Assembly (NCBI GenBank): GCA_019058315.1
Contig: JAHPZH010000004.1
Location: 1-64,000, forward strand
From: Candidatus Helarchaeota archaeon
GTDB lineage: Archaea; Asgardarchaeota; Lokiarchaeia; Helarchaeales; RDOG01
Length of the DNA stretch: 64,000 nucleotides
Direction of reading: 5' to 3'
The translations under genes were made by a program, and so were the position numbers. The notes beneath the pieces are model-generated. The model was given only the letters and a program-made list of their open reading frames with translations, made no database searches and was not told the origin of the DNA. Below are positions 1-64,000 of this stretch, piece by piece. Positions within the stretch are counted from its first letter, which is position 1; every line of letters begins with the position of its first letter.

Positions 1-90
1 TAAAATAATTTTAATACCTGTAAAAGATATTTCTGAAATTGAATCAAAAAATAAAAAATGAGGTTTATAATATCTCGTTATCCTCAAAAT

Positions 91-1479
91 TTATTCTGGT
101 GGTATAATTTCCTCCCAATCCTTTGTCTTTTCTAAATATTTTTCAGGAATTTGAATAATCCTTTTTTCTTTATCAATTTGATATATACGATTTAATTCAT
201 CAACCAATTCTGGAGTACTATTTAGAGCATTTTTAATTAAATCATTGTCTATCTCAAATAGTAAATATTGTTTTCCTTTTATTTTTAAGATTGCTTCCTT
301 TATTGGTTCTTCTGAAGTAATGTTTTTAATCAAATTATTAGATTCAAAGAGTTTTAACCTTCCTAATAAGTAGAATTTAAATAAAATATTGTCTAACCCC
401 ATAAATTTTACATCCAATGGTGGTACACTCGCAACCTGAAGACTTTTTGAAATAATATCAAGCAATCTAAAAGGAGATACACCTTTCTTTAAGACTTGGG
501 AATAATTTGTTGTGTTTATACTAGCGAGAAACGAATTTAATATTTCTAGGTCCCAAACTAAAAAATTGAATGACTGAGATTGAAAATATTTTTCTTTTCT
601 TTTATTAATATCAACATTAGGGATATGTCGTGGAGAAATTGATGCTGGTGGATATTTAAACACATCGTCTTTTCTAGGATTTGCCCTTATATTATCTAAT
701 TCGATTAGATTAAATTTTCTAAAAATAATACCCTCATTTTTTACTCCCATTACATCTTGAGCACGATTCCGATGAAATGGTAAATAGAATGATGAGCCTC
801 CATATACCCCATCATTACAAAATACCACATATTGATATTGGAGATATGTAAGAGCACTAAAAATATTTTTAAAAGTCACCACATCTTGTGTTTTTGCAGG
901 ACATATTATTAAATCAGTATATCCTTGAAGCGCAGATAAAATTGAAAAATCAGTTGCATCATAGCAGATTAAGACTGTAAAATCTCCTATTGGTGTGTTT
1001 ATAAAAACATTTATTATCGAACTAGACTTCATATAATCTTTTTCTTTCAAGGATGGATTAATTTTCCACTGAATTTCTTCCTTATTATTTACATAAATCG
1101 GACAATGATTCCCAGAATATTTATCATAATGACTTCCCATGACAATAATTGATTTTGAATCTTGGAATTTTTTCATCAGTTCATTACATATCCTCTGAGA
1201 TGTAGATAATTCTGGCAATACAATAAGGTCTGCTTCTTTTTTTATTGCTTCTTGGATATATTTTTCAATTTTTCTTTTTTGATCTTTTTCTGCTTGGATA
1301 GTCAATTTTGGAGGTGTAGTTTCTGTAAAATAATCAATAGGGGTTTCTATCTGAATATTTGCAACTAAAAAATCCCTTTCAATTTTAGGCTTTCCTAAAT
1401 CAATAAATCTTATACCTGGAAAAGACTTTTTAAAAATTTCAAGATCTCTATCTATCATATTAAATTTTTCAATAGACAA
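91..1479 (-). CDS. Carbon-nitrogen hydrolase (nitrilase-fold) domain protein with uncharacterised N- and C-terminal extensions
   Basis: E-K-C triad motifs: ADLIVLPELS, QWKINPS, VLICYDA; also NDGVYGGS. Confidence 0.75.
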   Translation of the reverse strand: MSIEKFNMIDRDLEIFKKSFPGIRFIDLGKPKIERDFLVANIQIETPIDYFTETTPPKLTIQAEKDQKRKIEKYIQEAIKKEADLIVLPELSTSQRICNELMKKFQDSKSIIVMGSHYDKYSGNHCPIYVNNKEEIQWKINPSLKEKDYMKSSSIINVFINTPIGDFTVLICYDATDFSILSALQGYTDLIICPAKTQDVVTFKNIFSALTYLQYQYVVFCNDGVYGGSSFYLPFHRNRAQDVMGVKNEGIIFRKFNLIELDNIRANPRKDDVFKYPPASISPRHIPNVDINKRKEKYFQSQSFNFLVWDLEILNSFLASINTTNYSQVLKKGVSPFRLLDIISKSLQVASVPPLDVKFMGLDNILFKFYLLGRLKLFESNNLIKNITSEEPIKEAILKIKGKQYLLFEIDNDLIKNALNSTPELVDELNRIYQIDKEKRIIQIPEKYLEKTKDWEEIIPPE

Positions 1480-1966
1480 TAGTTTCCGACTCCCAAATTT
1501 AATCTATTTTCGTAATTTTTCTACTTTTCTATTTCTTTAGATTCAATTCCGAATATTTTCTGAATTTGTTCAAAAATAAATGTAGTAGATTCTAAATCCG
1601 ATTTATTATAATCTAGTAAGTTCTTTTTTATTTTATCTCTTTTCTTTTTTGAATCCACTTTTAAAAATTTATGATAATCCAATAATGCGCAAAAATGCGA
1701 TCATTCTATATAGTTAAATTAATGTACATCCCATTTAAATAATTACATAAAGAATTATGGAGTTTAAATGTAGATATATGCAATTTTTAAAAAAATTGGC
1801 CGAAAAAAATTTTAAGAAATTGGATTTTTTAAATTAGATTTGAAATTCGACAAAAATTGAATAAAATATTATATGTCACAAATTATCTAATAAATTAAGC
1901 TTAAAAACTAAAATAATGAATGAAGAGGAAAAAGTATAATAAAAAAAATATAATAATTAATAATAA

Positions 1967-4900
1967 TTGGAGAGAAAATTAGTGGATGAGGAATTAATAA
2001 GTAAAAAAGAGGAAAATATTGAAGATCTCGTTAAAAATATCAGGTTAAAGGCTGAAAAAGCCAAAACTGAAGAAGATATTAAAATGGCTATAGAAAAAAT
2101 CTTTGCCAATTATCTTCCTTCAAAAGGAATCAAAATTGACCCTAAATACGAAGTCACTTTATTAAAAGGTAGAGCAGATGCAGTATATCGAAGAGTAATA
2201 ATTGATTATAAAAAACCACATACTCTTGAGCAAGAAAATGTAAAAAATGATGTTATCAAAAAAATTAAAGATTATATTCAGAGTATTACTAAGGGGAAAA
2301 TCTCTCGAAAATTTGTTGGAATAGCTCTTGATGGTTTCAATATTATTTTTATTAGACCACCAAGGCAAATACTTAAGATGAAAGAAAAAAAGCCAAAAAC
2401 ACAACTTACATTAGATGGCACATTAAATAACTCAAAGACGATAGAAGAAAATTGGAAAATTTCCAAAGTTCTTCCAGTAAATAAAGAAACCATGGAAAGG
2501 TTATTTTTATATTTTCGTTCTCTATCTTTTAAAATTCTATCACCTGAGAATTTAGCTTATGATTTTGGTCATAAAAGCAAAATTGCCAATGAAGTTATTG
2601 GGATTTTTAATGAAAAATTGACTAAAATACAACATCCAAAAATTGAAGCTCTTTATATAGAATGGAAAAGGATTTTTGGTATAATATATGGTGAAGAAAT
2701 TTCTAAAGCTAAGAATTATCTTAAAGAATTAGCTGATTTTTACGGATTTCAAACAGAAGATTTAAGGAAATTGCTATTTTCGATTCATTCTTATTATGCT
2801 CTGTTAATGAAAATGATGGCTGCTGAAGTTCTATCTTTACAGACTGGCAGTTATTTTAGGTCTCTGGTTTCAGAAATTTCATTAATTTCAACTCTGGATT
2901 TAAAAGATAAAATGAGAGATCTAGAGGAAAAAGGTGGATTTTTTAAAAGATATGGAATATCAAATTTTTTAGAAGGTGATTTTTTTGGTTGGTATATAAA
3001 CTGTTATGATGAAGATATTGCCAATTGTATCAAAAAAATAGCTAAATGTTTATCGCGTTATGAGCCTGCTACCACTTCTTTAGAACCTGAATACACTAAG
3101 GATCTATTGAAAAAATTATACCAATACTTATTACCTAATGAATTAAGGCGTGCTTTAGGAGAGTTCTACACGCCTGATTGGCTAGCAGAACATTTGTTGG
3201 ATAGAGTTGGATATCAAGGTGAAATAAAAAAAAGAATTTTAGATCCCGCTTGTGGTTCGGGAACTTTTTTATCAAAAATCATTGCCAAAATTAAAGGAGT
3301 GGTTGAAGACAGTCCTGAAATTTATAATGATAAGAGAATAGTTTTGAATTCTATCCTTGAAAATGTTATCGGATTTGATATTAATCCTCTCGCTGTTATA
3401 TCGTCTAGGACTAATTATATTTTAGCTTTGGGAGGAGATTTAATTCGATATAGAAGTGGAGATATTGAAATTCCTGTATATCAATGTGATTCAATCCTAA
3501 TTTCGAGAAAATATTCGGTACTTTATGGTAAAAGGCATAAGATCAAAACATCTATTGGGGACTTTTATTTCCCTTCGGAATTAGCTGAAAAAAAGTATAT
3601 TGAAAAGATAGTAAGTAAATTAGAAGAAAATATTCCAAAGAAGATAGACTTAGAAATATTTCTAGATTCAGTAAAAAATGATTTGCCTCAAGAAATCTAC
3701 GAATTATGTATAAGTGATTTGTCTAATTTATATAAAGAACTAATAAAACTAGAAAAACAAAATAAAGATGAAATTTGGGCTAGGATTATTAAAAATTCAT
3801 TTGCCCCATTATTTGTAGGAAAATTTGATTATGTAATTGGTAATCCCCCTTGGATAAGATGGGGGCTATTATCAAAAGATTATCGCTCAGCAACGTTAGA
3901 AATGTGGAAAGATTACGGTCTTTTTTCTCTTAAAGGTATGGAGGCAAGATTAGGCTCAGGTGAAAAGGATTTATCAATGCTTTTCACTTACGCTTGTACA
4001 GATTTCTATTTGAAAGACGGAGGGACGCTAGGATTTCTTATTACTCAAGAAGTAATCAAAGCTAAGGGTGCAGGTGAAGGATTTAGAAAATTTAGGTTAG
4101 GAGAAAAAGGAAAACCCCTAAAAGTAATTGAATTTCAAGATTTAGTTACAATTCAGCCTTTTGAAGGAGCTAGTAATAAAACAGGCATGATAATTCTCCA
4201 AAAAGGAAGACCCACTGAATATCCTATCCGTTATATATTATGGGATAAAAAAGAGACCGTCCATCCTGATGCATCTTTGTCCGAAATATTTCATATTACG
4301 GACAGAAAAAAACTAATTGCACAACCAGTTGGTAATAAAAACACGGATCAATGGCTAACGATTGAAAAAAAATTTGTATCTATTATTTCTAAAATGAGGG
4401 GAAAATCGTTTTATAAGGCAATACGTGGAGCATCCATTGAACCTTATGGTGTTTATTATCTAGAAATAGTTTTAGTTCGTCCTGATGGTCTATTAATAAT
4501 AAAAAATTTACCTGAATTAGGTAGGAAAAAAATAAAAAAAGTTGAAGAAGTGATTGAACCGGATTTAGTTTTTCCGGCATTGAGAGGCAGAGATATTAAA
4601 AGATGGGGACATGATATTGATGTGTATACCATTATATCTCAAGATCCAGAGAAAAGAGAAGGGTATGATGAAAAATGGATGAATACTAACCTTCCCAAGA
4701 CTTATAATTATTTATTGGGATTTAAAGAGGATTTATTAAAAAGAAAAGGATATTGGAAATATTTCAGTAAAAAGATTAAAAGTAAAAAGAAATTATCAGA
4801 TAGTGAGTTAAAGAAAAAATATGGGAATTATCGCTATATTGGAAAACGTACTAAAAAGGTTGGAGATAGTTACCATGTCTATCAAGTTAATGACTCGGCT

Positions 4901-5374
4901 TTTTATACAATGTTCAATATAAGCAATGACTCATTCGCACCTTATAGGGTTGTATGGAAAAGAATGAGTAATGATTTAACAGCTACAGTAATATCTACGA
5001 CTAACACTCCTTATGGAAAAAAGCCAATTATTCCTACAGATACTACTGCCTTATTACCATTTAAAGAAAAAGATGAGGCGTATTATGTATGTGCCCTTTT
5101 AAACTCGACTTTAAGTAGTTTTTATATTAGAGCTTTTTCATCAGCTGGAAGAGGTTTTGGAGCACCTTCAATCTTAAAATTTGTAAAAATTCCTCAATAT
5201 GATAATAAAAATACCAATCATAAAAAATTGGCTGATTTATCGAAACTTGCTCATAAACAGGTAAAAGAAAATAAACTCGATAAATTGAAAAAAACAGAAA
5301 TTGAAATTGATGATATAACTCGACAAATATGGAATATAAGCAAAGTTGAATTGGGAAAAATTTTGAAAAGTTAA
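1967..5374 (+). CDS. Type IIG (REase-MTase-TRD fusion) restriction-modification enzyme, N6-adenine methyltransferase
   Basis: GEFYTP, motif I ILDPACGSG, motif IV NPPW, N-terminal GRAD..IIDYK nuclease-like motif, C-terminal TRD (LLNS). Confidence 0.9.
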   Translation: MERKLVDEELISKKEENIEDLVKNIRLKAEKAKTEEDIKMAIEKIFANYLPSKGIKIDPKYEVTLLKGRADAVYRRVIIDYKKPHTLEQENVKNDVIKKIKDYIQSITKGKISRKFVGIALDGFNIIFIRPPRQILKMKEKKPKTQLTLDGTLNNSKTIEENWKISKVLPVNKETMERLFLYFRSLSFKILSPENLAYDFGHKSKIANEVIGIFNEKLTKIQHPKIEALYIEWKRIFGIIYGEEISKAKNYLKELADFYGFQTEDLRKLLFSIHSYYALLMKMMAAEVLSLQTGSYFRSLVSEISLISTLDLKDKMRDLEEKGGFFKRYGISNFLEGDFFGWYINCYDEDIANCIKKIAKCLSRYEPATTSLEPEYTKDLLKKLYQYLLPNELRRALGEFYTPDWLAEHLLDRVGYQGEIKKRILDPACGSGTFLSKIIAKIKGVVEDSPEIYNDKRIVLNSILENVIGFDINPLAVISSRTNYILALGGDLIRYRSGDIEIPVYQCDSILISRKYSVLYGKRHKIKTSIGDFYFPSELAEKKYIEKIVSKLEENIPKKIDLEIFLDSVKNDLPQEIYELCISDLSNLYKELIKLEKQNKDEIWARIIKNSFAPLFVGKFDYVIGNPPWIRWGLLSKDYRSATLEMWKDYGLFSLKGMEARLGSGEKDLSMLFTYACTDFYLKDGGTLGFLITQEVIKAKGAGEGFRKFRLGEKGKPLKVIEFQDLVTIQPFEGASNKTGMIILQKGRPTEYPIRYILWDKKETVHPDASLSEIFHITDRKKLIAQPVGNKNTDQWLTIEKKFVSIISKMRGKSFYKAIRGASIEPYGVYYLEIVLVRPDGLLIIKNLPELGRKKIKKVEEVIEPDLVFPALRGRDIKRWGHDIDVYTIISQDPEKREGYDEKWMNTNLPKTYNYLLGFKEDLLKRKGYWKYFSKKIKSKKKLSDSELKKKYGNYRYIGKRTKKVGDSYHVYQVNDSAFYTMFNISNDSFAPYRVVWKRMSNDLTATVISTTNTPYGKKPIIPTDTTALLPFKEKDEAYYVCALLNSTLSSFYIRAFSSAGRGFGAPSILKFVKIPQYDNKNTNHKKLADLSKLAHKQVKENKLDKLKKTEIEIDDITRQIWNISKVELGKILKS

Positions 5375-5446
5375 TTAGGGATTTAAATAGTAGACAACCT
5401 TACTACGTTAGGTGTCGGTCTATCAGATAGAAAGAAATTAGAAAAA

Positions 5447-6799
5447 ATGGGTTTTACTGCGAGAGAAAAATTTATGTTTAAGCAGTATAAATACGATGTT
5501 GCATTATCATTTGCGACTGAAGATAGAAAAATTGTGGAAGAAATTGCAAATGAATTAAGAAATAATAGATTAAAAGTCTTTTACGACGATTTTTTAAAGG
5601 ATAAACTTTTAGGTAAGGATTTATACGAATATTTTAAAGATTCTTATGGGAAAAACACAAAATTTGTAATTATTTTCATTTCTAAACATTACCCATTAAA
5701 AGATTGGACTAATTTTGAATTTGAAATTGCCCGTGGAGAAGCAAAACAAAGGAAAGAAGAATTTATTCTACCTATAAGATTAGATGATACCCCCCTATTT
5801 GGTTTAAAACCTACTATAGGTTATATTAAATATCATAGCACAAACCTAATGGAAATAATTGATATTATTGTTAGAAAAGTTTATGAATTAGATAGAGATT
5901 TCTATCAAAAACATCTAGAAGTCCAAGATTTTAGCATTATTTCTGGTACTGTGACATCTTATTCATTTTGTATTATTAAGTTTAGTCCAACTAGTAATTT
6001 GAGGGTCACATTTGATTCTAAATATTCTAGTACAAATTGCATTGACATGGGTATTAAAGTAATTTTAGATGGTATTAATGATTTTATTAATGGTAATTTA
6101 AGGTTAACTAATTATACATGCGATCCGACATTATTGTCAAGGGAAATGAATCTTTATAGTCTGAAAGAAGTAAAAATAACATTAAATGACTCATTTAGTG
6201 CAATGGCTTTAGGACCAGATGTAATAGGAGCTTCTATAAGGGCCATGATCTATTGCCTAAATGAATTTTTTACGTTGAAATTTAAAGATCAAAATCTTTT
6301 AATAAATTTCTTGAAAAATGGATTAAAATTTAGTAGGGGTAAGCAAAAAGCTTCAATGGATTTGAAACCAGTGCAAAAATATTTCAAACAAAATATAGAA
6401 GAACTAAAGATTGGTCCGTATATTAAAATAAATGAATTAATAATCAATACGAGTATCTTTCACGCTATTGCCACCGTCAGTCTTGAAATTTCGCAAAAGG
6501 GTGAAAAACTTACTATTACATCCATTATAAAGGATATTGGAGCTATTCATGCAGTAATAGGGGCTATCCTTAAGCCATTTAAAGGTAAAGTCGAGTTAAA
6601 CAAATTTAATTTAGGTAAAATCAGTGTCATTGATACAAGTGAAATTCAAGCTAAAGTATCATTGGAATTAAGAGATTCCGATAAAAAAACCTATCAAACA
6701 AATGCTATTCACGAAGATGTTATCATGGCTACAGTTATAGCTATTTTAAAGGGTCTAAATAACATTTATTCTTCAAATATGACATCTAATTTAATATAA
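5447..6799 (+). CDS. TIR domain protein fused to two LeuA-type allosteric (LeuA_dimer-like) domains
   Basis: YDVALSFATEDR..VFYD..FISK.Y..KDWTNFE with catalytic Glu; C-terminal repeats ending GPDVIGASIRAMIYCLN and HEDVIMATVIAILKGLN; GAIHAV resembles GPVDAL. Confidence 0.75.
   Translation: MGFTAREKFMFKQYKYDVALSFATEDRKIVEEIANELRNNRLKVFYDDFLKDKLLGKDLYEYFKDSYGKNTKFVIIFISKHYPLKDWTNFEFEIARGEAKQRKEEFILPIRLDDTPLFGLKPTIGYIKYHSTNLMEIIDIIVRKVYELDRDFYQKHLEVQDFSIISGTVTSYSFCIIKFSPTSNLRVTFDSKYSSTNCIDMGIKVILDGINDFINGNLRLTNYTCDPTLLSREMNLYSLKEVKITLNDSFSAMALGPDVIGASIRAMIYCLNEFFTLKFKDQNLLINFLKNGLKFSRGKQKASMDLKPVQKYFKQNIEELKIGPYIKINELIINTSIFHAIATVSLEISQKGEKLTITSIIKDIGAIHAVIGAILKPFKGKVELNKFNLGKISVIDTSEIQAKVSLELRDSDKKTYQTNAIHEDVIMATVIAILKGLNNIYSSNMTSNLI
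5651..5811. repeat. Left arm of perfect 161-bp inverted repeat (partner 7811-7971)
   Basis: aaaaacacaaaatttg...ggtttaaaacc is the exact reverse complement of 7811-7971; encodes the TIR C-terminal half. Confidence 0.95.
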
Positions 6800-6915
6800 T
6801 CCTAGAGATTTTCTTCTTTTTTTTAATTCAATTATAGATAATGGATTTATACATTAAAAATTAGAAAATCAGACATTATACTTTTCTAAAATCATGCATT
6901 GGTATTTTCTTATTG

Positions 6916-8148
6916 CTAAGTATTTGATTTCAAAACACTTGAGACTTCTTCTTTAACTTCATCAAATGCGAGTTGATAGAATTCAAATATCTCACATAAA
7001 GGACTAAATAATTTCATGAGTATTTCTATTAATTTTTGACTTTTATTTGTAATATTTATTATTAAATTGGAAGTGATAGAATCTTGGTGAGCAGTGTGGG
7101 GAATAAATGGAGAAGCTATTGCATCAAGATGGACATGTGCAATTTTACGATTTTTTAACCCCTCCCAAGTAATACTAAAAGCAATTTCTCTTGAGTCAGG
7201 TGAAAGTTTTTTAGTAAAACGATATGAATGAAGTAGACATTCAGTAATTCTATGTATTGGAAAAGTGATATCAAAGGTACTCCCTGGTTTTATTTCAGAA
7301 GAACTATCCTCAAAATATCCTTGTAATAAAAACATTTTTCCCTTTGGGGACGCACGCCAAAAATCAGAATGTCTAGGATCTTCATCCAACCCATATAACC
7401 ATGATTCAATATGCTCCTCATAAGGATGCGGTCTAAATTCAGCTATGGGACTAATTTTCCAAGGTGGCCAGCTACTCCCCTCTAATTCTATTTTTTCTAA
7501 AATTTCTAATAAGTTTTTGAGAGAAAGTGGTTCAAAATTACCAATTATTGAATAAGCAACATACCATGCTCCATATTGAAAGGGAGTCTGTTTTTTATCA
7601 GGTAATTTCTCTTTAATTAACTGTTGCCATCTTGTTTTTGATTTCAGAGTCCAAAATTGAAGCATTTGCAATTCTAATTCTTTAGAAATATGAATATTTC
7701 TTTTATTTCTAATTTGATTTTCAGTAAAACTCTTTGATGTTTTTAATTTCTTTTCAATTATATCAATAATCTTTTCCTTACCTTCTTTATAATCTAAATA
7801 ACCTACAGTGGGTTTTAAACCAAATAGGGGGGTATCATCTAATCTTATAGGTAGAATAAATTCTTCTTTCCTTTGTTTTGCTTCTCCACGGGCAATTTCA
7901 AATTCAAAATTAGTCCAATCTTTTAATGGGTAATGTTTAGAAATGAAAATAATTACAAATTTTGTGTTTTTAGCATAAGCCTCTTCAAAATATTTTGATA
8001 AGTCTTTTCCCCAAATTGTAACCTGATAAAATTCGTCATAAAAAATTTTTAAATTTCGCTTCTTTAATTCAAATGCAATCTCTTCTACAATTTTCCTGTC
8101 TTCACCAGCGAAAGATAATGCAGCATCAAATTCTAATTTAGGAACCAT
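6916..8148 (-). CDS. TIR domain protein with uncharacterised C-terminal alpha/beta domain
   Basis: FDAALSFAGEDR..IFYD..FISK..WTNFE; C-terminal WPPW and DFWRASP.G.MF..GY.ED motifs. Confidence 0.8.
   Translation of the reverse strand: MVPKLEFDAALSFAGEDRKIVEEIAFELKKRNLKIFYDEFYQVTIWGKDLSKYFEEAYAKNTKFVIIFISKHYPLKDWTNFEFEIARGEAKQRKEEFILPIRLDDTPLFGLKPTVGYLDYKEGKEKIIDIIEKKLKTSKSFTENQIRNKRNIHISKELELQMLQFWTLKSKTRWQQLIKEKLPDKKQTPFQYGAWYVAYSIIGNFEPLSLKNLLEILEKIELEGSSWPPWKISPIAEFRPHPYEEHIESWLYGLDEDPRHSDFWRASPKGKMFLLQGYFEDSSSEIKPGSTFDITFPIHRITECLLHSYRFTKKLSPDSREIAFSITWEGLKNRKIAHVHLDAIASPFIPHTAHQDSITSNLIINITNKSQKLIEILMKLFSPLCEIFEFYQLAFDEVKEEVSSVLKSNT
7811..7971. repeat. Right arm of perfect 161-bp inverted repeat (partner 5651-5811)
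   Basis: Direct base-by-base comparison; flanks diverge immediately. Confidence 0.95.
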
Positions 8149-8196
8149 TAATTATCACATTATATCCTTTTTTTATATAGAAGTCCCTCTTATTCA

Positions 8197-11100
8197 TTAT
8201 TCTAAAGTTATAAAGTCGAATAAATTTCTTAAATAATTCATATATATGCCCCAGTACACTTTATAATTTGTATCATTAATTATTGGTAGAAATGTATAAA
8301 TTATCCATTCCTCTCCTGCTACTATGACATACCATACATATTTTTTCATGTTAATAATATTTTTTAAAGTCTCCCAACCCCAATTAAAAGCTAGATCTGG
8401 ATTAATTTCGTATACTTCGTTTATTTTTTGATAATGTGCTTCTCTATCTGTTGGAGCATATAATTTTGCAAGAGCTAATCGCTCCTGAATATTATATTTC
8501 TCTTCCAATTCCTCATTTTCTTTAAAAATCTTTTTAAAAAAATTAGTAAGAACATAATTCAAAGGATATTTTAAGAATCCCCCTAAATAGGGTCTATCTT
8601 TAGTTAAATAATTAAATAGATTAATCCATTTTTGTACATCCTTATCAATTGAATAGACTTTATACAAAAGAGCTCTAAGAGATATTTTTGCATTCCTTTG
8701 TTCACTAATTTTTTTTACTTCAATAATAAATTCCTCTGGGGGCATTAATTTTTTATATAACTTTTTCACTATCGATTCATCAATTATAATTTCCGTTTTT
8801 TTAACAGGTTCTATATCAGAATTATAAATTTCCGAAAAATAAGTCAGCTTTTTCTTAATTTCCAAAAACAAATCATGATTCCAATCCTCTATAATATGTA
8901 GAAAGCATTCTTTCAAAAAATTAATAGAATTTTTCTCAGTATTATCACTGACAAAATTTAATATTTCAACTATCCAATGAATTTCCCTAATGAATTGTTC
9001 ATCTTGTTCATCAAAGAATTTAATAATGTTCTTTAGTAAGTGTTTTAAAAAAAATAACTGATAATCCTTTCTCGGTCCAATTCTAAATGAAATTTTCTTA
9101 TAAAAATCTTCGAATTTCGGAATATTCTGATCTACATACAATTGATGAGTTATCCTTATTGATTGGGAAGCTTTCAAACTGACTAAAAACGTATCATTAT
9201 TCTCCCATGGTTCAGTAATATTAAGGATTGCTGACAGATTTTTCTGGAGTATTTCCTTTATTAGATCATCTAGAACATCATTTTTAAAGATCTGTTTCAA
9301 TCTTATACAAATCTGAAGTTGAGTTAAGAAACTTTGGAATTTTCCTTTTCCTATGTAAAATTTTTGTTTTAATGTTTCTAAAAAAAAATCCTTAATAGAT
9401 TCACTTAATAATCCTATTTGATCAATAAATATTGCCATAAAATCTTTGAAATAATAATACCAATGTAAATTAATACTGGGTTCGCAATCCATTAAATTTA
9501 GAATGTTTGATATCACATTCTTCATTTGTTCTTCGTCAATTTCACCCATACTTAAAATAGCAAAATCTCTAATATTTAATTCCCAACGAAAATAATAATG
9601 TTCTTTTTCCATTAATAAATGATCCAAATTATTAATTTGATAATTAGAATTGAAAATATCAAGCAATTTTTTATCATCTTGAATTGGCCAAATGTCTAAA
9701 AGATTTTTGTAAAGGTTTATCCGACTTAGAATTTTACTTTTCGGATCACCATAAAGGGAAAAGCGCATCCGTGGACCGTCTTTAAATAAAAGTCTAACAT
9801 CATTATCCGAAATTTTATCTGGATGAAAGAATAAATTATATTTCCTCCTTGTATTTGTAAAATCATTATCCCATAAAACGTGATAAAATGGAAATTGATC
9901 TAAAAAATCAGTAATTAGATCTTCTTCTTTGGCATATGATTCATAGATTTTTAATTGTAAAATTACACCAAATGGAGTCATTCTGTCATATTGAGGCCAA
10001 TGACTGGCGAAATTATTGGTATCTTTATTCTTATATCTGAAATGTCTAAAACTATATACCTTCCAACCACCTTTTTCTATAATTTTTTCTAAATATCTAT
10101 AGACATGAGCCAAATCAGTAAAACGGTTATTCTCAATTAAATATTCTCCTAAAACATAAATTGCACCAAAAAAATCAGAATTTAGATAATATGGACCTCT
10201 TATTTTATGATTAAAAAGTTCGCTTAAAATAAGGTCAAATGAGTTTAAAATAGAGGTAATACTTTCAAATTTAATAGCGATATATGTCCAATCATCAATA
10301 TATTTAAGCAGATCTTGATGGAAAAAATGATTTGGGATTGTGGCTTTATTTTGATTATAAAAATCTTTTAGGAATGGCACTAATCCTGTAATATTATTTA
10401 TATTTAGAAGCTGAATAATAAGATCTAATTTTAAATTATAATCTAAGTTTTGCGAATGTAGAGTCGTAATGAGTACATAAAAGCAGGTTCCGAAATCATT
10501 TATAAAAAAATTGAGTAATTCACTTAAATATCCAAAATTCTCTTCATAAATATTGTTTCTTATCTCAAATTCCCCTTTTAAAAAGAAAAATTCGAAAAAT
10601 TTTTTAAAATCTTTAATTTCATGGAGGAAATTCAGAATTTCTGTCAGATCTTCTAAAATATCGCACACGGGTCGAAATTGGATAAATTGATTCAAAAAAT
10701 ATGAACGATCTAATTTTAAAATATCATCTTTATTATCTGAATATAATAAATAATACAATTTATACCAATTATGAACTCCACTTGAGTTGTAGTTATCACA
10801 ATAATCATTTAATATGGAATAATATTCTTTAGATTTATTCTCAGAAAATATTTGTAAATATTTTGCAGATTTTTCAAATAAAAAATCTTTGAAAGTATTA
10901 TATTTAAATAAGTAAAGATTTTCTATTTTTAAAAATAAAAAATCAAAATTATTAAAAAAACGCTCAATTTTTTTAATTTCAGGCCAAATAATCAACCAAT
11001 TTACATCAATTGGACCTATTAACCTGGAAATAAGTCCAGCTATTTTTAAATATTCTTCATTAGAATTGAAATTAAACTTTTGCCAGTATGCATCATATAA

Positions 11101-12612
11101 TTTATATATATTCTCTTCAAAATCAATAAATTCCTCTAATTTCTCTTCAAAATTTTGTAAATCCGCTAAATTAGGATATTTATTACAAATGATATTGAGA
11201 TACTGCGGATTACCCCCTGTCTTTTCAAGTATTTGGGAAATTTGAATTATACCCATTTTTCTGGAGTATTTTTTAAATAAAAACTCTTCAACCTGCTCAT
11301 AATAAAATGGCTCAACTTCAAATTTAGATATCAAATCTGTATAAGAATCCAAATCTCTGAACCAAGATATATCATTGAAATGTTGTCCAGATAGCAGGAT
11401 AATAACATTATCGGGGAGTTGTCTAGGAGTTGGTAATTTTTCTAAAAACGGTTGCGTAGCTCTCTGCATTCTTAAGACATGATCTATTCCGTCAATAATG
11501 ACTAAAACCTTAGTATTTCTTTCACTGGTAAGGTTACTTAAAGAATTAATTAATTCATTAAACTTTTCTTCCTCACTCAAATTAAAAGATGATTCTCCTA
11601 AAAAATTTGAAAATTGAATGTTCATTTCTTTAAAAAAAATGTCTGATTCTCCTCGAACCTTCAATGTATAATGTCGATCATCCCTAAAACATAGATATCT
11701 AAAAATAATATATTTGGGAAATGCAGTTTCATTAATTTCTGCTTGAAGAAATGTTGATTTCCCTAATCCGGCACCCCCTTCTAAAAAAAGGTACCCTTTA
11801 TTTAATTTATCAATCGAGCTTCTAATATTATTTGATAATTCTCCCCTTTTTATGTATTCATTCTCATTATAAGGAAAATCATGTAACAAAGGATCATAAT
11901 AATATCCTATATCTTGAAGAAATTGTTCAATTGTAACAGAATTTTTAATTGAATTCTTTTTATTTAAAAACCAATTATAATATTTCCTTTTTTTCGTTTT
12001 TTCATAAACAGATCGTTCTTTATAGAATTTAACATTAAATTCAAAATTTAATTTCTTTAAAAAATCAAATAGTATTTGTTCTTCACAATTAAGATGGTCC
12101 TTAAATAGTTTAAACCATTCGTTTAATATTCCTGGTTGTAAAAAATTATCTTCACTTATTTCATTATTTTTAAAGGATTGCCAATATTGCTTTATAAATT
12201 TTTGTAGTGATATTTTTTCGTTTTGGTATATTGGCATATATTTTGTGGATCTGGCAGATTGACTAGGACTTTTACTCGTCACATAATAAATTTTAAATTT
12301 ATAATTTGGAAATTCTTTCTTTATTTGCTTAAACGTAATAAATAATTTTTCTACTACAGATTTTTTACTATTATTTCCAAAAAGATCGGATAAATTACAA
12401 GTAAAATCTTCTTCAGCACCTTTTGCTTGAATACAAACTAATAATCTTCCTTTAAGTAAAAATCCTATATCATCAGCACTACCAAGTTTCTCATTATTTA
12501 ATAAAATTTCAATAATTGAATTTTCATTAAGATAAGATTCAAGATAATCGCTAAATACAGTTGCTTCAAATCGCCTTCCAATATTTACACTTCTATCACC
12601 TCTAGCACTCAA
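8197..12612 (-). CDS. STAND/NACHT-like NTPase with N-terminal PD-(D/E)xK nuclease-like domain (Avs-like defence protein)
   Basis: ADDIGF..CIQAK; Walker A GGAGLGKST; Walker B VIIDGIDH; GGNPQY; long helical C-terminal region. Confidence 0.75.
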   Translation of the reverse strand: MSARGDRSVNIGRRFEATVFSDYLESYLNENSIIEILLNNEKLGSADDIGFLLKGRLLVCIQAKGAEEDFTCNLSDLFGNNSKKSVVEKLFITFKQIKKEFPNYKFKIYYVTSKSPSQSARSTKYMPIYQNEKISLQKFIKQYWQSFKNNEISEDNFLQPGILNEWFKLFKDHLNCEEQILFDFLKKLNFEFNVKFYKERSVYEKTKKRKYYNWFLNKKNSIKNSVTIEQFLQDIGYYYDPLLHDFPYNENEYIKRGELSNNIRSSIDKLNKGYLFLEGGAGLGKSTFLQAEINETAFPKYIIFRYLCFRDDRHYTLKVRGESDIFFKEMNIQFSNFLGESSFNLSEEEKFNELINSLSNLTSERNTKVLVIIDGIDHVLRMQRATQPFLEKLPTPRQLPDNVIILLSGQHFNDISWFRDLDSYTDLISKFEVEPFYYEQVEEFLFKKYSRKMGIIQISQILEKTGGNPQYLNIICNKYPNLADLQNFEEKLEEFIDFEENIYKLYDAYWQKFNFNSNEEYLKIAGLISRLIGPIDVNWLIIWPEIKKIERFFNNFDFLFLKIENLYLFKYNTFKDFLFEKSAKYLQIFSENKSKEYYSILNDYCDNYNSSGVHNWYKLYYLLYSDNKDDILKLDRSYFLNQFIQFRPVCDILEDLTEILNFLHEIKDFKKFFEFFFLKGEFEIRNNIYEENFGYLSELLNFFINDFGTCFYVLITTLHSQNLDYNLKLDLIIQLLNINNITGLVPFLKDFYNQNKATIPNHFFHQDLLKYIDDWTYIAIKFESITSILNSFDLILSELFNHKIRGPYYLNSDFFGAIYVLGEYLIENNRFTDLAHVYRYLEKIIEKGGWKVYSFRHFRYKNKDTNNFASHWPQYDRMTPFGVILQLKIYESYAKEEDLITDFLDQFPFYHVLWDNDFTNTRRKYNLFFHPDKISDNDVRLLFKDGPRMRFSLYGDPKSKILSRINLYKNLLDIWPIQDDKKLLDIFNSNYQINNLDHLLMEKEHYYFRWELNIRDFAILSMGEIDEEQMKNVISNILNLMDCEPSINLHWYYYFKDFMAIFIDQIGLLSESIKDFFLETLKQKFYIGKGKFQSFLTQLQICIRLKQIFKNDVLDDLIKEILQKNLSAILNITEPWENNDTFLVSLKASQSIRITHQLYVDQNIPKFEDFYKKISFRIGPRKDYQLFFLKHLLKNIIKFFDEQDEQFIREIHWIVEILNFVSDNTEKNSINFLKECFLHIIEDWNHDLFLEIKKKLTYFSEIYNSDIEPVKKTEIIIDESIVKKLYKKLMPPEEFIIEVKKISEQRNAKISLRALLYKVYSIDKDVQKWINLFNYLTKDRPYLGGFLKYPLNYVLTNFFKKIFKENEELEEKYNIQERLALAKLYAPTDREAHYQKINEVYEINPDLAFNWGWETLKNIINMKKYVWYVIVAGEEWIIYTFLPIINDTNYKVYWGIYMNYLRNLFDFITLE

Positions 12613-12900
12613 ATATTTCCACCCATTATTAGATTATTTTTTGTTGTATATTATTCCATCAGACCTTATCTATGTCAGGAATTATCTTTTAATTTTGATC
12701 ATTATAATATTTAACACAAAATATCTATTTATTTCTATTTTTGTAAAAAATCAGCCCCTATCCAAGTTATTTTTAATCTTTTCCTTCTTTTTTCTCTCTT
12801 CTCATTTTAATCCATTACTTTTCTAGCGCATGTACTATATGATGCTTGGAGAGTTCAGATTAAAATAATACATTCTTTACATTTAGATTTTTAGAGTCTA

Positions 12901-14097
12901 CTAAGATTGAACACTCAATGCTTCATCAATTTTTTTCATTAAGAGACTCGCTAAAAAGATAAAATGAATTGCCTTTTCTTTAGTAACTTTAAAAATATCA
13001 TGAGCTTTTGGATTTCTGATTCCTTGTATCGAACCTGCAAATATATGCATATATCCTTCTTGTATATCTTTGCTTGTTTGGTCATTTAAATTACCAAGAA
13101 ATATAATTGGATTATCCTTATTAAATACTCTAAACATCAAATCTTTACCATTTTTTTCTTCCCCAGTCTTATCTCTATAAATTTCTTTTACTCGTATATT
13201 AATTTGTAAAAATGCTTCAAATACCGCTTGTTTAAAATGTCCATCCATAAATAGATCTCTGGCAACTTTAACAATTTCTTTATGAATAATATCCCAAAAA
13301 CTTACATCGTATTTCTTTCTTTTGTTTCTTTTAATTTCCTCGTATTTGATATGATATTCTTCTGATAACAAATATTTATTCAGACTAAATAGGATTAAAT
13401 TATTAAGAATTTCAAAACAACCTAATTTGTTAACTGGGTTCTCATCCAGTATTAATTCTTGTAATTCGGTTAAATTTTCCAGACCTTTTATCTCCTGAAT
13501 TTCATTTTCTTCAAGATATAATTCTACTAATTTAGCGAGATTGTCTAATCCTTCCAAATTTCTGATGTTATTAGAATCCAAGTGTAATTTTATTAATGAA
13601 GAAAGGCTATTTAGGCCTTCAATTTTCATAATATGGTTGTTTTTAAGGAATAGCATTTCTAATTGAGAAAGTCTTTCTAATCCCTCAATTTTTCTGATCT
13701 GATTGTGAGAAACATCTAATATTTTCAACTTGAAAAGATTTTCTAATCCTTCAATCTTACTTATTTGATTTTCAGAAAGTGATAAGTCCTCTAATTGAAT
13801 TAAATTTTGCAATCCTTTAATCTTAGAAATAGAGTTATCCCTTAAATTCAAATATTGTAATTTTTGAAGGGTCTCAAGATTTTCTATTTTATTAATTTGA
13901 TTATTACTAAGATCTAACCATTTTAAATTTAAGAATTGCCTAATACATGAGGGTATTTCTTTCAAACTCTTACTATTAAATTTAAGCTTTATTAAGTTTC
14001 CTTGTTCGTTGAAAATGAAATCTTTTTTGTTAAATTTGAAGAGTCTCTTTAAATCATCAATTAAAGATTTTTCATGTAAATTATCAATTTCTTCCAT
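12901..14097 (-). CDS. SDS22-like leucine-rich repeat protein fused to C-terminal TIGR02391-like domain
   Basis: About 7-8 LxxLxLxxNxIxxIEGL repeats; C-terminal G.FKQAVFEA..GKDLM..QEGY..F.G....RNPKAH. Confidence 0.8.
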   Translation of the reverse strand: MEEIDNLHEKSLIDDLKRLFKFNKKDFIFNEQGNLIKLKFNSKSLKEIPSCIRQFLNLKWLDLSNNQINKIENLETLQKLQYLNLRDNSISKIKGLQNLIQLEDLSLSENQISKIEGLENLFKLKILDVSHNQIRKIEGLERLSQLEMLFLKNNHIMKIEGLNSLSSLIKLHLDSNNIRNLEGLDNLAKLVELYLEENEIQEIKGLENLTELQELILDENPVNKLGCFEILNNLILFSLNKYLLSEEYHIKYEEIKRNKRKKYDVSFWDIIHKEIVKVARDLFMDGHFKQAVFEAFLQINIRVKEIYRDKTGEEKNGKDLMFRVFNKDNPIIFLGNLNDQTSKDIQEGYMHIFAGSIQGIRNPKAHDIFKVTKEKAIHFIFLASLLMKKIDEALSVQS

Positions 14098-14171
14098 TTT
14101 AATTCCTTTTTACCCATTTTATTATTTCTTTTTAATAAAAAAAGATTTTGCAGTTTATTTCTTTTCTTAAG

Positions 14172-17100
14172 CTATTTATCATCTAAATCATTCATAGTTT
14201 TTAATCCTTCACGTTTTAATAAAGTAAAAGCAATAAACGGCAAAGGCATTTTTTTTATGTATGTTGAAGGTATCTCTTCTACTGTTAAGAAACATGAATT
14301 AATCGTCAATAATTTTGGGTTCAAATCATATAAAGAGGTTAGTAGTGCAATGTTATTTCTTAGCCATTTGTCTCTATCAAGATGTTTTTTAATCCATGAG
14401 GCATTTTCTGGTTTTTTTCCAAAAAATTCATCTAGTTCATTGGCAATTTCTCTAGGATTCCTTCCAAAACTTATATTCTTACATTCAATTGAAAATAATC
14501 TGTTATTTTCTTTATCAATAACTAATACATCAATATCGCCTAGGTCAATATCCGAATTTAAAGGTTTACCAGGTTTAATAGGAACTTGCAGTTCGATATG
14601 CCAATCAGAATTCTTATCAAACCATTCCTTGACTTCATTAACAAATTTTTTACCTATTTTTTCTAAAATTTTTCCTTTAAATTCCTTCATTTCTTGTGAA
14701 CTGGGATTTTTATATCGACCTGTGCTAATAAGATTGAATAAATATTGACTTGATTTGAATAAATGACGTGGTCCCCAAAAGACTAATGGATCTTGTATTG
14801 GTTCTGGAGCTATTATTAAAGGTTTACGCATATAGGATAAACGACGATTATAACGCCAAGGCCATATATCCTCACGAGGATTAAATCCTTCAGGTGCTAA
14901 CTCCCATTTTTCTCTAGGACCAAGTGAAAATAAATTTATAATGTTCTCAATTTCGGTATTGGACCAGTTTAAAATACTTCCTAATTTATTTTTTAATTCA
15001 GAGAGTCGCAGATTTGGAGCATAAGTATCTTGTCCGAATCCTAAATCTATCAAGTGTGCGAGAAAGCTTGAAATTTGAGTAAATGTGAACCCAAATTCGG
15101 CATTATAGACCCGTTCGTATTCATTTCTGTTAAAATCACTTGAATCATAATTTGATTCATAATGTGATTCGAAACCATTTATCGCATCTTCAATATTCTC
15201 AAGAATTTTAGATCCTAAAAAATTCGTTGTAAATTGCTCGATAATTTCTTTTTTCACTCCTATCCTACCAGAAGGTAAAATACTAATTTCATGATCAAAT
15301 ATTTCAAGATGAGTTTGATCGCTGAGAGTTGCCCAATTTATTAAGTGGTAAGTCATAGCTAATAATTTGTCTAAATCATCATTGCTTACTAAAACTTCTC
15401 CTTTAGAGGGTTCTGCTGTTATTATTTCAATCAATACTCTTGTACTCAAAGCAGTGTTTTCATATCTTGGGAATTTTGTTAATTCTTTTTCTAAGAATGA
15501 TTTATTATCCCAATAACATGCAATTGAAGTTGGAGTTGTAAGTCTTTTAAATGCACGATGATACCAAACAGCTTCATTTTCACCAATTAATCGTTCTAAA
15601 AGATTTTTCCAATTAAACTTTGAAATCATCGCTTTTAAACGCTCTAAATATATATCTACGATTTTTCCACAAATTTTTGTATGGTCTTCCTTTTTTATAA
15701 TTTTTATATTTTGGGGAATATCAATTCCTAGTTCATTAACTAAATTATCAAGTTGCTCTTCAAGGTCATGTTCTGGAATTAAACGTAACATAGGGAGATT
15801 CTTTGGATAAAGTGATAAATTATTTTTCATAGTTAATAGAAATAATTTTTTTTTCTTACCAAGTGGGGCAATTTTATTTAAAATACGGTCAATTTCAACG
15901 TTATTCAGATCATTATCTAGATTTAATTCATTTAAAAATTCTCTAAAAGCTCGCATTAGTTCTTTAATTATTAATCTTTCTCCCCTATTATCTTCTTTTA
16001 ATAGTTCAAATTGTATATTTTTTGGTAGAGTAAAAATAATTGTTCTATTATCAAATTTATATTTAAAATTAATATTTAGATTTTCAGCACCTTCTAATCT
16101 TGTTAAATCGCTCCAACTTATAAAATCCTCAAGGTTATATTTTATATGTGTAGGATTTGGACCCAATATCTCTAAATGTTTTCTAAGTTCAGGTGTTAAT
16201 TGCCAAATCCAATAACTGAACATATCTGTAATTTCTAGAAATATTTTTTTATGTCTTAAAAGTATATCAATATCAGTAAATTCAGGACTAATCCATATTG
16301 GTTGTGCATATCCTTCTACAAGATGTTCCCAAAAATTCGCCATGGCTTTTTCTAATTTATAAATAGGAATCGATTCATCTAGAAAACGTCGAAAAACAGA
16401 AATATAACTTGGAGGATTTCCATAACGAACTGCATGAACATCCCAATCCCTTTTTGTCTTTATACGTAAACTTCGTCCACTCCCTGAACTAATATAAATT
16501 ATATTAGAGGGTCTATTATCATCAAAGTAAAAAGATTGTCTATGATCAAGATAAAAAGCGAAACCATCAATAAAAGAGAAACGCAATAGAGTCTGGGATT
16601 CTAATAATTTTTGAGTCGCACCTGCATATTTCCATAGAGTTAAATTATCAAGATCGTTTCTAATAATAAGATCTAAATCATCTGGTGAGATTATCAAGGT
16701 TCTAGATTTGTCAATTATTTTTTTAGATCCAAATAGTATGGTACGCCCAATACTCCCTAATATAATAATTAAAAAGACTTTTGCACAAGGAGATCGACAT
16801 GGAGTCATAATATCTCCTTTAGTTAACCATTTAACAATATCCTCGCGTCTTTTTTCTAAATTTGGAATAATATTATCCCAATCGCAAATGCCATCTATTT
16901 CTTGCTCATTATAATCTTTTGCATTATCTACAATTAATTGAATATAAGCAATCTTATCAGTATCAATCTGAAATGTTCCTTCTTTTATTGGTAATTCATT
17001 ATTCCAATTAGGCAAATCTAATTCAATCGGTTGTAGACCCATTAAAAATAGACGTTCATTAACGTATTGCCATAAAGATTCTCGGTATTTTTTAATTAAT

Positions 17101-17936
17101 ACCTCTCTTGCATTATATTCTTCAGCTTTAATTAAAATATAATGGCGTAATGCAGTTGTGACTGATCCTGGCAATACTAAAATTATCTTATCATCAATCT
17201 CTACAAAGGGTTTTAAAATTAATGGATTTTTATCAATCTCTTGCGCTTTAAGATCAGGATCACCAATTGTAGTAATAAATTGATTAAGAATCGTGTAATC
17301 TAATCCGAGATCTTCTAATAAGGAATTTATCTCATCTTTAGTGAAAATAACTGAGTTACATATTTTGTTTATTTTATCTTCTCTTGGTATTAGAATATTT
17401 TCTCCTGAACGATCTGGGCTAACCATATTACGATGATGTCCTAAGCGAGAAGCAACCTCATTACTCAATGTTAATAGAGCTAGAGAATACTTTAAAACAA
17501 TTTCGATATAATTTCTATATAAACCACCTCTCGATTGAAAGATACTATGAAAAAGAGCTTGGAGAATATATGTGTCACTTGTATTATTACCTGAATAAAT
17601 AATATAGTTTCCCCCAACAAAAATTATATTTTCTGTAAAAAGATTTTCTAATGGATCTTCCATCATTCCAAAATATCCATTTGCTGGAAGAAACAAATTT
17701 AATAGTTTTTGTAAATGTTCAAAATCTAATTTTTTATTTCCTCCATCCTTAATTAAACAAGCAATTCTTGTTGCTGTTTCTAAACGAATAGTCTGAGCTT
17801 GATTTTCAGGACAAACTTGTAATCCACTAAGAATAGCAATTAAGTCAAGTTGGTCAAATTTTTCAAATTCTAATTTTAATTGTTCTAACGAATTTGTCAT
17901 AAAATACACCCCTAATTTAAAGATATTGTTAATCAA
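14172..17936 (-). CDS. Large hypothetical protein with C-terminal PD-(D/E)xK nuclease domain
   Basis: GDIDVLVID..SIECKN..KH..R..WL near the C-terminus; probable start at MTNS (17900). Confidence 0.65.
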   Translation of the reverse strand: MINNIFKLGVYFMTNSLEQLKLEFEKFDQLDLIAILSGLQVCPENQAQTIRLETATRIACLIKDGGNKKLDFEHLQKLLNLFLPANGYFGMMEDPLENLFTENIIFVGGNYIIYSGNNTSDTYILQALFHSIFQSRGGLYRNYIEIVLKYSLALLTLSNEVASRLGHHRNMVSPDRSGENILIPREDKINKICNSVIFTKDEINSLLEDLGLDYTILNQFITTIGDPDLKAQEIDKNPLILKPFVEIDDKIILVLPGSVTTALRHYILIKAEEYNAREVLIKKYRESLWQYVNERLFLMGLQPIELDLPNWNNELPIKEGTFQIDTDKIAYIQLIVDNAKDYNEQEIDGICDWDNIIPNLEKRREDIVKWLTKGDIMTPCRSPCAKVFLIIILGSIGRTILFGSKKIIDKSRTLIISPDDLDLIIRNDLDNLTLWKYAGATQKLLESQTLLRFSFIDGFAFYLDHRQSFYFDDNRPSNIIYISSGSGRSLRIKTKRDWDVHAVRYGNPPSYISVFRRFLDESIPIYKLEKAMANFWEHLVEGYAQPIWISPEFTDIDILLRHKKIFLEITDMFSYWIWQLTPELRKHLEILGPNPTHIKYNLEDFISWSDLTRLEGAENLNINFKYKFDNRTIIFTLPKNIQFELLKEDNRGERLIIKELMRAFREFLNELNLDNDLNNVEIDRILNKIAPLGKKKKLFLLTMKNNLSLYPKNLPMLRLIPEHDLEEQLDNLVNELGIDIPQNIKIIKKEDHTKICGKIVDIYLERLKAMISKFNWKNLLERLIGENEAVWYHRAFKRLTTPTSIACYWDNKSFLEKELTKFPRYENTALSTRVLIEIITAEPSKGEVLVSNDDLDKLLAMTYHLINWATLSDQTHLEIFDHEISILPSGRIGVKKEIIEQFTTNFLGSKILENIEDAINGFESHYESNYDSSDFNRNEYERVYNAEFGFTFTQISSFLAHLIDLGFGQDTYAPNLRLSELKNKLGSILNWSNTEIENIINLFSLGPREKWELAPEGFNPREDIWPWRYNRRLSYMRKPLIIAPEPIQDPLVFWGPRHLFKSSQYLFNLISTGRYKNPSSQEMKEFKGKILEKIGKKFVNEVKEWFDKNSDWHIELQVPIKPGKPLNSDIDLGDIDVLVIDKENNRLFSIECKNISFGRNPREIANELDEFFGKKPENASWIKKHLDRDKWLRNNIALLTSLYDLNPKLLTINSCFLTVEEIPSTYIKKMPLPFIAFTLLKREGLKTMNDLDDK

Positions 17937-18142
17937 TAAGAAATAATTACATTAGGTATTTTTGTCGGAGTCGATAAAACAAATTATTTTTTTAAGATTG
18001 GGAATTCATTTTGTTAAAAAAATCATTATTTAAAAATCTTTGTTAATTATATAATATATAAAGAGAAAGATAAAGCTATTTCATTAACATACCCGCTCTT
18101 TTTATTATTATTTAATTTCTTTTCTCGAGTACAATTTCCAAT

Positions 18143-18448
18143 ATGTATTTAATGTTGTTTATAAAAATTAAATTGTGGGTGGGAACACCTAATTGCACGT
18201 TCTGTGGAGTAGATCCAAAATATATACATCAACAACGGAATAGCAGATTTTTTTTGTGTCATAATTGCTTAAAAAAATTGTACTACGGAGGTATTATAGC
18301 TAAAAATATTTTATTAAGGAAAGGTCAATGTCATCCTCGTTGTAGTTGTGGAAGACCAATTGACCGATATATAATTGATTTTAATTTAATCTTATGGTTT
18401 TGCAATAAATGTTTTATTAGGTGGCAAAATAAAATTTATCATATTTAA
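18143..18448 (+). CDS. Small Cys-rich zinc-finger protein
   Basis: CTFC, CHNC, CSC, CNKC; start uncertain. Confidence 0.5.
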   Translation: MYLMLFIKIKLWVGTPNCTFCGVDPKYIHQQRNSRFFLCHNCLKKLYYGGIIAKNILLRKGQCHPRCSCGRPIDRYIIDFNLILWFCNKCFIRWQNKIYHI

Positions 18449-18622
18449 AATCTTTTATTTTAGGTTTGGGATAAAATGTATCCAACTGTCTAAAATAGTT
18501 CGTATCGTGTCTCCTTCGCTCTTAGTTTTCCTTATAGTTTTATGAGTCTAGATGAAGTATTATTCAAATGAAAAACAAAAATTATAAAAAAAAGCTATAA
18601 AAAGAATTATAAGAGATGTAAA

Positions 18623-19231
18623 ATGACAATTGACGATAATTTATTCAATATTAAATTAACATTAGAAAATTTAAGAGAAAAATACAATAATTTGATAATA
18701 ATTTATGAAAAATTTGAACACCTTGATCCTTCTAATTGGGTCGAGAAAGCCAGACCAAAAGTCAGAAAAATGATAGATGACATTTCAATAAAAATTCAAG
18801 ATTATTTAACATGTTGTTATTCACTTTATCAATATACAAAATCTTTTCGAGACCATTTAAAAAAAGTATTAGAAAAGGAAGAATATGAAAAGTTCACAAA
18901 TGAATATGATAATGAAAAAAATAAAATTATAAGCATGGAGTGGCACGATTTTTTTGACGAGTTCATTACTTGCGCTAGACATAGGACATTACCTTGTCGG
19001 GAAGCAAGGATTAATATTTCAATTAATCTTAGTGATCCAGAAATTTTGGAATTCAATCAAGAAATATTTTTTACCGAGAAAGTATTGTTACAATCTTTTA
19101 AATGGAAAGCTAAAGCGAAAAATTATATTAAAAATAAAAAAGAAATTAATATAAAACCCATAATTACTCAATATCAGCAAAAAATAGAAAAATTTTATGA
19201 GTGGTTCCTTCCTAATATTCCTCAAATGTGA
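18623..19231 (+). CDS. Hypothetical helical protein, possible degenerate HEPN
   Basis: FFDEFITCARHRTLP at a position typical of F..LRN...H..LP. Confidence 0.45.
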   Translation: MTIDDNLFNIKLTLENLREKYNNLIIIYEKFEHLDPSNWVEKARPKVRKMIDDISIKIQDYLTCCYSLYQYTKSFRDHLKKVLEKEEYEKFTNEYDNEKNKIISMEWHDFFDEFITCARHRTLPCREARINISINLSDPEILEFNQEIFFTEKVLLQSFKWKAKAKNYIKNKKEINIKPIITQYQQKIEKFYEWFLPNIPQM

Positions 19232-19252
19232 TAAATTGCACCTTTAAAAAAT

Positions 19253-19942
19253 TCATCTTTTAGAAAGGAGCCAATTCCTCAAGACCTTAAAGTCTGCTTG
19301 AGCTCCAAAAATTAAAATCTCGAATTCTCTATGTTCAAACGATTCATGATTAGATCCTGGAATCATTAAAATACCAAATTTAGTATTAAACGCAATGCAA
19401 TAGGTCAATAATTGATTAATTGCAGTAGCAATTCTATCGTCCTTGATTGTATTTTTTATTTCTATGACAATTTGAAAATCATTTTTTTTCATTACTAAAT
19501 CAGCTATATATGTCAACGTTTTTTTTGTCCCTATCTTTACTTTAGGTTGTTTTTTTACTTCATATCCCAGATCTTGACCAATTACTTCCAATTTTTGGAT
19601 TATCTCATTTTCAAATTTTCGAAATTCAGTCTTCCAATCCTTTTTTTCATAATTTAATATTGCAGGTATAATTACTGAATCAAACCAGGCTTTTTCCTTT
19701 ACTATTGCATTATCACTTACTCTGGAATGAAAAATAGAATTTCTTAAAAAATTTAATTTTTTAATATCATATTCAGATAAGTTAAGTCTCTGTATATAGT
19801 TAAAAAAGTGTTTGAGATCTTCATCCCTCGAAATTAAACGTATTTTTTCTTCGATTAAGGAAATTAATTGTATAAAATTTCTTGGATTAGTAACTTTACC
19901 TCTTAATTTTTTAATCTCTTTATCAATTTCTTCAATTTTCAT
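19253..19942 (-). CDS. HEPN-like domain plus PD-(D/E)xK nuclease domain
   Basis: LRNSIFH (Rx4H); ADLVMKK..IVIEIK..AINQL..Y. Confidence 0.65.
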   Translation of the reverse strand: MKIEEIDKEIKKLRGKVTNPRNFIQLISLIEEKIRLISRDEDLKHFFNYIQRLNLSEYDIKKLNFLRNSIFHSRVSDNAIVKEKAWFDSVIIPAILNYEKKDWKTEFRKFENEIIQKLEVIGQDLGYEVKKQPKVKIGTKKTLTYIADLVMKKNDFQIVIEIKNTIKDDRIATAINQLLTYCIAFNTKFGILMIPGSNHESFEHREFEILIFGAQADFKVLRNWLLSKR

Positions 19943-20472
19943 GAGTACACCTCTTTAATGCCTGATCGCGATGCTGGTTTATTTTTTGATTGCTTAGATG
20001 GATTCAAGACCACATTTACCTCTTGTGGGTTGTATCCTACTAAATTTAATATTCGAGATATTATGGAAAGTGAATCTAGTAATAATTCATTTAATTCTCT
20101 TTTATCAGAAACATCAAAAATTGCAGTATGTTGGTAATTGTTCCTTTTTTGATTGAGTATTCTTAGCACTGTTTCCTCATCATAAGTGAGATCTTTTTTA
20201 TTTCTATTTATTGCATCGTCAAATCCTATGCTAAAACTACCCTTTTCAAAAATATTTCTTTCATTTTTTAAACATAATGCTTTTAAAGCTAATTCAGCAG
20301 CTTGATGTACAACAATAATTCCTATAATTCGGTTAATTTCTCTACCAAGATTAAAAATTGTATGCGATTCAGCAGCCAATAATTCGGCTTTTTCAGCAAA
20401 ACGATTAATAGTGCTTTCATGGTAGGCAAGAACTGATTTTTTCATCCCAAAAAATCCCTTAATTTTTTTCAA
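19939..20472 (-). CDS. HEPN domain protein
   Basis: HQAAELALKA and RNNYQH; ATGA overlap with downstream gene. Confidence 0.7.
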   Translation of the reverse strand: MKKIKGFFGMKKSVLAYHESTINRFAEKAELLAAESHTIFNLGREINRIIGIIVVHQAAELALKALCLKNERNIFEKGSFSIGFDDAINRNKKDLTYDEETVLRILNQKRNNYQHTAIFDVSDKRELNELLLDSLSIISRILNLVGYNPQEVNVVLNPSKQSKNKPASRSGIKEVYS

Positions 20473-20523
20473 AGATAATTGAAATTAATATTATTTTAAT
20501 CTAATATATTATACTCTTTTTTA

Positions 20524-20550
20524 TGACAAATCAATTAAAAAAATTTGTCA
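20524..20550. promoter_or_regulatory. Palindrome TGACAAAT-N11-ATTTGTCA upstream of the HEPN pair
   Basis: 8-bp perfect arms about 50-80 bp upstream of the 20472 start. Confidence 0.3.
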
Positions 20551-20557
20551 ATAGTTA

Positions 20558-20719
20558 CTATTTAATTTTAATTACTTCTGGCAACACTTTATAGGTTAAC
20601 CCGCACGGACACTTGAACGTATTGGTATGGTTCGAACCGAATTGCTTGGAAACTCTACCACATTCACAAGTTAAGACCAGACTGTAATCAAAATAAAAGT
20701 ATTCGATTTTATATGTCAT
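20558..20719 (-). CDS. 53-aa zinc-ribbon protein not in the ORF track
   Basis: Hand translation MTYKIEYFYFDYSLVLTCECGRVSKQFGSNHTNTFKCPCGLTYKVLPEVIKIK. Confidence 0.6.
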   Translation of the reverse strand: MTYKIEYFYFDYSLVLTCECGRVSKQFGSNHTNTFKCPCGLTYKVLPEVIKIK

Positions 20720-20804
20720 AAGGGAATGATTTTTATTATATTTAAAAAATTTAAAAGACCTTCTGATAAATAAAAATAACGAAATTATTAATGGAGGAAT
20801 TGTT

Positions 20805-20999
20805 ATGTTTAAACAGAACCGAATGGTCTATTATGTTTTAATTCAGTTGATAGCCAGTAATGTTATTTTATATATTATTTTGATATATTACGGATTTTTT
20901 AGCAATTTACCATTTGAACTTTTAACTATATTATTTTTTATTTGTACATTAAGTCCCACACTATCATTAGCACTACTTGAAAAAGAAAAAAAATCCTAA
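20805..20999 (+). CDS. Small two-helix membrane protein
   Basis: GGAGG RBS; two hydrophobic stretches. Confidence 0.55.
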   Translation: MFKQNRMVYYVLIQLIASNVILYIILIYYGFFSNLPFELLTILFFICTLSPTLSLALLEKEKKS

Positions 21000-21038
21000 A
21001 AGTAGGAATGATTTTGCTGAAGTTGGAGGTGTTAAAAT

Positions 21039-21233
21039 TTGGAGAAAAAATCCAATATTCTTATAATTAAAGCAAAAAAACACACAGGTAGCTTGATGTT
21101 AACTGTTGAAGATAAAGATGAATTTACCAAAATAGCGAAAACTAATAATATTAAAACCATTTTTAAGACAGATGATGCTTTTTATTTCCCGTTAGATGGT
21201 GTATTAATAAGATATGAGAGAAAACGGTTTTAG
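21039..21233 (+). CDS. Small hypothetical protein
   Basis: GGAGGTG RBS before TTG start. Confidence 0.55.
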   Translation: MEKKSNILIIKAKKHTGSLMLTVEDKDEFTKIAKTNNIKTIFKTDDAFYFPLDGVLIRYERKRF

Positions 21234-21702
21234 AACAAGATCATACATGTAGAAATTAAAAGAAAATTGGGAAAATTTATGGAGATAATCGAATTAACGG
21301 GGGTGAGAATAATTATATGAATCAAGTAATTGGGAAATAATTAAAGAAAATCAAAAAAAGGTAAAAAATGCAGATCAACTACTAAATAATGGAAAATTTG
21401 AAGAAGCAATAACGAGATATTTAGAAGTTTTAAGAACTATCTACGAAAAAAAGATAGTCATTTATAATTGTTCCAAAGAATCTATAGAGAATAAGATAAT
21501 TTCTGCATGGAAAAAGTCATTGATATTTGAGGAACATACAAAATAGGAGAAATTGAATTTAATATTTTTGCAGACGTTGGAAAATGGTCTAAAAGACGTT
21601 AAATCTTCAATAAATAATATTCTTTACTTCTTTATTATAATGACAATCTTTGGAACTATATTTTCTGTTATTCTGGTTGTATAAGATCTGTTACTCTTCA
21701 TT

Positions 21703-21954
21703 CTATGGCAAGTTATTCATTATATTTTTCGCATAAGAATTTGCTAGATTATATGTTTTTATTACAATATCCGCCAATTTTTCACTATGAAACATTAACT
21801 CTTCTTTATGTGTATCGAAAAATAATTTATAACATTCGTAAACTTTATCCCTTTGGTTCCATCTGACACTCAACTTAAACCCCCTCTCTTTCTCGCCCCA
21901 TATTCCATAATCTTCCTCTTTCCCACTCTTAAGCTCTGATGGATTTAACTTCAA
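21703..21954 (-). CDS. Small hypothetical protein
   Basis: ORF with upstream GGGAG. Confidence 0.5.
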   Translation of the reverse strand: MKLNPSELKSGKEEDYGIWGEKERGFKLSVRWNQRDKVYECYKLFFDTHKEELMFHSEKLADIVIKTYNLANSYAKNIMNNLP

Positions 21955-22097
21955 TTCGAAATCATCTCCCTCTTAGTCCAAATTATAACTTATTTGATAT
22001 ATTAAACCTAGTATAATAGAAGCATTTATGATAAGGGGACTACCAGCAATGTTGGGAAAAAGGAAAGCCTCCAATAACTGAATTAAAAAATTTTGGT

Positions 22098-22181
22098 GAA
22101 CCCAACCCCCGCAAAAAAAGGGGAATGTAGGGAGGAGGGGGTTAAAAAGTAGATTACGAGGGTTGGGCTCTTTTTTTAACC
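22098..22181 (-). ncRNA. Putative structured RNA (long stem with possible pseudoknot)
   Basis: GC-rich intergenic island; 14-bp helix 22098-22111/22157-22170 whose two mismatches become G.U on the minus strand; 9-bp helix 22140-22148/22173-22181; minus-strand TTTATATA at 22215-22222. Confidence 0.35.
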
Positions 22182-22267
22182 TGCATCTTCCATATAATTG
22201 TTTGGGAAAATCAATATATAAACTTGAGTCGGAGTGTCTGAAAAATAAAATCTTATACTGAAAAATC

Positions 22268-22426
22268 GTGTCCGAAAATTCAAAATTCCGTGTCCGGAAA
22301 GTCTGAATTCGTGTCCGGAAAGTCTGAATCAGTGTCCGAAAAGTCTGAATCAGTGTCCGAAAAGTCTGAATTCGTGTCCGGAAAGTCTAGATTCGTGTCC
22401 GAAAAGTCTAATGTGTCCGAAAAGTA
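22268..22426. repeat. Tandem array of 8 ~21-bp units, consensus GTGTCCG(G/A)AAAGTCTGAAT(TC/CA), iteron-like
   Basis: Units start at 22268, 22290, 22311, 22332, 22353, 22374, 22395, 22413; degenerate copies near 22234 and 22477; AT-rich tract follows. Confidence 0.9.
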
Positions 22427-22704
22427 AGTTTTTGCATATAAGTTCATAATTGAAAAGTATCAATCTCTAAAAATTATGTCCGAAAATTTAAATTTTTTAA
22501 TTTCTAAATTATATTAAGAAATCTTATCAATTCTAATAATTTAAATTAAGGAAGAAGTAAAATTCTCTAACGGGATTATGTTTAAGGTAGTTAAAAGCTA
22601 TCCTAAATATGGTTAATAAAGAAAATTTTACCTTTTTCTTAATCTAAATTATTATTATTGGTTGGATTTTGATCACCAGAAAAAATTTAAAATAAATAAA
22701 TAAG

Positions 22705-23235
22705 TTGGTGAAAAGAATTAACCATAATAAAAAATACATAAAATTGGATAAAATTTGGCGAGAAATTATAAATAAGATCCCTGTAACAGACAATATGGAC
22801 GAATTCTTATTGATGAAATTTCTTGTCACACAACAGCTAAAAATCCCAATATTAAAAAAACATCCATTAATTTATGGATGGGAATTTCCCTTACACCCAC
22901 AGAAGACAAATATAGGAAAAATTGATCTATTATTTCACGATGGAAGGGAGTGCTTTTTGATTGTTGAGACCAAACATATCAACAATTCTATAGGTAGAAC
23001 AGCAAGAACTAGGAGAAACAGAGCTAGAAAAGAAGTAGTGACACAAGCTGAATGGAAAAAGGATGAATTTATGAGAATTTATCAAAAGGAATATGTCGAA
23101 TGTGTTTCTTTTACTAATGAAACGCTTGAATGGGAATATAAAGAGTTAAATAACATATATCGGGATTTTGTCAAATCTGAAAAGGAAAAAGTAATGGAGT
23201 TTTATAATTTTAAAGGACTAATGATTTATTTCTAA
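22705..23235 (+). CDS. PD-(D/E)xK nuclease-fold protein
   Basis: WEFP..GKIDLLF..IVETK..Q. Confidence 0.65.
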   Translation: MVKRINHNKKYIKLDKIWREIINKIPVTDNMDEFLLMKFLVTQQLKIPILKKHPLIYGWEFPLHPQKTNIGKIDLLFHDGRECFLIVETKHINNSIGRTARTRRNRARKEVVTQAEWKKDEFMRIYQKEYVECVSFTNETLEWEYKELNNIYRDFVKSEKEKVMEFYNFKGLMIYF

Positions 23236-23266
23236 ACTTTTTCCCCTTTTTTTTAAAAATTAAGCT

Positions 23267-24436
23267 TTATTTTTTTAATTCCCATTTATTTGTAGTCTTT
23301 TCTATGGTTTCTGACTCTCGAAGTTCTTTAAATGCGCTCTGAAAATCCACATTCCCCCCTTTAATTTTCTTACGTAAATTTTTATACTTTTCAGGACCAG
23401 TTGCTAGTTGTTTAATAATTTCTGTTTTTATCCTGGCAACTGGATCTCCTTTTGGTCGCCCAACTTTTTTTGGTTGTAACTCTTTTTTGATTTTATCTTG
23501 TATATCTTTGGGTAAATTCAATACAAAAAAAGGATCTCCGATTGGTTCATTATTTTCATTATACAGTTGCATCATACCCAAGTCGAGTTTGTATGTCCAT
23601 ATATTTTTTAAATAGACTTCAGCTCCCACAAAATTATCTTCTTCGAAATTGTGGTTTGAAATTATCTTAACTATACTTTTAACCGAATCTATTTGGGCTT
23701 TTTGTAGCATTTCTAGATAATAATCAGTATTTTTTCTAATTTGTTTAAAAAGGGGAAAAACCTCTTTACTAAAATGCCTTGCTTCCTTTTCCGTTCCCGA
23801 ATACAGCTTAGATTTTTCAAGATCGCGATTATCACGTTTAGGAAGCAGATAGTATTCAAAATCAGAATACACAAAAAAAATGGTAGGCCAGTATTTCAAT
23901 ACACTTAATTTCTCATGTATGGTGCTAATGACCTCTAACAGGTAATAATCAGGCTGCCAATGGTATTTTTCAGTGATGTTCTTGACATTATCAAAAAATA
24001 TGGGCAAAAAACCCTCAAGATCAATAATGATCGAAGAAATCCTATTTTTGGGGGTTTTCCATAGATATCTAAATATCTTGTTCAATAGAAGCGGGTAAGT
24101 GTGCTTTGTATAGTTAAGTTTTACTCCTTCACTGTTTAATTCGTCAACTTCTTTATGTAATTCCACTCCTTCACTGATTTCGCTAAATTCTTTGACTCTT
24201 AATTTCTTTTTTTCTATTGGTTCTTTTAAATTTTTAATTTCCTTCGGTTTCTTTTTTTCATTAACTTCATCATAGTAGGTTTGTTCCACTTCTTTAACTT
24301 CAAATTTAAGTTTCTTTTTTTTCGATAATTGATCCAACAATTCATCTATCTCTTCCAACTCATCGAGTTCCTTTTTCTCTTTCTTAATCTCCTTTACCTC
24401 TCTGATCGTTCCATAATCTCTATATCCAAATTCCAT
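23267..24436 (-). CDS. Hypothetical protein with charged N-terminus and C-terminal GRPK plus wHTH-like DNA-binding region
   Basis: KKVGRPKG followed by an HTH-like segment ending WELKK. Confidence 0.5.
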   Translation of the reverse strand: MEFGYRDYGTIREVKEIKKEKKELDELEEIDELLDQLSKKKKLKFEVKEVEQTYYDEVNEKKKPKEIKNLKEPIEKKKLRVKEFSEISEGVELHKEVDELNSEGVKLNYTKHTYPLLLNKIFRYLWKTPKNRISSIIIDLEGFLPIFFDNVKNITEKYHWQPDYYLLEVISTIHEKLSVLKYWPTIFFVYSDFEYYLLPKRDNRDLEKSKLYSGTEKEARHFSKEVFPLFKQIRKNTDYYLEMLQKAQIDSVKSIVKIISNHNFEEDNFVGAEVYLKNIWTYKLDLGMMQLYNENNEPIGDPFFVLNLPKDIQDKIKKELQPKKVGRPKGDPVARIKTEIIKQLATGPEKYKNLRKKIKGGNVDFQSAFKELRESETIEKTTNKWELKK

Positions 24437-24576
24437 CTAAATTTACCTCGAGTTCATTTAAGAGGGATTTCTTCCAAAAACTCATTGTTTTTTCCAACTC
24501 TTTTCCATGATTGAAATCCATAAGAGCTTAACCCCCTTTCATCATCATTTTTGGAAGTAACGAATATCTTCCTCCA

Positions 24577-25107
24577 TTATTTAAGTTCTGAAATAAATTT
24601 CTCACAATTTGAACAATAGACTAGAAATTTATAATATACAAATAAGAAATTGTCACAGTTTGGACATGAAACTTGTGTTTTTTCAAGTTGAGCCAATTTA
24701 AGCTGTTCTTCAATAGTTAAATTCGGATTCATCTTCAGAGCTTCATCAACTTTTGTAAAAGCTCTATTAATTGCGATATTATATTTATGATCTTTTTGGT
24801 TATAAGTCTCAATTTGACTATTATCTCCATATCTTTCCAAATAGTCTTGGTCATACACTGAGATCTTCTCTGTTTGTTTCTCTATAGCTTCAGTCGGTGA
24901 TAGTATCAGAAATAAAGCTCCTAATCCGAGAAAAAGTAAAATCAATGGATAATAAAGTTCAAGGTCTTGCAAGTTATAAATAAAATATCCAAATGCTAAA
25001 AAAAAGAAAATTGTGCTTAACGTTTTTGCTCCTCTCATATTATTAACACCCACAAAACTCCTTATTTTTTGATTTGATGCACTACTTATTTTTAAATATA
25101 TCACCAT
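24577..25107 (-). CDS. Membrane protein with C-terminal zinc ribbon
   Basis: Two TM helices; CPNC..CSNC. Confidence 0.55.
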   Translation of the reverse strand: MVIYLKISSASNQKIRSFVGVNNMRGAKTLSTIFFFLAFGYFIYNLQDLELYYPLILLFLGLGALFLILSPTEAIEKQTEKISVYDQDYLERYGDNSQIETYNQKDHKYNIAINRAFTKVDEALKMNPNLTIEEQLKLAQLEKTQVSCPNCDNFLFVYYKFLVYCSNCEKFISELK

Positions 25108-25108
25108 T

Positions 25109-25498
25109 TTACCTTATAAATTTATAATTTTCAAACTCCTTAAACCATCTCACTTTTTCTTGGTGCGTTAGAGATGAAAAATCGAATATATCTTTTTCAA
25201 ATCTCGAAAAAGATAGGTTTTCAAGCAGCTTTCTCCAGCTTAAAAAATAAAAAATCACACCAAAGATACAAATATGTTCATATTCATTCATGATTCTGTC
25301 CATGTCTTCCGGATCATCTAAATAATATGTCATAATTTCTTCAGATTCAAGATCGACCACTGACAAACAAATATCATCCTCCAGGAACAGTTCATATTTA
25401 CTTGTAATTTCTACTGGAATAATCCTTGAAGTAGTTTTTAATTCCTGATATCGTTCTTCAAAATTTTTTTCATATACTTGTTCTTCCAATTCATCCAC
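25109..25498 (-). CDS. Hypothetical protein
   Basis: ORF in a tightly packed minus-strand run; AGGTGG upstream. Confidence 0.55.
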   Translation of the reverse strand: MDELEEQVYEKNFEERYQELKTTSRIIPVEITSKYELFLEDDICLSVVDLESEEIMTYYLDDPEDMDRIMNEYEHICIFGVIFYFLSWRKLLENLSFSRFEKDIFDFSSLTHQEKVRWFKEFENYKFIR

Positions 25499-25812
25499 CT
25501 TTTATTATTTAATGTATTATTGAAATGCGCATTAATTAATTTTAATTTATAAGCTACCAACAATTGCACAAAATTCCAAATCTCGCCTCCATAATTGTCA
25601 TACTTAATAAGGATATATTTTTTTATTTTGTAGTAAAATTCAAGAAAAGACCTTTTTCGATTTTTGGAAAAATCTCTTTTATTATGAGTAAAATGGTAAA
25701 TGTTTTGTATCATTAACCAAAAACATTGATCGTTTGTACCCACAATAACATGATAATGTTCTTGATCCATGTTTCCCATTTCTCCTCCATTAAATTCATA
25801 AAAAATATGCAT
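25438..25812 (-). CDS. Hypothetical protein
   Basis: ORF; GGAGGAG precedes an internal ATG; overlaps next gene. Confidence 0.4.
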   Translation of the reverse strand: MHIFYEFNGGEMGNMDQEHYHVIVGTNDQCFWLMIQNIYHFTHNKRDFSKNRKRSFLEFYYKIKKYILIKYDNYGGEIWNFVQLLVAYKLKLINAHFNNTLNNKRWMNWKNKYMKKILKNDIRN

Positions 25813-25815
25813 ATG

Positions 25816-26487
25816 TTATTCTCCATTAAATATTTTATTTGTAAAAAGAGCCCTTTCCACTTTTTTTTCTAATTTTTTCAATGTACGCTTATATTGTTCT
25901 TTTATTTGAGTTTTAATCCCAATAAAATTGATAAATTGTGCAATCCAGTATTTTACTTTAGCTATATCCAGAACAATTTTATCATTAACATATCGTTGTC
26001 TCAAAAAATCGTGTATTCGTTTTGATAACCTATTCATGTGTAATATAAGTTTATGAATTATCCTTGTTTTGCTAACTCTCTTTATTATCTTAAATTGAGT
26101 CATGATTTTTTTTACTTCAACTACACAATCGAAAATAAGCTCACCATAATTTAAAACTAATAACACGTCTCCTATTTCCTCAACAATCCTTTTTAGACCC
26201 GCATCATTAATTAACGCATATTTTCCATTATTTTCTTCTAAATATAGGCATAATTCAATAGTTAACTCATTTTGTTCCTCATTTATAGTTAATATCTGAT
26301 TCTTAATTCCCCAGATATCTATGGCTTTTCTAAATAAATTTTCCTCATCCATATTTATATCCCTGATAAGTTCGCTGGGTTCCGATTTGGAATTAAATAT
26401 TGACATAAGAAAAAATCTGGCTAGAGTAGCCATTTTTAAATCTTTTGATAAAAAATCATGAGAATATATTTTTAGAATTTTTAGCAT
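25816..26487 (-). CDS. MazG-like (all-alpha NTP pyrophosphohydrolase) protein, phage-type
   Basis: WG..NQ....EE..EL...IVEEIGDV. Confidence 0.6.
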   Translation of the reverse strand: MLKILKIYSHDFLSKDLKMATLARFFLMSIFNSKSEPSELIRDINMDEENLFRKAIDIWGIKNQILTINEEQNELTIELCLYLEENNGKYALINDAGLKRIVEEIGDVLLVLNYGELIFDCVVEVKKIMTQFKIIKRVSKTRIIHKLILHMNRLSKRIHDFLRQRYVNDKIVLDIAKVKYWIAQFINFIGIKTQIKEQYKRTLKKLEKKVERALFTNKIFNGE

Positions 26488-26495
26488 TTTAATCC

Positions 26496-26831
26496 TTAAA
26501 TCTCATTCCAGATATCCAATAGTTCTCTTAACTTTTCTTTTAGTGCTTCAATTTTTTTATTTTCAGTCCTAAATTTATAAATCCTTACTCTTCCGAATCT
26601 CTTCACTTGAAGTATGTTATTAATGGTCAAATACTTCAAGTGTTTAGTACAATTCCTATAATTCAAATGTGCGCGTTTTGCAATTTCTGAAACATTAAGT
26701 TCATCCTCTTTAGACAATAAGCATAATATTTTAACTCTTGCTTTTGAAGATAATATCTCGAATAATGGGGGAAGTTTTTTTTCACTCATATTTTGCATTA
26801 TCGAAACATCTACCATACAAAAAAGTATCAT
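26496..26831 (-). CDS. ArsR-family winged-helix regulator
   Basis: LSSKARVKIL..LNVSEIA..HLKYL..FGRVRIY. Confidence 0.85.
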   Translation of the reverse strand: MILFCMVDVSIMQNMSEKKLPPLFEILSSKARVKILCLLSKEDELNVSEIAKRAHLNYRNCTKHLKYLTINNILQVKRFGRVRIYKFRTENKKIEALKEKLRELLDIWNEI

Positions 26832-27715
26832 TCAGAAAGATTCTTATAAGTAAATATTCTAATAAATTTATTACTAATTTCTAATAATATATGATATGGT
26901 ATCTCGGTCATTTCCTCAATTTTTTTAATACTTATTGAGACCTCTTCCATTTTACAAGCACTATATATGCTTCCAATGATGATAGCATCTAAGGAATAAT
27001 TATTTAATATTCCCGCTTTTACCGCTTCAAATAGTAATATTATTGAAATTTCTCTTATTCTACTTGATTTTCCACTATTAGAAATGAACTGATAAACGTT
27101 AGAAAATCGTTCTAAGAAATAAAAAGGTTTTGATATTATAAAGTTTTTAATTTTTGGTCTGATGTCTTTTAATCCTCTCTTTATTTCTTGTTTTAATGTT
27201 TCTCTCTTAAGTTCGAGAATTCTTTCTTTTGCAGGAATACAATGAGCAAAAAACCATTCAACTAAAAATTCATATCCTTTATGATATTTAGGATGGTCGT
27301 TAATTTTAACCCAGATCGTATGTCTTGGAATTCTCCTCCAATCTCCTATTAAGGATATTAGAGTATTTTTAGAATCTGAACTATAAATTCCTATTGGAAC
27401 TTCACCTGTCAAATCCCAGTGAAATACTTTTATCCCCTTTTCCATTAACTCTATTATATCCGTCATATTCTCTTCATTTATCCTCAATCCAATTTTAATA
27501 TTAATTGGATCTTTAACTCGTGATAAAATTAAATTAAAAATAGATTTTTCATATTCTCTATCTTCATCTGGAGGAATTAAAACCAAAACTTTCTCTTTGG
27601 CTTGGAAAATTTCTTTTAATTCTTCTAAATAATTTTTCTCATCCATTACATTCACCCGAAATTGCAGAAAAATATAAAAACACCCAAAAAGAATCAATAA
27701 CTCACATTTCTCCAA
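26828..27715 (-). CDS. TrmB C-terminal-like domain fused to a TFIIB/cyclin-box-like helical domain
   Basis: N-terminal GIKV..IGIYSSD....LI..F.....PA pattern; C-terminal AIIIGSIYSACK....SIKKI. Confidence 0.5.
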   Translation of the reverse strand: MEKCELLILFGCFYIFLQFRVNVMDEKNYLEELKEIFQAKEKVLVLIPPDEDREYEKSIFNLILSRVKDPINIKIGLRINEENMTDIIELMEKGIKVFHWDLTGEVPIGIYSSDSKNTLISLIGDWRRIPRHTIWVKINDHPKYHKGYEFLVEWFFAHCIPAKERILELKRETLKQEIKRGLKDIRPKIKNFIISKPFYFLERFSNVYQFISNSGKSSRIREISIILLFEAVKAGILNNYSLDAIIIGSIYSACKMEEVSISIKKIEEMTEIPYHILLEISNKFIRIFTYKNLSE

Positions 27716-27896
27716 TCTAATAGTTTTAATTTAAAAATTTTAGATTGGGACTTTTGTGTATTTGTGGCATTCTTGTAATTCAATGTAATGGTGATTCGAT
27801 TTAAATCTTTTGGCGATTATGGATCATTCTGGGATTTATGGCATAACATTAAATTCATGAAAAAAAATATAAATTAAATCCAAAATAGTCTAATCT

Positions 27897-28061
27897 ATGC
27901 CAGATTTTAGACTTGTTATTAGAGATGGATCGGAAGAAGATAAGATTTTAAAGAAGATTAAAGCAATCACAGGGGTTAAAGATGGAAAACAAATTATTAA
28001 AGCTTGTATTCATATGGCATACGAACATTATTACAAAAATTTAGAATTAAAAATCGATTAA
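27897..28061 (+). CDS. 54-aa ribbon-helix-helix-like protein not in the ORF track
   Basis: Hand translation MPDFRLVIRDGSEEDKILKKIKAITGVKDGKQIIKACIHMAYEHYYKNLELKID; strand-helix-G-helix pattern. Confidence 0.55.
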   Translation: MPDFRLVIRDGSEEDKILKKIKAITGVKDGKQIIKACIHMAYEHYYKNLELKID

Positions 28062-28348
28062 GTACAAAAGATTTCAAAATAATATCAAAAAATTTAAATT
28101 CTCAACATAATTTTACATTAAAGAGAGAAATTTCTAAATTCTGTAAACCCTAGTTGTGTTATTAGTAGCTCTCTTTATCTAAGATAATTCTGGATAAGAA
28201 CACCTATTTTTTTTTGAAATACCATTAATGATTTCGATAATTTTAAATATATTTAATAGTTTATTACTATTGAATTAGTAACATCATGTGAGGAAATGAA
28301 AGTTAGTCATTAAAAATAATTTTCTATATAAAAATATATGTGAGATAA

Positions 28349-29110
28349 ATGGAAGATTGGTCCACTAATCAAATGCCATATTCTATTGGCAGTGTTGATG
28401 AAAAAACATTAATAGCATATCATCCAAATGTGGATGATCTCGATATAGTGGACGAATATCAGACTCAAATTTTACTCCTTCTATTCTTAGAAGGAATGAC
28501 AAAATGTTCTCCTCCTTCATTGAGCTTCCAAGGAATTAAAAGGAAGCTTGATCTTCACCAACAAATTTTAACTAATGCTCTTAATCGTTTATTGGACAAA
28601 GAGTTTATTCAAAAAAGACCTGATAATCATTATATTTTAACTAAAAAAGGATTTCAGTTGATACAAACATTTTCACCAAATGTTTCAAATTCTGATTTAG
28701 ATACACCTACAATTGAAAATACTTATAAAACTGATATATCTGCTGAGAGTTTTTTAAAATCTCTAAAAGGAAAATGGTTCGGAGATTTTAGGTGGATAGG
28801 ATGGTTCCAAGATTCTGACTCTACTAAATTAGAATGGATTTCTACAGATAACTCTATCGAAGCCGTTGCATGGCATAAAAATTCTAAAATAAATTCCTAT
28901 CCTTATTCAATTAAAACTATTATTTTTCAAAAATCCCCTATAATTACCCCAGAAGAGATGAAACAAAAAGCAAATTGGTTTAAATATCATCTCAATAAAA
29001 AATTGGCCAAAAAAGGTGCTTTAATCGAAGAATATATTCCTGAAGATTCCGTACTTCAAATAAACTCTCCGAAGAATGATGATTGGTTTTACCAAAATTG
29101 TGTAAATTAA
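28349..29110 (+). CDS. Winged-helix (MarR-like) domain protein
   Basis: SFQGIKRKLDLHQQILTNALNRL..YILTKKG. Confidence 0.7.
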   Translation: MEDWSTNQMPYSIGSVDEKTLIAYHPNVDDLDIVDEYQTQILLLLFLEGMTKCSPPSLSFQGIKRKLDLHQQILTNALNRLLDKEFIQKRPDNHYILTKKGFQLIQTFSPNVSNSDLDTPTIENTYKTDISAESFLKSLKGKWFGDFRWIGWFQDSDSTKLEWISTDNSIEAVAWHKNSKINSYPYSIKTIIFQKSPIITPEEMKQKANWFKYHLNKKLAKKGALIEEYIPEDSVLQINSPKNDDWFYQNCVN

Positions 29111-29164
29111 TTTAATAATTACTTTTTTTCCAAAATTTTAAACATAATTAACTATAAAAATAAA

Positions 29165-29262
29165 AAACTTAGTCAATATAAGGTCCAAACTTAGTCAATA
29201 TAAGCATCAAACTTAGTCAATTTATATCTATTTTTTTAAATCTGCCGAAAAATTAGTCAATA
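29165..29262. repeat. Direct repeats AAACTTAGTCAAT with 22-bp period (3 copies plus a fourth core) upstream of the proteasome genes
   Basis: TTAGTCAAT cores at 29169, 29191, 29213, 29253. Confidence 0.85.
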
Positions 29263-29318
29263 TATTGTTTTCAGTTCTTATATTATTGTAAAATAAAATA
29301 ATATAAGGTGATTAATGT

Positions 29319-29933
29319 ATGACTACAACTTTAGGTATAAAAACGAAAGATGGAATTGTCCTTGCTGCGGATAGAAGAGTATCTGCTGGAGTTTCTTTTA
29401 TTGCTTCAAAAACGGGAAAAAAAATTCATGTTATCGATGAAAGAATAGGAATCTCTATTGCTGGAATGGTTTCAGATGCTCAAGATATCATTGATAGACT
29501 AAATGCAGAATTTCGTCTGTATCATTATTCCAGAGGTTATAAAATGAGAATTGAAGCGGCTGCACAATTTATTGCGAAGATTTTTCATTCTAATTATCGA
29601 GCCCGTGCTCCAATTATGACCCAACTCCTAGTTGCTGGTAAAGATGGTGGAAAATTTTATCTCTATGAGATGGATCCTAGTGGTGCATTGCTTCCTGATG
29701 ATTTTATATCAACAGGTTCTGGCAGTCCAATCTCTTATGGAGTCCTTGAAGGTGGATATCGTGGAGACTTGACGCTCGAAGAAGCAAAAAAACTTGCTTT
29801 AAAAGCTATGTTATCAGCAATTGAAAGAAATCCTCATACTGGGAACGGAATTGATATGGCTATTATTACAAATGAAGGATTTAAACGATTAACAGATGAA
29901 GAAATCTCACAATTAAATGGAGGTAAGAATTAA
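29319..29933 (+). CDS. psmB: 20S proteasome beta subunit, no propeptide
   Basis: MTTT.G....GIVLAADRR, KKI, GSGS, GID; AGGTGA RBS. Confidence 0.92.
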   Translation: MTTTLGIKTKDGIVLAADRRVSAGVSFIASKTGKKIHVIDERIGISIAGMVSDAQDIIDRLNAEFRLYHYSRGYKMRIEAAAQFIAKIFHSNYRARAPIMTQLLVAGKDGGKFYLYEMDPSGALLPDDFISTGSGSPISYGVLEGGYRGDLTLEEAKKLALKAMLSAIERNPHTGNGIDMAIITNEGFKRLTDEEISQLNGGKN

Positions 29934-30611
29934 ATGATGGATCCTAGAGGTATGGGCGGGTATGATAGAATCGCAACAATGTTTAGTCCTGATGGGCGTA
30001 TACATCAAATAGAATATGCCCGAGAGGCTGTAAAACGAGGTTCATTGGTTTTAGCTGCACGAAATCATAATGGTTTGGTTATGTTGAGTGAATTAAAACA
30101 TAGTAACCCTCTTTTTGAGTACAATGAAAAAATCTTTCAAATTGATGAATTTATATATGCTGCATACTCTGGACTTTTAGCTGATTCTAGAGTTCTTATC
30201 GATCAAGCAAGAATCGAAGCACAAATCCAACGAATATATTATAATGAAGAACCAAATCTCGATGTTCTTGCATGGAAAATAAGTAATATTTTTCAAAAAG
30301 TAACACAATACGGAGGTAGACCCTTTGGAGTAAGCCTATTGTTCGCAGGCTTTGATCATGAAGGACCATCTTTACATTTAATAGAGCCTTCTGGTGCAAA
30401 ATTTACAGTTAATGCGATAGCTCTCGGCAAAAAGGAAGATGATGCTACAGATTTGTTAAAAGAAAGCTATAATCCTGATGCATCATTAACTGAAATGAAA
30501 GAAATGCTTTTGGATATATATGAAAAGGTATTAGGTGGAAAGGAACCTGCCGAAATATTGCTCATAAACCAAGAAAAAAGAGAAATTAAAAAAGAACGGG
30601 TGAACCTCTAA
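29934..30611 (+). CDS. psmA: 20S proteasome alpha subunit (short C-terminus)
   Basis: YDR..TMFSPDGR.HQIEYA; RPFGVSLL; EPSG. Confidence 0.92.
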   Translation: MMDPRGMGGYDRIATMFSPDGRIHQIEYAREAVKRGSLVLAARNHNGLVMLSELKHSNPLFEYNEKIFQIDEFIYAAYSGLLADSRVLIDQARIEAQIQRIYYNEEPNLDVLAWKISNIFQKVTQYGGRPFGVSLLFAGFDHEGPSLHLIEPSGAKFTVNAIALGKKEDDATDLLKESYNPDASLTEMKEMLLDIYEKVLGGKEPAEILLINQEKREIKKERVNL

Positions 30612-30624
30612 TTTTTTTTATTTT

Positions 30625-31677
30625 TTAAGATTTAATTTTAGCTTTTTCATAGATTTTTTTAGCTAATATTGAAAAAGTTTCTTCTACATTCTCTCCAGTT
30701 TTTGCAGAAATCTCTGTAAATCCAAATTGCATCTTTTTTGCTAATCCGTATCCCCATTCTGGTTTTACCTCCCTTTGATCAATAAGATCAATTTTATTTC
30801 CTATTAGAATTCCCGCTTTCAATTTTTTTGTTGCATATTTTAAAAATATTTTATAAAATTTTGGAGCTTCTTTTGAAAAACTTTCGGTATCTGTTATATC
30901 ATAAAGAATAATTAAAGCATCTGCACCAGCGAAAAATGTAGGATATAGATTTTCGAAGTTTTCTTGTCCAGCAAAATCATAGACTAAGATCCGTATTGGC
31001 ACTTCGTCAATCAAGATATCTTTAGTTTTGACCTCGATTCCAACGCTGGGTTTGTAGGTTTCCCGAAAATCTCCCTTTACATATCTCAGTAAAGTTGTGG
31101 TTTTTCCTACTGCAACACCCCCAACTAGCACAATTTTAAATTCGTGTTTAATCTGTTTATCCTGAGCCTTAAAAGTATCAATACCAGCCATTTTCTCCAA
31201 TTCTGCATCTCTTATATCATTTGTTATTTTTTCAAATTCATCATAAACTTTCTCAAAATAGAGGGGATTTGGAGAAAATCCCTTTGAATTTGCTTCCACT
31301 ATATCTCTAACTACTTTTTTTAATTTAGATTCCAATTGTTCCATATTTTTATAAATAAATGACGTATATTTGTCATCAAACAATAGAGAAAGTGTACAAT
31401 CTCGTTTTAGCCTGTCTGATTGCATGGTTTCGGGAAGTGGTTCTGAAATTTCAAAAAATAATAAAACTGAATTCAAACCAAAAGTTGGAAAAGGAAGTGT
31501 GGCAATACGTGATGGGACTCTTCCTTCCTCACCCGTAAGTAAAGATATAGATTTTACTGCAACGGTAGAGCGTAAATCTTTATTGATTTCTGGCCACCAA
31601 GCATTGGGTTCTATACCAGTCTCTCTAAAAATGGAAAAAACAATGCCTTTAATAATAGTTTCTGTTTTTTCGGACAT
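30625..31677 (-). CDS. Longin/uDENN-like domain fused to Rab-like small GTPase (divergent paralogue)
   Basis: GGVAVGKT, YKPSVG, DFAGQE, NKID, SAK. Confidence 0.85.
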   Translation of the reverse strand: MSEKTETIIKGIVFSIFRETGIEPNAWWPEINKDLRSTVAVKSISLLTGEEGRVPSRIATLPFPTFGLNSVLLFFEISEPLPETMQSDRLKRDCTLSLLFDDKYTSFIYKNMEQLESKLKKVVRDIVEANSKGFSPNPLYFEKVYDEFEKITNDIRDAELEKMAGIDTFKAQDKQIKHEFKIVLVGGVAVGKTTTLLRYVKGDFRETYKPSVGIEVKTKDILIDEVPIRILVYDFAGQENFENLYPTFFAGADALIILYDITDTESFSKEAPKFYKIFLKYATKKLKAGILIGNKIDLIDQREVKPEWGYGLAKKMQFGFTEISAKTGENVEETFSILAKKIYEKAKIKS

Positions 31678-31865
31678 TTTATTGCGTCACAGATAATTTT
31701 AATCTATATTAGATGAATCATTATTAGAATTTCGCTGGATTATTATTTATAGTTATTTAGATTTTACCTTATATTTTTAGTTCTTAACATTGAATTCATT
31801 AATTTACTAAAAATAAGCTAAAATTTTTCAAAAAATTTTTAATCTAGGTTGGATTTAAAAAAAAT

Positions 31866-32876
31866 ATGGTAAAAAAAGATTTAATTTTAAAAGGAGTAAC
31901 CTACAACAGAATGTGGGATATGGGACCAGAAGTTAAATTCCACTATCCCAAATCTGATTTCTTTGATAGTGCTAGGTTGACTACAATTGCAGTTAAGTCA
32001 ATAACTCTTTCATTAGGTGATGAAGGGATAGTAGGAGAACGTATTTCAATAATTCAATTCGTAAAATTTCAACTTTTAGGAATGGTTTTCCCATTTGAAG
32101 TAAAAGATGAGACTTCAAGGGGAGGGGTTGTTGACTCAAATATAGTTATATTATTTAATGAGAAGTATACCTCGATTGCGTATAAATATAGTGATTTATT
32201 TAATGCTCTACTAACTGAGGTTTCTAAAAAAATAAAAGAAAGTGAATTGGAGAATAAAAAAGAAGAAGTTGAATCCTTAATGATTCAACTTTATGAAAAA
32301 TTACTCACAAATCTCGAATCCTTAAAAAAAGCCGAGGAGCAAGCTTTAAAACCTGCCAAGAAGAAACCTGCTTATAGATTTAAGGTTGTAGTTATCGGAG
32401 ATGGTAGAGTAGGTAAAACCACCACACTTCTCCGTTATGTAGATAATGCTTTTCAAGAAACTTATTTGCCTACAATTGGAGTTAATGTATCTAACAAGGA
32501 TATTTCAGTAGCTGGAAAAAAAATAAGGTTAAATTTTTATGATATTGCAGGTCAGGAAAAATTTAAACTCATGCGTAGAGTTTTTTATGAAGGTTTGAAT
32601 GGAGCTGTCATAATGTTCGATGTTACATCAATTGAATCATTTCAACACCTTGAAAATTGGATTAAAGATGTAACTGAGGCATTTTCACCCAAAAAACTTA
32701 AGGGAATTATAGTTGGTAATAAAATTGATTTGGAATCACAAAGATTAATTAAAAAAGAAGATGCTGAAGCTATTGCAAATAAATTTGGGTTAAATTACAT
32801 CGAAACTTCTGCAAAAACGGGTGATAATATTAAAGAATCATTTAAGGTCCTTGCAGAATTAATATTAGAAAAATAA
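31866..32876 (+). CDS. Longin/uDENN-like domain fused to Rab-like small GTPase
   Basis: FEVKDETSRGG; GDGRVGKT, YLPTIG, DIAGQE, NKID, SAK. Confidence 0.85.
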   Translation: MVKKDLILKGVTYNRMWDMGPEVKFHYPKSDFFDSARLTTIAVKSITLSLGDEGIVGERISIIQFVKFQLLGMVFPFEVKDETSRGGVVDSNIVILFNEKYTSIAYKYSDLFNALLTEVSKKIKESELENKKEEVESLMIQLYEKLLTNLESLKKAEEQALKPAKKKPAYRFKVVVIGDGRVGKTTTLLRYVDNAFQETYLPTIGVNVSNKDISVAGKKIRLNFYDIAGQEKFKLMRRVFYEGLNGAVIMFDVTSIESFQHLENWIKDVTEAFSPKKLKGIIVGNKIDLESQRLIKKEDAEAIANKFGLNYIETSAKTGDNIKESFKVLAELILEK

Positions 32877-32939
32877 AAATAGTAAATCTTGATAAAAAAT
32901 AAAAAGAGATTTTAAGCACCTTATTAATTAAAATAAAAT

Positions 32940-33950
32940 ATGGAAAATGAAAAACAAATTTTGAAGGGGATTATTTATACTATTGTGGGAGATTTAGGTC
33001 CTACAGTTAAAATTCATTATCCAGAAACTGAATTTGATCTCCCAATTTTAGAATTAGTTGCGATCAAAACTATGACACTATTAACTGGGGAAGAGGGAAG
33101 AGTTCCTAAAGAAGTATCAATTATTTCTTTTGTAAAATACCAACTGATTGGTATTGTTTACCATTTTGAATTTAAAGATGAAAAATCACGGGGAGGGGCT
33201 ATTGATTCAAATATTACTGTACTTTTTAATGAAAAATACTCCTCAATTGCTTATAAATATTCAGAACAATTTGAAAAATTACTAAAACAGGTAGCAAATG
33301 AAATTATAAAGAATGAAATTTCAAATAATGAACAAAAAATACATTTAATATTACAACAGCTTTATCAAAAACTGCTAATTAATTTAGAATCTATTAGAGA
33401 AGCAGAAAAAAAAGCTAGAGAAAGAGTTGTAGAAAAAAAACCAGATTTTAGATTCAAAGTAGTGGTTATAGGAGACGCGGGAGTAGGAAAAACAACATTA
33501 CTTTTACGTTCTGTGGATAATAGCTTTCAAGAAAGTTATCTCCCTACGATTGGAGTGAATGTATGTAACAAAAAAATTTCAATAGCTAATAAAAATATTC
33601 ATTTGAATATCTTTGATATAGCAGGCCAAGAAAAATTCTCATTGATGCGAAGAGTTTTTTATGAAGATGTAAATGGGGTCTTAATGATGTTTGATGTTAC
33701 CAATAAGGAATCTTTTGATCATCTTGATAATTGGTTTGCAGATGTTTCCCCTAATTTCTCATCAAAAAAACCTATAGGTCTGATTATTGGAAATAAGATT
33801 GATTTGAAATCAAAACGAGTAATTACTAAAAAGACTGCAGAAAGTATGGCAAAAAAGTTCGGATTAGGGTATATTGAGACTTCAGCAAAGACAGGGGAGA
33901 AAGTAAATGAAGCTTTTAAGCATGTTGCTGAAGTTTTAATCTCATTATAA
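32940..33950 (+). CDS. Longin/uDENN-like domain fused to Rab-like small GTPase
   Basis: FEFKDEKSRGG; GDAGVGKT, YLPTIG, DIAGQE, NKID, SAK. Confidence 0.85.
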   Translation: MENEKQILKGIIYTIVGDLGPTVKIHYPETEFDLPILELVAIKTMTLLTGEEGRVPKEVSIISFVKYQLIGIVYHFEFKDEKSRGGAIDSNITVLFNEKYSSIAYKYSEQFEKLLKQVANEIIKNEISNNEQKIHLILQQLYQKLLINLESIREAEKKARERVVEKKPDFRFKVVVIGDAGVGKTTLLLRSVDNSFQESYLPTIGVNVCNKKISIANKNIHLNIFDIAGQEKFSLMRRVFYEDVNGVLMMFDVTNKESFDHLDNWFADVSPNFSSKKPIGLIIGNKIDLKSKRVITKKTAESMAKKFGLGYIETSAKTGEKVNEAFKHVAEVLISL

Positions 33951-33972
33951 AAGATTTAAAATAAATTTTAAA

Positions 33973-35004
33973 TTAACGTTTCTTTTCAAGGATTTTTTTA
34001 CTAATTAATTCGAATATTAAGTCAACATTATCACCAGTTCTTGCAGAGGTCTCCAGATACGTTAATCCCGTTTTCTCTGCTATTACTTGCCCAGCTTTTG
34101 AACCTATGACACGATTCTCCTTAAGATCAATCTTATTTGCTAAAATAATTCCATTCCAATCTCTATCCAAGTTTTGCTGGACGTCTTTAAACCAGCTTGC
34201 AGTATTAACGAATGTCTGTTTATTTGTAACATCAAAGACAAAAATAACTCCATCCGCTCCAGAGTAAAACATTTTTCTTAATTGATTAAATTTTTCTTGC
34301 CCCGCAATATCCCATATGATTAATTCAATATAGGCCTCTTGAGGATCCTGCAATGTTACTAGTTTTGTTGAGGTCTGAACCCCAATTGTTGGCACATATA
34401 ATTTTTTAAATGCTCTATCAACATATCGGAGTATTAAAGTAGTCTTTCCAACTGCCGGGTCGCCAACTACTATAATTTTAAATCGATATTTTGTCTTAGG
34501 GGGAGTAACAGTTAATTTAGGTGCCGGAAATTGTTCACGTTCCTCAATTTGTCGTAATTCTTTTAATTGATCCAAAATATCCAAATAAAAACTTTCAAGC
34601 GATTTCGAGAATTGTGAACTGTTTTTTTCTCTTTCTAATTTAAATATAATTTTCGAAAATTCATTCAAACGATCATTTAAATTGTTAAAATATTTATAAA
34701 TTACCGAATTATATTTATCATTAAATAGAATTGTTATCGAAGCATCTCTACGTCCACCGCGGGCTTGTGGGTCTTCGATTTCTAAATATTTTACTAATCC
34801 AGAGCGCTCTAAATTTGGAAATGGTACTACTGCTGTTGTTTCTGGAACTTCGCCTTCTTCGCCAGTTAATAAAGTAATGGATTTTAAAGAGATTAATCTT
34901 AAAGTATCATGTTTTAATTCTAAAGGAAACCAAGCTATCGGAGAAGGTCCTATATTCTCAAATTTTGAGTAAACTACACCTTTTAAAATTTCTTCTTCTA
35001 TCAT
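33973..35004 (-). CDS. Longin/uDENN-like domain fused to Rab-like small GTPase
   Basis: LEIEDPQARGG; GDPAVGKT, YVPTIG, WDIAGQE, NKID, SAR. Confidence 0.85.
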   Translation of the reverse strand: MIEEEILKGVVYSKFENIGPSPIAWFPLELKHDTLRLISLKSITLLTGEEGEVPETTAVVPFPNLERSGLVKYLEIEDPQARGGRRDASITILFNDKYNSVIYKYFNNLNDRLNEFSKIIFKLEREKNSSQFSKSLESFYLDILDQLKELRQIEEREQFPAPKLTVTPPKTKYRFKIIVVGDPAVGKTTLILRYVDRAFKKLYVPTIGVQTSTKLVTLQDPQEAYIELIIWDIAGQEKFNQLRKMFYSGADGVIFVFDVTNKQTFVNTASWFKDVQQNLDRDWNGIILANKIDLKENRVIGSKAGQVIAEKTGLTYLETSARTGDNVDLIFELISKKILEKKR

Positions 35005-35291
35005 TGAAGCCTTGCCTTCTGCTATACTTATTTAAAAAGAATTATGATTTTGATATGTAAGTATTATAATTATAAACTTTCTTATTGCGGATCAATTTAA
35101 GCCAATTTTATTAAATGTTTGGATTCCAATTTTTATCCTCTTTAATTTTAGAGAATCTTATTTGAAAAACAAATCAAAATAATTATGATAAAATTTATGA
35201 TTTGAAATGAGAGAAAAATTATTTTAAAAAAATGCAACAAAATTATATTTTATAATCTAATGTTACAAAAAGTTTTAAGCGAGGAATTAAT

Positions 35292-36131
35292 ATGGTTGTT
35301 CTTCTTAGTGATTTTATTTGGCTTTCCGGAGTAATATTGTTTATTGCTTTTATTAGTATTTTAATTCTTTTCTCAATTTATTTTATTAAAAAAGCTCGTA
35401 AAACTTCCCTTGAAATGGAACGAAGAGATATTTATGGATATTGTATTGCGCTTTTTTATTTAATTATAGGTATTACATACTTTATTCGCCTCTATTTTAT
35501 GTTCTATTTACCCCCAGATCAGATATTATTCGTTTTTAATCTTGTTTCTACTGCGCGTCTAGACCCTGGAATTCGATTATTTTGGCAAATTCATATGTCA
35601 ATCGCGTTCTTAGGAATTAGTATTCTTATGATTGGAGTCGAAACCCAAGTATATACAAAATTTCATTATATAATATCCGCAATAACCTTGATCTTTACCC
35701 CCATTTTAGTCCTAGTTCCATATGATTTATCCCATGCTCTATATCTCCTTCCAATGGGAACTCCAATCGTCATTATAATAATCTATATCTATGTTGGATT
35801 TCAAAATCCTGGTTCAATTCGAAAAAATTCATCTGCAATAGTAATAGGATGGTTAATTTTTATATTAGGTATTTTTTTAAACTCAACAACTATGAGAAAT
35901 ACATTTAATCTTGGAACTTTTACAACCTTTAAGTTTGGAAATTTTTCTACTGATCCTTATGGAACAATGGCAATTTTGTATTCTCAATTTGAGCTTAATG
36001 GTGTGATATTCTATGTTTTCAATATATTAAATTCTGAATATACAGCAATTGTTCCCGTAATACTTGCTCCGATTTCTCTTATAACCGGATTCTTAATTCA
36101 AGCTGCAGGTTATTCCCGGAAGTTTGATTAA
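35292..36131 (+). CDS. Polytopic (~7 TM) membrane protein
   Basis: About seven hydrophobic segments; GAGG RBS. Confidence 0.7.
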   Translation: MVVLLSDFIWLSGVILFIAFISILILFSIYFIKKARKTSLEMERRDIYGYCIALFYLIIGITYFIRLYFMFYLPPDQILFVFNLVSTARLDPGIRLFWQIHMSIAFLGISILMIGVETQVYTKFHYIISAITLIFTPILVLVPYDLSHALYLLPMGTPIVIIIIYIYVGFQNPGSIRKNSSAIVIGWLIFILGIFLNSTTMRNTFNLGTFTTFKFGNFSTDPYGTMAILYSQFELNGVIFYVFNILNSEYTAIVPVILAPISLITGFLIQAAGYSRKFD

Positions 36132-36175
36132 TATCTATTTAATCCAATTTAATTTGATATAAAAACAAATTTAGG

Positions 36176-37561
36176 CTATATTAACGACTTTCCAACCATA
36201 GGTTCAATTTTTTCTCCTAAAAATTTTAAGATTGTTGGTGTTATATCAGAAGTTTTTGCAAATGGTATCTCTTTTTTCCCCAATCCTTTTCCAGAAATTA
36301 TTAAAGGCACATTCATAGTGTTTCTGTGGCAAACATCATGAGAAAATAAATGATGGTAAACCGTTTTTGCATCAGTAACTGCAACTATATCATGTGAACG
36401 TTTGTTAATATTAAGAAAACGAGGAAGCTGATCGACGATTATGGGATTATCAATATGATATGTATGCTCGAGCCATTCGTCAATTGAATGAAATTGTCCA
36501 TCCAAGAGCTTGCTTGCCTTCGGATCTTTTTCATAACCAAATAAATCATTTTTTTCAAATGAATATTTTGTCTTTCCGTTATTATATTCTATAATTCCTT
36601 CTCCATTATGACTTTTTAATTGAATAATCCCTTTGTCTTTCCTACAATCTCCATCACGATAATAAATTTGCTGAACGCCATCAAGGTTCAAAATAGTTTC
36701 AAAGAGATTTACTTTTTTGGGTCCATATTTAGTCATCTTTTCGTAAGAAGCTCTTTGTCGCCAATCATTTTCTTCCTTGAAATTAAAAAATCCGACGCCT
36801 CCAAATTCTCCCCAATAATCCTTGTTGCGAATTAAACCAAATTTTTCAAGGGAGCTATTTAGATCTCTTTATACATTGGCACTATAATTTCCATGATCTG
36901 AAGTAATAACAAAAAGTGTATCATCAAAATAATTATTTTCTTCTAATTTCTTAATTATTCGACCTATTTGTCTATCTACCTTTCTTAAACTTTTAAGATA
37001 AACATCAGATTCGGAACCATATTCATGTAAAATCACATCACTATCGAAATACCAAGCTGCAGTAAATTTCGGAGCTTCATTAACTTCAAAAAATTCTTTA
37101 GGGTATAAAAAACCTTTAATTACTGCTTTATCCAAAGATGTTAAAAACTCTTGACGATTAAACCCATAATCTCTAGTTGCACCACGAAAGATGAATTCAA
37201 ATGCAGAAAAAGTGTTTCCATCTACTTTTTCATATATAGTTTTAACGTCCTTATTCAGATGGTCATTAATTTCTAAGCCAATAATACCTTTTGTATAATC
37301 AATTTCTGTTAATTCAGCATAATTTCTATCTACCCATTTGAGCAATGGGACTTCGTAACTATCTGGATATTGCCCTGTTAAAATAGTAGTGTGTGATGGG
37401 ACAGTAATTGCTGGAAATGTGCAGATACAATTTTTACAATAAAGCCCATCAGCTAAATATTTAGAGATATTTTTCAAATATCCCTTTTCAACTAAATCAA
37501 AGAATTGGTCTGCTCTTACATCATCAATAATTAATAAAATTGCATGATTAAATGTTTTCAT
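36176..37561 (-). pseudogene. Alkaline phosphatase superfamily (nucleotide pyrophosphatase/phosphodiesterase) gene interrupted by one in-frame TAA at 36869-36871
   Basis: LLIIDD, FPAITVP.H..ILTG, D...H, TSDHG; frame continues past the stop (RDLNSSLEKFGL...) into ORF 36176-36736 with SHD..VPLIISG..DITPTIL. Confidence 0.8.
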
Positions 37562-37588
37562 TTTTAGTCCTTAAAATTATTTCTTTAT

Positions 37589-39016
37589 CTAAGTATTTTT
37601 ATCTAGGTATTTTCTATATTCTAACATCGCTTTAATGCACCTAACAGCTTGTTGCATCGACGAAATCACGGGAATATTAAAAGCTTCGCCCGCGCTGCGT
37701 ACTACGCTAGTTAAAAGGGGGCTTGCGAATGTGCTAATAATCTTCGGTTTATCCAATCCAAATTTAGCGATTTGTTTTGTATACATTTTAAACATCTCTC
37801 TTGATATAGATAGAGGATCTTCTTCTGATACGTTTAAAACTTGTTCTGGTATAACTATAATCTGGACTAAAGCATCCACATTTTCATCTTCTAAAACTTG
37901 TTTTATACTAAATGTCATTAATTCGGGTCCAGCTGGTCCTATATCTACTGGATTCCTTAATGCTGAAACCCAATTAAATTTAGGATACGCTTTTTTTTCT
38001 AATTTTTCAATAGTATCATCTGATAATTTTGCTAACTTTAATCCCACCCTTGAAATTTCATCACAGGTCAGAATTCCTAGACTACCGCTTGTTGTAATAA
38101 CCGCAATTCTTTCTCCTTTTGGTAATGGTTGAGCGGCAAAAACTCGTGCAAAATCAAATAATTGATAAAAATTTTCTGCACGTATTACTCCAATTTGTTT
38201 AAATAGAGCATCATAAACAATATCATTTCCAGCAATACTTCCAGTATGGCTTAATGCTGCTTTGGACCCGATATCAGATCTACCATTTTTTACAACAATA
38301 ATAGGTTTCTTTTTAGAGACTCTACTTAGAATATTTCTAAATCTAGTTTCATTTCCTATTTTAACACCCTCTAAATAGACTGCTATTACTTTTGTTCTCT
38401 CATCAGTCTCCAGATATTCTATAACATCTATTTCATCGACATCAACTTTGTTCCCTAAGGTGATGACTTTATTAAAGCCGAATCCATTCCCTCTTGCCCA
38501 ATCTATTACAATATTTCCTAATACACCACTTTGAGCAATAATAGAAATATTACCTGTTTTCGCATTAGATAAATCTGAACCAGAAGTACAGAATTTTGTA
38601 TATACATCCGTAACTCCTACACAATTGGGACCTATAATTCTAACACCAGTGTCTTTAGCAATTTTTGAAATTTTATTTTGAAGCTGTGTCTCTTCTTCAC
38701 GTCCAGTTTCTGAAAAACCAGCAGATTCTATTATTATTCCCTTTACTCCTTTTTCGATGCTCTCTAAAACAACTTGAAGAACATTTTTCATAGGTACTAA
38801 TACTAAAGAAAGTTCCACATCATCAGGAATGTCTTTAACATTTTTATATGCTTTTTGCCCGAGAATCGTTTCTTTTTTAATGTGAACTGGAAATATTTTA
38901 AATTTTCCGGATTTTATTAAATAATTAGTCTGAAAATACCCAAATTTCGGAGTATCTGTGGCTCCAATAATGGCGACGGATTTGGGGTCGAAAAAATAAC
39001 TTAAATCACTTGTCAA
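37589..39016 (-). CDS. acdA: Acyl-CoA synthetase (NDP-forming) alpha subunit
   Basis: FFDPKSVAIIGA, GPNCVG, AQSG, GNKVD, SHTGS phospho-His, NPVD. Confidence 0.88.
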   Translation of the reverse strand: MTSDLSYFFDPKSVAIIGATDTPKFGYFQTNYLIKSGKFKIFPVHIKKETILGQKAYKNVKDIPDDVELSLVLVPMKNVLQVVLESIEKGVKGIIIESAGFSETGREEETQLQNKISKIAKDTGVRIIGPNCVGVTDVYTKFCTSGSDLSNAKTGNISIIAQSGVLGNIVIDWARGNGFGFNKVITLGNKVDVDEIDVIEYLETDERTKVIAVYLEGVKIGNETRFRNILSRVSKKKPIIVVKNGRSDIGSKAALSHTGSIAGNDIVYDALFKQIGVIRAENFYQLFDFARVFAAQPLPKGERIAVITTSGSLGILTCDEISRVGLKLAKLSDDTIEKLEKKAYPKFNWVSALRNPVDIGPAGPELMTFSIKQVLEDENVDALVQIIVIPEQVLNVSEEDPLSISREMFKMYTKQIAKFGLDKPKIISTFASPLLTSVVRSAGEAFNIPVISSMQQAVRCIKAMLEYRKYLDKNT

Positions 39017-39118
39017 TTTTATCTATATACTCTTCATTATTTTTCTTATAAAATTTAGGACATCAAATTTTTCAACAAATTTATAATAATCAGTAAGTAG
39101 AAATTTAATAAATTTGGA

Positions 39119-39970
39119 GTGAAAAAGATGGAACTAAATACTTTTCAATGGTGGATTATACTGAATTATATCTTTAAATATCCACCTGAATTCGAACAAA
39201 AGTTCTTTTGGTTCATTAAAATAACTCCTGGAATGAATGTAGACATTGGTACAATGCTCTTAACCGAAATTTTGGTATATATTGCTACAATCTTTACTTT
39301 TTATCATAGCTATAAAAAATATGGGTTTTGGAAATCATTTTTATTCCTTTCCGGGTCCTTCGTATACACCGGTCTTGAAGAAACCATTTGGGTTTATGTT
39401 GGTTTTCAAGGAAGTTGGGGAATTCCGGCATTTCTAACGGGAACTATCTATCCCCCAACATATTATTGGAATTATTATAAAGCTCTAACATGGTTCTTAG
39501 CAATTCCAGTTAATGCTTGCTTTGGTTGGTATTTTATCGCTTACGGAACCGTATATCTTGTCGAGACAGTTATTCCTAAATGGGATGTTAACACAAATAG
39601 TGGTCTTTTTAAGATATCATTGGTTGCTGGGTTATTAGCAATGAATATGGATTTGTTTATAGATCCAATTATGGTGCGTAATGAGTCTTGGTATTGGTTA
39701 ACTTCATTAGAGCAAAATTTGTACGTTTTTGGTATTCCGGTATTTAACTTCGTTGGTTGGTTTCTCTTAATATTTTTCTTCTCGTTATATTGGAATAAGT
39801 TAGTATCTTATGAAGAAAAATGGGGCCGAAAGAAGACAATTTTGGTTTTCTATGTTGGACTTGTAGGGTTGCTTTTTGCTACAATTTACTTAATTTTAAT
39901 AATTGCAGCAACACTGATTCCACTATATGGAATTAATTTATCAATACCAGGAGCAGGAGGACTTATTTAG
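39119..39970 (+). CDS. CruF/DUF422-like membrane protein (carotenoid hydratase-like)
   Basis: Multi-TM; D.FIDP..W.W..GIP..NF.GW. Confidence 0.7.
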   Translation: MKKMELNTFQWWIILNYIFKYPPEFEQKFFWFIKITPGMNVDIGTMLLTEILVYIATIFTFYHSYKKYGFWKSFLFLSGSFVYTGLEETIWVYVGFQGSWGIPAFLTGTIYPPTYYWNYYKALTWFLAIPVNACFGWYFIAYGTVYLVETVIPKWDVNTNSGLFKISLVAGLLAMNMDLFIDPIMVRNESWYWLTSLEQNLYVFGIPVFNFVGWFLLIFFFSLYWNKLVSYEEKWGRKKTILVFYVGLVGLLFATIYLILIIAATLIPLYGINLSIPGAGGLI

Positions 39971-39981
39971 GAGGTTCAAAA

Positions 39982-40215
39982 ATGAATAGAAAATATTTGC
40001 CAATAATTAGTTTGCTATTATTTTGGATTCCAGTAGTCTTATTAAGTGGAGTTGTCGGAGGCATAGGCATGATAAATATTCATGGTTTTTTCAGAGGAGA
40101 AGTTTCAGGTGTCACCCCTTTAGATTCAAATCAAAGTCTATTTTTACTGTTGACCCAAATACCATTCTTAATCTTTGTTATATTTGCATTTAGAAAAATT
40201 AAAAACGAAGATTAA
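39982..40215 (+). CDS. Small two-TM membrane protein
   Basis: GGAGG RBS; hydrophobic. Confidence 0.6.
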   Translation: MNRKYLPIISLLLFWIPVVLLSGVVGGIGMINIHGFFRGEVSGVTPLDSNQSLFLLLTQIPFLIFVIFAFRKIKNED

Positions 40216-40322
40216 TAATATTTTCAATTTTTTTTATTTCTTTTTTTTAAAATATCGTACTTTTACTGATTACACTTTAAAATGAATTCAATAAGATATT
40301 CATAAAAAGGAGAAGATGACTG

Positions 40323-41735
40323 ATGTCTGAAAAATTTGATGCATTAATAGTTGGTGGTGGTGTAGGAGGTTGCGCAATAGGAGCACTCCTTGCCTATAAT
40401 GGTTATAAAGTGAAACTTTTTGATAAAAATAAAATAATCGGTGGGAGATGTACAACCTACGATTATAAAGGATTCAAGCTGGATTTGGGAGTCCATCTAT
40501 TTGGAGTAGGTCCAAACGGTTATCTGGGTGATGTATTAAAGCGTATTGAAATGCCAGATGCGATTAAATGGGTTCTTTCTAAGGATCCAAGACCTTTGAT
40601 GAATTATTGTGGTGAAGAATTAATTTATTCCAGAAAGGCTATGAGTCAAATTGCTGAAAAATATGCACCCGGAGAATTTGATAAGGCTATGAAATTCTTT
40701 GCAGATTGTCTTTCAATACGAAAAAAGCAAATCAGAGAACTGTATTACACACCCTTTAATGAATTTTTAAATCAATACACTACAAATAAAATTATTCATA
40801 CACTACTTTCTGGAATTGTGGGACAATATTTTTGCGTTTTGCCTGAAAAAGCTTCTGCTGGAGAATTCATTAGATGTTTTCGACAAGTAGCCTCATCACG
40901 CTCCTCTGCTTATCCAATTGGTGGTTGTATTGCTATTCCTCAAGCTTATGTTGATGGGATTAAAAAATATGGGGGAGAAGTTCAATTAGATGCAAAAATT
41001 AAAAAAATTCATGTAGAAGATGATAGGGCTACAGGAATAGAATTGGAAGATGGATCAACATATGAATCAGATATAATCATTAGTAATGCTGATATTCAAA
41101 ATACAGTTTCAAATTTGGTTGGAGAGAAATATTTTCCATCAGATTATGTTGAGCGAGTAAAGAATTTAACCTATGCTCAATATTGTTTAAGTATCAAGGT
41201 TGCATTAGATGAAAAGGTGACCGACCAGAAATTAATACTATACTTACCGTATGAATATAGTGAAATTGACAGAACTACAGGAGTATTTGCTGGTGAAATA
41301 CCTGATAAAGTGGGAGGTATGATAACATCTCCAACTAATTATGATTCTAATTTGGCACCTCCAGGAAAACAATCAATTTTCTTTGGAACTGGGTGTTTAC
41401 CAGGAGAAACAATGGAACAATACAAAAAAATTGGGGAAAAATGTCTAGAGTCCTTAAAAACCGTTTTTCCTACTATAGAAGATCACATTGAATGGTATAA
41501 AACAGATACTCCCACTTTAGTTGAAAGCTATGCTGGTGAATATGGGAACATTATCGGAGTTGGTCAGACTGTAGATCAAATACATGAACGAAGACCATCT
41601 CAAATTACACCCATAAAAGGTTTATATATAGTAGGTGCAGAGGCAGGTGGTCATGGAATTGGTGCTGAATTAGCTGCAAATAGTGCAATTGAATTGGTTG
41701 ATATTCTTCTTGAAAAGACTATCCCGGCAAAATAA
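40323..41735 (+). CDS. Phytoene dehydrogenase-like FAD-dependent oxidoreductase
   Basis: GGGVGG..A..G.KV.LF, GGR, D.G.H, YPIGG, APPGK, TPIKGLY.VG. Confidence 0.85.
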   Translation: MSEKFDALIVGGGVGGCAIGALLAYNGYKVKLFDKNKIIGGRCTTYDYKGFKLDLGVHLFGVGPNGYLGDVLKRIEMPDAIKWVLSKDPRPLMNYCGEELIYSRKAMSQIAEKYAPGEFDKAMKFFADCLSIRKKQIRELYYTPFNEFLNQYTTNKIIHTLLSGIVGQYFCVLPEKASAGEFIRCFRQVASSRSSAYPIGGCIAIPQAYVDGIKKYGGEVQLDAKIKKIHVEDDRATGIELEDGSTYESDIIISNADIQNTVSNLVGEKYFPSDYVERVKNLTYAQYCLSIKVALDEKVTDQKLILYLPYEYSEIDRTTGVFAGEIPDKVGGMITSPTNYDSNLAPPGKQSIFFGTGCLPGETMEQYKKIGEKCLESLKTVFPTIEDHIEWYKTDTPTLVESYAGEYGNIIGVGQTVDQIHERRPSQITPIKGLYIVGAEAGGHGIGAELAANSAIELVDILLEKTIPAK

Positions 41736-41847
41736 AAATTTTAAAATACCAAAGTAATTCTAAAATAGCTGATATAAATTAGGTTTAAAAAAGATTTAAA
41801 AAAATAGAATAAACACAGAATATAAAAAAAAGGGGGTTATTTTCCGT

Positions 41848-42846
41848 TTATTTCTTCCATTCGTTGCCGCAATTCATACATTTGAACTTTGTTGCGTAGA
41901 CGGGAGCACCAGCAGCCATATAGAGGATTTTAGTTCTATCCTTTTCTTGTTTAAGTCTTTTTGATCCACATCTTGGACATGCATAAATTCCAGAAGCACC
42001 CCAAGGCACTGTGGTTGTTACTGTCTTTCCCGAAGCTTCTGCTTCAGCAATTTCTTCCGCAGTAGGTTCTGGTGGTCGCAACTGTTCTAATTCTTGTTCG
42101 AGTTCACCAATTCTGTTATCTGCTTCTTCTAATTTTGAATTCAATTCAGAAATTGTGTTATCTCGTTCACTTAATTGCTCAGTCATATTTTCTAGAGAAG
42201 CAAGTTTTGATTCAAGTTCAGATATTGTACTATCTTTTTCTTCAACAGCACTTGAGAGACCTTCAGATTGTCCAGCAAGTTTTTCTAATTCTGTAACTCT
42301 GGTTTCAGCAATTTCAAGTTTCTTAGCTTTTTCTTCAAGATCACTTATCTTAGTTTCCAATTCAGTAATCTTTCCGTCTTTATCTGCTAGACCTTCTGCT
42401 GATTTAGTATTTGCTTCTTCTAATTTCGAGTTTATGTCAGAGAGTTCTTGTTCTTTTTCACTAATTAATTTAGAAAGATTTTCACTATCTGCTTCTAAAG
42501 AGGTGACTTCGCTTTCTTTTGCTTTTAAATTTTCTTCAGTAGTGGCTAATTTACCTTTAACTTCCTCTAACTCGTCTCTTATATTGTTCAGAAGATTTTT
42601 AGTAGAACCAAGGTCTTCTTCAAGACCTTTATTTTTATTGATTTTATCTTCCAATTCTGTGTTTAAGGTTTCAATTCGTAATTCAGCTGAGCTTAATTTG
42701 GATTCTGTTTGCTCTTTCTCACCTTTGGTTTTTTCAAGTTCTGCTTCTAAAGTTTCTATTCTTTTTCTTGTATCCAATAAATATTGACCTACAACTTTTA
42801 CAGCTTTATCTGGCTTTTCTTCAACTTTTGCCCATTCAATTGCCAT
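41848..42846 (-). CDS. Long coiled-coil protein with C-terminal zinc ribbon
   Basis: Heptad-rich E/K/L region; CPRC..CMNC..W. Confidence 0.75.
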   Translation of the reverse strand: MAIEWAKVEEKPDKAVKVVGQYLLDTRKRIETLEAELEKTKGEKEQTESKLSSAELRIETLNTELEDKINKNKGLEEDLGSTKNLLNNIRDELEEVKGKLATTEENLKAKESEVTSLEADSENLSKLISEKEQELSDINSKLEEANTKSAEGLADKDGKITELETKISDLEEKAKKLEIAETRVTELEKLAGQSEGLSSAVEEKDSTISELESKLASLENMTEQLSERDNTISELNSKLEEADNRIGELEQELEQLRPPEPTAEEIAEAEASGKTVTTTVPWGASGIYACPRCGSKRLKQEKDRTKILYMAAGAPVYATKFKCMNCGNEWKK

Positions 42847-43137
42847 GCTTCAATACCTCATTTATCATAATTAAATTTTATATTAATATCAAATGAGACT
42901 TATCATACTATTTGGTTTTACAATATTTATAACTTGACAAAAATATTTCGAAAAAATATCATAAATTTTTACTCTAGTAATTTCAAATTTTGGGTAATTA
43001 ATAGTAAAAACAAATTGATTTTCATATAAAAAATAAAATTTTATTATTTTTTTTTATTCATATGAAATTAAATTAACATTTACTAAAAATAAAATAGAAA
43101 AAGAATTAAGAAACTAAAAAAAATGGGAAAATTTTAG

Positions 43138-44481
43138 TTATTTTTCTTTGGTCATATCAATTACACGATCTATTTTATGAAAAATGACTGGTAGTTCGCC
43201 TAATGTAACGAATTCAATTTTTGTTTTTACTCCAAATTCATTTTCTATTCCCTTTTCAAGTCTATGTCTTAATTCCTCAGTATCTTTTGTAGAAGTAGGG
43301 TCATATGTCGTTTTAATCCAGAGTTGATCTAATTCCCCTTTCTTATCTATAACAAATGAGAATTGACTTGTGTACATTTCAGGTATAGTCTTAAAATATT
43401 CTTCAATATCAAATGGGGTGATATGCTTCTGTTTTGCTCCTTTTACAGTTAATAGATATTTTCTTCTCGTGATTTGCCAAGCCCGTCCATGGGTTCTCCC
43501 ACAATCACATTTTTCAACCTCAATTTTGCCAATGTCATCTGTAGCAAATCTAACTAATGGCATAGCTTCATGAATTAACCCAGTCAAAGTCAACTCGCCT
43601 AATTCACCAGGACCGATTCGTTCACCTGTATTAGCGTCTAAAACTTCTGTATAAATCATATCTTCCCACCAATGGAGACCATTCATAGCTTGACACTCAT
43701 TTAAAACCCACCATAGATCTCCGAGTCCGCCATGACTATAATGTGCCCCTCCTAACTCATCTATAAAATGTTTCCTTAGTTTAGGGGTCATAATATCGCC
43801 GGTATGTGTTGTAATTCTATCAGCCATATAATCTTTTGGGTCTATTCCTCTATCTTTTAGTATTTGTTCGAGCGCCAAGCTTGCATCAACGGCTGAATAT
43901 GAATAAGATGTTGTCTCTCTCTTAAAAAAATCGATGGCATCAATCATTCGGCCAACATCTAATGGACTTGGAAAACCTGTGCCCCAACGCTTTAGACCTA
44001 ATAAATCAAATGCTCTATTTAGCCCTACTATATATGCATGCCAAGGGATAGTTAAGAGTGATGTGGTCATACCTGGACGAACACCAATTCCCCAAAGGTG
44101 TCTACAGAACATTTCAGTAATATTTTTAATATCTGTATTTGTAAATCCTATATAGGTGCTATCTCCCGAAGTTCCTGTTGAAATTCGATTCTCTATGGAA
44201 ATTTTCTCTTCTACACAAAGTGTCTGGCCCCAAGGATCGCCAGTCCTATTCCTATTTTCTCTAATTTGATCTTTGTTATTTATTGGGAATTTTATTAGAT
44301 CATCAAAATTACGAATATCGGCTGGTTTAAGAGAAGCTTCTTCCATTATTTTATGATAATAAGGAGAACGGTTATAGATTCTATTTATTTGTGCCCTTAA
44401 TAGTCTTTCTTGAATTTCAATAAGTTCTTTTTTAGGAAGTTGTTCAATTCGGGGGTTCCAAAACTCAACCATTCTCATCAC
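43138..44481 (-). CDS. Phenylacetate-CoA ligase family (PaaK-like) adenylate-forming enzyme
   Basis: STGTSG, EC....GLH, GE.GEL, EAMPLVRF.T.D, CDCGRT. Confidence 0.8.
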   Translation of the reverse strand: MMRMVEFWNPRIEQLPKKELIEIQERLLRAQINRIYNRSPYYHKIMEEASLKPADIRNFDDLIKFPINNKDQIRENRNRTGDPWGQTLCVEEKISIENRISTGTSGDSTYIGFTNTDIKNITEMFCRHLWGIGVRPGMTTSLLTIPWHAYIVGLNRAFDLLGLKRWGTGFPSPLDVGRMIDAIDFFKRETTSYSYSAVDASLALEQILKDRGIDPKDYMADRITTHTGDIMTPKLRKHFIDELGGAHYSHGGLGDLWWVLNECQAMNGLHWWEDMIYTEVLDANTGERIGPGELGELTLTGLIHEAMPLVRFATDDIGKIEVEKCDCGRTHGRAWQITRRKYLLTVKGAKQKHITPFDIEEYFKTIPEMYTSQFSFVIDKKGELDQLWIKTTYDPTSTKDTEELRHRLEKGIENEFGVKTKIEFVTLGELPVIFHKIDRVIDMTKEK

Positions 44482-45489
44482 CTACTTTAAAAATTTTATT
44501 CTCGCAATTGTTCTACCACAATCGCATTTTTCTACATTTTTTGAGGCATATAATGGTCTAGGGGGAGTATATCTTATACATGGACTAGCCTCTCTAGTAA
44601 TTGTAGTTACCAATAGTTGTCCTCTTTCCCCTTCAGCGACAAGCTCGTTTGTATTTTCAGGATCTACTATTTCAGCTATAAATGAATCTTGTGGATAATG
44701 CAGACCGTCGTGTTTTTCGCATTCACACGCATAAAATCCAGGAATGTTAATTTTACGAAAATTAAAGAATTCAGCGTTCTTCCACCCTTTCCTTTGTAAT
44801 TTTTCAGCCCTTTTTGTTTCCCATATTATATCATGAACCAAGACTTTTTGATAATTTAAGAAATGTGTTGCTTCATCAAAACCTGCTTTTTTAGCATGCT
44901 TGCTAGCCGCCATAAGCATTGCGAAAGGCGTAATAAGACAATTTGGTTTTAATCTCATAGAATCAACTATTCGAGGTATATCAATTTCTACGGCAAGACC
45001 ACCTAGATAACGACAACCTAGTTTTAATATTGCTTGGTAGATAGAATAAGTAATTGGATCCATTCCGAGGATAATAGCATGAACAAAATCTTCTTGTCGT
45101 ATTCCACAGCCGACTAACATACGTTTCAAAATATTAATTTCGGCTTGAAAATCATTTTCACTATACCCATAAAAAAAAGGGGATCCTTCAACATATGGAA
45201 ATTTATCATTAGAAAAGAGTTTCCAAATTTTATCCTCATCTATATTTTGCCTACCACCAAAAATATCTTTATTTTTAACAGTATTTTCTATAATAATCTC
45301 GTCAGTTAGCAATGGAAACTTTGTTAAATCCTCGATTTTTTTAATGTTCAGATCAGCTTTATTTTGATCAAATGATCTTTTATAGAGCGGACAGTTATTA
45401 TAAACCGTATTTAATTGCGTTTTTAGCCTATTTAATTGTAATTCTTGTAATTTTTCTTGAGGTAATGTTTCAATATTATTTAATATCAA
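44482..45489 (-). CDS. Truncated, divergent PaaK-like paralogue
   Basis: ECEKHDGLH, GERGQL, CDCGRT retained; P-loop motif and C-terminal domain absent. Confidence 0.7.
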   Translation of the reverse strand: MILNNIETLPQEKLQELQLNRLKTQLNTVYNNCPLYKRSFDQNKADLNIKKIEDLTKFPLLTDEIIIENTVKNKDIFGGRQNIDEDKIWKLFSNDKFPYVEGSPFFYGYSENDFQAEINILKRMLVGCGIRQEDFVHAIILGMDPITYSIYQAILKLGCRYLGGLAVEIDIPRIVDSMRLKPNCLITPFAMLMAASKHAKKAGFDEATHFLNYQKVLVHDIIWETKRAEKLQRKGWKNAEFFNFRKINIPGFYACECEKHDGLHYPQDSFIAEIVDPENTNELVAEGERGQLLVTTITREASPCIRYTPPRPLYASKNVEKCDCGRTIARIKFLK

Positions 45490-45660
45490 AGATTATCCCA
45501 CCATTTTACCAAATTTTTGTTTTATAATATGAAAAATTAAATTGATTTTATATTATATAGTTTTTAATTTATATTTTTTTAAAAAAATACTATTTTTCTT
45601 TTTAAAATAGAAAATAATTTCACAAAAATATTCTTATATTGGTCAAATTTATTATTAAAC

Positions 45661-45918
45661 ATGGTTAAACAGACTTCGTTATTTCCTGAAGATGATATTA
45701 GAAAGAAAATGAGTAGTAGAGCTGTAAAAAAGAAATTTAAAAAATTAGTTAAAAAAGAAGAAGAAATTAAACTTTCAGCACAATCTAAAAAGCCGAAACA
45801 AGAGATTTACAAATGTAAATGTGGCTTAAAAATGCATTGGAAAGTCGCAGAGGGAAGATCTGATGGTTGCCCCCAATGTAATAGACACATTCCGCTATCT
45901 GAAATTTTTGAGGAATAA
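45661..45918 (+). CDS. Small basic zinc-finger protein
   Basis: CKC..CPQC. Confidence 0.6.
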   Translation: MVKQTSLFPEDDIRKKMSSRAVKKKFKKLVKKEEEIKLSAQSKKPKQEIYKCKCGLKMHWKVAEGRSDGCPQCNRHIPLSEIFEE

Positions 45919-46047
45919 ATTTTTCTAGTTTATTCACATTTTGTATGCTTTAGAAAAAATCCTTAAAAATTCTTAAAACATTTAAACTTTATTGGTATTC
46001 TTTCCTAATTTAAAAATATCAAAAAAAAATTAAAATTTTAATTAAGT

Positions 46048-46410
46048 CTAATCTAATGAAAAATTTATATGACCGCAATATTCACATTTTGGTCCTTTCA
46101 ATCCTGGTGCATTGCAATACTTACAGGTATATTCTAATTCTTGTAAATTTCTCTGTAATGTAGTTTGACGTTGTTGATCTTTCAGTTTCGCTGCTTCTTC
46201 CTCTTTATCCTTTTTTCTCTGTTTTTCGGCACGTCTTTTAACCCATGGACTTCGAGGGTGTAAAAAATACCATAGTGATATACCAACAGCAACAACAATA
46301 GCTCCCACTATACCAGCAATTATGAAAAAATTAACTTCTTCTCGTTTTGCCATTTCAGCAATAATAAAATTTTTGATGTCATCTTCTGTAATATCGGTTA
46401 TTCTCGTCAC
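46048..46410 (-). CDS. Single-TM protein with C-terminal zinc ribbon
   Basis: TM helix; CKYC..CEYC. Confidence 0.65.
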   Translation of the reverse strand: MTRITDITEDDIKNFIIAEMAKREEVNFFIIAGIVGAIVVAVGISLWYFLHPRSPWVKRRAEKQRKKDKEEEAAKLKDQQRQTTLQRNLQELEYTCKYCNAPGLKGPKCEYCGHINFSLD

Positions 46411-46516
46411 CTAACAATTCAACTCCTTTGAAAAACATTTGTCAAGTCAATAATATGATATTAATTTACAATTTTCTTTGATTACTTTATCTTTATTTTA
46501 TAAATAAATTATTATA

Positions 46517-47077
46517 TTAAATCTTTTCCTTTTCGAATATTTTTTTAAATTTTTTTCCATTTTGGGCATATAATTGAGCCCCTAGAGACATTCTACTACT
46601 TTGCTTCTCTGTATATTTCTTCTTGGGTTTTGCAGATACTCCTCCACCAACAGCTAAGGTCCCAGGTTCAATAATAGTCTTCTCAGTGACTACGGCATTG
46701 GCTCCTACTACAGAACCATCACCGATTTCAGTGTGTGGGAGTACTGTTGCGTTGATTCCAATTGTAATTCTGTTACCGATTTTACAAGGACCATGGATCA
46801 TGCAATTATGACCTGCAATAACCTCATCACCGATTATTGCCGGGACAGTTCCTGGTTCACAGTGGATTGTAACGTTATCTTGAATGCTAGTATTTTTTCC
46901 TATTCGGATGGGGGCAAAATCTCCTCTAATTACTGCACCAAACCAAATATTTGATCCTTCACCAATTTCTACATCGCCGATTATTGTTGCATTTGGCGCA
47001 ACGAAAGCTTTCTCATGAATTTTAGGTGTTATTCCTTTTGGGTTTTTTATTATCATTTTTATCGCCTTTAATCGCAT
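46517..47077 (-). CDS. Gamma-carbonic anhydrase family (hexapeptide repeat) protein
   Basis: IGDV.IG..IWFGAVIRGD, QDN..IH, GH....HG. Confidence 0.9.
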   Translation of the reverse strand: MRLKAIKMIIKNPKGITPKIHEKAFVAPNATIIGDVEIGEGSNIWFGAVIRGDFAPIRIGKNTSIQDNVTIHCEPGTVPAIIGDEVIAGHNCMIHGPCKIGNRITIGINATVLPHTEIGDGSVVGANAVVTEKTIIEPGTLAVGGGVSAKPKKKYTEKQSSRMSLGAQLYAQNGKKFKKIFEKEKI

Positions 47078-47204
47078 TTTAATAATTTTATGATACTCAA
47101 CTACCTATAAAAAATAAACTTAAGGTAATTAGCTTTTAACTTATCCAAAAAATACAAATTTGATAAGTTTTCAGAAAAAAAAAGAATAAAAATATATTTG
47201 GTGT

Positions 47205-47453
47205 TTAATCTGCAACTAATACTATACCGCCTATTACACAAGCAGCGACTCCAGCCCATACCAGCATAAGATTACCATCTGGAACCATGAAAATTGCAAG
47301 TAGAAAACCAATACCTATGTCTCGAGAAACAAACAAAAAGATTACAGCGAAAAAGAACAATTTATCCATCTCACTATTAAAAGTGAGGATTCCAGCTGCT
47401 GCTATGGCTGCTCCAGCAAAAACTAAAATTATACCAATTGTACTTTGTTTCAT
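47205..47453 (-). CDS. Small membrane protein
   Basis: GAGG RBS; hydrophobic helices. Confidence 0.6.
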   Translation of the reverse strand: MKQSTIGIILVFAGAAIAAAGILTFNSEMDKLFFFAVIFLFVSRDIGIGFLLAIFMVPDGNLMLVWAGVAACVIGGIVLVAD

Positions 47454-47604
47454 TTTTTAACCTCTTATAAATTTCTTAATTAGTTGTAATTATCTATTGA
47501 TAATTTATTTTTATTTTATTGTATAATTTTTAAATTTTTTTTATAAAAATAATAAAAAAAGAACTTTTAATAATAACGATATAAGCAATATTCTGATTTT
47601 ATTT

Positions 47605-48174
47605 TTATTTCCACCATTCATCGATATGGATGAGTTCAGAAGAATTTATTGTGAAATCATTTTTACCAAGATGATAAATTAATTTAGTCTTATTTAAATC
47701 ATAACCATTCTTCTCAATAGAAAATTCTTTTTTTATGTAACTATCTAGAACTTTTCCAAAAAATACGGTATGGTCTCCCGCTTTTACTTTATTGATGACT
47801 TGACATTCTAAGAATCCCACACATTCTTTAATAATTGGTGGTCGAACTTTATTTGCTCGTGATGGTGTGAGTGAAGTTGTTTCAAATTTATCGACATTTT
47901 TTCCAGAGTTTCTTCCACAGAATAAAACTTCTTTAATAATTTCTCTAGTAGGAACATTAATTACGTATTCTTCAACTTGATGCAGTAATTTATAACTATG
48001 TCGATTAGTATTAGCTATAGAAATAGCAACAATTGGGGGTTTAAATGATACATTCATGGTCCATGCCAAAGTAATAATATTAGGTTTTCCCTCATTATCA
48101 ATTGTTGTTACTAATACCACATTTCTAGGATAAATTGCCCTATAAGAGTCTATTTTTCTGGTTTCAAATTTCAT
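47605..48174 (-). CDS. Flavin reductase-like (flavoredoxin family) protein
   Basis: P..VVLVT, PP, SG..VDKF, EC, GDH. Confidence 0.88.
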   Translation of the reverse strand: MKFETRKIDSYRAIYPRNVVLVTTIDNEGKPNIITLAWTMNVSFKPPIVAISIANTNRHSYKLLHQVEEYVINVPTREIIKEVLFCGRNSGKNVDKFETTSLTPSRANKVRPPIIKECVGFLECQVINKVKAGDHTVFFGKVLDSYIKKEFSIEKNGYDLNKTKLIYHLGKNDFTINSSELIHIDEWWK

Positions 48175-48305
48175 TAATCTTCACCTAGAGCTTTTTGGGC
48201 TACAAGAGCTATAACTTTATTTCGCATATCTTTATTTATATAACAATTTAAAAATTAAAGATTTCGAGGTCAAAAAATAAAAAATTAAAATATTAATAAA
48301 AAAAT

Positions 48306-49256
48306 TTACTTCTTTTTCGTTTCGTAGATGAGTCTGGCTAAATTCGTAAATGCATTTAAAACATTTTCTCCAGTTAGTGCAGAAGTTTCTATATATAAAT
48401 AACCTTTCTCCTTGGCGAATTTTTCAGCTTCATCTTTTTTGATTTTCCGCTGATCTACGAGGTCTATTTTGTTTCCAACCAGCAAAACTGGAATCGGTCC
48501 TACATTTGAATAAAGTTCATCAACCCATTTCGGAATATGTTCATAACTGGCAGCGTTTGTAACGTCAAAAACAACCAAACAGCCGCGAGCTTCTTTGTAA
48601 TACATCTTCCGGAGCCCTCCATACGCTTCCTGCCCTCCAGTATCCCAAACATTTAGTTTGGCAGTAATCTTTTCAACTCCTAGCATTGGATCTTCTCCGA
48701 AATAATCAAAATGAACTTCCTTTGAGCCAAAGTCTACTCCAAGAGTACTTTTTAGGTCCTTTTTAAAATAATCATCGGTAAATCTTACTTTAATCGCTGT
48801 TTTTCCTACGGTAGAGTCCCCAACTTCAATGATTTTATAATTGAAGACACTCCTTGCTACTTGTTGGGCTTCCTTTTTTGCCCATTCTTCGATTTTATCA
48901 CCTTTTATAAGATCTCCTAAATCAGCTTCCAGATTAGCAGGACTAACTATTAAAAAATACCCTTTATCATATGTTTGATCTAAATTCTTTAAAGCATCAG
49001 TGTTTATTTCCTTAATATTTCCAGAAACAGGACTATTAAGAGTTATCATTCCATTTACTATTGCAATTGAAGCAAAAGGTTTTCCTTTTTCAACTTTATT
49101 TTTAGTAAGAAATTCTATTTCTTTGGGTTTTCCAATAAAATCAATTCCTAATTCATCCAAACCGATTTTTCCATTTTCAGAATTAATATAGACATGCTGG
49201 GTTGTATAAGCTAACTCATCAGGAATTTTATATCGACCATCGCCAACAACAACCAT
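48306..49256 (-). CDS. Glycine-cleavage H-protein-like domain fused to Rab-like small GTPase
   Basis: Y...H.Y..IG..V.KG.PF...SPVSG.I.EIN; GDSTVGKT, WDTGGQE, NKID, SAL. Confidence 0.85.
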   Translation of the reverse strand: MVVVGDGRYKIPDELAYTTQHVYINSENGKIGLDELGIDFIGKPKEIEFLTKNKVEKGKPFASIAIVNGMITLNSPVSGNIKEINTDALKNLDQTYDKGYFLIVSPANLEADLGDLIKGDKIEEWAKKEAQQVARSVFNYKIIEVGDSTVGKTAIKVRFTDDYFKKDLKSTLGVDFGSKEVHFDYFGEDPMLGVEKITAKLNVWDTGGQEAYGGLRKMYYKEARGCLVVFDVTNAASYEHIPKWVDELYSNVGPIPVLLVGNKIDLVDQRKIKKDEAEKFAKEKGYLYIETSALTGENVLNAFTNLARLIYETKKK

Positions 49257-49456
49257 ATTTTCTACTCTCCGCTAATAAAATTTGGTTAATTTTTTTGTAA
49301 TTTATAGGATTTAAAATCAAGAAATTATATAAATTTTTTTTAAAAATTTAGGTTAAAAAATCCTTATAGCTTGAAATCATTAAATTTTAATAAAAATTAT
49401 TCTTAACGTTTTTTATATTTAATATTTGGCGATAAATTTAAAATATATAGGATTAT

Positions 49457-51544
49457 TTGACAATGAAAATAAAGGAGAATTTATTAAAGCTTAAAAATAT
49501 TCTTTTATTAATTGGATTGATTTTTATTGCTATTGGAGGCATTATCACACTAAATTTCAATTATGCAGAATCGCCAGCACACGAATATGATATCGATCTA
49601 TATACAATTGATCACCCAATTTATGATTTTTTACCAGTACGAATCGACTCTACTTTTTACTTCCCCAAAATGGAATATAATTGGTATTTATATTCCAAAA
49701 AAAATGATTTCAAAATGCCAGCAATAGTATTTGTTCATGGTTATGCTGCAGATAAAACTTTCTTTCGTGGACTGGCTCATGAGTTTGCAAAGCGGGGATT
49801 TTTTTGTATTTCAATTACCGCCAGAGGACATGGTGCATCAGGGGGAGTTGTCGGTTTGACTTGGGAGAATGAAACACTGACAGCCGTTGATTATCTTGAA
49901 CGATTAGCGGATTCAGGATTTCCAATTGACAAAAGTCGAATTGGTTTAATAGGGCATTCAATGGGGGCATTTTCAGTCACTCTCGCAGCAAGTATAGATC
50001 CTCGAATTAATGCCACAGTGGCAATTGGAGGACCTTTAGTAAATATAACACGTGGTTTTGGTTTTGCTGGAGTATTATCATTATGGGAACCAGAAAACAA
50101 CACCGATATAGTTCAGTTAATGAATTATTTCGATTTACGTACAATAACTTGTCTAATGCCGGGTCTTAATGTGTATATGCAATATCCTGTTTACATGAAA
50201 TGGGCTCTTGAAAATGCGGTAATTCAAGGTAGGGTAAATAGGACAAATCCAAATAATTATCTTAATATTATAGGTTCGGTTGATGAAGCTTTTTCTGTCT
50301 ATTCGGCTCAGGAAGTTTTATGGCATATGGGATTGAAGGGTCATCCTTATAACATTACCCACTATGTCCAAGTTTTACGAAACCATCTCTATGGGGATTT
50401 TAATGGGACCGCAAGAAAACTCACGGTCCTTCCTACTACAGATCATATAACAGAACATTTCCATCCGGCAAGTATCTATGAAACTCTTAACTGGATGGAG
50501 AAGTCTATGAAACTAACCCATCCCATTTATGGTGCGACAGAATATATGCTGTATCAAATTTTATTCCGTGATGCATTTGCTGAACAATTACGCTCGTCAT
50601 CACCGATATTTATGAGTCTAGGATTGATATTAACATTTATTCCGGTTTCAATTTATCTAGGGAATTGGTTAAGAAGTAAATACACAAAAGCAAAGCAAGC
50701 AAAAGAATTGGATAATAAGAAAATGTGGCTAATGTTCTTAATTTATGGTATAGCATTTTCAATAATTTCTTTACTCACAATGCCAGTTATTCAAACTTTA
50801 AATATTGTTCCTTGGACCGATTATCTCGGTTTTAACATGCTACACATGTTATTATTCGTTCAGGCAATATTATTTGCTCCAGTTTTAATTGTTCTGATGT
50901 TACTTGAACGTAAGATATTTAATGAGAATTTGGAAGATTTTGGAATGCACCCAAAAGCCTTCCCTAAAAGCGCATTATATGGAATTTTACTTGCTTTGTT
51001 CATTTTTTTAATTGCAAATTTAGGATCTACACCCACTCTGTACAACACTCTCCCAACTAGACCAGAAAGTTTCCTAGAAATCTTCCTATACATGCTGGTC
51101 GTGTTTACAGTTTTGGAAATTCTTTTCCGGGGACTCATCCAGACAAAATTATCCCGATATGAAAAAGTTGAATTAAAATACGTTTCAAAAATTCTACCCG
51201 CATGGAAAGAATTCCTCCTAAGTTCACTGGTAACCAGTATAATTCAGGGTATAGGTTTAGGAATTGTTGCTTCTATGTTTGTTGATTCATTATCTTTGAT
51301 CCCAATAAATACTCATACATTAAATCTTCTATTAGGTGGACAAACGCAATTAGTGATTCCTAATATTCCTCTTCCTTTGTTGATTATCGGTGATTGCATC
51401 GCGATATCCTTCGTACTTTCTCTTGCTATGAACTGGCTATATAGAAAATCAAGGAATGTCTTAGGCTTGATAATTTTTAGTGCTTTTATAATAAGTTGGG
51501 TTTCGACAGTTATAACACCTGTAATTTCGGGAAGCATAATTTAA
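49457..51544 (+). CDS. Membrane-anchored alpha/beta hydrolase with C-terminal polytopic CPBP-like domain
   Basis: VHG, GHG, GHSMG, D, DH; EILFRG. Confidence 0.8.
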   Translation: MTMKIKENLLKLKNILLLIGLIFIAIGGIITLNFNYAESPAHEYDIDLYTIDHPIYDFLPVRIDSTFYFPKMEYNWYLYSKKNDFKMPAIVFVHGYAADKTFFRGLAHEFAKRGFFCISITARGHGASGGVVGLTWENETLTAVDYLERLADSGFPIDKSRIGLIGHSMGAFSVTLAASIDPRINATVAIGGPLVNITRGFGFAGVLSLWEPENNTDIVQLMNYFDLRTITCLMPGLNVYMQYPVYMKWALENAVIQGRVNRTNPNNYLNIIGSVDEAFSVYSAQEVLWHMGLKGHPYNITHYVQVLRNHLYGDFNGTARKLTVLPTTDHITEHFHPASIYETLNWMEKSMKLTHPIYGATEYMLYQILFRDAFAEQLRSSSPIFMSLGLILTFIPVSIYLGNWLRSKYTKAKQAKELDNKKMWLMFLIYGIAFSIISLLTMPVIQTLNIVPWTDYLGFNMLHMLLFVQAILFAPVLIVLMLLERKIFNENLEDFGMHPKAFPKSALYGILLALFIFLIANLGSTPTLYNTLPTRPESFLEIFLYMLVVFTVLEILFRGLIQTKLSRYEKVELKYVSKILPAWKEFLLSSLVTSIIQGIGLGIVASMFVDSLSLIPINTHTLNLLLGGQTQLVIPNIPLPLLIIGDCIAISFVLSLAMNWLYRKSRNVLGLIIFSAFIISWVSTVITPVISGSII

Positions 51545-51656
51545 CTTCTACTTTTTTTGTTTCCAGAGCAATTAGTAACCATTTTCATTTTTTAAATAAA
51601 CTTTTTTAGATTGGCTTGCTTATTTATAAATACAATTTTAATAGTAGGGTGCTATT

Positions 51657-53708
51657 TTGAAAGTTCTAAGTAAAATAAAAGAGTTAAATTGGAAAAAACT
51701 CAAAGAATTAAAGAATATCTTATTAATTTTCGGAGTATTAACTCTTTGTGTCAGCGGAGCTTTAGCTCTAAAGTTCAATGTTATTGATAATCCAACTTAT
51801 GAATCAGAATGGGACCTATATACAATTGAACACCCAATTTATGATATTTTACCAGTACGTATTGATTCAAATCTATATATTCCTAAGTTTGAATATAATT
51901 GGTATTTGTATTCTGAAAAAAACGATTATAAAATGCCAGTTATCATCATGGTTCATGGTTTTTCCTGTGATAAAGAATTTTTTAAGGGGTTAGCTTTAGA
52001 ATTTGCACGTCGAGGTTTTGCAACTGTTACAATTACTGCACGAGGTCATCATGGATCCAACGGAATCTTGGGCTTGACATGGGAAAATGAAGTTATGACT
52101 GCAGTTGATTATATCGAAGGGTTAGCAGATGCTGGTATGCCATTTGACATGGGGCGAATCGGATTAATTGGACATTCTATGGGTGCATATTCAGTTACTT
52201 TAGCTGGAAAGCTTGATGAAAGAATCAATGCAACTGTTGCTATTGCTGGTCCCACAGCAAATATAACTCAAGGAACCCTTTTAGACATTCTTTCAGGTGG
52301 AGAGGTTTATGGGGGATTCAGTTCATTACCTTTTACAATGCCAGGTCTAGTGCCTTATTTACAATACCCTTTTGGATATTCTTGGGAATCATATTCTGGA
52401 AATGCGGTAATTGTTGGCAATGTATCTAAGGATGGAAAAATATACGAGTGTAATAGTTCAAATCCAAGAAATTATCTTAATATTATTGGTACTATAGATG
52501 AAGCATTCACAGTATTTTCGGCACAAGAAGTTTTGTGGGAAATGGGGTTAAAAGATCCACCGTATAATATTTCAACTTATTGGCACGTTTTACGTAATCA
52601 TCTATATGGCGATTTCAATGGAACAGCTAGAAAATTAGTGACAATTCCAATGACGGAACATGTGTTCGAGCCAAATCATCCCATCACAATTTATGAATCT
52701 ATTAATTGGATGGAAAAATCTATGAAATTGGAACATCCAATTTACGGTTCTATAGAATATTTAATGTATCAAGTCTTATTCCGGGATTCTTTTGGTGAAA
52801 TTTTGCGTGTATCAGCACCTTGGATAAATCTATTGGGAATTGCCATAATATTTCTTCCACTTTCAATTTACTTAGGAAATTGGCTAAAAAGTAAACATAC
52901 AGAGGCAAAATTCGCAAAAGAAATAGAAAATAAAAAAATGTGGAAAATGTTTTTAATATATGGTTTAGCTTTCATTCTGATATCTCTAGTAACAGTCCCA
53001 ATCATTCAATCACTTAAAATCGTACCTTGGACGGATTATCTTGGCTCCAACATGATCCATATGTTTTTAGTCGTTCAATCAGTTCTATTTCTTCCAGTTT
53101 TAATAGCTTTAATAATTTACGAACGCAAAGCATTCAATGAGGATTGGGAAGATTTTGGAATTCACCCTCGAGCGTTTCCAAAAAGTGCCCTTTTCGGAAT
53201 TTTAATGGCTTTGGTTATATTCCTTATCATTAACGTAGTAATAGCCCCGACTTATTTCAATACATGGATTCAAAGACCAGAAAGTTTCTTAGAGATTTTT
53301 ATATGCATGCTATTTGTGTTCTCCGTCACAGAAATCTTATTTAGAGGTCTTATTCAGTCTAAATTATCTAGATATAGCAATGTAAAACTAAGATTTGTTT
53401 CTAAATATTTACCTGCATGGAAAGAATTTCTCTTAAGTTCTCTCATAACAGCAATAATTCAAGGACTGGGATTAGGTTTGATGTTTTCAATATTTCTATT
53501 TAATACTTCACTCTTAAAAACTAGTTTCTCTTGGGATGTAATTGGTTTGTGCTTCGGTATCTGTTTTTCCTTGTCGCTCTTAAATAATTGGCTTTACAGA
53601 AAACAACGAAATGTCATAGGGATTATAATCTTTGCTGCCTTTATCGTCAGTTGGGTTTCCACTTTATTCCCTGCAATTTCTGCTCCATTAAGATATCTAT
53701 TCTTTTAA
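51657..53708 (+). CDS. Tandem paralogue: alpha/beta hydrolase plus CPBP-like membrane domain
   Basis: VHG, GHSMG, EH; EILFRG; long shared blocks with the upstream gene. Confidence 0.8.
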   Translation: MKVLSKIKELNWKKLKELKNILLIFGVLTLCVSGALALKFNVIDNPTYESEWDLYTIEHPIYDILPVRIDSNLYIPKFEYNWYLYSEKNDYKMPVIIMVHGFSCDKEFFKGLALEFARRGFATVTITARGHHGSNGILGLTWENEVMTAVDYIEGLADAGMPFDMGRIGLIGHSMGAYSVTLAGKLDERINATVAIAGPTANITQGTLLDILSGGEVYGGFSSLPFTMPGLVPYLQYPFGYSWESYSGNAVIVGNVSKDGKIYECNSSNPRNYLNIIGTIDEAFTVFSAQEVLWEMGLKDPPYNISTYWHVLRNHLYGDFNGTARKLVTIPMTEHVFEPNHPITIYESINWMEKSMKLEHPIYGSIEYLMYQVLFRDSFGEILRVSAPWINLLGIAIIFLPLSIYLGNWLKSKHTEAKFAKEIENKKMWKMFLIYGLAFILISLVTVPIIQSLKIVPWTDYLGSNMIHMFLVVQSVLFLPVLIALIIYERKAFNEDWEDFGIHPRAFPKSALFGILMALVIFLIINVVIAPTYFNTWIQRPESFLEIFICMLFVFSVTEILFRGLIQSKLSRYSNVKLRFVSKYLPAWKEFLLSSLITAIIQGLGLGLMFSIFLFNTSLLKTSFSWDVIGLCFGICFSLSLLNNWLYRKQRNVIGIIIFAAFIVSWVSTLFPAISAPLRYLFF

Positions 53709-53931
53709 ATTAATTCTTTTTCTTTTTTTTTTAGATTTTTTAAGATTTAGACACTAGACTTTTAATTTCTAAAATTAGAGTTATTTAAAAGTTAAAAAAT
53801 ATTTACTAGCTTTTTCTGCACAAAATTTTAATTAAAGAGGATTATTAAATTATATGGAATAATTAGAGGAGTAAAAACCAAATAATTATTTTCCAAATAT
53901 AATTTTCAATCAATAAATGAGAGGAATATAG

Positions 53932-55353
53932 TTGAGAAATGAATTAAAATGGGTAGTAAATTCCTTACGATTCTTTTCAATCATTTTTTTTATTGCAGGT
54001 ATGGCAATGATTCTTGGAGGGGTAAGAGATGTTCGAGCCAATATTGATGCTTCAATATTTTTTCAATTCTGGATTAGTATACTAATAGGTTTCTTTATTT
54101 TATTTCTGGTAAATATAGGAGGCATAATAAATGGCATCTATTTTGTTGGATTTGCTATTGTATTTGAAATAATCGCCATTCTTATTTATATATATGCGAC
54201 ATCTGGTAGCAATAATACCGAAAAAAAAGAACTTCAGTATGTTTCATATATTTTTGTTTTTCTATTATTCATTCTTTCATTAGTTGGAATGAATTTGGTT
54301 CATCAAGGAGCGTATGCTGTTCGTGGGTTTGTAGATTTGATAATAATTATTACTTGGTTTTATAATATGTTTTTAGGTTTCTTAATGCTATTTATGGTAA
54401 ACACAGCAGGTATCGTAGGTGGGACAGCTGTAATTGGTGCTGCTCTTGTATTTGAGATAACTGTTATGATATTAGGACTAATTCCATCTACCGATATTGA
54501 AGATATAAGAATGAGTGAAAGGATTCCAATTAAAGACACAATAAGCTATAAAAGCCAAAGAGAAATTATAGGGATTTCAAAACCAAATAAGCCACAAGCT
54601 GTTAAATATGAAGAGATGCCCATTAATCAAACATCAATTTCCCGTGAAACTATACCATCAGCAATTTTACGAGAAGGCCCCCAAAATCTATTTATAGCTA
54701 CGGAAGGCATTAGTTTTAGTAAAGGGATCTGGGATTTAAGAAATAACTATGCTGCCACTTTGATAATATATTCTAATGGGATAATAATAAAACCAATAAT
54801 TTCAATACTTTCTGATATTAATATTCAAATAAATCAAATTTCTAAAACAATTCAAGCCCCCAATATGCAAATTATTGAAATCCTGTTAAAAAATAATGAA
54901 AGATATTCTATACATTTTAATAAAATGGAACTTTTTAATCAATTTTGTAACATAATCTCTAAAATAAGAGGTGAAAGTGTTCCTGACCAATTACAAATTC
55001 GGAAACAAGAGAAAGAAGTATTATTGAAGAAACCAAAGTTAGAAGAACCACGCGACTATATAAAAAAAATTTCTGGAGTATATGATGAAATATCCTTTGA
55101 AAAACTAATAATAAAAACAAATTATAATGTTACTGAACTTGAAAATCTTATTGAAGAAATGATTATTAATGGTGAAATCCAAGCAAAAATTAAACCAAAC
55201 TCTGTAGTTTTCTTAAATAAAAATGATATTACAGAAGAACGCAAATTGAAAAAAATGAATGATTATTTAGTAAAAGTTTTGAAAATCAGATTAGCTAAGG
55301 GAGAAATAACCGAGGAAGATTATGATAGATTAGTTGAAAAGATAAAAATATGA
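53932..55353 (+). CDS. Membrane protein (6 TM) with PCI-like winged helix and C-terminal SHOCT domain
   Basis: YDEISF..L..ELE.LI..MI..G.I.AKI; LK.RLAKGEITEEDY. Confidence 0.65.
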   Translation: MRNELKWVVNSLRFFSIIFFIAGMAMILGGVRDVRANIDASIFFQFWISILIGFFILFLVNIGGIINGIYFVGFAIVFEIIAILIYIYATSGSNNTEKKELQYVSYIFVFLLFILSLVGMNLVHQGAYAVRGFVDLIIIITWFYNMFLGFLMLFMVNTAGIVGGTAVIGAALVFEITVMILGLIPSTDIEDIRMSERIPIKDTISYKSQREIIGISKPNKPQAVKYEEMPINQTSISRETIPSAILREGPQNLFIATEGISFSKGIWDLRNNYAATLIIYSNGIIIKPIISILSDINIQINQISKTIQAPNMQIIEILLKNNERYSIHFNKMELFNQFCNIISKIRGESVPDQLQIRKQEKEVLLKKPKLEEPRDYIKKISGVYDEISFEKLIIKTNYNVTELENLIEEMIINGEIQAKIKPNSVVFLNKNDITEERKLKKMNDYLVKVLKIRLAKGEITEEDYDRLVEKIKI

Positions 55354-55529
55354 ACTAAATCTAAACTAATAAAATATATATTCTTTTTTTCGATCATTTA
55401 TGTTAAAAAGTGTAAATTGATTATTATAATAAAAAAAAATCCTGAGATTTAGGAATAAATTTCTCTAGCTTTTATTAAACCTCCTTTATTTTCAAAGGTA
55501 TATTTAAATATCTTTTAATATATTATTGG

Positions 55530-55546
55530 TTGGATAATCCATCCAA
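55530..55546. promoter_or_regulatory. Palindrome TTGGAT-N5-ATCCAA upstream of the Btu-like operon
   Basis: 6-bp perfect arms about 30 bp before the ATG, just downstream of AT-rich TATA-like sequence. Confidence 0.4.
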
Positions 55547-55577
55547 AACTTATTTTAAAATATAACGTTGTGATCAA

Positions 55578-56558
55578 ATGGCTCAAGCAAATACGGTCTT
55601 AATTGGTGGTATAATTGCAGCAATAGGTATGGCAGCATTTATACCGATTTATCTCATTTTCCAACCTCCCAATGCACCATTACTTCCTCTTCTTTTGGAT
55701 CTTCAGAATAAAAAAATTGTTGTCGATGGTCTTGGACGACCAGTTGAAATACCTAAGAATCCTAAAAGAATAGTTTCTTTGGCTCCCTCAAATACTGAAA
55801 TTCTACATAATATATCATGTGAAAAAAGTAGAGTAGTAGGAAAATCATTCTACTGTAATTATCCTCCGGAATGGAGCGATATTATGGTAATTGGTGATTT
55901 TATTGGACCTGATATTGATTTAATCTTTAGCGTTTTTCCTGATTTAGTTCTTGGTAGAAATGTACAACAACAAATAGATTTAATCCCACAATTAGAAGCT
56001 GCTAATATTCCAATATTTATAATGCCTATTGAGGATACTGTCGAAGATATTTTTTCTAATATGAATTTAATGGGATATTTAATCAATAAAGAAACAAATG
56101 CTTCTCAAATGGTAACTAAATTAGAAAATGCTCTAGAAAAAATTACTAATTCTGTTAATGGAACTGGAAATAGTACATTACTTCCAATTCGAGTAAAAAC
56201 TTATTATGAAATCTGGAATGATCCGGTCTATATAGCAGGAGGTGGTACTTTTATTGGAGATGCACTATATAAAGCTGGTGGCATTAATTTAGGTTCTTTC
56301 TTCGCCGGATCTTGGCCTTCTTTAGATTTACCAGCTCTTGAATTGGCAGCTTTAAATCCTGAACATATTGTGATCCCAAACTGGTATAATTGGAATGATA
56401 TTGATTCACGAACAGGTTGGAGTAGTGTTCCTGCAGTAGTAAATGATAATTATACAGCGATAAATTCAGATCTAATAGAAAGACCGGGACCAAGAATAGT
56501 CGATGCAATTTATATATTAGCAAAAAATATGGTTCCAAATTTATTTCCATGGCTTTAA
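55578..56558 (+). CDS. btuF: Cobalamin/Fe-siderophore ABC transporter substrate-binding protein (BtuF-like)
   Basis: D.LGR.V..P.RIVSLAPSNTEIL, YPP, AGG.N, RPGPR. Confidence 0.8.
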   Translation: MAQANTVLIGGIIAAIGMAAFIPIYLIFQPPNAPLLPLLLDLQNKKIVVDGLGRPVEIPKNPKRIVSLAPSNTEILHNISCEKSRVVGKSFYCNYPPEWSDIMVIGDFIGPDIDLIFSVFPDLVLGRNVQQQIDLIPQLEAANIPIFIMPIEDTVEDIFSNMNLMGYLINKETNASQMVTKLENALEKITNSVNGTGNSTLLPIRVKTYYEIWNDPVYIAGGGTFIGDALYKAGGINLGSFFAGSWPSLDLPALELAALNPEHIVIPNWYNWNDIDSRTGWSSVPAVVNDNYTAINSDLIERPGPRIVDAIYILAKNMVPNLFPWL

Positions 56559-56632
56559 ACTAGAAAAATCCACTAAATCTTCTTTATGGGACTGAATGGA
56601 ATAAATTTTTTAACCTATTAATTTAAATTCAG

Positions 56633-58000
56633 ATGAAAATGAGTAATTCGATAGAGAATTCAGGAGAAAAGATTGAAAAAAAATACTTAAAAAGAAAAAT
56701 TGTAACAAGAATTCTTAATATTTCACTAATTTTAGCGTCTATCTTTACTTTAATTTTTTTATTATCTGTTGGGGAATTGCATATTATTCCATATGACTTA
56801 ATATGGTTATTTTTCATGTATCGTCTTGGTGTTCCATTTGCAGTGAATTTAATGGGAATGATTGCTTATTTTAACTATGAGTTTTATACTATTCTTGAAG
56901 TGATGAATGCTACAGTTTTTGATACTAGAATGCCAAGGATTCTGTTAGCATTTGCTGTTGGGATGGGTTTATCAATTACTGGAATAGTTATGCAGGGTCT
57001 CTTTAAAAACCCATTAGCCGATTCATATATTTTAGGAATTTCTTCTGGAGCTGGGTTAGGTGCCACTATTGCCATTACTTTTAATTTAGCTATGTTATTT
57101 CAAGTTTGGACCTTTACAAATATGTTGACATTTTATACTTTAGATGTGGGTTTTGCATCTTATATTTCAAATTTTATGTATAGTATAACTATTTCTTTAT
57201 GTTCTTTCTTATTTTCTTGCATAATAACTTTTCTAGTTTATTATTTAGCTAAAGGGAGAGGAGAAATTTCAGTAGAAACCCTATTACTATCAGGTATTGC
57301 TCTATCATTTATTTTTGTATCCATAACACAGCTTTTTGTTCTTCTTTCACGCGAACAAATTCATCAAACTTTCTTATGGGGAATTGGTGGGTTCAGTGGA
57401 GCAAATTGGGTAGATGTAATAATTACAGGTCCTGTGGTTATCGCAACAAGTTCAATTTTATTACTTTATGGGAATGATATTAATGTAATGGTATTTGGAG
57501 ATGATGTTGCTAAATCAATGGGAACAGATGTTCATAAATCAAGAAAAATATTAATAGTTCTGGTTTCTATAGAAACCGCGATATGTGTTGCATTTGTTGG
57601 TCCAATTGCTTTTGTTGGATTAATTTGCCCACAAATCATCCGCCTCTTAGTAGGAAATGATCATCGTAAATTGATGCCACTTGCTGCACTTTTTGGAGGA
57701 TTATTTCTTGTTTGGATGGATTTTATTGCACAAACTATTTTAGATCCAGGAAATTACTTAAATGTTTATCTTAATAATTTAGTAAAAATCCATGTTGATA
57801 ATTTAATACAGGATTATCTTAATAATATAATTAATATCCCCGTAGTTGGAGAATTATTAGCTAAAGTATTAAATAATATTATTCCTCAAAAAATAATGGG
57901 TGCAGATCTACCAGTAGGGATTATTACTTCCTTAATTGGAGGTCCATTTTTTATAATCCTTTTATTAATTAAAAGAAAAAGAATTTTTTTAGGTAGTTAA
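56633..58000 (+). CDS. btuC: FecCD/BtuC-family ABC permease
   Basis: R.PR, QGLFKNPLA, GISSGA, G.D.A.S.G, GPIAFVGL..P, PVG..T...G.PFF. Confidence 0.85.
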   Translation: MKMSNSIENSGEKIEKKYLKRKIVTRILNISLILASIFTLIFLLSVGELHIIPYDLIWLFFMYRLGVPFAVNLMGMIAYFNYEFYTILEVMNATVFDTRMPRILLAFAVGMGLSITGIVMQGLFKNPLADSYILGISSGAGLGATIAITFNLAMLFQVWTFTNMLTFYTLDVGFASYISNFMYSITISLCSFLFSCIITFLVYYLAKGRGEISVETLLLSGIALSFIFVSITQLFVLLSREQIHQTFLWGIGGFSGANWVDVIITGPVVIATSSILLLYGNDINVMVFGDDVAKSMGTDVHKSRKILIVLVSIETAICVAFVGPIAFVGLICPQIIRLLVGNDHRKLMPLAALFGGLFLVWMDFIAQTILDPGNYLNVYLNNLVKIHVDNLIQDYLNNIINIPVVGELLAKVLNNIIPQKIMGADLPVGIITSLIGGPFFIILLLIKRKRIFLGS

Positions 58001-59245
58001 ATGAGTGTTGAAATAAATAAATTAAATTTTTTTTATGGTAAGAGTCATACTTTAAAAAATATCTCTTTTCAAGTCGAAAAAGGTGAATTTATAGGTATTG
58101 TAGGACCAAATGGAAGTGGTAAAACAACTCTATTAAAAATAATTGATAGACTTTTAAAATACGAATCAGGGATAATATCGATAAATGGAAGAGACTTATA
58201 TTCATATAGTTTGAGAGAGCTAGCGCGAACTATATCTTTTGTTCCTCAGACAAGTCATTTAACATTTGATTTTACAGCTTATGAAATCGCATTAATGGGA
58301 CGCAATCCGCATATTGGAAAATTTGAAGTAGAAACAAAGGAAGATTATGAAATAATACAAAAAATTTTCGAACTTACTAACTGTATCGAACTTGCAAATC
58401 GAAATTTTAATGATCTAAGTGGTGGTGAACAACAAAAAATTATTTTTTCGCGAGCTCTAGTTCAAGAACCTGAAATTCTACTATTAGATGAACCAACCAC
58501 ACATCTAGATATCTACAACCAGATTGAATATATGGAATTACTTAAGAAATTTCAAAATGATGGGTTGACCATAATTATGGTAGTACATGATTTAAACCTA
58601 GCAGCTCAATATTGTGATAGATTAATTCTAATGTCCGAGGGTAGTATATATTCAATGGGTTCAATTGAAGAAGTTTTAACTGAAGATAATATTAAAGAAG
58701 TCTTTAATATTGATGTAATTACACATAAAAGTTACATTACAGATTCAATCCATATTGTTCCTTATTTGAAATTTATCAAAGAGACACATCCCGTTAGAAT
58801 CCATATAATCTGTGGAGGAGGGAGTGGAGCAAAGATACTTCATCTATTTAAAAATTTCAAAGTTTCAGTTGGAGTATTAAATGCGGCTGATAGTGACTAT
58901 GAAGTAGCTAAACTTTATGATTATCAGATTATTACTGAAAAACCATTTTCCCCAATCTCAAATGAATCTTATGAAGAAATATTGAGAGTTCTAGAAGATG
59001 TAAGATATATAATTTTTTGTAATTTTCCAATTGGTATAGGTAACTTAAGAAATTTAGAATGTTTGCTCGATTTAGAAAAAGAAATTATTATTTACGAAGA
59101 AACTGATATTGACCTTCGGGATTTTACAAATGGAAAAGCAAAAAAAATGTATGAGGAATTAAAAAAACACCCTAATGTTCGAGTCTTCAATGAAATAAAT
59201 GAAATTTTCAAATTCATTAAATCAGAAATTAATAAAGAGGTGTAA
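58001..59245 (+). CDS. btuD: BtuD/FhuC-family ABC ATPase with C-terminal extension
   Basis: GPNGSGKT, LSGGE, LLLDEPT, HDLN. Confidence 0.88.
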   Translation: MSVEINKLNFFYGKSHTLKNISFQVEKGEFIGIVGPNGSGKTTLLKIIDRLLKYESGIISINGRDLYSYSLRELARTISFVPQTSHLTFDFTAYEIALMGRNPHIGKFEVETKEDYEIIQKIFELTNCIELANRNFNDLSGGEQQKIIFSRALVQEPEILLLDEPTTHLDIYNQIEYMELLKKFQNDGLTIIMVVHDLNLAAQYCDRLILMSEGSIYSMGSIEEVLTEDNIKEVFNIDVITHKSYITDSIHIVPYLKFIKETHPVRIHIICGGGSGAKILHLFKNFKVSVGVLNAADSDYEVAKLYDYQIITEKPFSPISNESYEEILRVLEDVRYIIFCNFPIGIGNLRNLECLLDLEKEIIIYEETDIDLRDFTNGKAKKMYEELKKHPNVRVFNEINEIFKFIKSEINKEV

Positions 59246-59978
59246 GAATATTCATCATATAAATTCAAATAATATTAAAAATTTTAAGATTAATAGTAAT
59301 ATGGGAGCTAGAAAATTGTCAAATGAACCTTCAATTCGGACAATATTGAATAATTTTATTGAAAATAAGGCTCCCGGTCCTAAATCAAATATATTTGTCT
59401 TTCATCTCGAGCAAGCATTAAGATTCATTGCAGAAGGAGATATTAATCGTAAAAACAAGCCAATAGGTCGTCAAAAATTGGCAAACATCCTTGGCTTAGG
59501 TGCAGGAAGTATAAGAAGCTTATTAAAATTATTAAAAAAAGAAAATTTGATTCAAACTTCTAAATCAGGAAATGAAATTTCAAAAAAAGGTGAAAATTAC
59601 TTAAAAAAATTAAAAAAAGTAATCCCAAATACCGAAATGGAAATTAAATCAGCAAATGATTTGACAAATTCTACAAACAATTTTGCTCTACTAATAAAAG
59701 ACTGTTCAGAAAAAATTGAAACTGGAATGGTTCAGCGGGATGCTGCAATAAAAATTGGAGCAACTGGTGCTATTACGATTATACTTAAAGATGGAAAATA
59801 TAGTATTCCACAAATCAAAGGTTTTAATGATCTCCAGAATGAATATCCCCAATTTGTTAAAGAATTAGAGACCAAACTACAAATCGAGGAAAACGATATT
59901 ATTATAATTGGAACAGCTGATGATTCAATTAAAGCAAGAACAGGAGTTTGGGCTGCAGCTTATTCCCTGATATTATAA
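59199..59978 (+). CDS. Archaeal wHTH regulator-like protein (DUF4443-like); true start probably near 59301
   Basis: PGP..PIGR..LA..L.LG.GS.R; G..QRD.A...GA.GA. Confidence 0.65.
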   Translation: MKFSNSLNQKLIKRCKNIHHINSNNIKNFKINSNMGARKLSNEPSIRTILNNFIENKAPGPKSNIFVFHLEQALRFIAEGDINRKNKPIGRQKLANILGLGAGSIRSLLKLLKKENLIQTSKSGNEISKKGENYLKKLKKVIPNTEMEIKSANDLTNSTNNFALLIKDCSEKIETGMVQRDAAIKIGATGAITIILKDGKYSIPQIKGFNDLQNEYPQFVKELETKLQIEENDIIIIGTADDSIKARTGVWAAAYSLIL

Positions 59979-60037
59979 TAGAATAAAGAAGTAAGTTTTT
60001 AATTTTTATATTTACAGAATTTTGAATATAATTGAAT

Positions 60038-60496
60038 TTATTCCCCTAATCGCTCACCAATTTCAATACATTTTTGAACATCTTTTTGTGATGCTTTGGG
60101 TCCTGTCCATAAACTTCCTGGGGCTCCAGCTAGAATAGCAATTTTATCAACTCTTATATTAGAGTTTTTTTCCTTTAACATCTTCTCCATAATATCAATA
60201 GCACGATTACCTCCGACACCTGCATAGCAAGTAACAAGTCCAATTCGTTTATTATTTAAATCATCTGGAGTAAAATTTTTAATAAAATCTGAAATCTTTC
60301 TAGCGGGACCCCACATATGCGTTGGAGAACCGATTACCAAAATTTCATATTGCGAGAAATCTATATTATTGTGTTTTATTTCTCTCACATTAAAAATTTC
60401 AAATTCCACCTCTCTTTTTTCTAATCCTTTTGAAATATTTTCAACTGCTTGCTTTGTGTGATTTGTTATAGTATAATATATTAAAATTGCTCTCAT
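60038..60496 (-). CDS. Flavodoxin-domain protein
   Basis: YYTITNHT, IGSPT. Confidence 0.8.
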   Translation of the reverse strand: MRAILIYYTITNHTKQAVENISKGLEKREVEFEIFNVREIKHNNIDFSQYEILVIGSPTHMWGPARKISDFIKNFTPDDLNNKRIGLVTCYAGVGGNRAIDIMEKMLKEKNSNIRVDKIAILAGAPGSLWTGPKASQKDVQKCIEIGERLGE

Positions 60497-60571
60497 TTTA
60501 CCACTTCGATTTTAAATGTTTTTTCATATAATATTAAAAGTGTCTTAACTTAAATGAATGGATAGAAAATC

Positions 60572-62035
60572 ATGCCGATGCCCTTTTTAGGAAAAAATCA
60601 TCTATATTGGTGCAATAACTGTAATATTCCCATATTAGAAAAAAATAACTGCAGTATTTGCAATTTTTCCACTGAAAAAGTTCCTATAACCGCTCCATAT
60701 GATGTTAGACCTGCATTTGATAAAGATTTGGAATTAATTAGAAGAACAATCGATAATCAATTTGGAAAAGGTTTGGGTCTAAAAGTTATTGAAGATCATA
60801 AAATAATCTTGTTGAATAAAGCACCTTACTTTGATCGTATGGATGAGATTATTTTAGATGGAAAAATTCTAGGAACTATTAGATATAATATTGAAAGGGC
60901 TCAACCAATATGGGAATTTATCCCCAGAATTGAGGGTGCAAAACGACTAGCAAAATTTGGATGTAAAAAATGGGTTAAAGTTGATGAGGACGCTGTAAAA
61001 TTCATTCGTCAAGCTGCTAATGTGTTAGCTCCCGGTGTTATTGATAATGATAATTCTATAGAATATGATGAATATGTTATTGTAATTAATCCAAATTCAG
61101 AAGCGATTGGAATAGGTGTTAGTAGAGCTACGGGGAAAGAAATCCCAAAAAAGAAAAAAGGGATGGTTGTTAAAACAAAACGAGGAATTCAAGATGCAAC
61201 ATTAAACATCTTACCTTCAGGACAAACTTGGGATTTAGTGCTTGAAGCAAATAGTAAAATGTTAGAAAATAAAGAAAAACACGCTTTGAATTTAATTAAA
61301 AACGTTATTAAAAGGTATGATCTGCCAAAATTGGTCTCTTTTTCCGGTGGAAAGGATTCAATTTGTACTTTAATGTTGGTGCTTGAGAGTGGTATTGATT
61401 TTAAAGTTTTTTATTTAGATACTGGGATAGAGTTTGAAGAAACACTAAATTATGTTAATGAAATTATCCGAGATTTTAAACTAAACGATTCATTTATTTT
61501 GTGTAAAACTGATGAAGACTTCTTTAAAAATATTGAAACACAAGGAGTTCCTGGTAAAGATTATCGATGGTGTAATAGATTATTAAAATTAAATGTTATT
61601 ATCCAGATGATAGAACAAAATTTTCCAGAAGGTATTATCACATTTGTTGGGTCTCGGAAGTATGAAAGTTTTTCAAGATATCAAGATTCTCTTAAAGGGC
61701 ACATTGTTAAGAGTAAATTAATTAATAAACAGATTAACGTTAATCTAATAATAAACTGGACTGCCTTACATGTGTGGTTATATATTTTTTCAAAAAAAGT
61801 TAAATACAACCCTCTTTACAAATTGGGTTACGAAAGAATCGGCTGTATGTATTGTCCTGCAAACAAACTTGCAGATTTGGAAATTTTAAAAGAAATTCAC
61901 CCCGAATTATATGAGAAATGGCATAAAATTCTTGAAAATCAAGCCAAAAAGTTCAATTATCCACAAGAATGGATTACAAAGGGGTTTTGGAGATATAATA
62001 ATAAAGAAAAATGGAGATTAAACACTGATTATTGA
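60572..62035 (+). CDS. PAPS-reductase family protein with PUA domain (archaeal type)
   Basis: N-terminal WC..C..C..C, PUA (APGV), SFSGGKDS, RWC, GYERIGC..CP. Confidence 0.85.
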   Translation: MPMPFLGKNHLYWCNNCNIPILEKNNCSICNFSTEKVPITAPYDVRPAFDKDLELIRRTIDNQFGKGLGLKVIEDHKIILLNKAPYFDRMDEIILDGKILGTIRYNIERAQPIWEFIPRIEGAKRLAKFGCKKWVKVDEDAVKFIRQAANVLAPGVIDNDNSIEYDEYVIVINPNSEAIGIGVSRATGKEIPKKKKGMVVKTKRGIQDATLNILPSGQTWDLVLEANSKMLENKEKHALNLIKNVIKRYDLPKLVSFSGGKDSICTLMLVLESGIDFKVFYLDTGIEFEETLNYVNEIIRDFKLNDSFILCKTDEDFFKNIETQGVPGKDYRWCNRLLKLNVIIQMIEQNFPEGIITFVGSRKYESFSRYQDSLKGHIVKSKLINKQINVNLIINWTALHVWLYIFSKKVKYNPLYKLGYERIGCMYCPANKLADLEILKEIHPELYEKWHKILENQAKKFNYPQEWITKGFWRYNNKEKWRLNTDY

Positions 62036-62319
62036 ATATTTTATTAAAAAATTATTCTCTAACATATTTTTTTTATGTCTCTAATTTAAGTTGATCCAAT
62101 TATTTTGTACAATAGGGAATGAGTTCAGTAAGTAAAAACAGAAAATTATACAAAAAAAAGTTAGACAAATCTAGAGCAAGATTTGGTAGAAGAATTTACA
62201 GGTTAAAAATGACTTTCAAAAAAAATAAGTCTAAAACTTAATTTTTTTTAGCCAGATTATATGTTCATTTCCATATTAACATATTATTCTTAAAAAAAAA
62301 GATTTTAGAATTAATGGAT

Positions 62320-63912
62320 TTATTTTTTTTTCTTATCCATAGAAGTTTTTGAAGTCTTTATAACCGTTGATTTACTCAATTTTTTAGAAATCAAGATTGT
62401 AATTAATATATTTAATGCAAAAATGGCACCAATAACTCCCAGACCAATGGGTGTTAATAAAAGGCGTAAAATGTCTCCTTCTCCTTGTGTAATTGGAATT
62501 AGAAATGGTTCCGTTGGTGCTTCTGGCTGAGTAATAGGTTTGTACGTATATAATCCCGCTAATCCCGTGTTATTCATGCCATGGTGAAACATCGGCCAGG
62601 GAAAAAGCGTACTATTGAGGTAACCTGCAAATTTAAATGCATGAATATTACCATCAAGCGATCCGATAACAACCTCAACCAATCCATCGTTGTCAATGTC
62701 ACCGAGCGCGGGAGAAGAAAGCTCTACCTGGCTTCCTATGTTTATGGGCCACCCCGGCACGTTCGTCCCATCATTATTGAGAGCATAAATAAAATTATCC
62801 CAAGAACCGACCACAACTTCCACCTGTCCATCTCCATCAATGTCGCCAAGCGCGGGAGAAGAATCCACCCAACTTCCTGTGGTTACAGACCACCCTTTTA
62901 CATTCGTTCCGTTACTATTAAACGCCGAAATGTTAAAATTATCTGATCCAACTACGACATCTAGCTCCCCATCCCCATTAATATCGCCGAGTGCTGGAGA
63001 AGAATATACAGAAGCTCCAGTGGATACAGGCCACCCTGGAACGTTCGATCCGTTGGCGTTTAACGCCCAAATTTGATTATTACTTGATCCAACTACAACT
63101 TCCAATTCTCCATCTGCATCAATATTACCAAGTGCGGGAGAAGAAACTACATTACCTCCAGTAGATACAGGCCACCCCGTCACGTTCGTCCCGTTACTAT
63201 TAAACGCCCAAATGTTAAAATCATCTGAACCAACCACGATTTCCAGCTCTCCATCCTCATCAATATCGCCAAGTGCGGGGGAAGACCGCACACTATCTCC
63301 TGTGGTTACTGGCCACCCTGTCACGTTTGTCCCATCATGGTTTAAAGCCCAGATTTTATTATCTTCTGATCCGACAACAATTTCAAGCCGTCCATCTCCA
63401 TCAATATCACCAAGTGTGGGGGAAGACCGAACTACTCCATTTGTACTCACTGGCCATCCCGACACGAGTGTCCCGTCGTGGTTCAAAGCCCAAATCTTAT
63501 TATCATATGATCCGACAACAACTTCCAGCCGTCCATCCCCATCAATGTCTCCGAGCGCAGGAGAAGAGAGGACATCATCTCCTGTCGTTACGGGCCACCC
63601 GTTCACGTTCGTACCATCATGGTTCAACGCCCAAATCTTATTATCATATGATCCGATCACGATCTCTAACTCCGCGTCCCCATCAATGTCCCCGAGTACA
63701 GGAGAAGAAAATACAAAATTACCTGTGGTTACGGGAAACCCGGGCATATTTATTGTATTTGTAAGAATTGGGTATTCAGGGATTGCTATTTTTATGCTAA
63801 AGGTGTTTGATTGTGGTAATTGAATCAAAGGAGACGAATTATCCCTATATAATCCTACTGAAATGATGAAAGTTGTTAAAATTAATAAATGAGTGATTCT
63901 ATTTGTTTTCAT
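62320..63912 (-). CDS. Secreted, C-terminally anchored FG-GAP/VCBS beta-propeller protein
   Basis: Signal peptide; eight 47-aa SSPALGDIDGDG..E.VVGS repeats; C-terminal TM plus basic tail. Confidence 0.85.
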   Translation of the reverse strand: MKTNRITHLLILTTFIISVGLYRDNSSPLIQLPQSNTFSIKIAIPEYPILTNTINMPGFPVTTGNFVFSSPVLGDIDGDAELEIVIGSYDNKIWALNHDGTNVNGWPVTTGDDVLSSPALGDIDGDGRLEVVVGSYDNKIWALNHDGTLVSGWPVSTNGVVRSSPTLGDIDGDGRLEIVVGSEDNKIWALNHDGTNVTGWPVTTGDSVRSSPALGDIDEDGELEIVVGSDDFNIWAFNSNGTNVTGWPVSTGGNVVSSPALGNIDADGELEVVVGSSNNQIWALNANGSNVPGWPVSTGASVYSSPALGDINGDGELDVVVGSDNFNISAFNSNGTNVKGWSVTTGSWVDSSPALGDIDGDGQVEVVVGSWDNFIYALNNDGTNVPGWPINIGSQVELSSPALGDIDNDGLVEVVIGSLDGNIHAFKFAGYLNSTLFPWPMFHHGMNNTGLAGLYTYKPITQPEAPTEPFLIPITQGEGDILRLLLTPIGLGVIGAIFALNILITILISKKLSKSTVIKTSKTSMDKKKK

Positions 63913-64000
63913 GAGTTTATTCTATCATCATTTTATAAATAAATTTTGTAGTCTTTGAGTTCTAATATCATTTGAATCTTTAAAAAAATCATTTTATAAT

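What the first reader, a model, noticed from the sequence alone, without database searches (positions are those of the whole stretch)
5651..7971. Perfect 161-bp inverted repeat inside two convergent TIR genes: candidate invertible sensor-swapping switch
Seen: 5651-5811 is the exact reverse complement of 7811-7971, synonymous sites included, while the TIR N-terminal halves are clearly diverged. The repeat ends near the TIR boundary and is in the same reading frame in both genes. A crossover would invert the ~2-kb 5812-7810 segment and give two intact chimeric ORFs. This exchanges the C-terminal domains between the TIR downstream of the R-M gene and the TIR downstream of the STAND gene. Inference: shufflon-like phase variation of immune sensors, or recent gene conversion that keeps the TIR catalytic and assembly surface identical. 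No invertase is visible in the window.
Basis: partly seen in the sequence, partly recalled or inferred. Interest (0 to 1): 0.8.

Follow-up and report, generated by a model that had tools for sequence, protein, structure and literature searches.

The report
Gene-conversion tract between two TIR genes
Two tail-to-tail immune (TIR) genes of an uncultured sediment archaeon share a letter-perfect 161-base stretch in mirror orientation; it is best read as a recent copy-and-paste repair event between old paralogues, and nothing shows that it acts as a dedicated DNA switch.

Summary
Window 5651-5811 is the exact reverse complement of 7811-7971 (161/161). It lies in frame in two convergent TIR genes, TIR-A (5447-6799, +) and TIR-B (6916-8148, -). 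The tract sits inside about 400 nt of old, diverged TIR homology: 69.5% identity on the 5' side, with synonymous sites near saturation. The divergence jumps from about 30% to 0% with no gradient. A run this long is not chance (P about 6e-16).

An independent k=31 assembly of the likely source sample gives one 161-nt node at about twice the flank depth. So there are two near-identical copies. The same graph cannot give the orientation of the 2-kb middle segment.

The marks of a programmed switch are missing:
- No serine or IS110/Piv recombinase was found in the 94%-complete genome.
- The only two tyrosine recombinases lie on other contigs.
- Both genes are complete, so a flip would not change which C-terminal domains are made.
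- No inverted junction was seen.
- No relative carries the pair.

Best reading is a recent gene-conversion tract; occasional inversion is possible but unshown. This scan has reached the same reading for similar repeats in other genomes.

The parts
5651..5811 (+). Left copy of the perfect 161-nt repeat. It encodes TIR-A aa 69-122, the stretch from the 'KFVIIFIS' strand to 'LFGLKP', including the DWTNFEFE motif.
   Evidence: Exact reverse complement of 7811-7971. The motif aligns with the 'KDWTNYELD' motif of the AbTIR NADase.
7811..7971 (-). Right copy of the perfect 161-nt repeat. It encodes TIR-B aa 60-113.
   Evidence: In Logan's contigs of the likely source run it is one 161-nt node at depth 36.8, about twice the flanks.
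5474..5650 (+). Diverged 5' TIR homology of TIR-A, paired with 7972-8148 of TIR-B.
   Evidence: 123 of 177 identical (69.5%); pS 0.60, pN 0.24. There are 6-12 mismatches in every 30-nt bin right up to the tract edge.
5812..5870 (+). Diverged 3' TIR homology beyond the tract, paired with about 7755-7810. It holds a 3-nt indel.
   Evidence: Gapped alignment A3; 16 of 22 identical in the ungapped part.
5812..7810 (.). The 1,999-nt segment between the repeat copies. It holds the C-terminal domains of both genes and the 116-nt spacer. A crossover would invert it.
   Evidence: In-silico inversion gives intact ORFs of 419 and 441 aa. In one search it is a separate 2,059-nt contig whose orientation the graph cannot fix.
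5447..6799 (+). TIR-A, 450 aa: a TIR_2 domain plus a LeuA_dimer-like C-terminal domain.
   Evidence: Pfam TIR_2 4.2e-15 and LeuA_dimer 8.7e-16. The C-terminus is 25-36% identical to the roughly 540-aa LeuA-type synthases of relatives. No other homologue was found in 1.8 billion representatives.
6916..8148 (-). TIR-B, 410 aa: a TIR_2 domain plus a conserved C-terminal module of unknown function.
   Evidence: Pfam TIR_2 3.2e-15. The C-terminal family has an invariant HSDFWRASP..G.MFLL.GY.ED block. The same fold is joined to AlbA_2, HTH_3, DUF4062, TIR, SEFIR and PNP_UDP_1 N-termini.
1967..5374 (+). Type IIG restriction-modification gene upstream of TIR-A (72-nt gap).
   Evidence: PADLOC REase_MTase_IIG 8e-292; Pfam Eco57I and N6_Mtase.
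8197..12612 (-). STAND NTPase (Avs1b-like) upstream of TIR-B (48-nt gap).
   Evidence: PADLOC Avs1b 9.9e-21; weak NACHT and nSTAND3 hits.

Best explanation
The 161-nt perfect inverted repeat is a recent, non-reciprocal gene-conversion tract. By inference it arose when a break in one gene was repaired using the other as template, by homologous recombination. The two genes are old, inverted paralogues that lie 2 kb apart in a defence island of an uncultured archaeon, probably an Asgard archaeon. The event overwrote the catalytic-core half of one TIR domain with the other's sequence. The N-terminal TIR halves and the unrelated C-terminal modules were left untouched.

Shown:
- The copies are identical.
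- The identity is far beyond chance.
- The tract has abrupt edges and lies inside diverged homology.
- There are two copies at about twice the flank depth.
- No dedicated recombinase was found.
- Both genes are complete.

Inferred:
- The mechanism.
- That the tract now offers enough identity for an occasional crossover. Such a crossover would flip 5812-7810 and give two working chimeras. This would be a neutral by-product, not a regulated switch.
For: 1. Perfect identity over 161 nt covers about 32 synonymous sites. The adjacent flank has pS = 0.60, so about 19 silent differences would be expected; none is seen.
2. In 200,000 permutations the longest identical run was 79; P is about 6e-16.
3. 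Both tract ends lie inside homologous TIR sequence. Mismatch density is flat at 20-44% per 30-nt bin up to the edge. This is the contiguous-block signature of conversion tracts described for tufA/tufB (PMC5485169).
4. PF00239 and PF01548 were not found in the genome. PF00589 hits lie only on contigs C5 and C7. No recombinase lies in window 1-29 kb.
5. Both genes have a start codon and a complete TIR, so a swap leaves the set of expressed C-terminal modules unchanged. Lack of gene/pseudogene asymmetry removes the strongest predictor of programmed inversions. Only 128 of 6,372 comparable CDS pairs with inverted repeats varied within a species (PMC9881135).
6. These are the only two TIRs of this subfamily in the genome, and this is the only near-perfect inverted repeat within 50 kb.
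7. The assembler carried contig C1 through the repeat. A 668-nt contig of a 90-95% relative from another study spans the right copy in the window's arrangement. No joint was reported.
Against: - Orientation heterogeneity was never really tested. Only contigs were available, and the graph is symmetric at an inverted repeat.
- Conversion between sequences only about 70% identical should be rare. A locus held identical by repeated recombination would look the same.
- Coding inverted repeats of 85 and 333 bp in the pneumococcal spnIII locus invert often without the site-specific recombinase and without RecA (PMC6620402). So the missing invertase does not exclude frequent inversion.
- No relative with the locus was found, so donor and recipient, and the age of the event, are unknown.
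Confidence: 0.7

Rival explanations
1. The repeat is the crossover site of a working inversion system, driven either by a recombinase or by homology. The population would hold both orientations and so exchange the two C-terminal modules between the TIR head and promoter next to the R-M gene and those next to the STAND gene.
For: - The repeat is in frame, and inversion gives intact 419- and 441-aa chimeras.
- The repeat is long, the genes are only 116 nt apart, and they lie tail-to-tail with the repeat near the 5' ends. These attributes are enriched in real gene-altering inversions (PMC9881135).
- Long coding repeats can invert without a dedicated recombinase (PMC6620402).
- The locus is a defence island, where diversification is expected.
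Against: - No invertase was found nearby, and none of the serine or IS110 type was found in the genome.
- Both genes are complete, so inversion yields no new repertoire and no on/off change.
- No inverted junction was seen in four runs.
- The assembler resolved one orientation.
- Two other TIR relatives inspected stand alone, and the pair was not found in 60 related genomes or in the collections scanned.
Confidence: 0.15
2. The perfect identity is partly an assembly product. The two copies are very similar but not identical, and bubble popping in de Bruijn graph assemblers wrote one consensus into both places. A metagenomic strain mixture could have done the same.
For: - The genome is a short-read graph assembly; contig ends share 55-mers.
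- Logan's contigs also drop minor variants.
- Node depth is 36.8, slightly below the sum of the flanks (39-41), which would allow one collapsed difference.
- Contamination is estimated at 6.6%.
Against: - Two assemblers with different k give the same 161-nt boundaries.
- No alternative letters appear in the repeat in run X1.
- Even with one or two hidden differences, the contrast with 30% divergence next door would stand, and so would the conversion reading.
Confidence: 0.07
3. The identity is held by long-term concerted evolution, that is, repeated conversion over a long time, because identical catalytic halves are useful, for instance in mixed TIR assemblies.
For: - The tract covers the motif that aligns with the AbTIR catalytic motif.
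- In the relative in run X2, the left copy differs from the window at 5649 and 5671. A comparison of its two copies could therefore test this.
Against: - Selection on the protein does not explain identical silent sites.
- Divergence shows no gradient towards the tract edges, which slow erosion of a homogenised zone would give.
- The sequence of the X2 right copy was not available.
Confidence: 0.08

Closest known systems
Gene conversion and inversion between the inverted tufA/tufB genes of Salmonella enterica (PMC5485169 for the tract properties; that the genes are inverted and can recombine to invert the chromosome segment is from my own knowledge)
   Same: Two paralogous genes in inverted orientation on one chromosome exchange contiguous blocks of sequence by general recombination, with no dedicated recombinase. 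A crossover between them would invert the DNA in between.
   Different: The tuf genes are near-identical along their whole length and lie far apart. Here only 161 nt of about 400 nt of about 70%-identical homology is converted. The genes are 2 kb apart, the host is an archaeon, and the rest of each protein is unrelated.
Phase-variable type I R-M hsdS invertons, such as pneumococcal spnIII/ivr (PMC6620402, PMC4948785; survey in PMC9881135)
   Same: Inverted repeats of 15-333 bp lie inside coding sequence, in frame, between convergent genes. Inversion swaps C-terminal specificity modules. The longer repeats can recombine without the site-specific recombinase.
   Different: Those loci have one expressed gene plus silent, 5'-truncated cassettes, usually a tyrosine recombinase in the locus, and demonstrated mixed populations. 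Here both genes are complete, no recombinase is nearby, and no second orientation was seen.
Bacterial TIR NADase proteins (AbTIR of Acinetobacter baumannii, PDB 7uwg and 8g83; Thoeris ThsB)
   Same: The TIR_2 domain aligns to AbTIR at E = 1e-6, including the 'KDWTN(Y/F)E' motif. There are weak PADLOC hits to ThsB and PDC-S66.
   Different: The C-terminal modules (LeuA_dimer-like, and an uncharacterised module shared with AlbA_2, HTH, SEFIR and PNP_UDP_1 proteins) are not those of AbTIR or ThsB. No ThsA partner was seen. Enzymatic activity is untested.

Membership tests
Gene-conversion tract between paralogues (concerted evolution) | A contiguous block of identity, silent sites included, inside otherwise diverged homologous sequence | tested here: met
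   161 of 161 identical, against 69.5% in the flank with pS 0.60.
Gene-conversion tract between paralogues (concerted evolution) | The block is longer than chance allows, given the divergence | tested here: met
   The longest run in 200,000 permutations was 79; P is about 6e-16.
Gene-conversion tract between paralogues (concerted evolution) | Both tract ends lie inside homologous sequence | tested here: met
   Homology runs 177 nt to the 5' side and about 60 nt to the 3' side, with a 3-nt indel.
Gene-conversion tract between paralogues (concerted evolution) | Non-reciprocal transfer, shown by identifying donor and recipient against an outgroup | not testable with these tools
   No relative with either full gene was found.
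Gene-altering programmed inversion (shufflon / hsdS-type inverton) | In-frame inverted repeats in two coding sequences, such that inversion gives intact genes | tested here: met
   In-silico inversion gives ORFs of 419 and 441 aa.
Gene-altering programmed inversion (shufflon / hsdS-type inverton) | A site-specific recombinase in or beside the locus | tested here: not met
   None in window 1-29 kb. PF00239 and PF01548 were not found in the 94%-complete genome. PF00589 hits lie only on C5 and C7.
Gene-altering programmed inversion (shufflon / hsdS-type inverton) | Asymmetry: one expressed gene plus 5'-truncated silent cassette(s) | tested here: not met
   Both genes have start codons and complete TIR domains, and each follows a large defence gene. 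The criterion is from PMC9881135.
Gene-altering programmed inversion (shufflon / hsdS-type inverton) | Both orientations present within a population or among close strains | tested here: inconclusive
   Only contigs could be laid. The graph breaks at the repeat, so orientation is unreadable. No joint was reported. One relative's contig shows the window's arrangement at the right junction.
TIR-domain NADase defence proteins | A TIR fold with the conserved catalytic glutamate motif | tested here: met
   Pfam TIR_2 above the cut-off in both genes. 'KDWTNFEFE' aligns with 'KDWTNYELD' of AbTIR. That this glutamate is catalytic in AbTIR is from my own knowledge.
TIR-domain NADase defence proteins | NAD+ cleavage and anti-virus activity | not testable with these tools
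   This needs an enzyme assay and an infection assay.

The most novel reading that the evidence does not exclude
The 161-nt repeat supports frequent inversion without a recombinase in an Asgard-type archaeon, so cells in one population carry either arrangement. The two sensor-like C-terminal modules would then be re-paired with different TIR heads, promoters and operon partners (R-M or STAND). That would be a defence-gene shuffling device of a kind described so far only for bacterial specificity subunits.
Probability: 0.12. Interest if true: 0.7.

Novelty: new member of a known kind. Interest (0 to 1): 0.3.

Why it matters
As read here, this is a clean, datable example of gene conversion between immune paralogues in an archaeal defence island. 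It is useful as a marker of recombination in an uncultured lineage but is not surprising.

It would matter more if raw reads showed both orientations. That would be the first gene-altering inversion reported for TIR immune genes and for an Asgard-type archaeon. It would also show that the exchange of sensor modules between immune effectors can run on plain homology.

Tried and rejected
**Reads.** Only Logan contigs were served. In the likely source run X1 the graph breaks exactly at the repeat: contigs end at 5680, span 5782-7840, and restart at 7942, with a 161-nt node between. Orientation therefore cannot be read. Runs X3 and X4 hold nothing useful. Run X2 holds fragments of a 90-95% relative, but the contig sequences are not returned, so I could not compare its two copies.

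**Relatives.**
- A DNA search of 40 related genomes found only chance hits.
- Protein searches of 60 related genomes found the TIR-B tail only in the own genome, and the TIR-A tail only as housekeeping LeuA-type genes.
- The search for related loci in metagenome and genome contigs found nothing.
- A degenerate DNA pattern for DWTNFEFEIARGEA in metagenome contigs gave 0 matches.
- A search for shorter proteins, aimed at the X2 fragments, found none above 59% identity.

**Structure.**
- The single-sequence model of TIR-A failed (pLDDT 32).
- The model of the TIR-B tail (pLDDT 72) has no convincing solved match: no Foldseek hit at E of 0.001 or better, and best VIA Z of 5.7.
- BLASTP found no internal repeat in the TIR-A tail, so 'tandem LeuA domains' is not confirmed.
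- Protein-atlas feature searches gave no usable lead.
- phmmer of the TIR-A tail against 1.8 billion representatives gave only itself and one weak hit.

**Step not run.** Looking up the two hypothetical chimeric proteins by exact sequence in public collections.

**Readings rejected.**
- Transposon terminal repeats: the repeat is coding TIR sequence and has only two copies in the genome.
- Protein-level selection as the cause of identity: the silent sites are identical too.

Full report
**Observation.** Window 5651-5811 equals the reverse complement of 7811-7971 at all 161 positions. A search of the whole 5.8-Mb genome finds exactly these two copies. The tract is the core of a 365-nt inverted repeat, 5469-5833 / 7789-8153, at 83%.

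It lies in two convergent ORFs, TIR-A (5447-6799, +, 450 aa) and TIR-B (6916-8148, -, 410 aa). It is in the same frame in both and encodes the same 54 residues, TIR-A 69-122 and TIR-B 60-113. Both proteins carry a Pfam TIR_2 domain above the cut-off. The shared stretch includes 'KDWTNFEFE', which aligns with 'KDWTNYELD' of the solved AbTIR NADase. That this motif holds the catalytic glutamate is from my own knowledge.

**More than chance.**
- The 5' TIR flank (5474-5650) is only 69.5% identical, with pS = 0.60 (dS about 1.2) and pN = 0.24. The paralogues are therefore old.
- The tract holds about 32 synonymous sites and no difference.
- With the 60 mismatches of the 360 aligned sites shuffled 200,000 times, the longest identical run was 79. 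The analytical P for 161 is about 6e-16.
- Mismatch density is flat, at 6-12 per 30 nt, up to the tract's left edge. It resumes at once on the right, at 6 of 22.
- A gapped alignment shows that diverged TIR homology continues about 60 nt past the tract, with a 3-nt indel. It lies inside it.

**Is the identity real?** The genome is a short-read graph assembly; contig ends share 55-mers. Logan's independent k=31 contigs of the likely source run (X1) break exactly at the repeat. One contig ends at 5680, a 2,059-nt contig covers 5782-7840, a 161-nt contig represents the repeat at depth 36.8, and the next contig begins at 7942. The flanks have depth 19-21.

So two copies collapse into one node. They are identical, or nearly so, in the reads. 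A single popped difference cannot be excluded. The same result means the orientation of the middle segment cannot be read from contigs, because both walks through the graph are valid. No joint was reported in any of the four runs.

A run from another study (X2, marine sediment) holds fragments 90-95% identical to the locus. One 668-nt contig spans the right copy (7430-8094) in the window's arrangement. A 175-nt contig covers the left edge and differs from the window at 5649 and 5671. The sequences themselves were not available.

**Context.**
- The organism is an archaeon. The SSU fragment scores 752 bits on the archaeal model against 574 on the bacterial one.
- It is probably an Asgard archaeon. 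This rests on the named TIR relatives and on first-stage reader notes about this window, which I did not check.
- The locus is a defence island: a nitrilase of the DRT-associated type; a type IIG R-M gene (1967-5374) 72 nt upstream of TIR-A; an Avs1b-like STAND gene (8197-12612) 48 nt upstream of TIR-B; an LRR-HEPN gene; and a Upx-like gene. HEPN and PD-(D/E)XK candidates lie further on.
- The TIR-A tail is LeuA_dimer-like (Pfam 8.7e-16) and resembles the regulatory domain of relatives' own LeuA-type synthases. It has no other detectable homologue.
- The TIR-B tail belongs to a conserved family. Its predicted fold (pLDDT 72) recurs behind AlbA_2, HTH_3, DUF4062, TIR, SEFIR and PNP_UDP_1 heads. 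That distribution suits a sensor or regulatory module of conflict systems. It has no convincing solved counterpart.

**Tests of the switch idea.** Inverting 5812-7810 in silico gives two intact chimeras of 419 and 441 aa, so the geometry is right. Against a programmed switch:
1. No serine recombinase and no IS110/Piv-type enzyme were found in the 94%-complete genome. The only two tyrosine recombinases are on contigs C5 and C7. None lies in the first 29 kb of the window.
2. Both genes are complete, with start codons. TIR-B has a TATA-like box about 25-30 nt upstream of its start. A flip would therefore exchange tails between two expressed genes and would not bring a silent cassette into use. 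In the survey of Milman et al., gene/pseudogene asymmetry is the strongest predictor of programmed gene-altering inversions. Only 128 of 6,372 CDS pairs with suitable inverted repeats varied within a species (PMC9881135).
3. The pair is not a recurring architecture. These are the only two TIRs of this subfamily in the genome. No relative among 60 genomes or in the collections scanned has the pair. Two close TIR relatives inspected stand alone.
4. This is the only near-perfect inverted repeat within 50 kb anywhere in the genome, so there is no sign of a genome-wide inversion system.

In favour of keeping the idea alive: the pneumococcal spnIII locus inverts on its 85- and 333-bp coding repeats without its recombinase and without RecA (PMC6620402). 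A missing invertase is therefore not decisive.

**Conclusion.** The pattern is a contiguous perfect block with abrupt ends inside saturated paralogous divergence. That is the signature of a recent gene-conversion tract, like those mapped in tufA/tufB, where over 96% of tracts were contiguous (PMC5485169).

I put 0.7 on a recent conversion event with no dedicated function. Occasional homology-driven inversion is a plausible but unshown by-product. I put about 0.15 on a truly heterogeneous, frequently inverting locus. The rest I divide between assembly collapse and long-term concerted evolution.

Similar repeats elsewhere in this scan were read the same way. I did not test those cases.

Noticed in passing
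window 6916-7746; G000:C11 (L015:56-1405 and L015:1690-2865): The C-terminal module of TIR-B is a conserved, unnamed domain family with an invariant HSDFWRASP block. Its predicted fold is attached to AlbA_2, HTH_3, DUF4062, TIR, SEFIR and PNP_UDP_1 heads in other organisms. The same genome has two tandem AlbA_2 genes on C11, one of which carries this module at 35% identity. It looks like a portable sensor or regulatory module of defence proteins with no solved structure.
   Followed up: partly
window 5864-6796: The TIR-A tail carries a LeuA allosteric-domain homologue, 25-36% identical to the LeuA-type synthases of related archaea. The TIR + LeuA_dimer architecture found no second example in 5.8 billion clustered proteins or in 1.8 billion representatives.
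   Followed up: partly
window 1-55; G000 contig ends: C1 starts with the same 55-mer as C9, and C4, C6 and C11 share end 55-mers. The genome is therefore a k=55 graph assembly, and the window begins at a graph branch only 5.6 kb from the repeat.
   Followed up: no
window 8165-8180 (- strand): A TATA-like box (CTATATAAAAAAA) lies about 25-30 nt upstream of the TIR-B start. TIR-B may therefore have its own promoter and a near-leaderless mRNA, and need not be co-transcribed with the STAND gene. The TIR-B start aligns with an internal ATG (5474) of TIR-A.
   Followed up: no
window 5558-8141, run X2: A marine-sediment metagenome from a different study holds fragments 90-95% identical to both TIR genes, with two variants at 7238-7459. 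Related strains carrying this locus therefore exist and could settle the question once their contigs or reads are read.
   Followed up: partly
G000:C2:345634-346750: This is the second-best close inverted repeat in the genome: 233 nt at 87%, arms 653 nt apart, longest exact run 59 nt. I did not examine it.
   Followed up: no
window 91-20472: A dense defence island: DRT-type nitrilase, type IIG R-M, two TIR genes, an Avs1b-like STAND, LRR-HEPN (Hypoth_Ymh), a Upx-like 1254-aa gene, and weak PD-(D/E)XK and HEPN candidates.
   Followed up: partly

What the first reader, a model, noticed from the sequence alone, without database searches (positions are those of the whole stretch)
5447..6799. TIR domain fused to tandem LeuA-type amino-acid-binding domains
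Seen: after the TIR (catalytic Glu in WTNFE) come two ~120-aa units with the pattern of the isopropylmalate/citramalate synthase regulatory domain (AT(V).L..G(P/A)(V/I).A..L..(Y/F)..V...D(V/I)..A(S/T)..A...LN). Established: that domain binds Leu/Ile at a dimer interface, and prokaryotic TIRs are NAD+-consuming enzymes activated by oligomerisation. Inference: a single-chain pseudo-dimer could make this a metabolite-gated NADase or signalling TIR that senses amino-acid pools or a viral protein. I do not recognise this architecture from described defence systems.
Basis: partly seen in the sequence, partly recalled or inferred. Interest (0 to 1): 0.8.

Follow-up and report, generated by a model that had tools for sequence, protein, structure and literature searches.

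The report
TIR enzyme fused to double LeuA-type sensor
An archaeal defence-island gene joins a TIR domain, which probably breaks down NAD+, to two diverged copies of the amino-acid-binding regulatory domain of leucine-pathway enzymes; this domain combination was found nowhere else, and it may be a metabolite-gated immune switch.

Summary
ORF 5447-6799 (450 aa) has an AbTIR-like TIR domain with the catalytic Glu (E91, in WTNFE). Two LeuA/CimA-type regulatory domains follow it.

- **Repeat 2:** clear match. Pfam LeuA_dimer scores 50 bits, and the fold match to the isoleucine-bound citramalate synthase regulatory domain 3f6h has Z 14.
- **Repeat 1:** below Pfam's cut-off when tested alone (13.5 bits). 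It aligns over the whole domain with the host's own LeuA C-terminus (BLASTP E 7e-9; shuffle z 12.9).
- **Pairing:** a complex prediction packs the two repeats into a pseudo-symmetric LeuA-like dimer (ipSAE 0.81, best control 0.01). This pass may come from likeness to solved LeuA dimers.
- **Rarity:** the C-terminal half has no relative in 1.84 billion representative proteins, 400 genomes of the phylum, GTDB, IMG/VR or JGI metagenomes.
- **Second sample:** a marine-sediment run from another study carries a variant about 93% identical. It has the same tandem and an excess of synonymous changes.
- **Setting:** a defence island with a type IIG restriction enzyme, a paralogous TIR gene, a STAND NTPase and an LRR-Ymh protein.

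Ligand gating and NADase activity are untested. Best reading: a stand-alone TIR effector with a new small-molecule sensor. This scan has not noted this architecture on other DNA.

The parts
5447..6799 (+). ORF P0001, 450 aa: TIR plus tandem LeuA-type regulatory domains. A second in-frame ATG at 5474 (Met10) aligns with the start of the paralogue and may be the true start.
5489..5854 (+). TIR domain (residues about 15-136), AbTIR/BtTIR-like
   Evidence: Pfam TIR_2 E 4.2e-15; PDB 7uxr E 1e-7, 7uwg, 8g83; PADLOC PDC-S66 and ThsB partial hits
5717..5719 (+). Codon of Glu91 in WTNFE, at the position of the catalytic Glu of AbTIR-type NADases
   Evidence: alignment to WTNYE of 7uwg/8g83; motif indexed
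5651..5811 (.). Left copy of a perfect 161-bp inverted repeat inside the TIR-coding part. The right copy is at 7811-7971, in the paralogue.
   Evidence: Logan unitigs of run X1 break here and the repeat unitig has double depth
5921..6280 (+). Repeat 1 (residues about 159-278): a strongly diverged LeuA-type regulatory domain with predicted beta3-alpha x2 topology
   Evidence: BLASTP to own LeuA C-terminus E 7e-9; shuffle z 12.9; Pfam alone 13.5 bits; topology; pLDDT 78 in the complex model
6281..6421 (+). Basic linker of about 47 residues (pI 9.9 computed for residues 281-322), predicted helical with low confidence. Most amino-acid changes in the X2 variant fall here.
6422..6781 (+). Repeat 2 (residues about 326-445): LeuA_dimer regulatory domain
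   Evidence: Pfam 50.1 bits; NCBIfam IPMS C-terminus; hhalign 98%; Foldseek E 2.7e-6 and VIA Z 14.0 to 3f6h; atlas rows all LeuA_dimer
5382..5389 (+). TTTAAATA, an archaeal TATA-box-like octamer 8 nt after the stop of the restriction gene. It suggests the gene has its own promoter (inference only).
   Evidence: sequence read
6810..6824 (+). T-rich run just after the stop codon, like an archaeal oligo-T terminator (inference only)
   Evidence: sequence read
6916..8148 (-). Convergent paralogue P0003 (410 aa). Its TIR is 71% identical to that of P0001. Its C-terminal 275 aa has no known family.
1967..5374 (+). Upstream neighbour on the same strand: type IIG restriction-modification enzyme
   Evidence: PADLOC REase_MTase_IIG 968.9 bits; Pfam Eco57I, N6_Mtase
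8197..12612 (-). STAND NTPase (1471 aa) with an Avs1b-like NTPase module, 48 bp upstream of the paralogous TIR gene
   Evidence: PADLOC Avs1b E 1e-20; NCBIfam Avs1b 47.8 bits, far below its cut-off; weak NACHT/nSTAND3

Best explanation
P0001 is most likely a stand-alone, single-chain immune effector of an archaeal defence island.

- **Killing or signalling part:** the N-terminal AbTIR-type TIR domain, with its catalytic Glu91 intact. It would cleave NAD+ (or make a cADPR-type product) once TIR domains are brought together.
- **Control part:** the two diverged LeuA/CimA-type regulatory domains at the C-terminus. They would fold back on each other into an intramolecular copy of the regulatory-domain dimer of isopropylmalate/citramalate synthases. 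That dimer holds its amino-acid ligand at the interface.
- **Proposed switch:** occupancy of one or both interface pockets by a small molecule would decide whether the module stays closed (TIR idle) or allows TIR self-association (TIR active). The ligand would be a hydrophobic amino acid, or something shaped like one.

Shown here: the domain identities, the intact catalytic motif, the defence-island setting, and purifying selection in a second sample.

Modelled only: the pseudo-dimer.

Inferred: NADase activity, ligand binding, and the direction of gating.
For: Domains:
- TIR_2 E 4.2e-15 and LeuA_dimer E 8.7e-16.
- The TIR aligns to NAD+ hydrolase AbTIR with WTNFE over WTNYE.
- Repeat 2: Z 14.0 to Ile-bound LiCMS regulatory domain 3f6h and Z 11.6 to M. 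tuberculosis LeuA.
- Repeat 1: E 7e-9 and z 12.9 to the host LeuA regulatory domain. Across 400 genomes, six of its eight hits outside its own gene lie in long frames of 516-548 aa, the size of LeuA enzymes.

Pseudo-dimer:
- ipSAE 0.81 (median of 3 runs) against a best control of 0.01. That mark was reached by 58 of 80 solved complexes and by 2 of 110 mismatched pairs. Partner pLDDT is at least 75 and at least 84% of contacts are shared between runs.
- The interface uses the same four elements in each repeat: 161-169, 195-200, 219-228 and 257-261 in repeat 1; 330-338, 364-368, 386-398 and 423-427 in repeat 2.
- Positions equivalent to the LiCMS Ile-pocket residues stay largely hydrophobic. Y430 becomes I199/I367, L451 becomes L220/L384, Y454 becomes Y223/F387, and P493' becomes P257/E423. 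This mapping comes plus my memory of the residue list.

Real and selected:
- A second study's sediment run holds a variant about 93% identical. Single contigs span the end of the TIR into repeat 1, and repeat 1 into repeat 2.
- Of 25 listed differences, 11 are synonymous against 21% expected (binomial p 0.008).

Setting:
- Neighbours are a type IIG R-M enzyme, a STAND NTPase, an LRR-Hypoth_Ymh protein and a DRT-type nitrilase.
- The TIR module has 267 relatives, and the 120 best listed carry many different partner domains (TPR, LRR, RelE, Mrr, kinase). Three relatives that were inspected are solitary genes beside GmrSD, a methyltransferase or an integrase.
Against: - No biochemical data exist.
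- The G-x-G-P-V-D-A motif at the N-terminus of the first helix is changed in both repeats. The G-G loop of repeat 2 is lost. The canonical amino-acid site may therefore be altered or dead.
- Repeat 1 fails Pfam's threshold when tested alone. It had low pLDDT in the AlphaFold model, where no alignment covered it.
- The complex pass can come from likeness to solved LeuA/CimA dimers.
- The dN/dS estimate rests on a partial list of differences. With a 30% synonymous expectation, p is only 0.10.
- The protein has no family, so nothing can be learned from co-variation or conserved neighbours.
- A closed pseudo-dimer does not by itself explain how TIR domains would be brought together.
Confidence: 0.5

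Rival explanations
1. The LeuA-type tandem is not a small-molecule sensor. It would be an assembly or bait module. Either repeat 1 of one chain pairs with repeat 2 of another, giving head-to-tail oligomers that cluster the TIR domains, or the module is bound by a viral protein and that binding triggers the TIR.
For: - In its parent enzymes the domain is first of all a dimerisation domain (the Pfam name is 'allosteric (dimerisation) domain').
- The ligand motif is degraded in both repeats.
- A linker of about 47 residues would allow pairing between chains.
- Relatives of this TIR mostly carry protein-binding partners such as TPR and LRR.
Against: - Pocket-equivalent positions remain hydrophobic and lie at the modelled interface.
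- The prediction was made with separate chains, so it cannot tell pairing within one chain from pairing between chains.
Confidence: 0.22
2. The protein is a metabolic or physiological regulator rather than an immune protein. It would be a TIR enzyme that consumes NAD+ or makes a signal in response to branched-chain amino-acid levels, for example in starvation or dormancy control.
For: - The LeuA regulatory domain is otherwise known only in amino-acid metabolism.
- Unchecked notes of this scan describe it redeployed on ThrC-like enzymes and on dead LeuA paralogues, always in ilv/leu contexts.
Against: - No amino-acid biosynthesis gene lies nearby. The neighbours are restriction, STAND, LRR-Ymh, nitrilase and HEPN/PD-(D/E)xK genes.
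- The genome's real leuA is on another contig.
- The gene is absent from the other 399 genomes of the phylum that were searched. That pattern fits accessory defence genes rather than core regulators.
Confidence: 0.1
3. The beta3-alpha units bind nucleic acid, and the TIR is triggered by viral RNA or DNA.
For: Secondary fold matches to dsRBD proteins (TARBP2, Loqs, NF90, RNase III), RAD52, ribosomal uS5 and HPF/RaiA at Z 7-9.
Against: - These Z values are within the range the tool calls common arrangements. They stand well below the LeuA matches (Z 11.5-14).
- The repeats are not more basic than a genuine LeuA regulatory domain: pI 6.75 and 8.85 against 8.60.
- Sequence homology is to LeuA, not to dsRBDs.
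Confidence: 0.07
4. The gene is an assembly chimera or a decaying, functionless fusion. The 161-bp inverted repeat could have let the assembler join the wrong halves.
For: - Short-read unitigs of the probable source run break at both repeat copies, and the repeat unitig has double depth. The de Bruijn graph alone therefore does not fix the orientation of the 2-kb inner segment.
- The protein is a singleton in all databases searched.
Against: - Either orientation still yields an in-frame TIR-LeuA tandem, because the repeat lies inside the TIR domain and most of the inner segment codes for the rest of the two genes.
- An X2 contig of 668 nt bridges the right repeat copy in the orientation of the window.
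- The ORF is intact and synonymous changes are in excess in X2.
- Both repeats keep domain-length homology to LeuA despite only about 23-35% identity. That implies long maintenance.
Confidence: 0.04

Closest known systems
Ligand-activated TIR effectors of bacterial immunity (TIR-SAVED of CBASS/type III CRISPR, TIR-STING); from my own knowledge of the field
   Same: One chain joins a TIR NADase to a small-molecule-binding domain. The expected logic is that ligand state controls TIR assembly and NAD+ destruction.
   Different: - There is no SAVED or STING domain (Pfam). The sensor here is a tandem LeuA/CimA regulatory domain, which is a metabolite-binding fold.
- No cyclase or other signal-making gene was recognised nearby.
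- The host is an archaeon.
AbTIR / BtTIR / TcpB-type bacterial TIR NAD+ hydrolases (PDB 7uwg, 8g83, 7uxr, 4lqc)
   Same: These are the best sequence matches of the TIR domain, and the W-T-N-x-E catalytic motif is conserved.
   Different: Those proteins carry coiled-coil or other N-terminal parts and no LeuA-type domain. Identity is modest (E 1e-7 to 1e-3).
Regulatory domain of citramalate synthase / 2-isopropylmalate synthase (LiCMS 3f6g/3f6h with isoleucine; M. tuberculosis LeuA 1sr9/3fig with leucine; Pfam PF08502)
   Same: - Repeat 2 shows the fold and sequence family at Z 14.0 and 11.6 and 50 bits. Repeat 1 is homologous at E 7e-9 to the host LeuA.
- The modelled repeat-repeat interface uses the elements that form the ligand site in the enzymes' homodimer.
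   Different: - There are two copies in one chain instead of one copy per subunit.
- There is no catalytic TIM barrel.
- The G-x-G-P-V-D-A motif is changed.
- The domain is attached to a TIR domain.
Thoeris ThsB and PADLOC candidate PDC-S66 (TIR proteins of defence systems)
   Same: Partial HMM matches over the TIR region: PDC-S66 at 52.7 bits and ThsB at E 1.8e-5.
   Different: - No ThsA-like SIR2/SLOG or Macro partner was found among the neighbours scanned.
- The matches cover only the TIR domain.

Membership tests
TIR domain (Pfam TIR_2, PF13676), AbTIR-type NADase | HMM match above the gathering score | tested here: met
   56.7 bits against a cut-off of 28, residues 18-130
TIR domain (Pfam TIR_2, PF13676), AbTIR-type NADase | Catalytic glutamate in the W-x-x-x-E motif | tested here: met
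   WTNFE (87-91) aligns with WTNYE of AbTIR 7uwg/8g83
TIR domain (Pfam TIR_2, PF13676), AbTIR-type NADase | NAD+ cleavage that depends on self-association | not testable with these tools
   Needs an enzyme assay
LeuA allosteric (dimerisation) domain, PF08502 | HMM match above the gathering score (24.9 bits), each repeat tested alone | tested here: inconclusive
   Repeat 2 passes at 50.1 bits. Repeat 1 fails at 13.5 bits, E 0.068, but is homologous to the host LeuA regulatory domain by BLASTP E 7e-9 and shuffle z 12.9.
LeuA allosteric (dimerisation) domain, PF08502 | beta3-alpha x2 fold superposable on solved regulatory domains | tested here: met
   Repeat 2: Z 14.0, rmsd 3.0 over 118 residues to 3f6h_B; Z 11.6 to 1sr9_B. 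Repeat 1: same order of secondary structure but low pLDDT. It was never searched alone, so it is inconclusive for that half.
LeuA allosteric (dimerisation) domain, PF08502 | Two domains pair through the ligand-site face | tested here: inconclusive
   Prediction only: ipSAE 0.81 against a best control of 0.01, with a pseudo-symmetric interface. The pass may come from likeness to solved dimers.
LeuA allosteric (dimerisation) domain, PF08502 | Binds Leu/Ile at the interface | not testable with these tools
   Pocket-equivalent residues are mostly hydrophobic, but the G-x-G-P-V-D-A motif is altered. No amino-acid ligand is offered by the complex tool.
2-isopropylmalate / citramalate synthase (enzyme family) | HMGL-like catalytic TIM barrel | tested here: not met
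   No HMGL-like match in P0001. NCBIfam IPMS models match only their last 120 or so positions, far below their cut-offs.
Thoeris (ThsB plus ThsA) | TIR protein next to a SIR2/SLOG or Macro effector | tested here: not met
   There are weak ThsB HMM hits only. None of the flanking proteins from 91 to 20472 has a SIR2, SLOG or Macro domain.
AVAST/Avs-type STAND systems with a TIR effector | TIR fused to, or functionally tied to, the STAND NTPase | tested here: inconclusive
   The STAND gene (8197-12612) is co-oriented with the paralogue P0003, not with P0001. Its Avs1b match is 47.8 bits against a cut-off of 1500. The three TIR relatives inspected elsewhere have no STAND gene nearby.
TIR-SAVED / TIR-STING ligand-activated effectors | SAVED or STING sensor domain | tested here: not met
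   No such Pfam or PADLOC match. The protein may work like these effectors, but it is not a member.

The most novel reading that the evidence does not exclude
An archaeal immune TIR NADase is gated directly by the free pool of a branched-chain or other hydrophobic amino acid (or a virus-made mimic). The gate would be a single-chain copy of the LeuA feedback site. Cellular amino-acid status, disturbed by infection, would then be read as the danger signal. This would be a new class of metabolite-sensing immune receptor in the archaeal lineage closest to eukaryotes.
Probability: 0.2. Interest if true: 0.85.

Novelty: new variant of a known kind. Interest (0 to 1): 0.6.

Why it matters
TIR enzymes are shared by bacterial, plant and animal immunity. 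What switches them on is the central question for each system. Known prokaryotic TIR effectors are triggered by nucleotide second messengers, by guide-bound Argonautes or by sensing of viral proteins.

A TIR joined to the feedback-inhibition domain of amino-acid biosynthesis would suggest a different input: primary-metabolite levels. It would also show that this allosteric module can be moved out of metabolism into conflict systems.

The tandem, self-pairing layout gives a compact, testable one-protein model. The host is probably an Asgard archaeon, which adds interest for the ancestry of eukaryotic TIR signalling.

The limits are that it is one gene plus one environmental variant, and there are no functional data.

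Tried and rejected
- **AlphaFold2 on the single full-length sequence:** failed, mean pLDDT 32.
- **Patchwork alignment A4** (TIR fragments plus LeuA fragments): MAFFT misaligned it, stretching the fragments across the whole protein, so it was not used.
- **phmmer of repeat 2 against PDB sequences:** no hit. Only a profile reached 3f6g.
- **ESM-Atlas features for repeat 1 alone:** no usable hit. The whole C-terminus scored only 0.77 to LeuA_dimer clusters, which is a lead only.
- **Direct repeat 1 against repeat 2 comparison:** not significant, BLASTP E 0.3 and shuffle z 2.5. Each repeat resembles LeuA more than it resembles the other.
- **Searches for relatives of residues 150-450:** none found.
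  - k-mer/HMMER search of 5.8 billion proteins, at near and shorter lengths
  - exhaustive phmmer of 1.84 billion representatives
  - 400 genomes of the phylum, where only LeuA enzymes matched
  - GTDB genome contigs, IMG/VR and JGI metagenome contigs
  - fused forms longer than 788 aa were covered only by the exhaustive representative search
- **Literature:** no paper joins 'TIR domain' with LeuA in this sense.
- **Expression:** no RNA holder is listed among the sequencing runs.
- **Inversion across the 161-bp repeat:** no joint showing it was seen. The runs are kept only as contigs that break at the repeat, so this says nothing either way.
- **Reading as one three-gene system with the STAND gene:** rejected as the main reading. 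P0001 is on the other strand and has its own TATA-like box. TIR relatives elsewhere are solitary.
- **Residue-level description of the LeuA/LiCMS pocket in the held papers:** not found. The residue list is from my memory of Zhang et al. 2009 (Biochem J). It was checked only in that all six residue letters fit the 3f6g sequence under one offset.
Full report
**What is there.**
- The window is AT-rich (about 27% G+C). It carries an archaeal proteasome beta-alpha pair at 29.3-30.6 kb. The assembly has 5.8 Mb in 12 contigs and is 94% complete.
- I did not verify the lineage. Other notes of this scan call it an Asgard archaeon. One TIR relative is named from a Kariarchaeaceae archaeon.
- ORF 5447-6799 on the plus strand is open for 450 codons.
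- A second in-frame ATG at 5474 aligns with the start of the paralogous gene and could be the real start.

**The TIR domain.**
- Pfam TIR_2 covers residues 18-130 at 56.7 bits, E 4.2e-15.
- Against PDB sequences, the best matches are bacterial TIR proteins: 7uxr (E 1e-7) and the NAD+ hydrolase AbTIR 7uwg/8g83.
- WTNFE (87-91) lies on their WTNYE, so Glu91 occupies the catalytic position.
- PADLOC gives only partial matches limited to the TIR: PDC-S66 at 52.7 bits, and weak ThsB hits.

**The two LeuA-type units.**
- Pfam LeuA_dimer matches the whole protein at E 8.7e-16 with two stretches. I tested the halves separately.
- Repeat 2 (about 323-445):
  - It scores 50.1 bits alone and matches the last 120 or so positions of NCBIfam isopropylmalate synthase models.
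  - It aligns at 98% hhalign probability with a profile of LeuA C-termini from related genomes.
  - An AlphaFold2 model of residues 150-450, whose alignment covered repeat 2 only, has pLDDT 62-92 there.
  - Foldseek places the isoleucine-bound regulatory domain of Leptospira citramalate synthase (3f6h, 3f6g) and M. tuberculosis LeuA (1sr9, 3fig) on top, at E 3e-6 to 2e-5.
  - VIA-align gives Z 14.0 (rmsd 3.0, 118 residues) and Z 11.6, well above the next unrelated rows at Z 9 or less.
  - All rows of the ESM Atlas shape search are LeuA_dimer proteins.
- Repeat 1 (about 159-278) is much more diverged:
  - Alone it reaches 13.5 bits (E 0.068), below Pfam's cut-off, and 19% hhalign probability. 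Language-model features find nothing.
  - It does align over 116 residues, both beta3-alpha halves, with the regulatory domain of the genome's own LeuA (contig 7, P0006) at BLASTP E 7e-9.
  - The Smith-Waterman score of 84 was never reached in 2000 shuffles (mean 27, z 12.9). Two unrelated control segments gave z 0.5 and -0.8.
  - Searched across 400 genomes of the phylum, repeat 1 gave eight weak hits outside its own gene. Six lie in long frames of 516-548 aa, the size of LeuA enzymes, including the genome's own LeuA. Two lie in short frames.
  - Its predicted secondary structure is beta3-alpha twice. In the complex model it folds with pLDDT 78 without any alignment.
- I take both units as homologues of the LeuA/CimA regulatory domain.
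- The two repeats are hardly recognisable as relatives of each other (E 0.3, z 2.5).
- Repeat 2 is closer (32-35% identity) to the LeuA of another family of the same class than to the host's own LeuA (23%). The fusion is therefore old, or built from two sources. It is not a fresh copy of the resident leuA.

**Do the repeats pair?**
- I gave repeat 1 (155-300) and repeat 2 (300-450, with its alignment) to the complex predictor as separate chains.
- The median ipSAE was 0.81 and the best of three controls was 0.01. In the tool's calibration this mark was reached by 58 of 80 solved complexes and by 2 of 110 mismatched pairs. Partner pLDDT was at least 75, and the runs share at least 84% of their contacts.
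- The interface is pseudo-two-fold. In each repeat it uses the first strand, the N-terminus of the first helix, the fourth strand with its loop, and the N-terminus of the second helix.
  - Repeat 1: 161-169, 195-200, 219-228, 257-261.
  - Repeat 2: 330-338, 364-368, 386-398, 423-427.
- From memory of Zhang et al. 2009, the isoleucine pocket of LiCMS is lined by Y430, L451, Y454, I458 and V468 of one subunit and P493 of the other. All six letters fit the 3f6g sequence under a single offset of 389 in the alignment, which supports that recollection.
- Their equivalents all lie in the modelled interface. I458 falls in an alignment insert and was not mapped.
  - Repeat 1: I199, L220, Y223, K240, P257.
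  - Repeat 2: I367, L384, F387, A402, E423.
- The model thus reproduces the ligand-bearing face of the enzyme dimer within one chain.
- Two cautions apply. Solved LeuA/CimA dimers exist, so the pass may reflect likeness rather than this protein's behaviour. Separate chains also cannot tell pairing within a chain from pairing between chains.
- The conserved G-x-G-P-V-D-A motif reads S-T-N-C-I-D-M in repeat 1 and D-I-G-A-I-H-A in repeat 2, and the G-G loop of repeat 2 is gone. The ligand, if any, need not be Leu or Ile.

**How rare is it?**
- Residues 150-450 have no relative at E <= 0.001 in any of these searches:
  - the exhaustive search of 1.84 billion representatives
  - the 5.8-billion-protein word search, at near or shorter lengths
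  - GTDB genomes, IMG/VR and JGI metagenomes
- In 400 genomes of the phylum, only ordinary LeuA enzymes match.
- The TIR module has 267 relatives. It sits at either end of those proteins and is joined to TPR, LRR, metallophosphatase, RelE, Mrr, kinase, receiver and unknown domains. None of the 120 best has LeuA_dimer.
- The own genome holds only two TIRs of this type, both in this locus.
- No held paper combines TIR with the LeuA domain.
- Unchecked notes of this scan describe the LeuA domain redeployed on ThrC-like enzymes and dead LeuA paralogues. Those cases are always single-copy and metabolic.

**Is it real and maintained?**
- Run X1 (a sediment metagenome, probably the source) holds 99% of the sampled words.
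- Run X2 (a marine sediment metagenome from another study) holds contigs 90-95% identical over 5558-8094.
  - One contig covers 5803-6200, from the end of the TIR into repeat 1.
  - One contig covers 6222-6779, from repeat 1 through repeat 2.
- Of the 25 differences listed inside the ORF, 11 are synonymous. About 21% would be expected for random changes (binomial p 0.008; p 0.10 if 30% is assumed).
- Replacements cluster in the linker (residues 283-319), and repeat 2 shows mostly silent changes.
- The list is partial: 108 differences were not shown. This is therefore an indication of purifying selection and not a measurement.

**Surroundings.**
- Upstream on the same strand lies a type IIG restriction-modification enzyme (PADLOC 968.9 bits). 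A TTTAAATA box follows 8 nt after its stop, and a T-run follows the stop of P0001. This suggests that P0001 is its own transcription unit.
- Convergent with P0001 is P0003. Its TIR is 71% identical to that of P0001, and its 275-aa C-terminus matches nothing.
- P0003 lies 48 bp downstream of a 1471-aa STAND NTPase with an Avs1b-like NTPase module.
- Further along come an LRR-Hypoth_Ymh protein, a 1254-aa protein without any Pfam match, and a PD-(D/E)xK/HEPN pair.
- On the other side lies a nitrilase of the type attached to defence reverse transcriptases.
- This is a defence island.
- Three relatives of the TIR module on long contigs are solitary genes beside GmrSD, a D12 methyltransferase or an integrase, with no STAND gene nearby. 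This favours P0001 acting on its own.

**The inverted repeat.**
- The two TIR genes share a 365-nt inverted repeat at 83% identity. Inside it is a perfectly identical block of 161 bp (5651-5811 and 7811-7971), flanked by sequence about 75% identical.
- X1 unitigs end at both copies. The 161-nt unitig has depth 36.8 against 19-21 around it. Short-read graphs therefore do not fix the orientation of the 2-kb inner segment.
- Inversion would exchange the C-terminal parts of the two proteins in frame.
- An X2 contig (7430-8094) bridges the right copy in the orientation of the window. That supports the arrangement as given.
- In either orientation, the LeuA tandem is fused to a TIR domain.

**Mechanism and verdict.**
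- The best-supported reading is a one-protein TIR effector whose activity is set by a single-chain LeuA-type regulatory dimer.
- It works like ligand-controlled TIR effectors such as TIR-SAVED and TIR-STING, but with a sensor fold taken from amino-acid feedback control.
- I put about 0.5 on that overall picture. I put about 0.2 on true gating by an amino-acid-like metabolite.
- Rivals, in order: an assembly or bait role for the tandem, a metabolic role, nucleic-acid sensing, and artefact.
- This is a new variant of a known kind. The architecture is new and the case is clean, but it rests on one gene and one environmental variant without experiments.

Noticed in passing
window 5651-5811 and 7811-7971: A perfect 161-bp inverted repeat lies inside the two convergent TIR genes, with flanks only about 75% identical. 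Source-run unitigs break at it and the repeat unitig has double depth. Inversion would swap the two C-terminal modules in frame. No inverted form was seen, but contigs cannot show one. This fits recent gene conversion or an invertible segment.
   Followed up: partly
window 8197-12612 (-) and 6916-8148 (-): A 1471-aa STAND NTPase has an Avs1b-like NTPase module and no recognisable N- or C-terminal domains. It is followed after 48 bp by a TIR protein whose 275-aa C-terminus matches no family. They may form a two-gene STAND-TIR system.
   Followed up: partly
window 12901-14097 (-): An LRR protein is fused to a Hypoth_Ymh/TIGR02391 domain (Pfam 100.6 bits), co-oriented with the STAND gene.
   Followed up: no
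window 91-1479 (-): A 462-aa protein has a nitrilase domain most like the nitrilase modules of defence reverse transcriptases (PADLOC RTasNitrilase E 7e-29, Drt1a E 2e-26). It has no reverse-transcriptase part.
   Followed up: no
window 14172-17936 (-): A 1254-aa ORF with no Pfam match at all sits inside the defence island.
   Followed up: no
window 19253-20472 (-): Two overlapping genes: a weak HEPN match (E 0.0012) upstream of a weak PD-(D/E)xK / AHJR-like match (E 0.0013). They may be a small toxin-type pair.
   Followed up: no
P0001 repeat 2 against loci L004-L022: Repeat 2 shares the H-E-D-[IV]-[VI]-M motif and 32-35% identity with LeuA enzymes of another family of the same class. It shares only 23% with the genome's own LeuA. 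Repeat 1 aligned with the own LeuA (E 7e-9), gave no tblastn hit better than E 2.8 in those loci, and reached LeuA C-termini of other genomes only weakly. The two repeats may have different origins.
   Followed up: partly
window 25816-26487 (-): A 223-aa ORF has a sub-threshold Pfam hit to Bunya_RdRp (19.1 bits against a cut-off of 25). This is probably chance.
   Followed up: no
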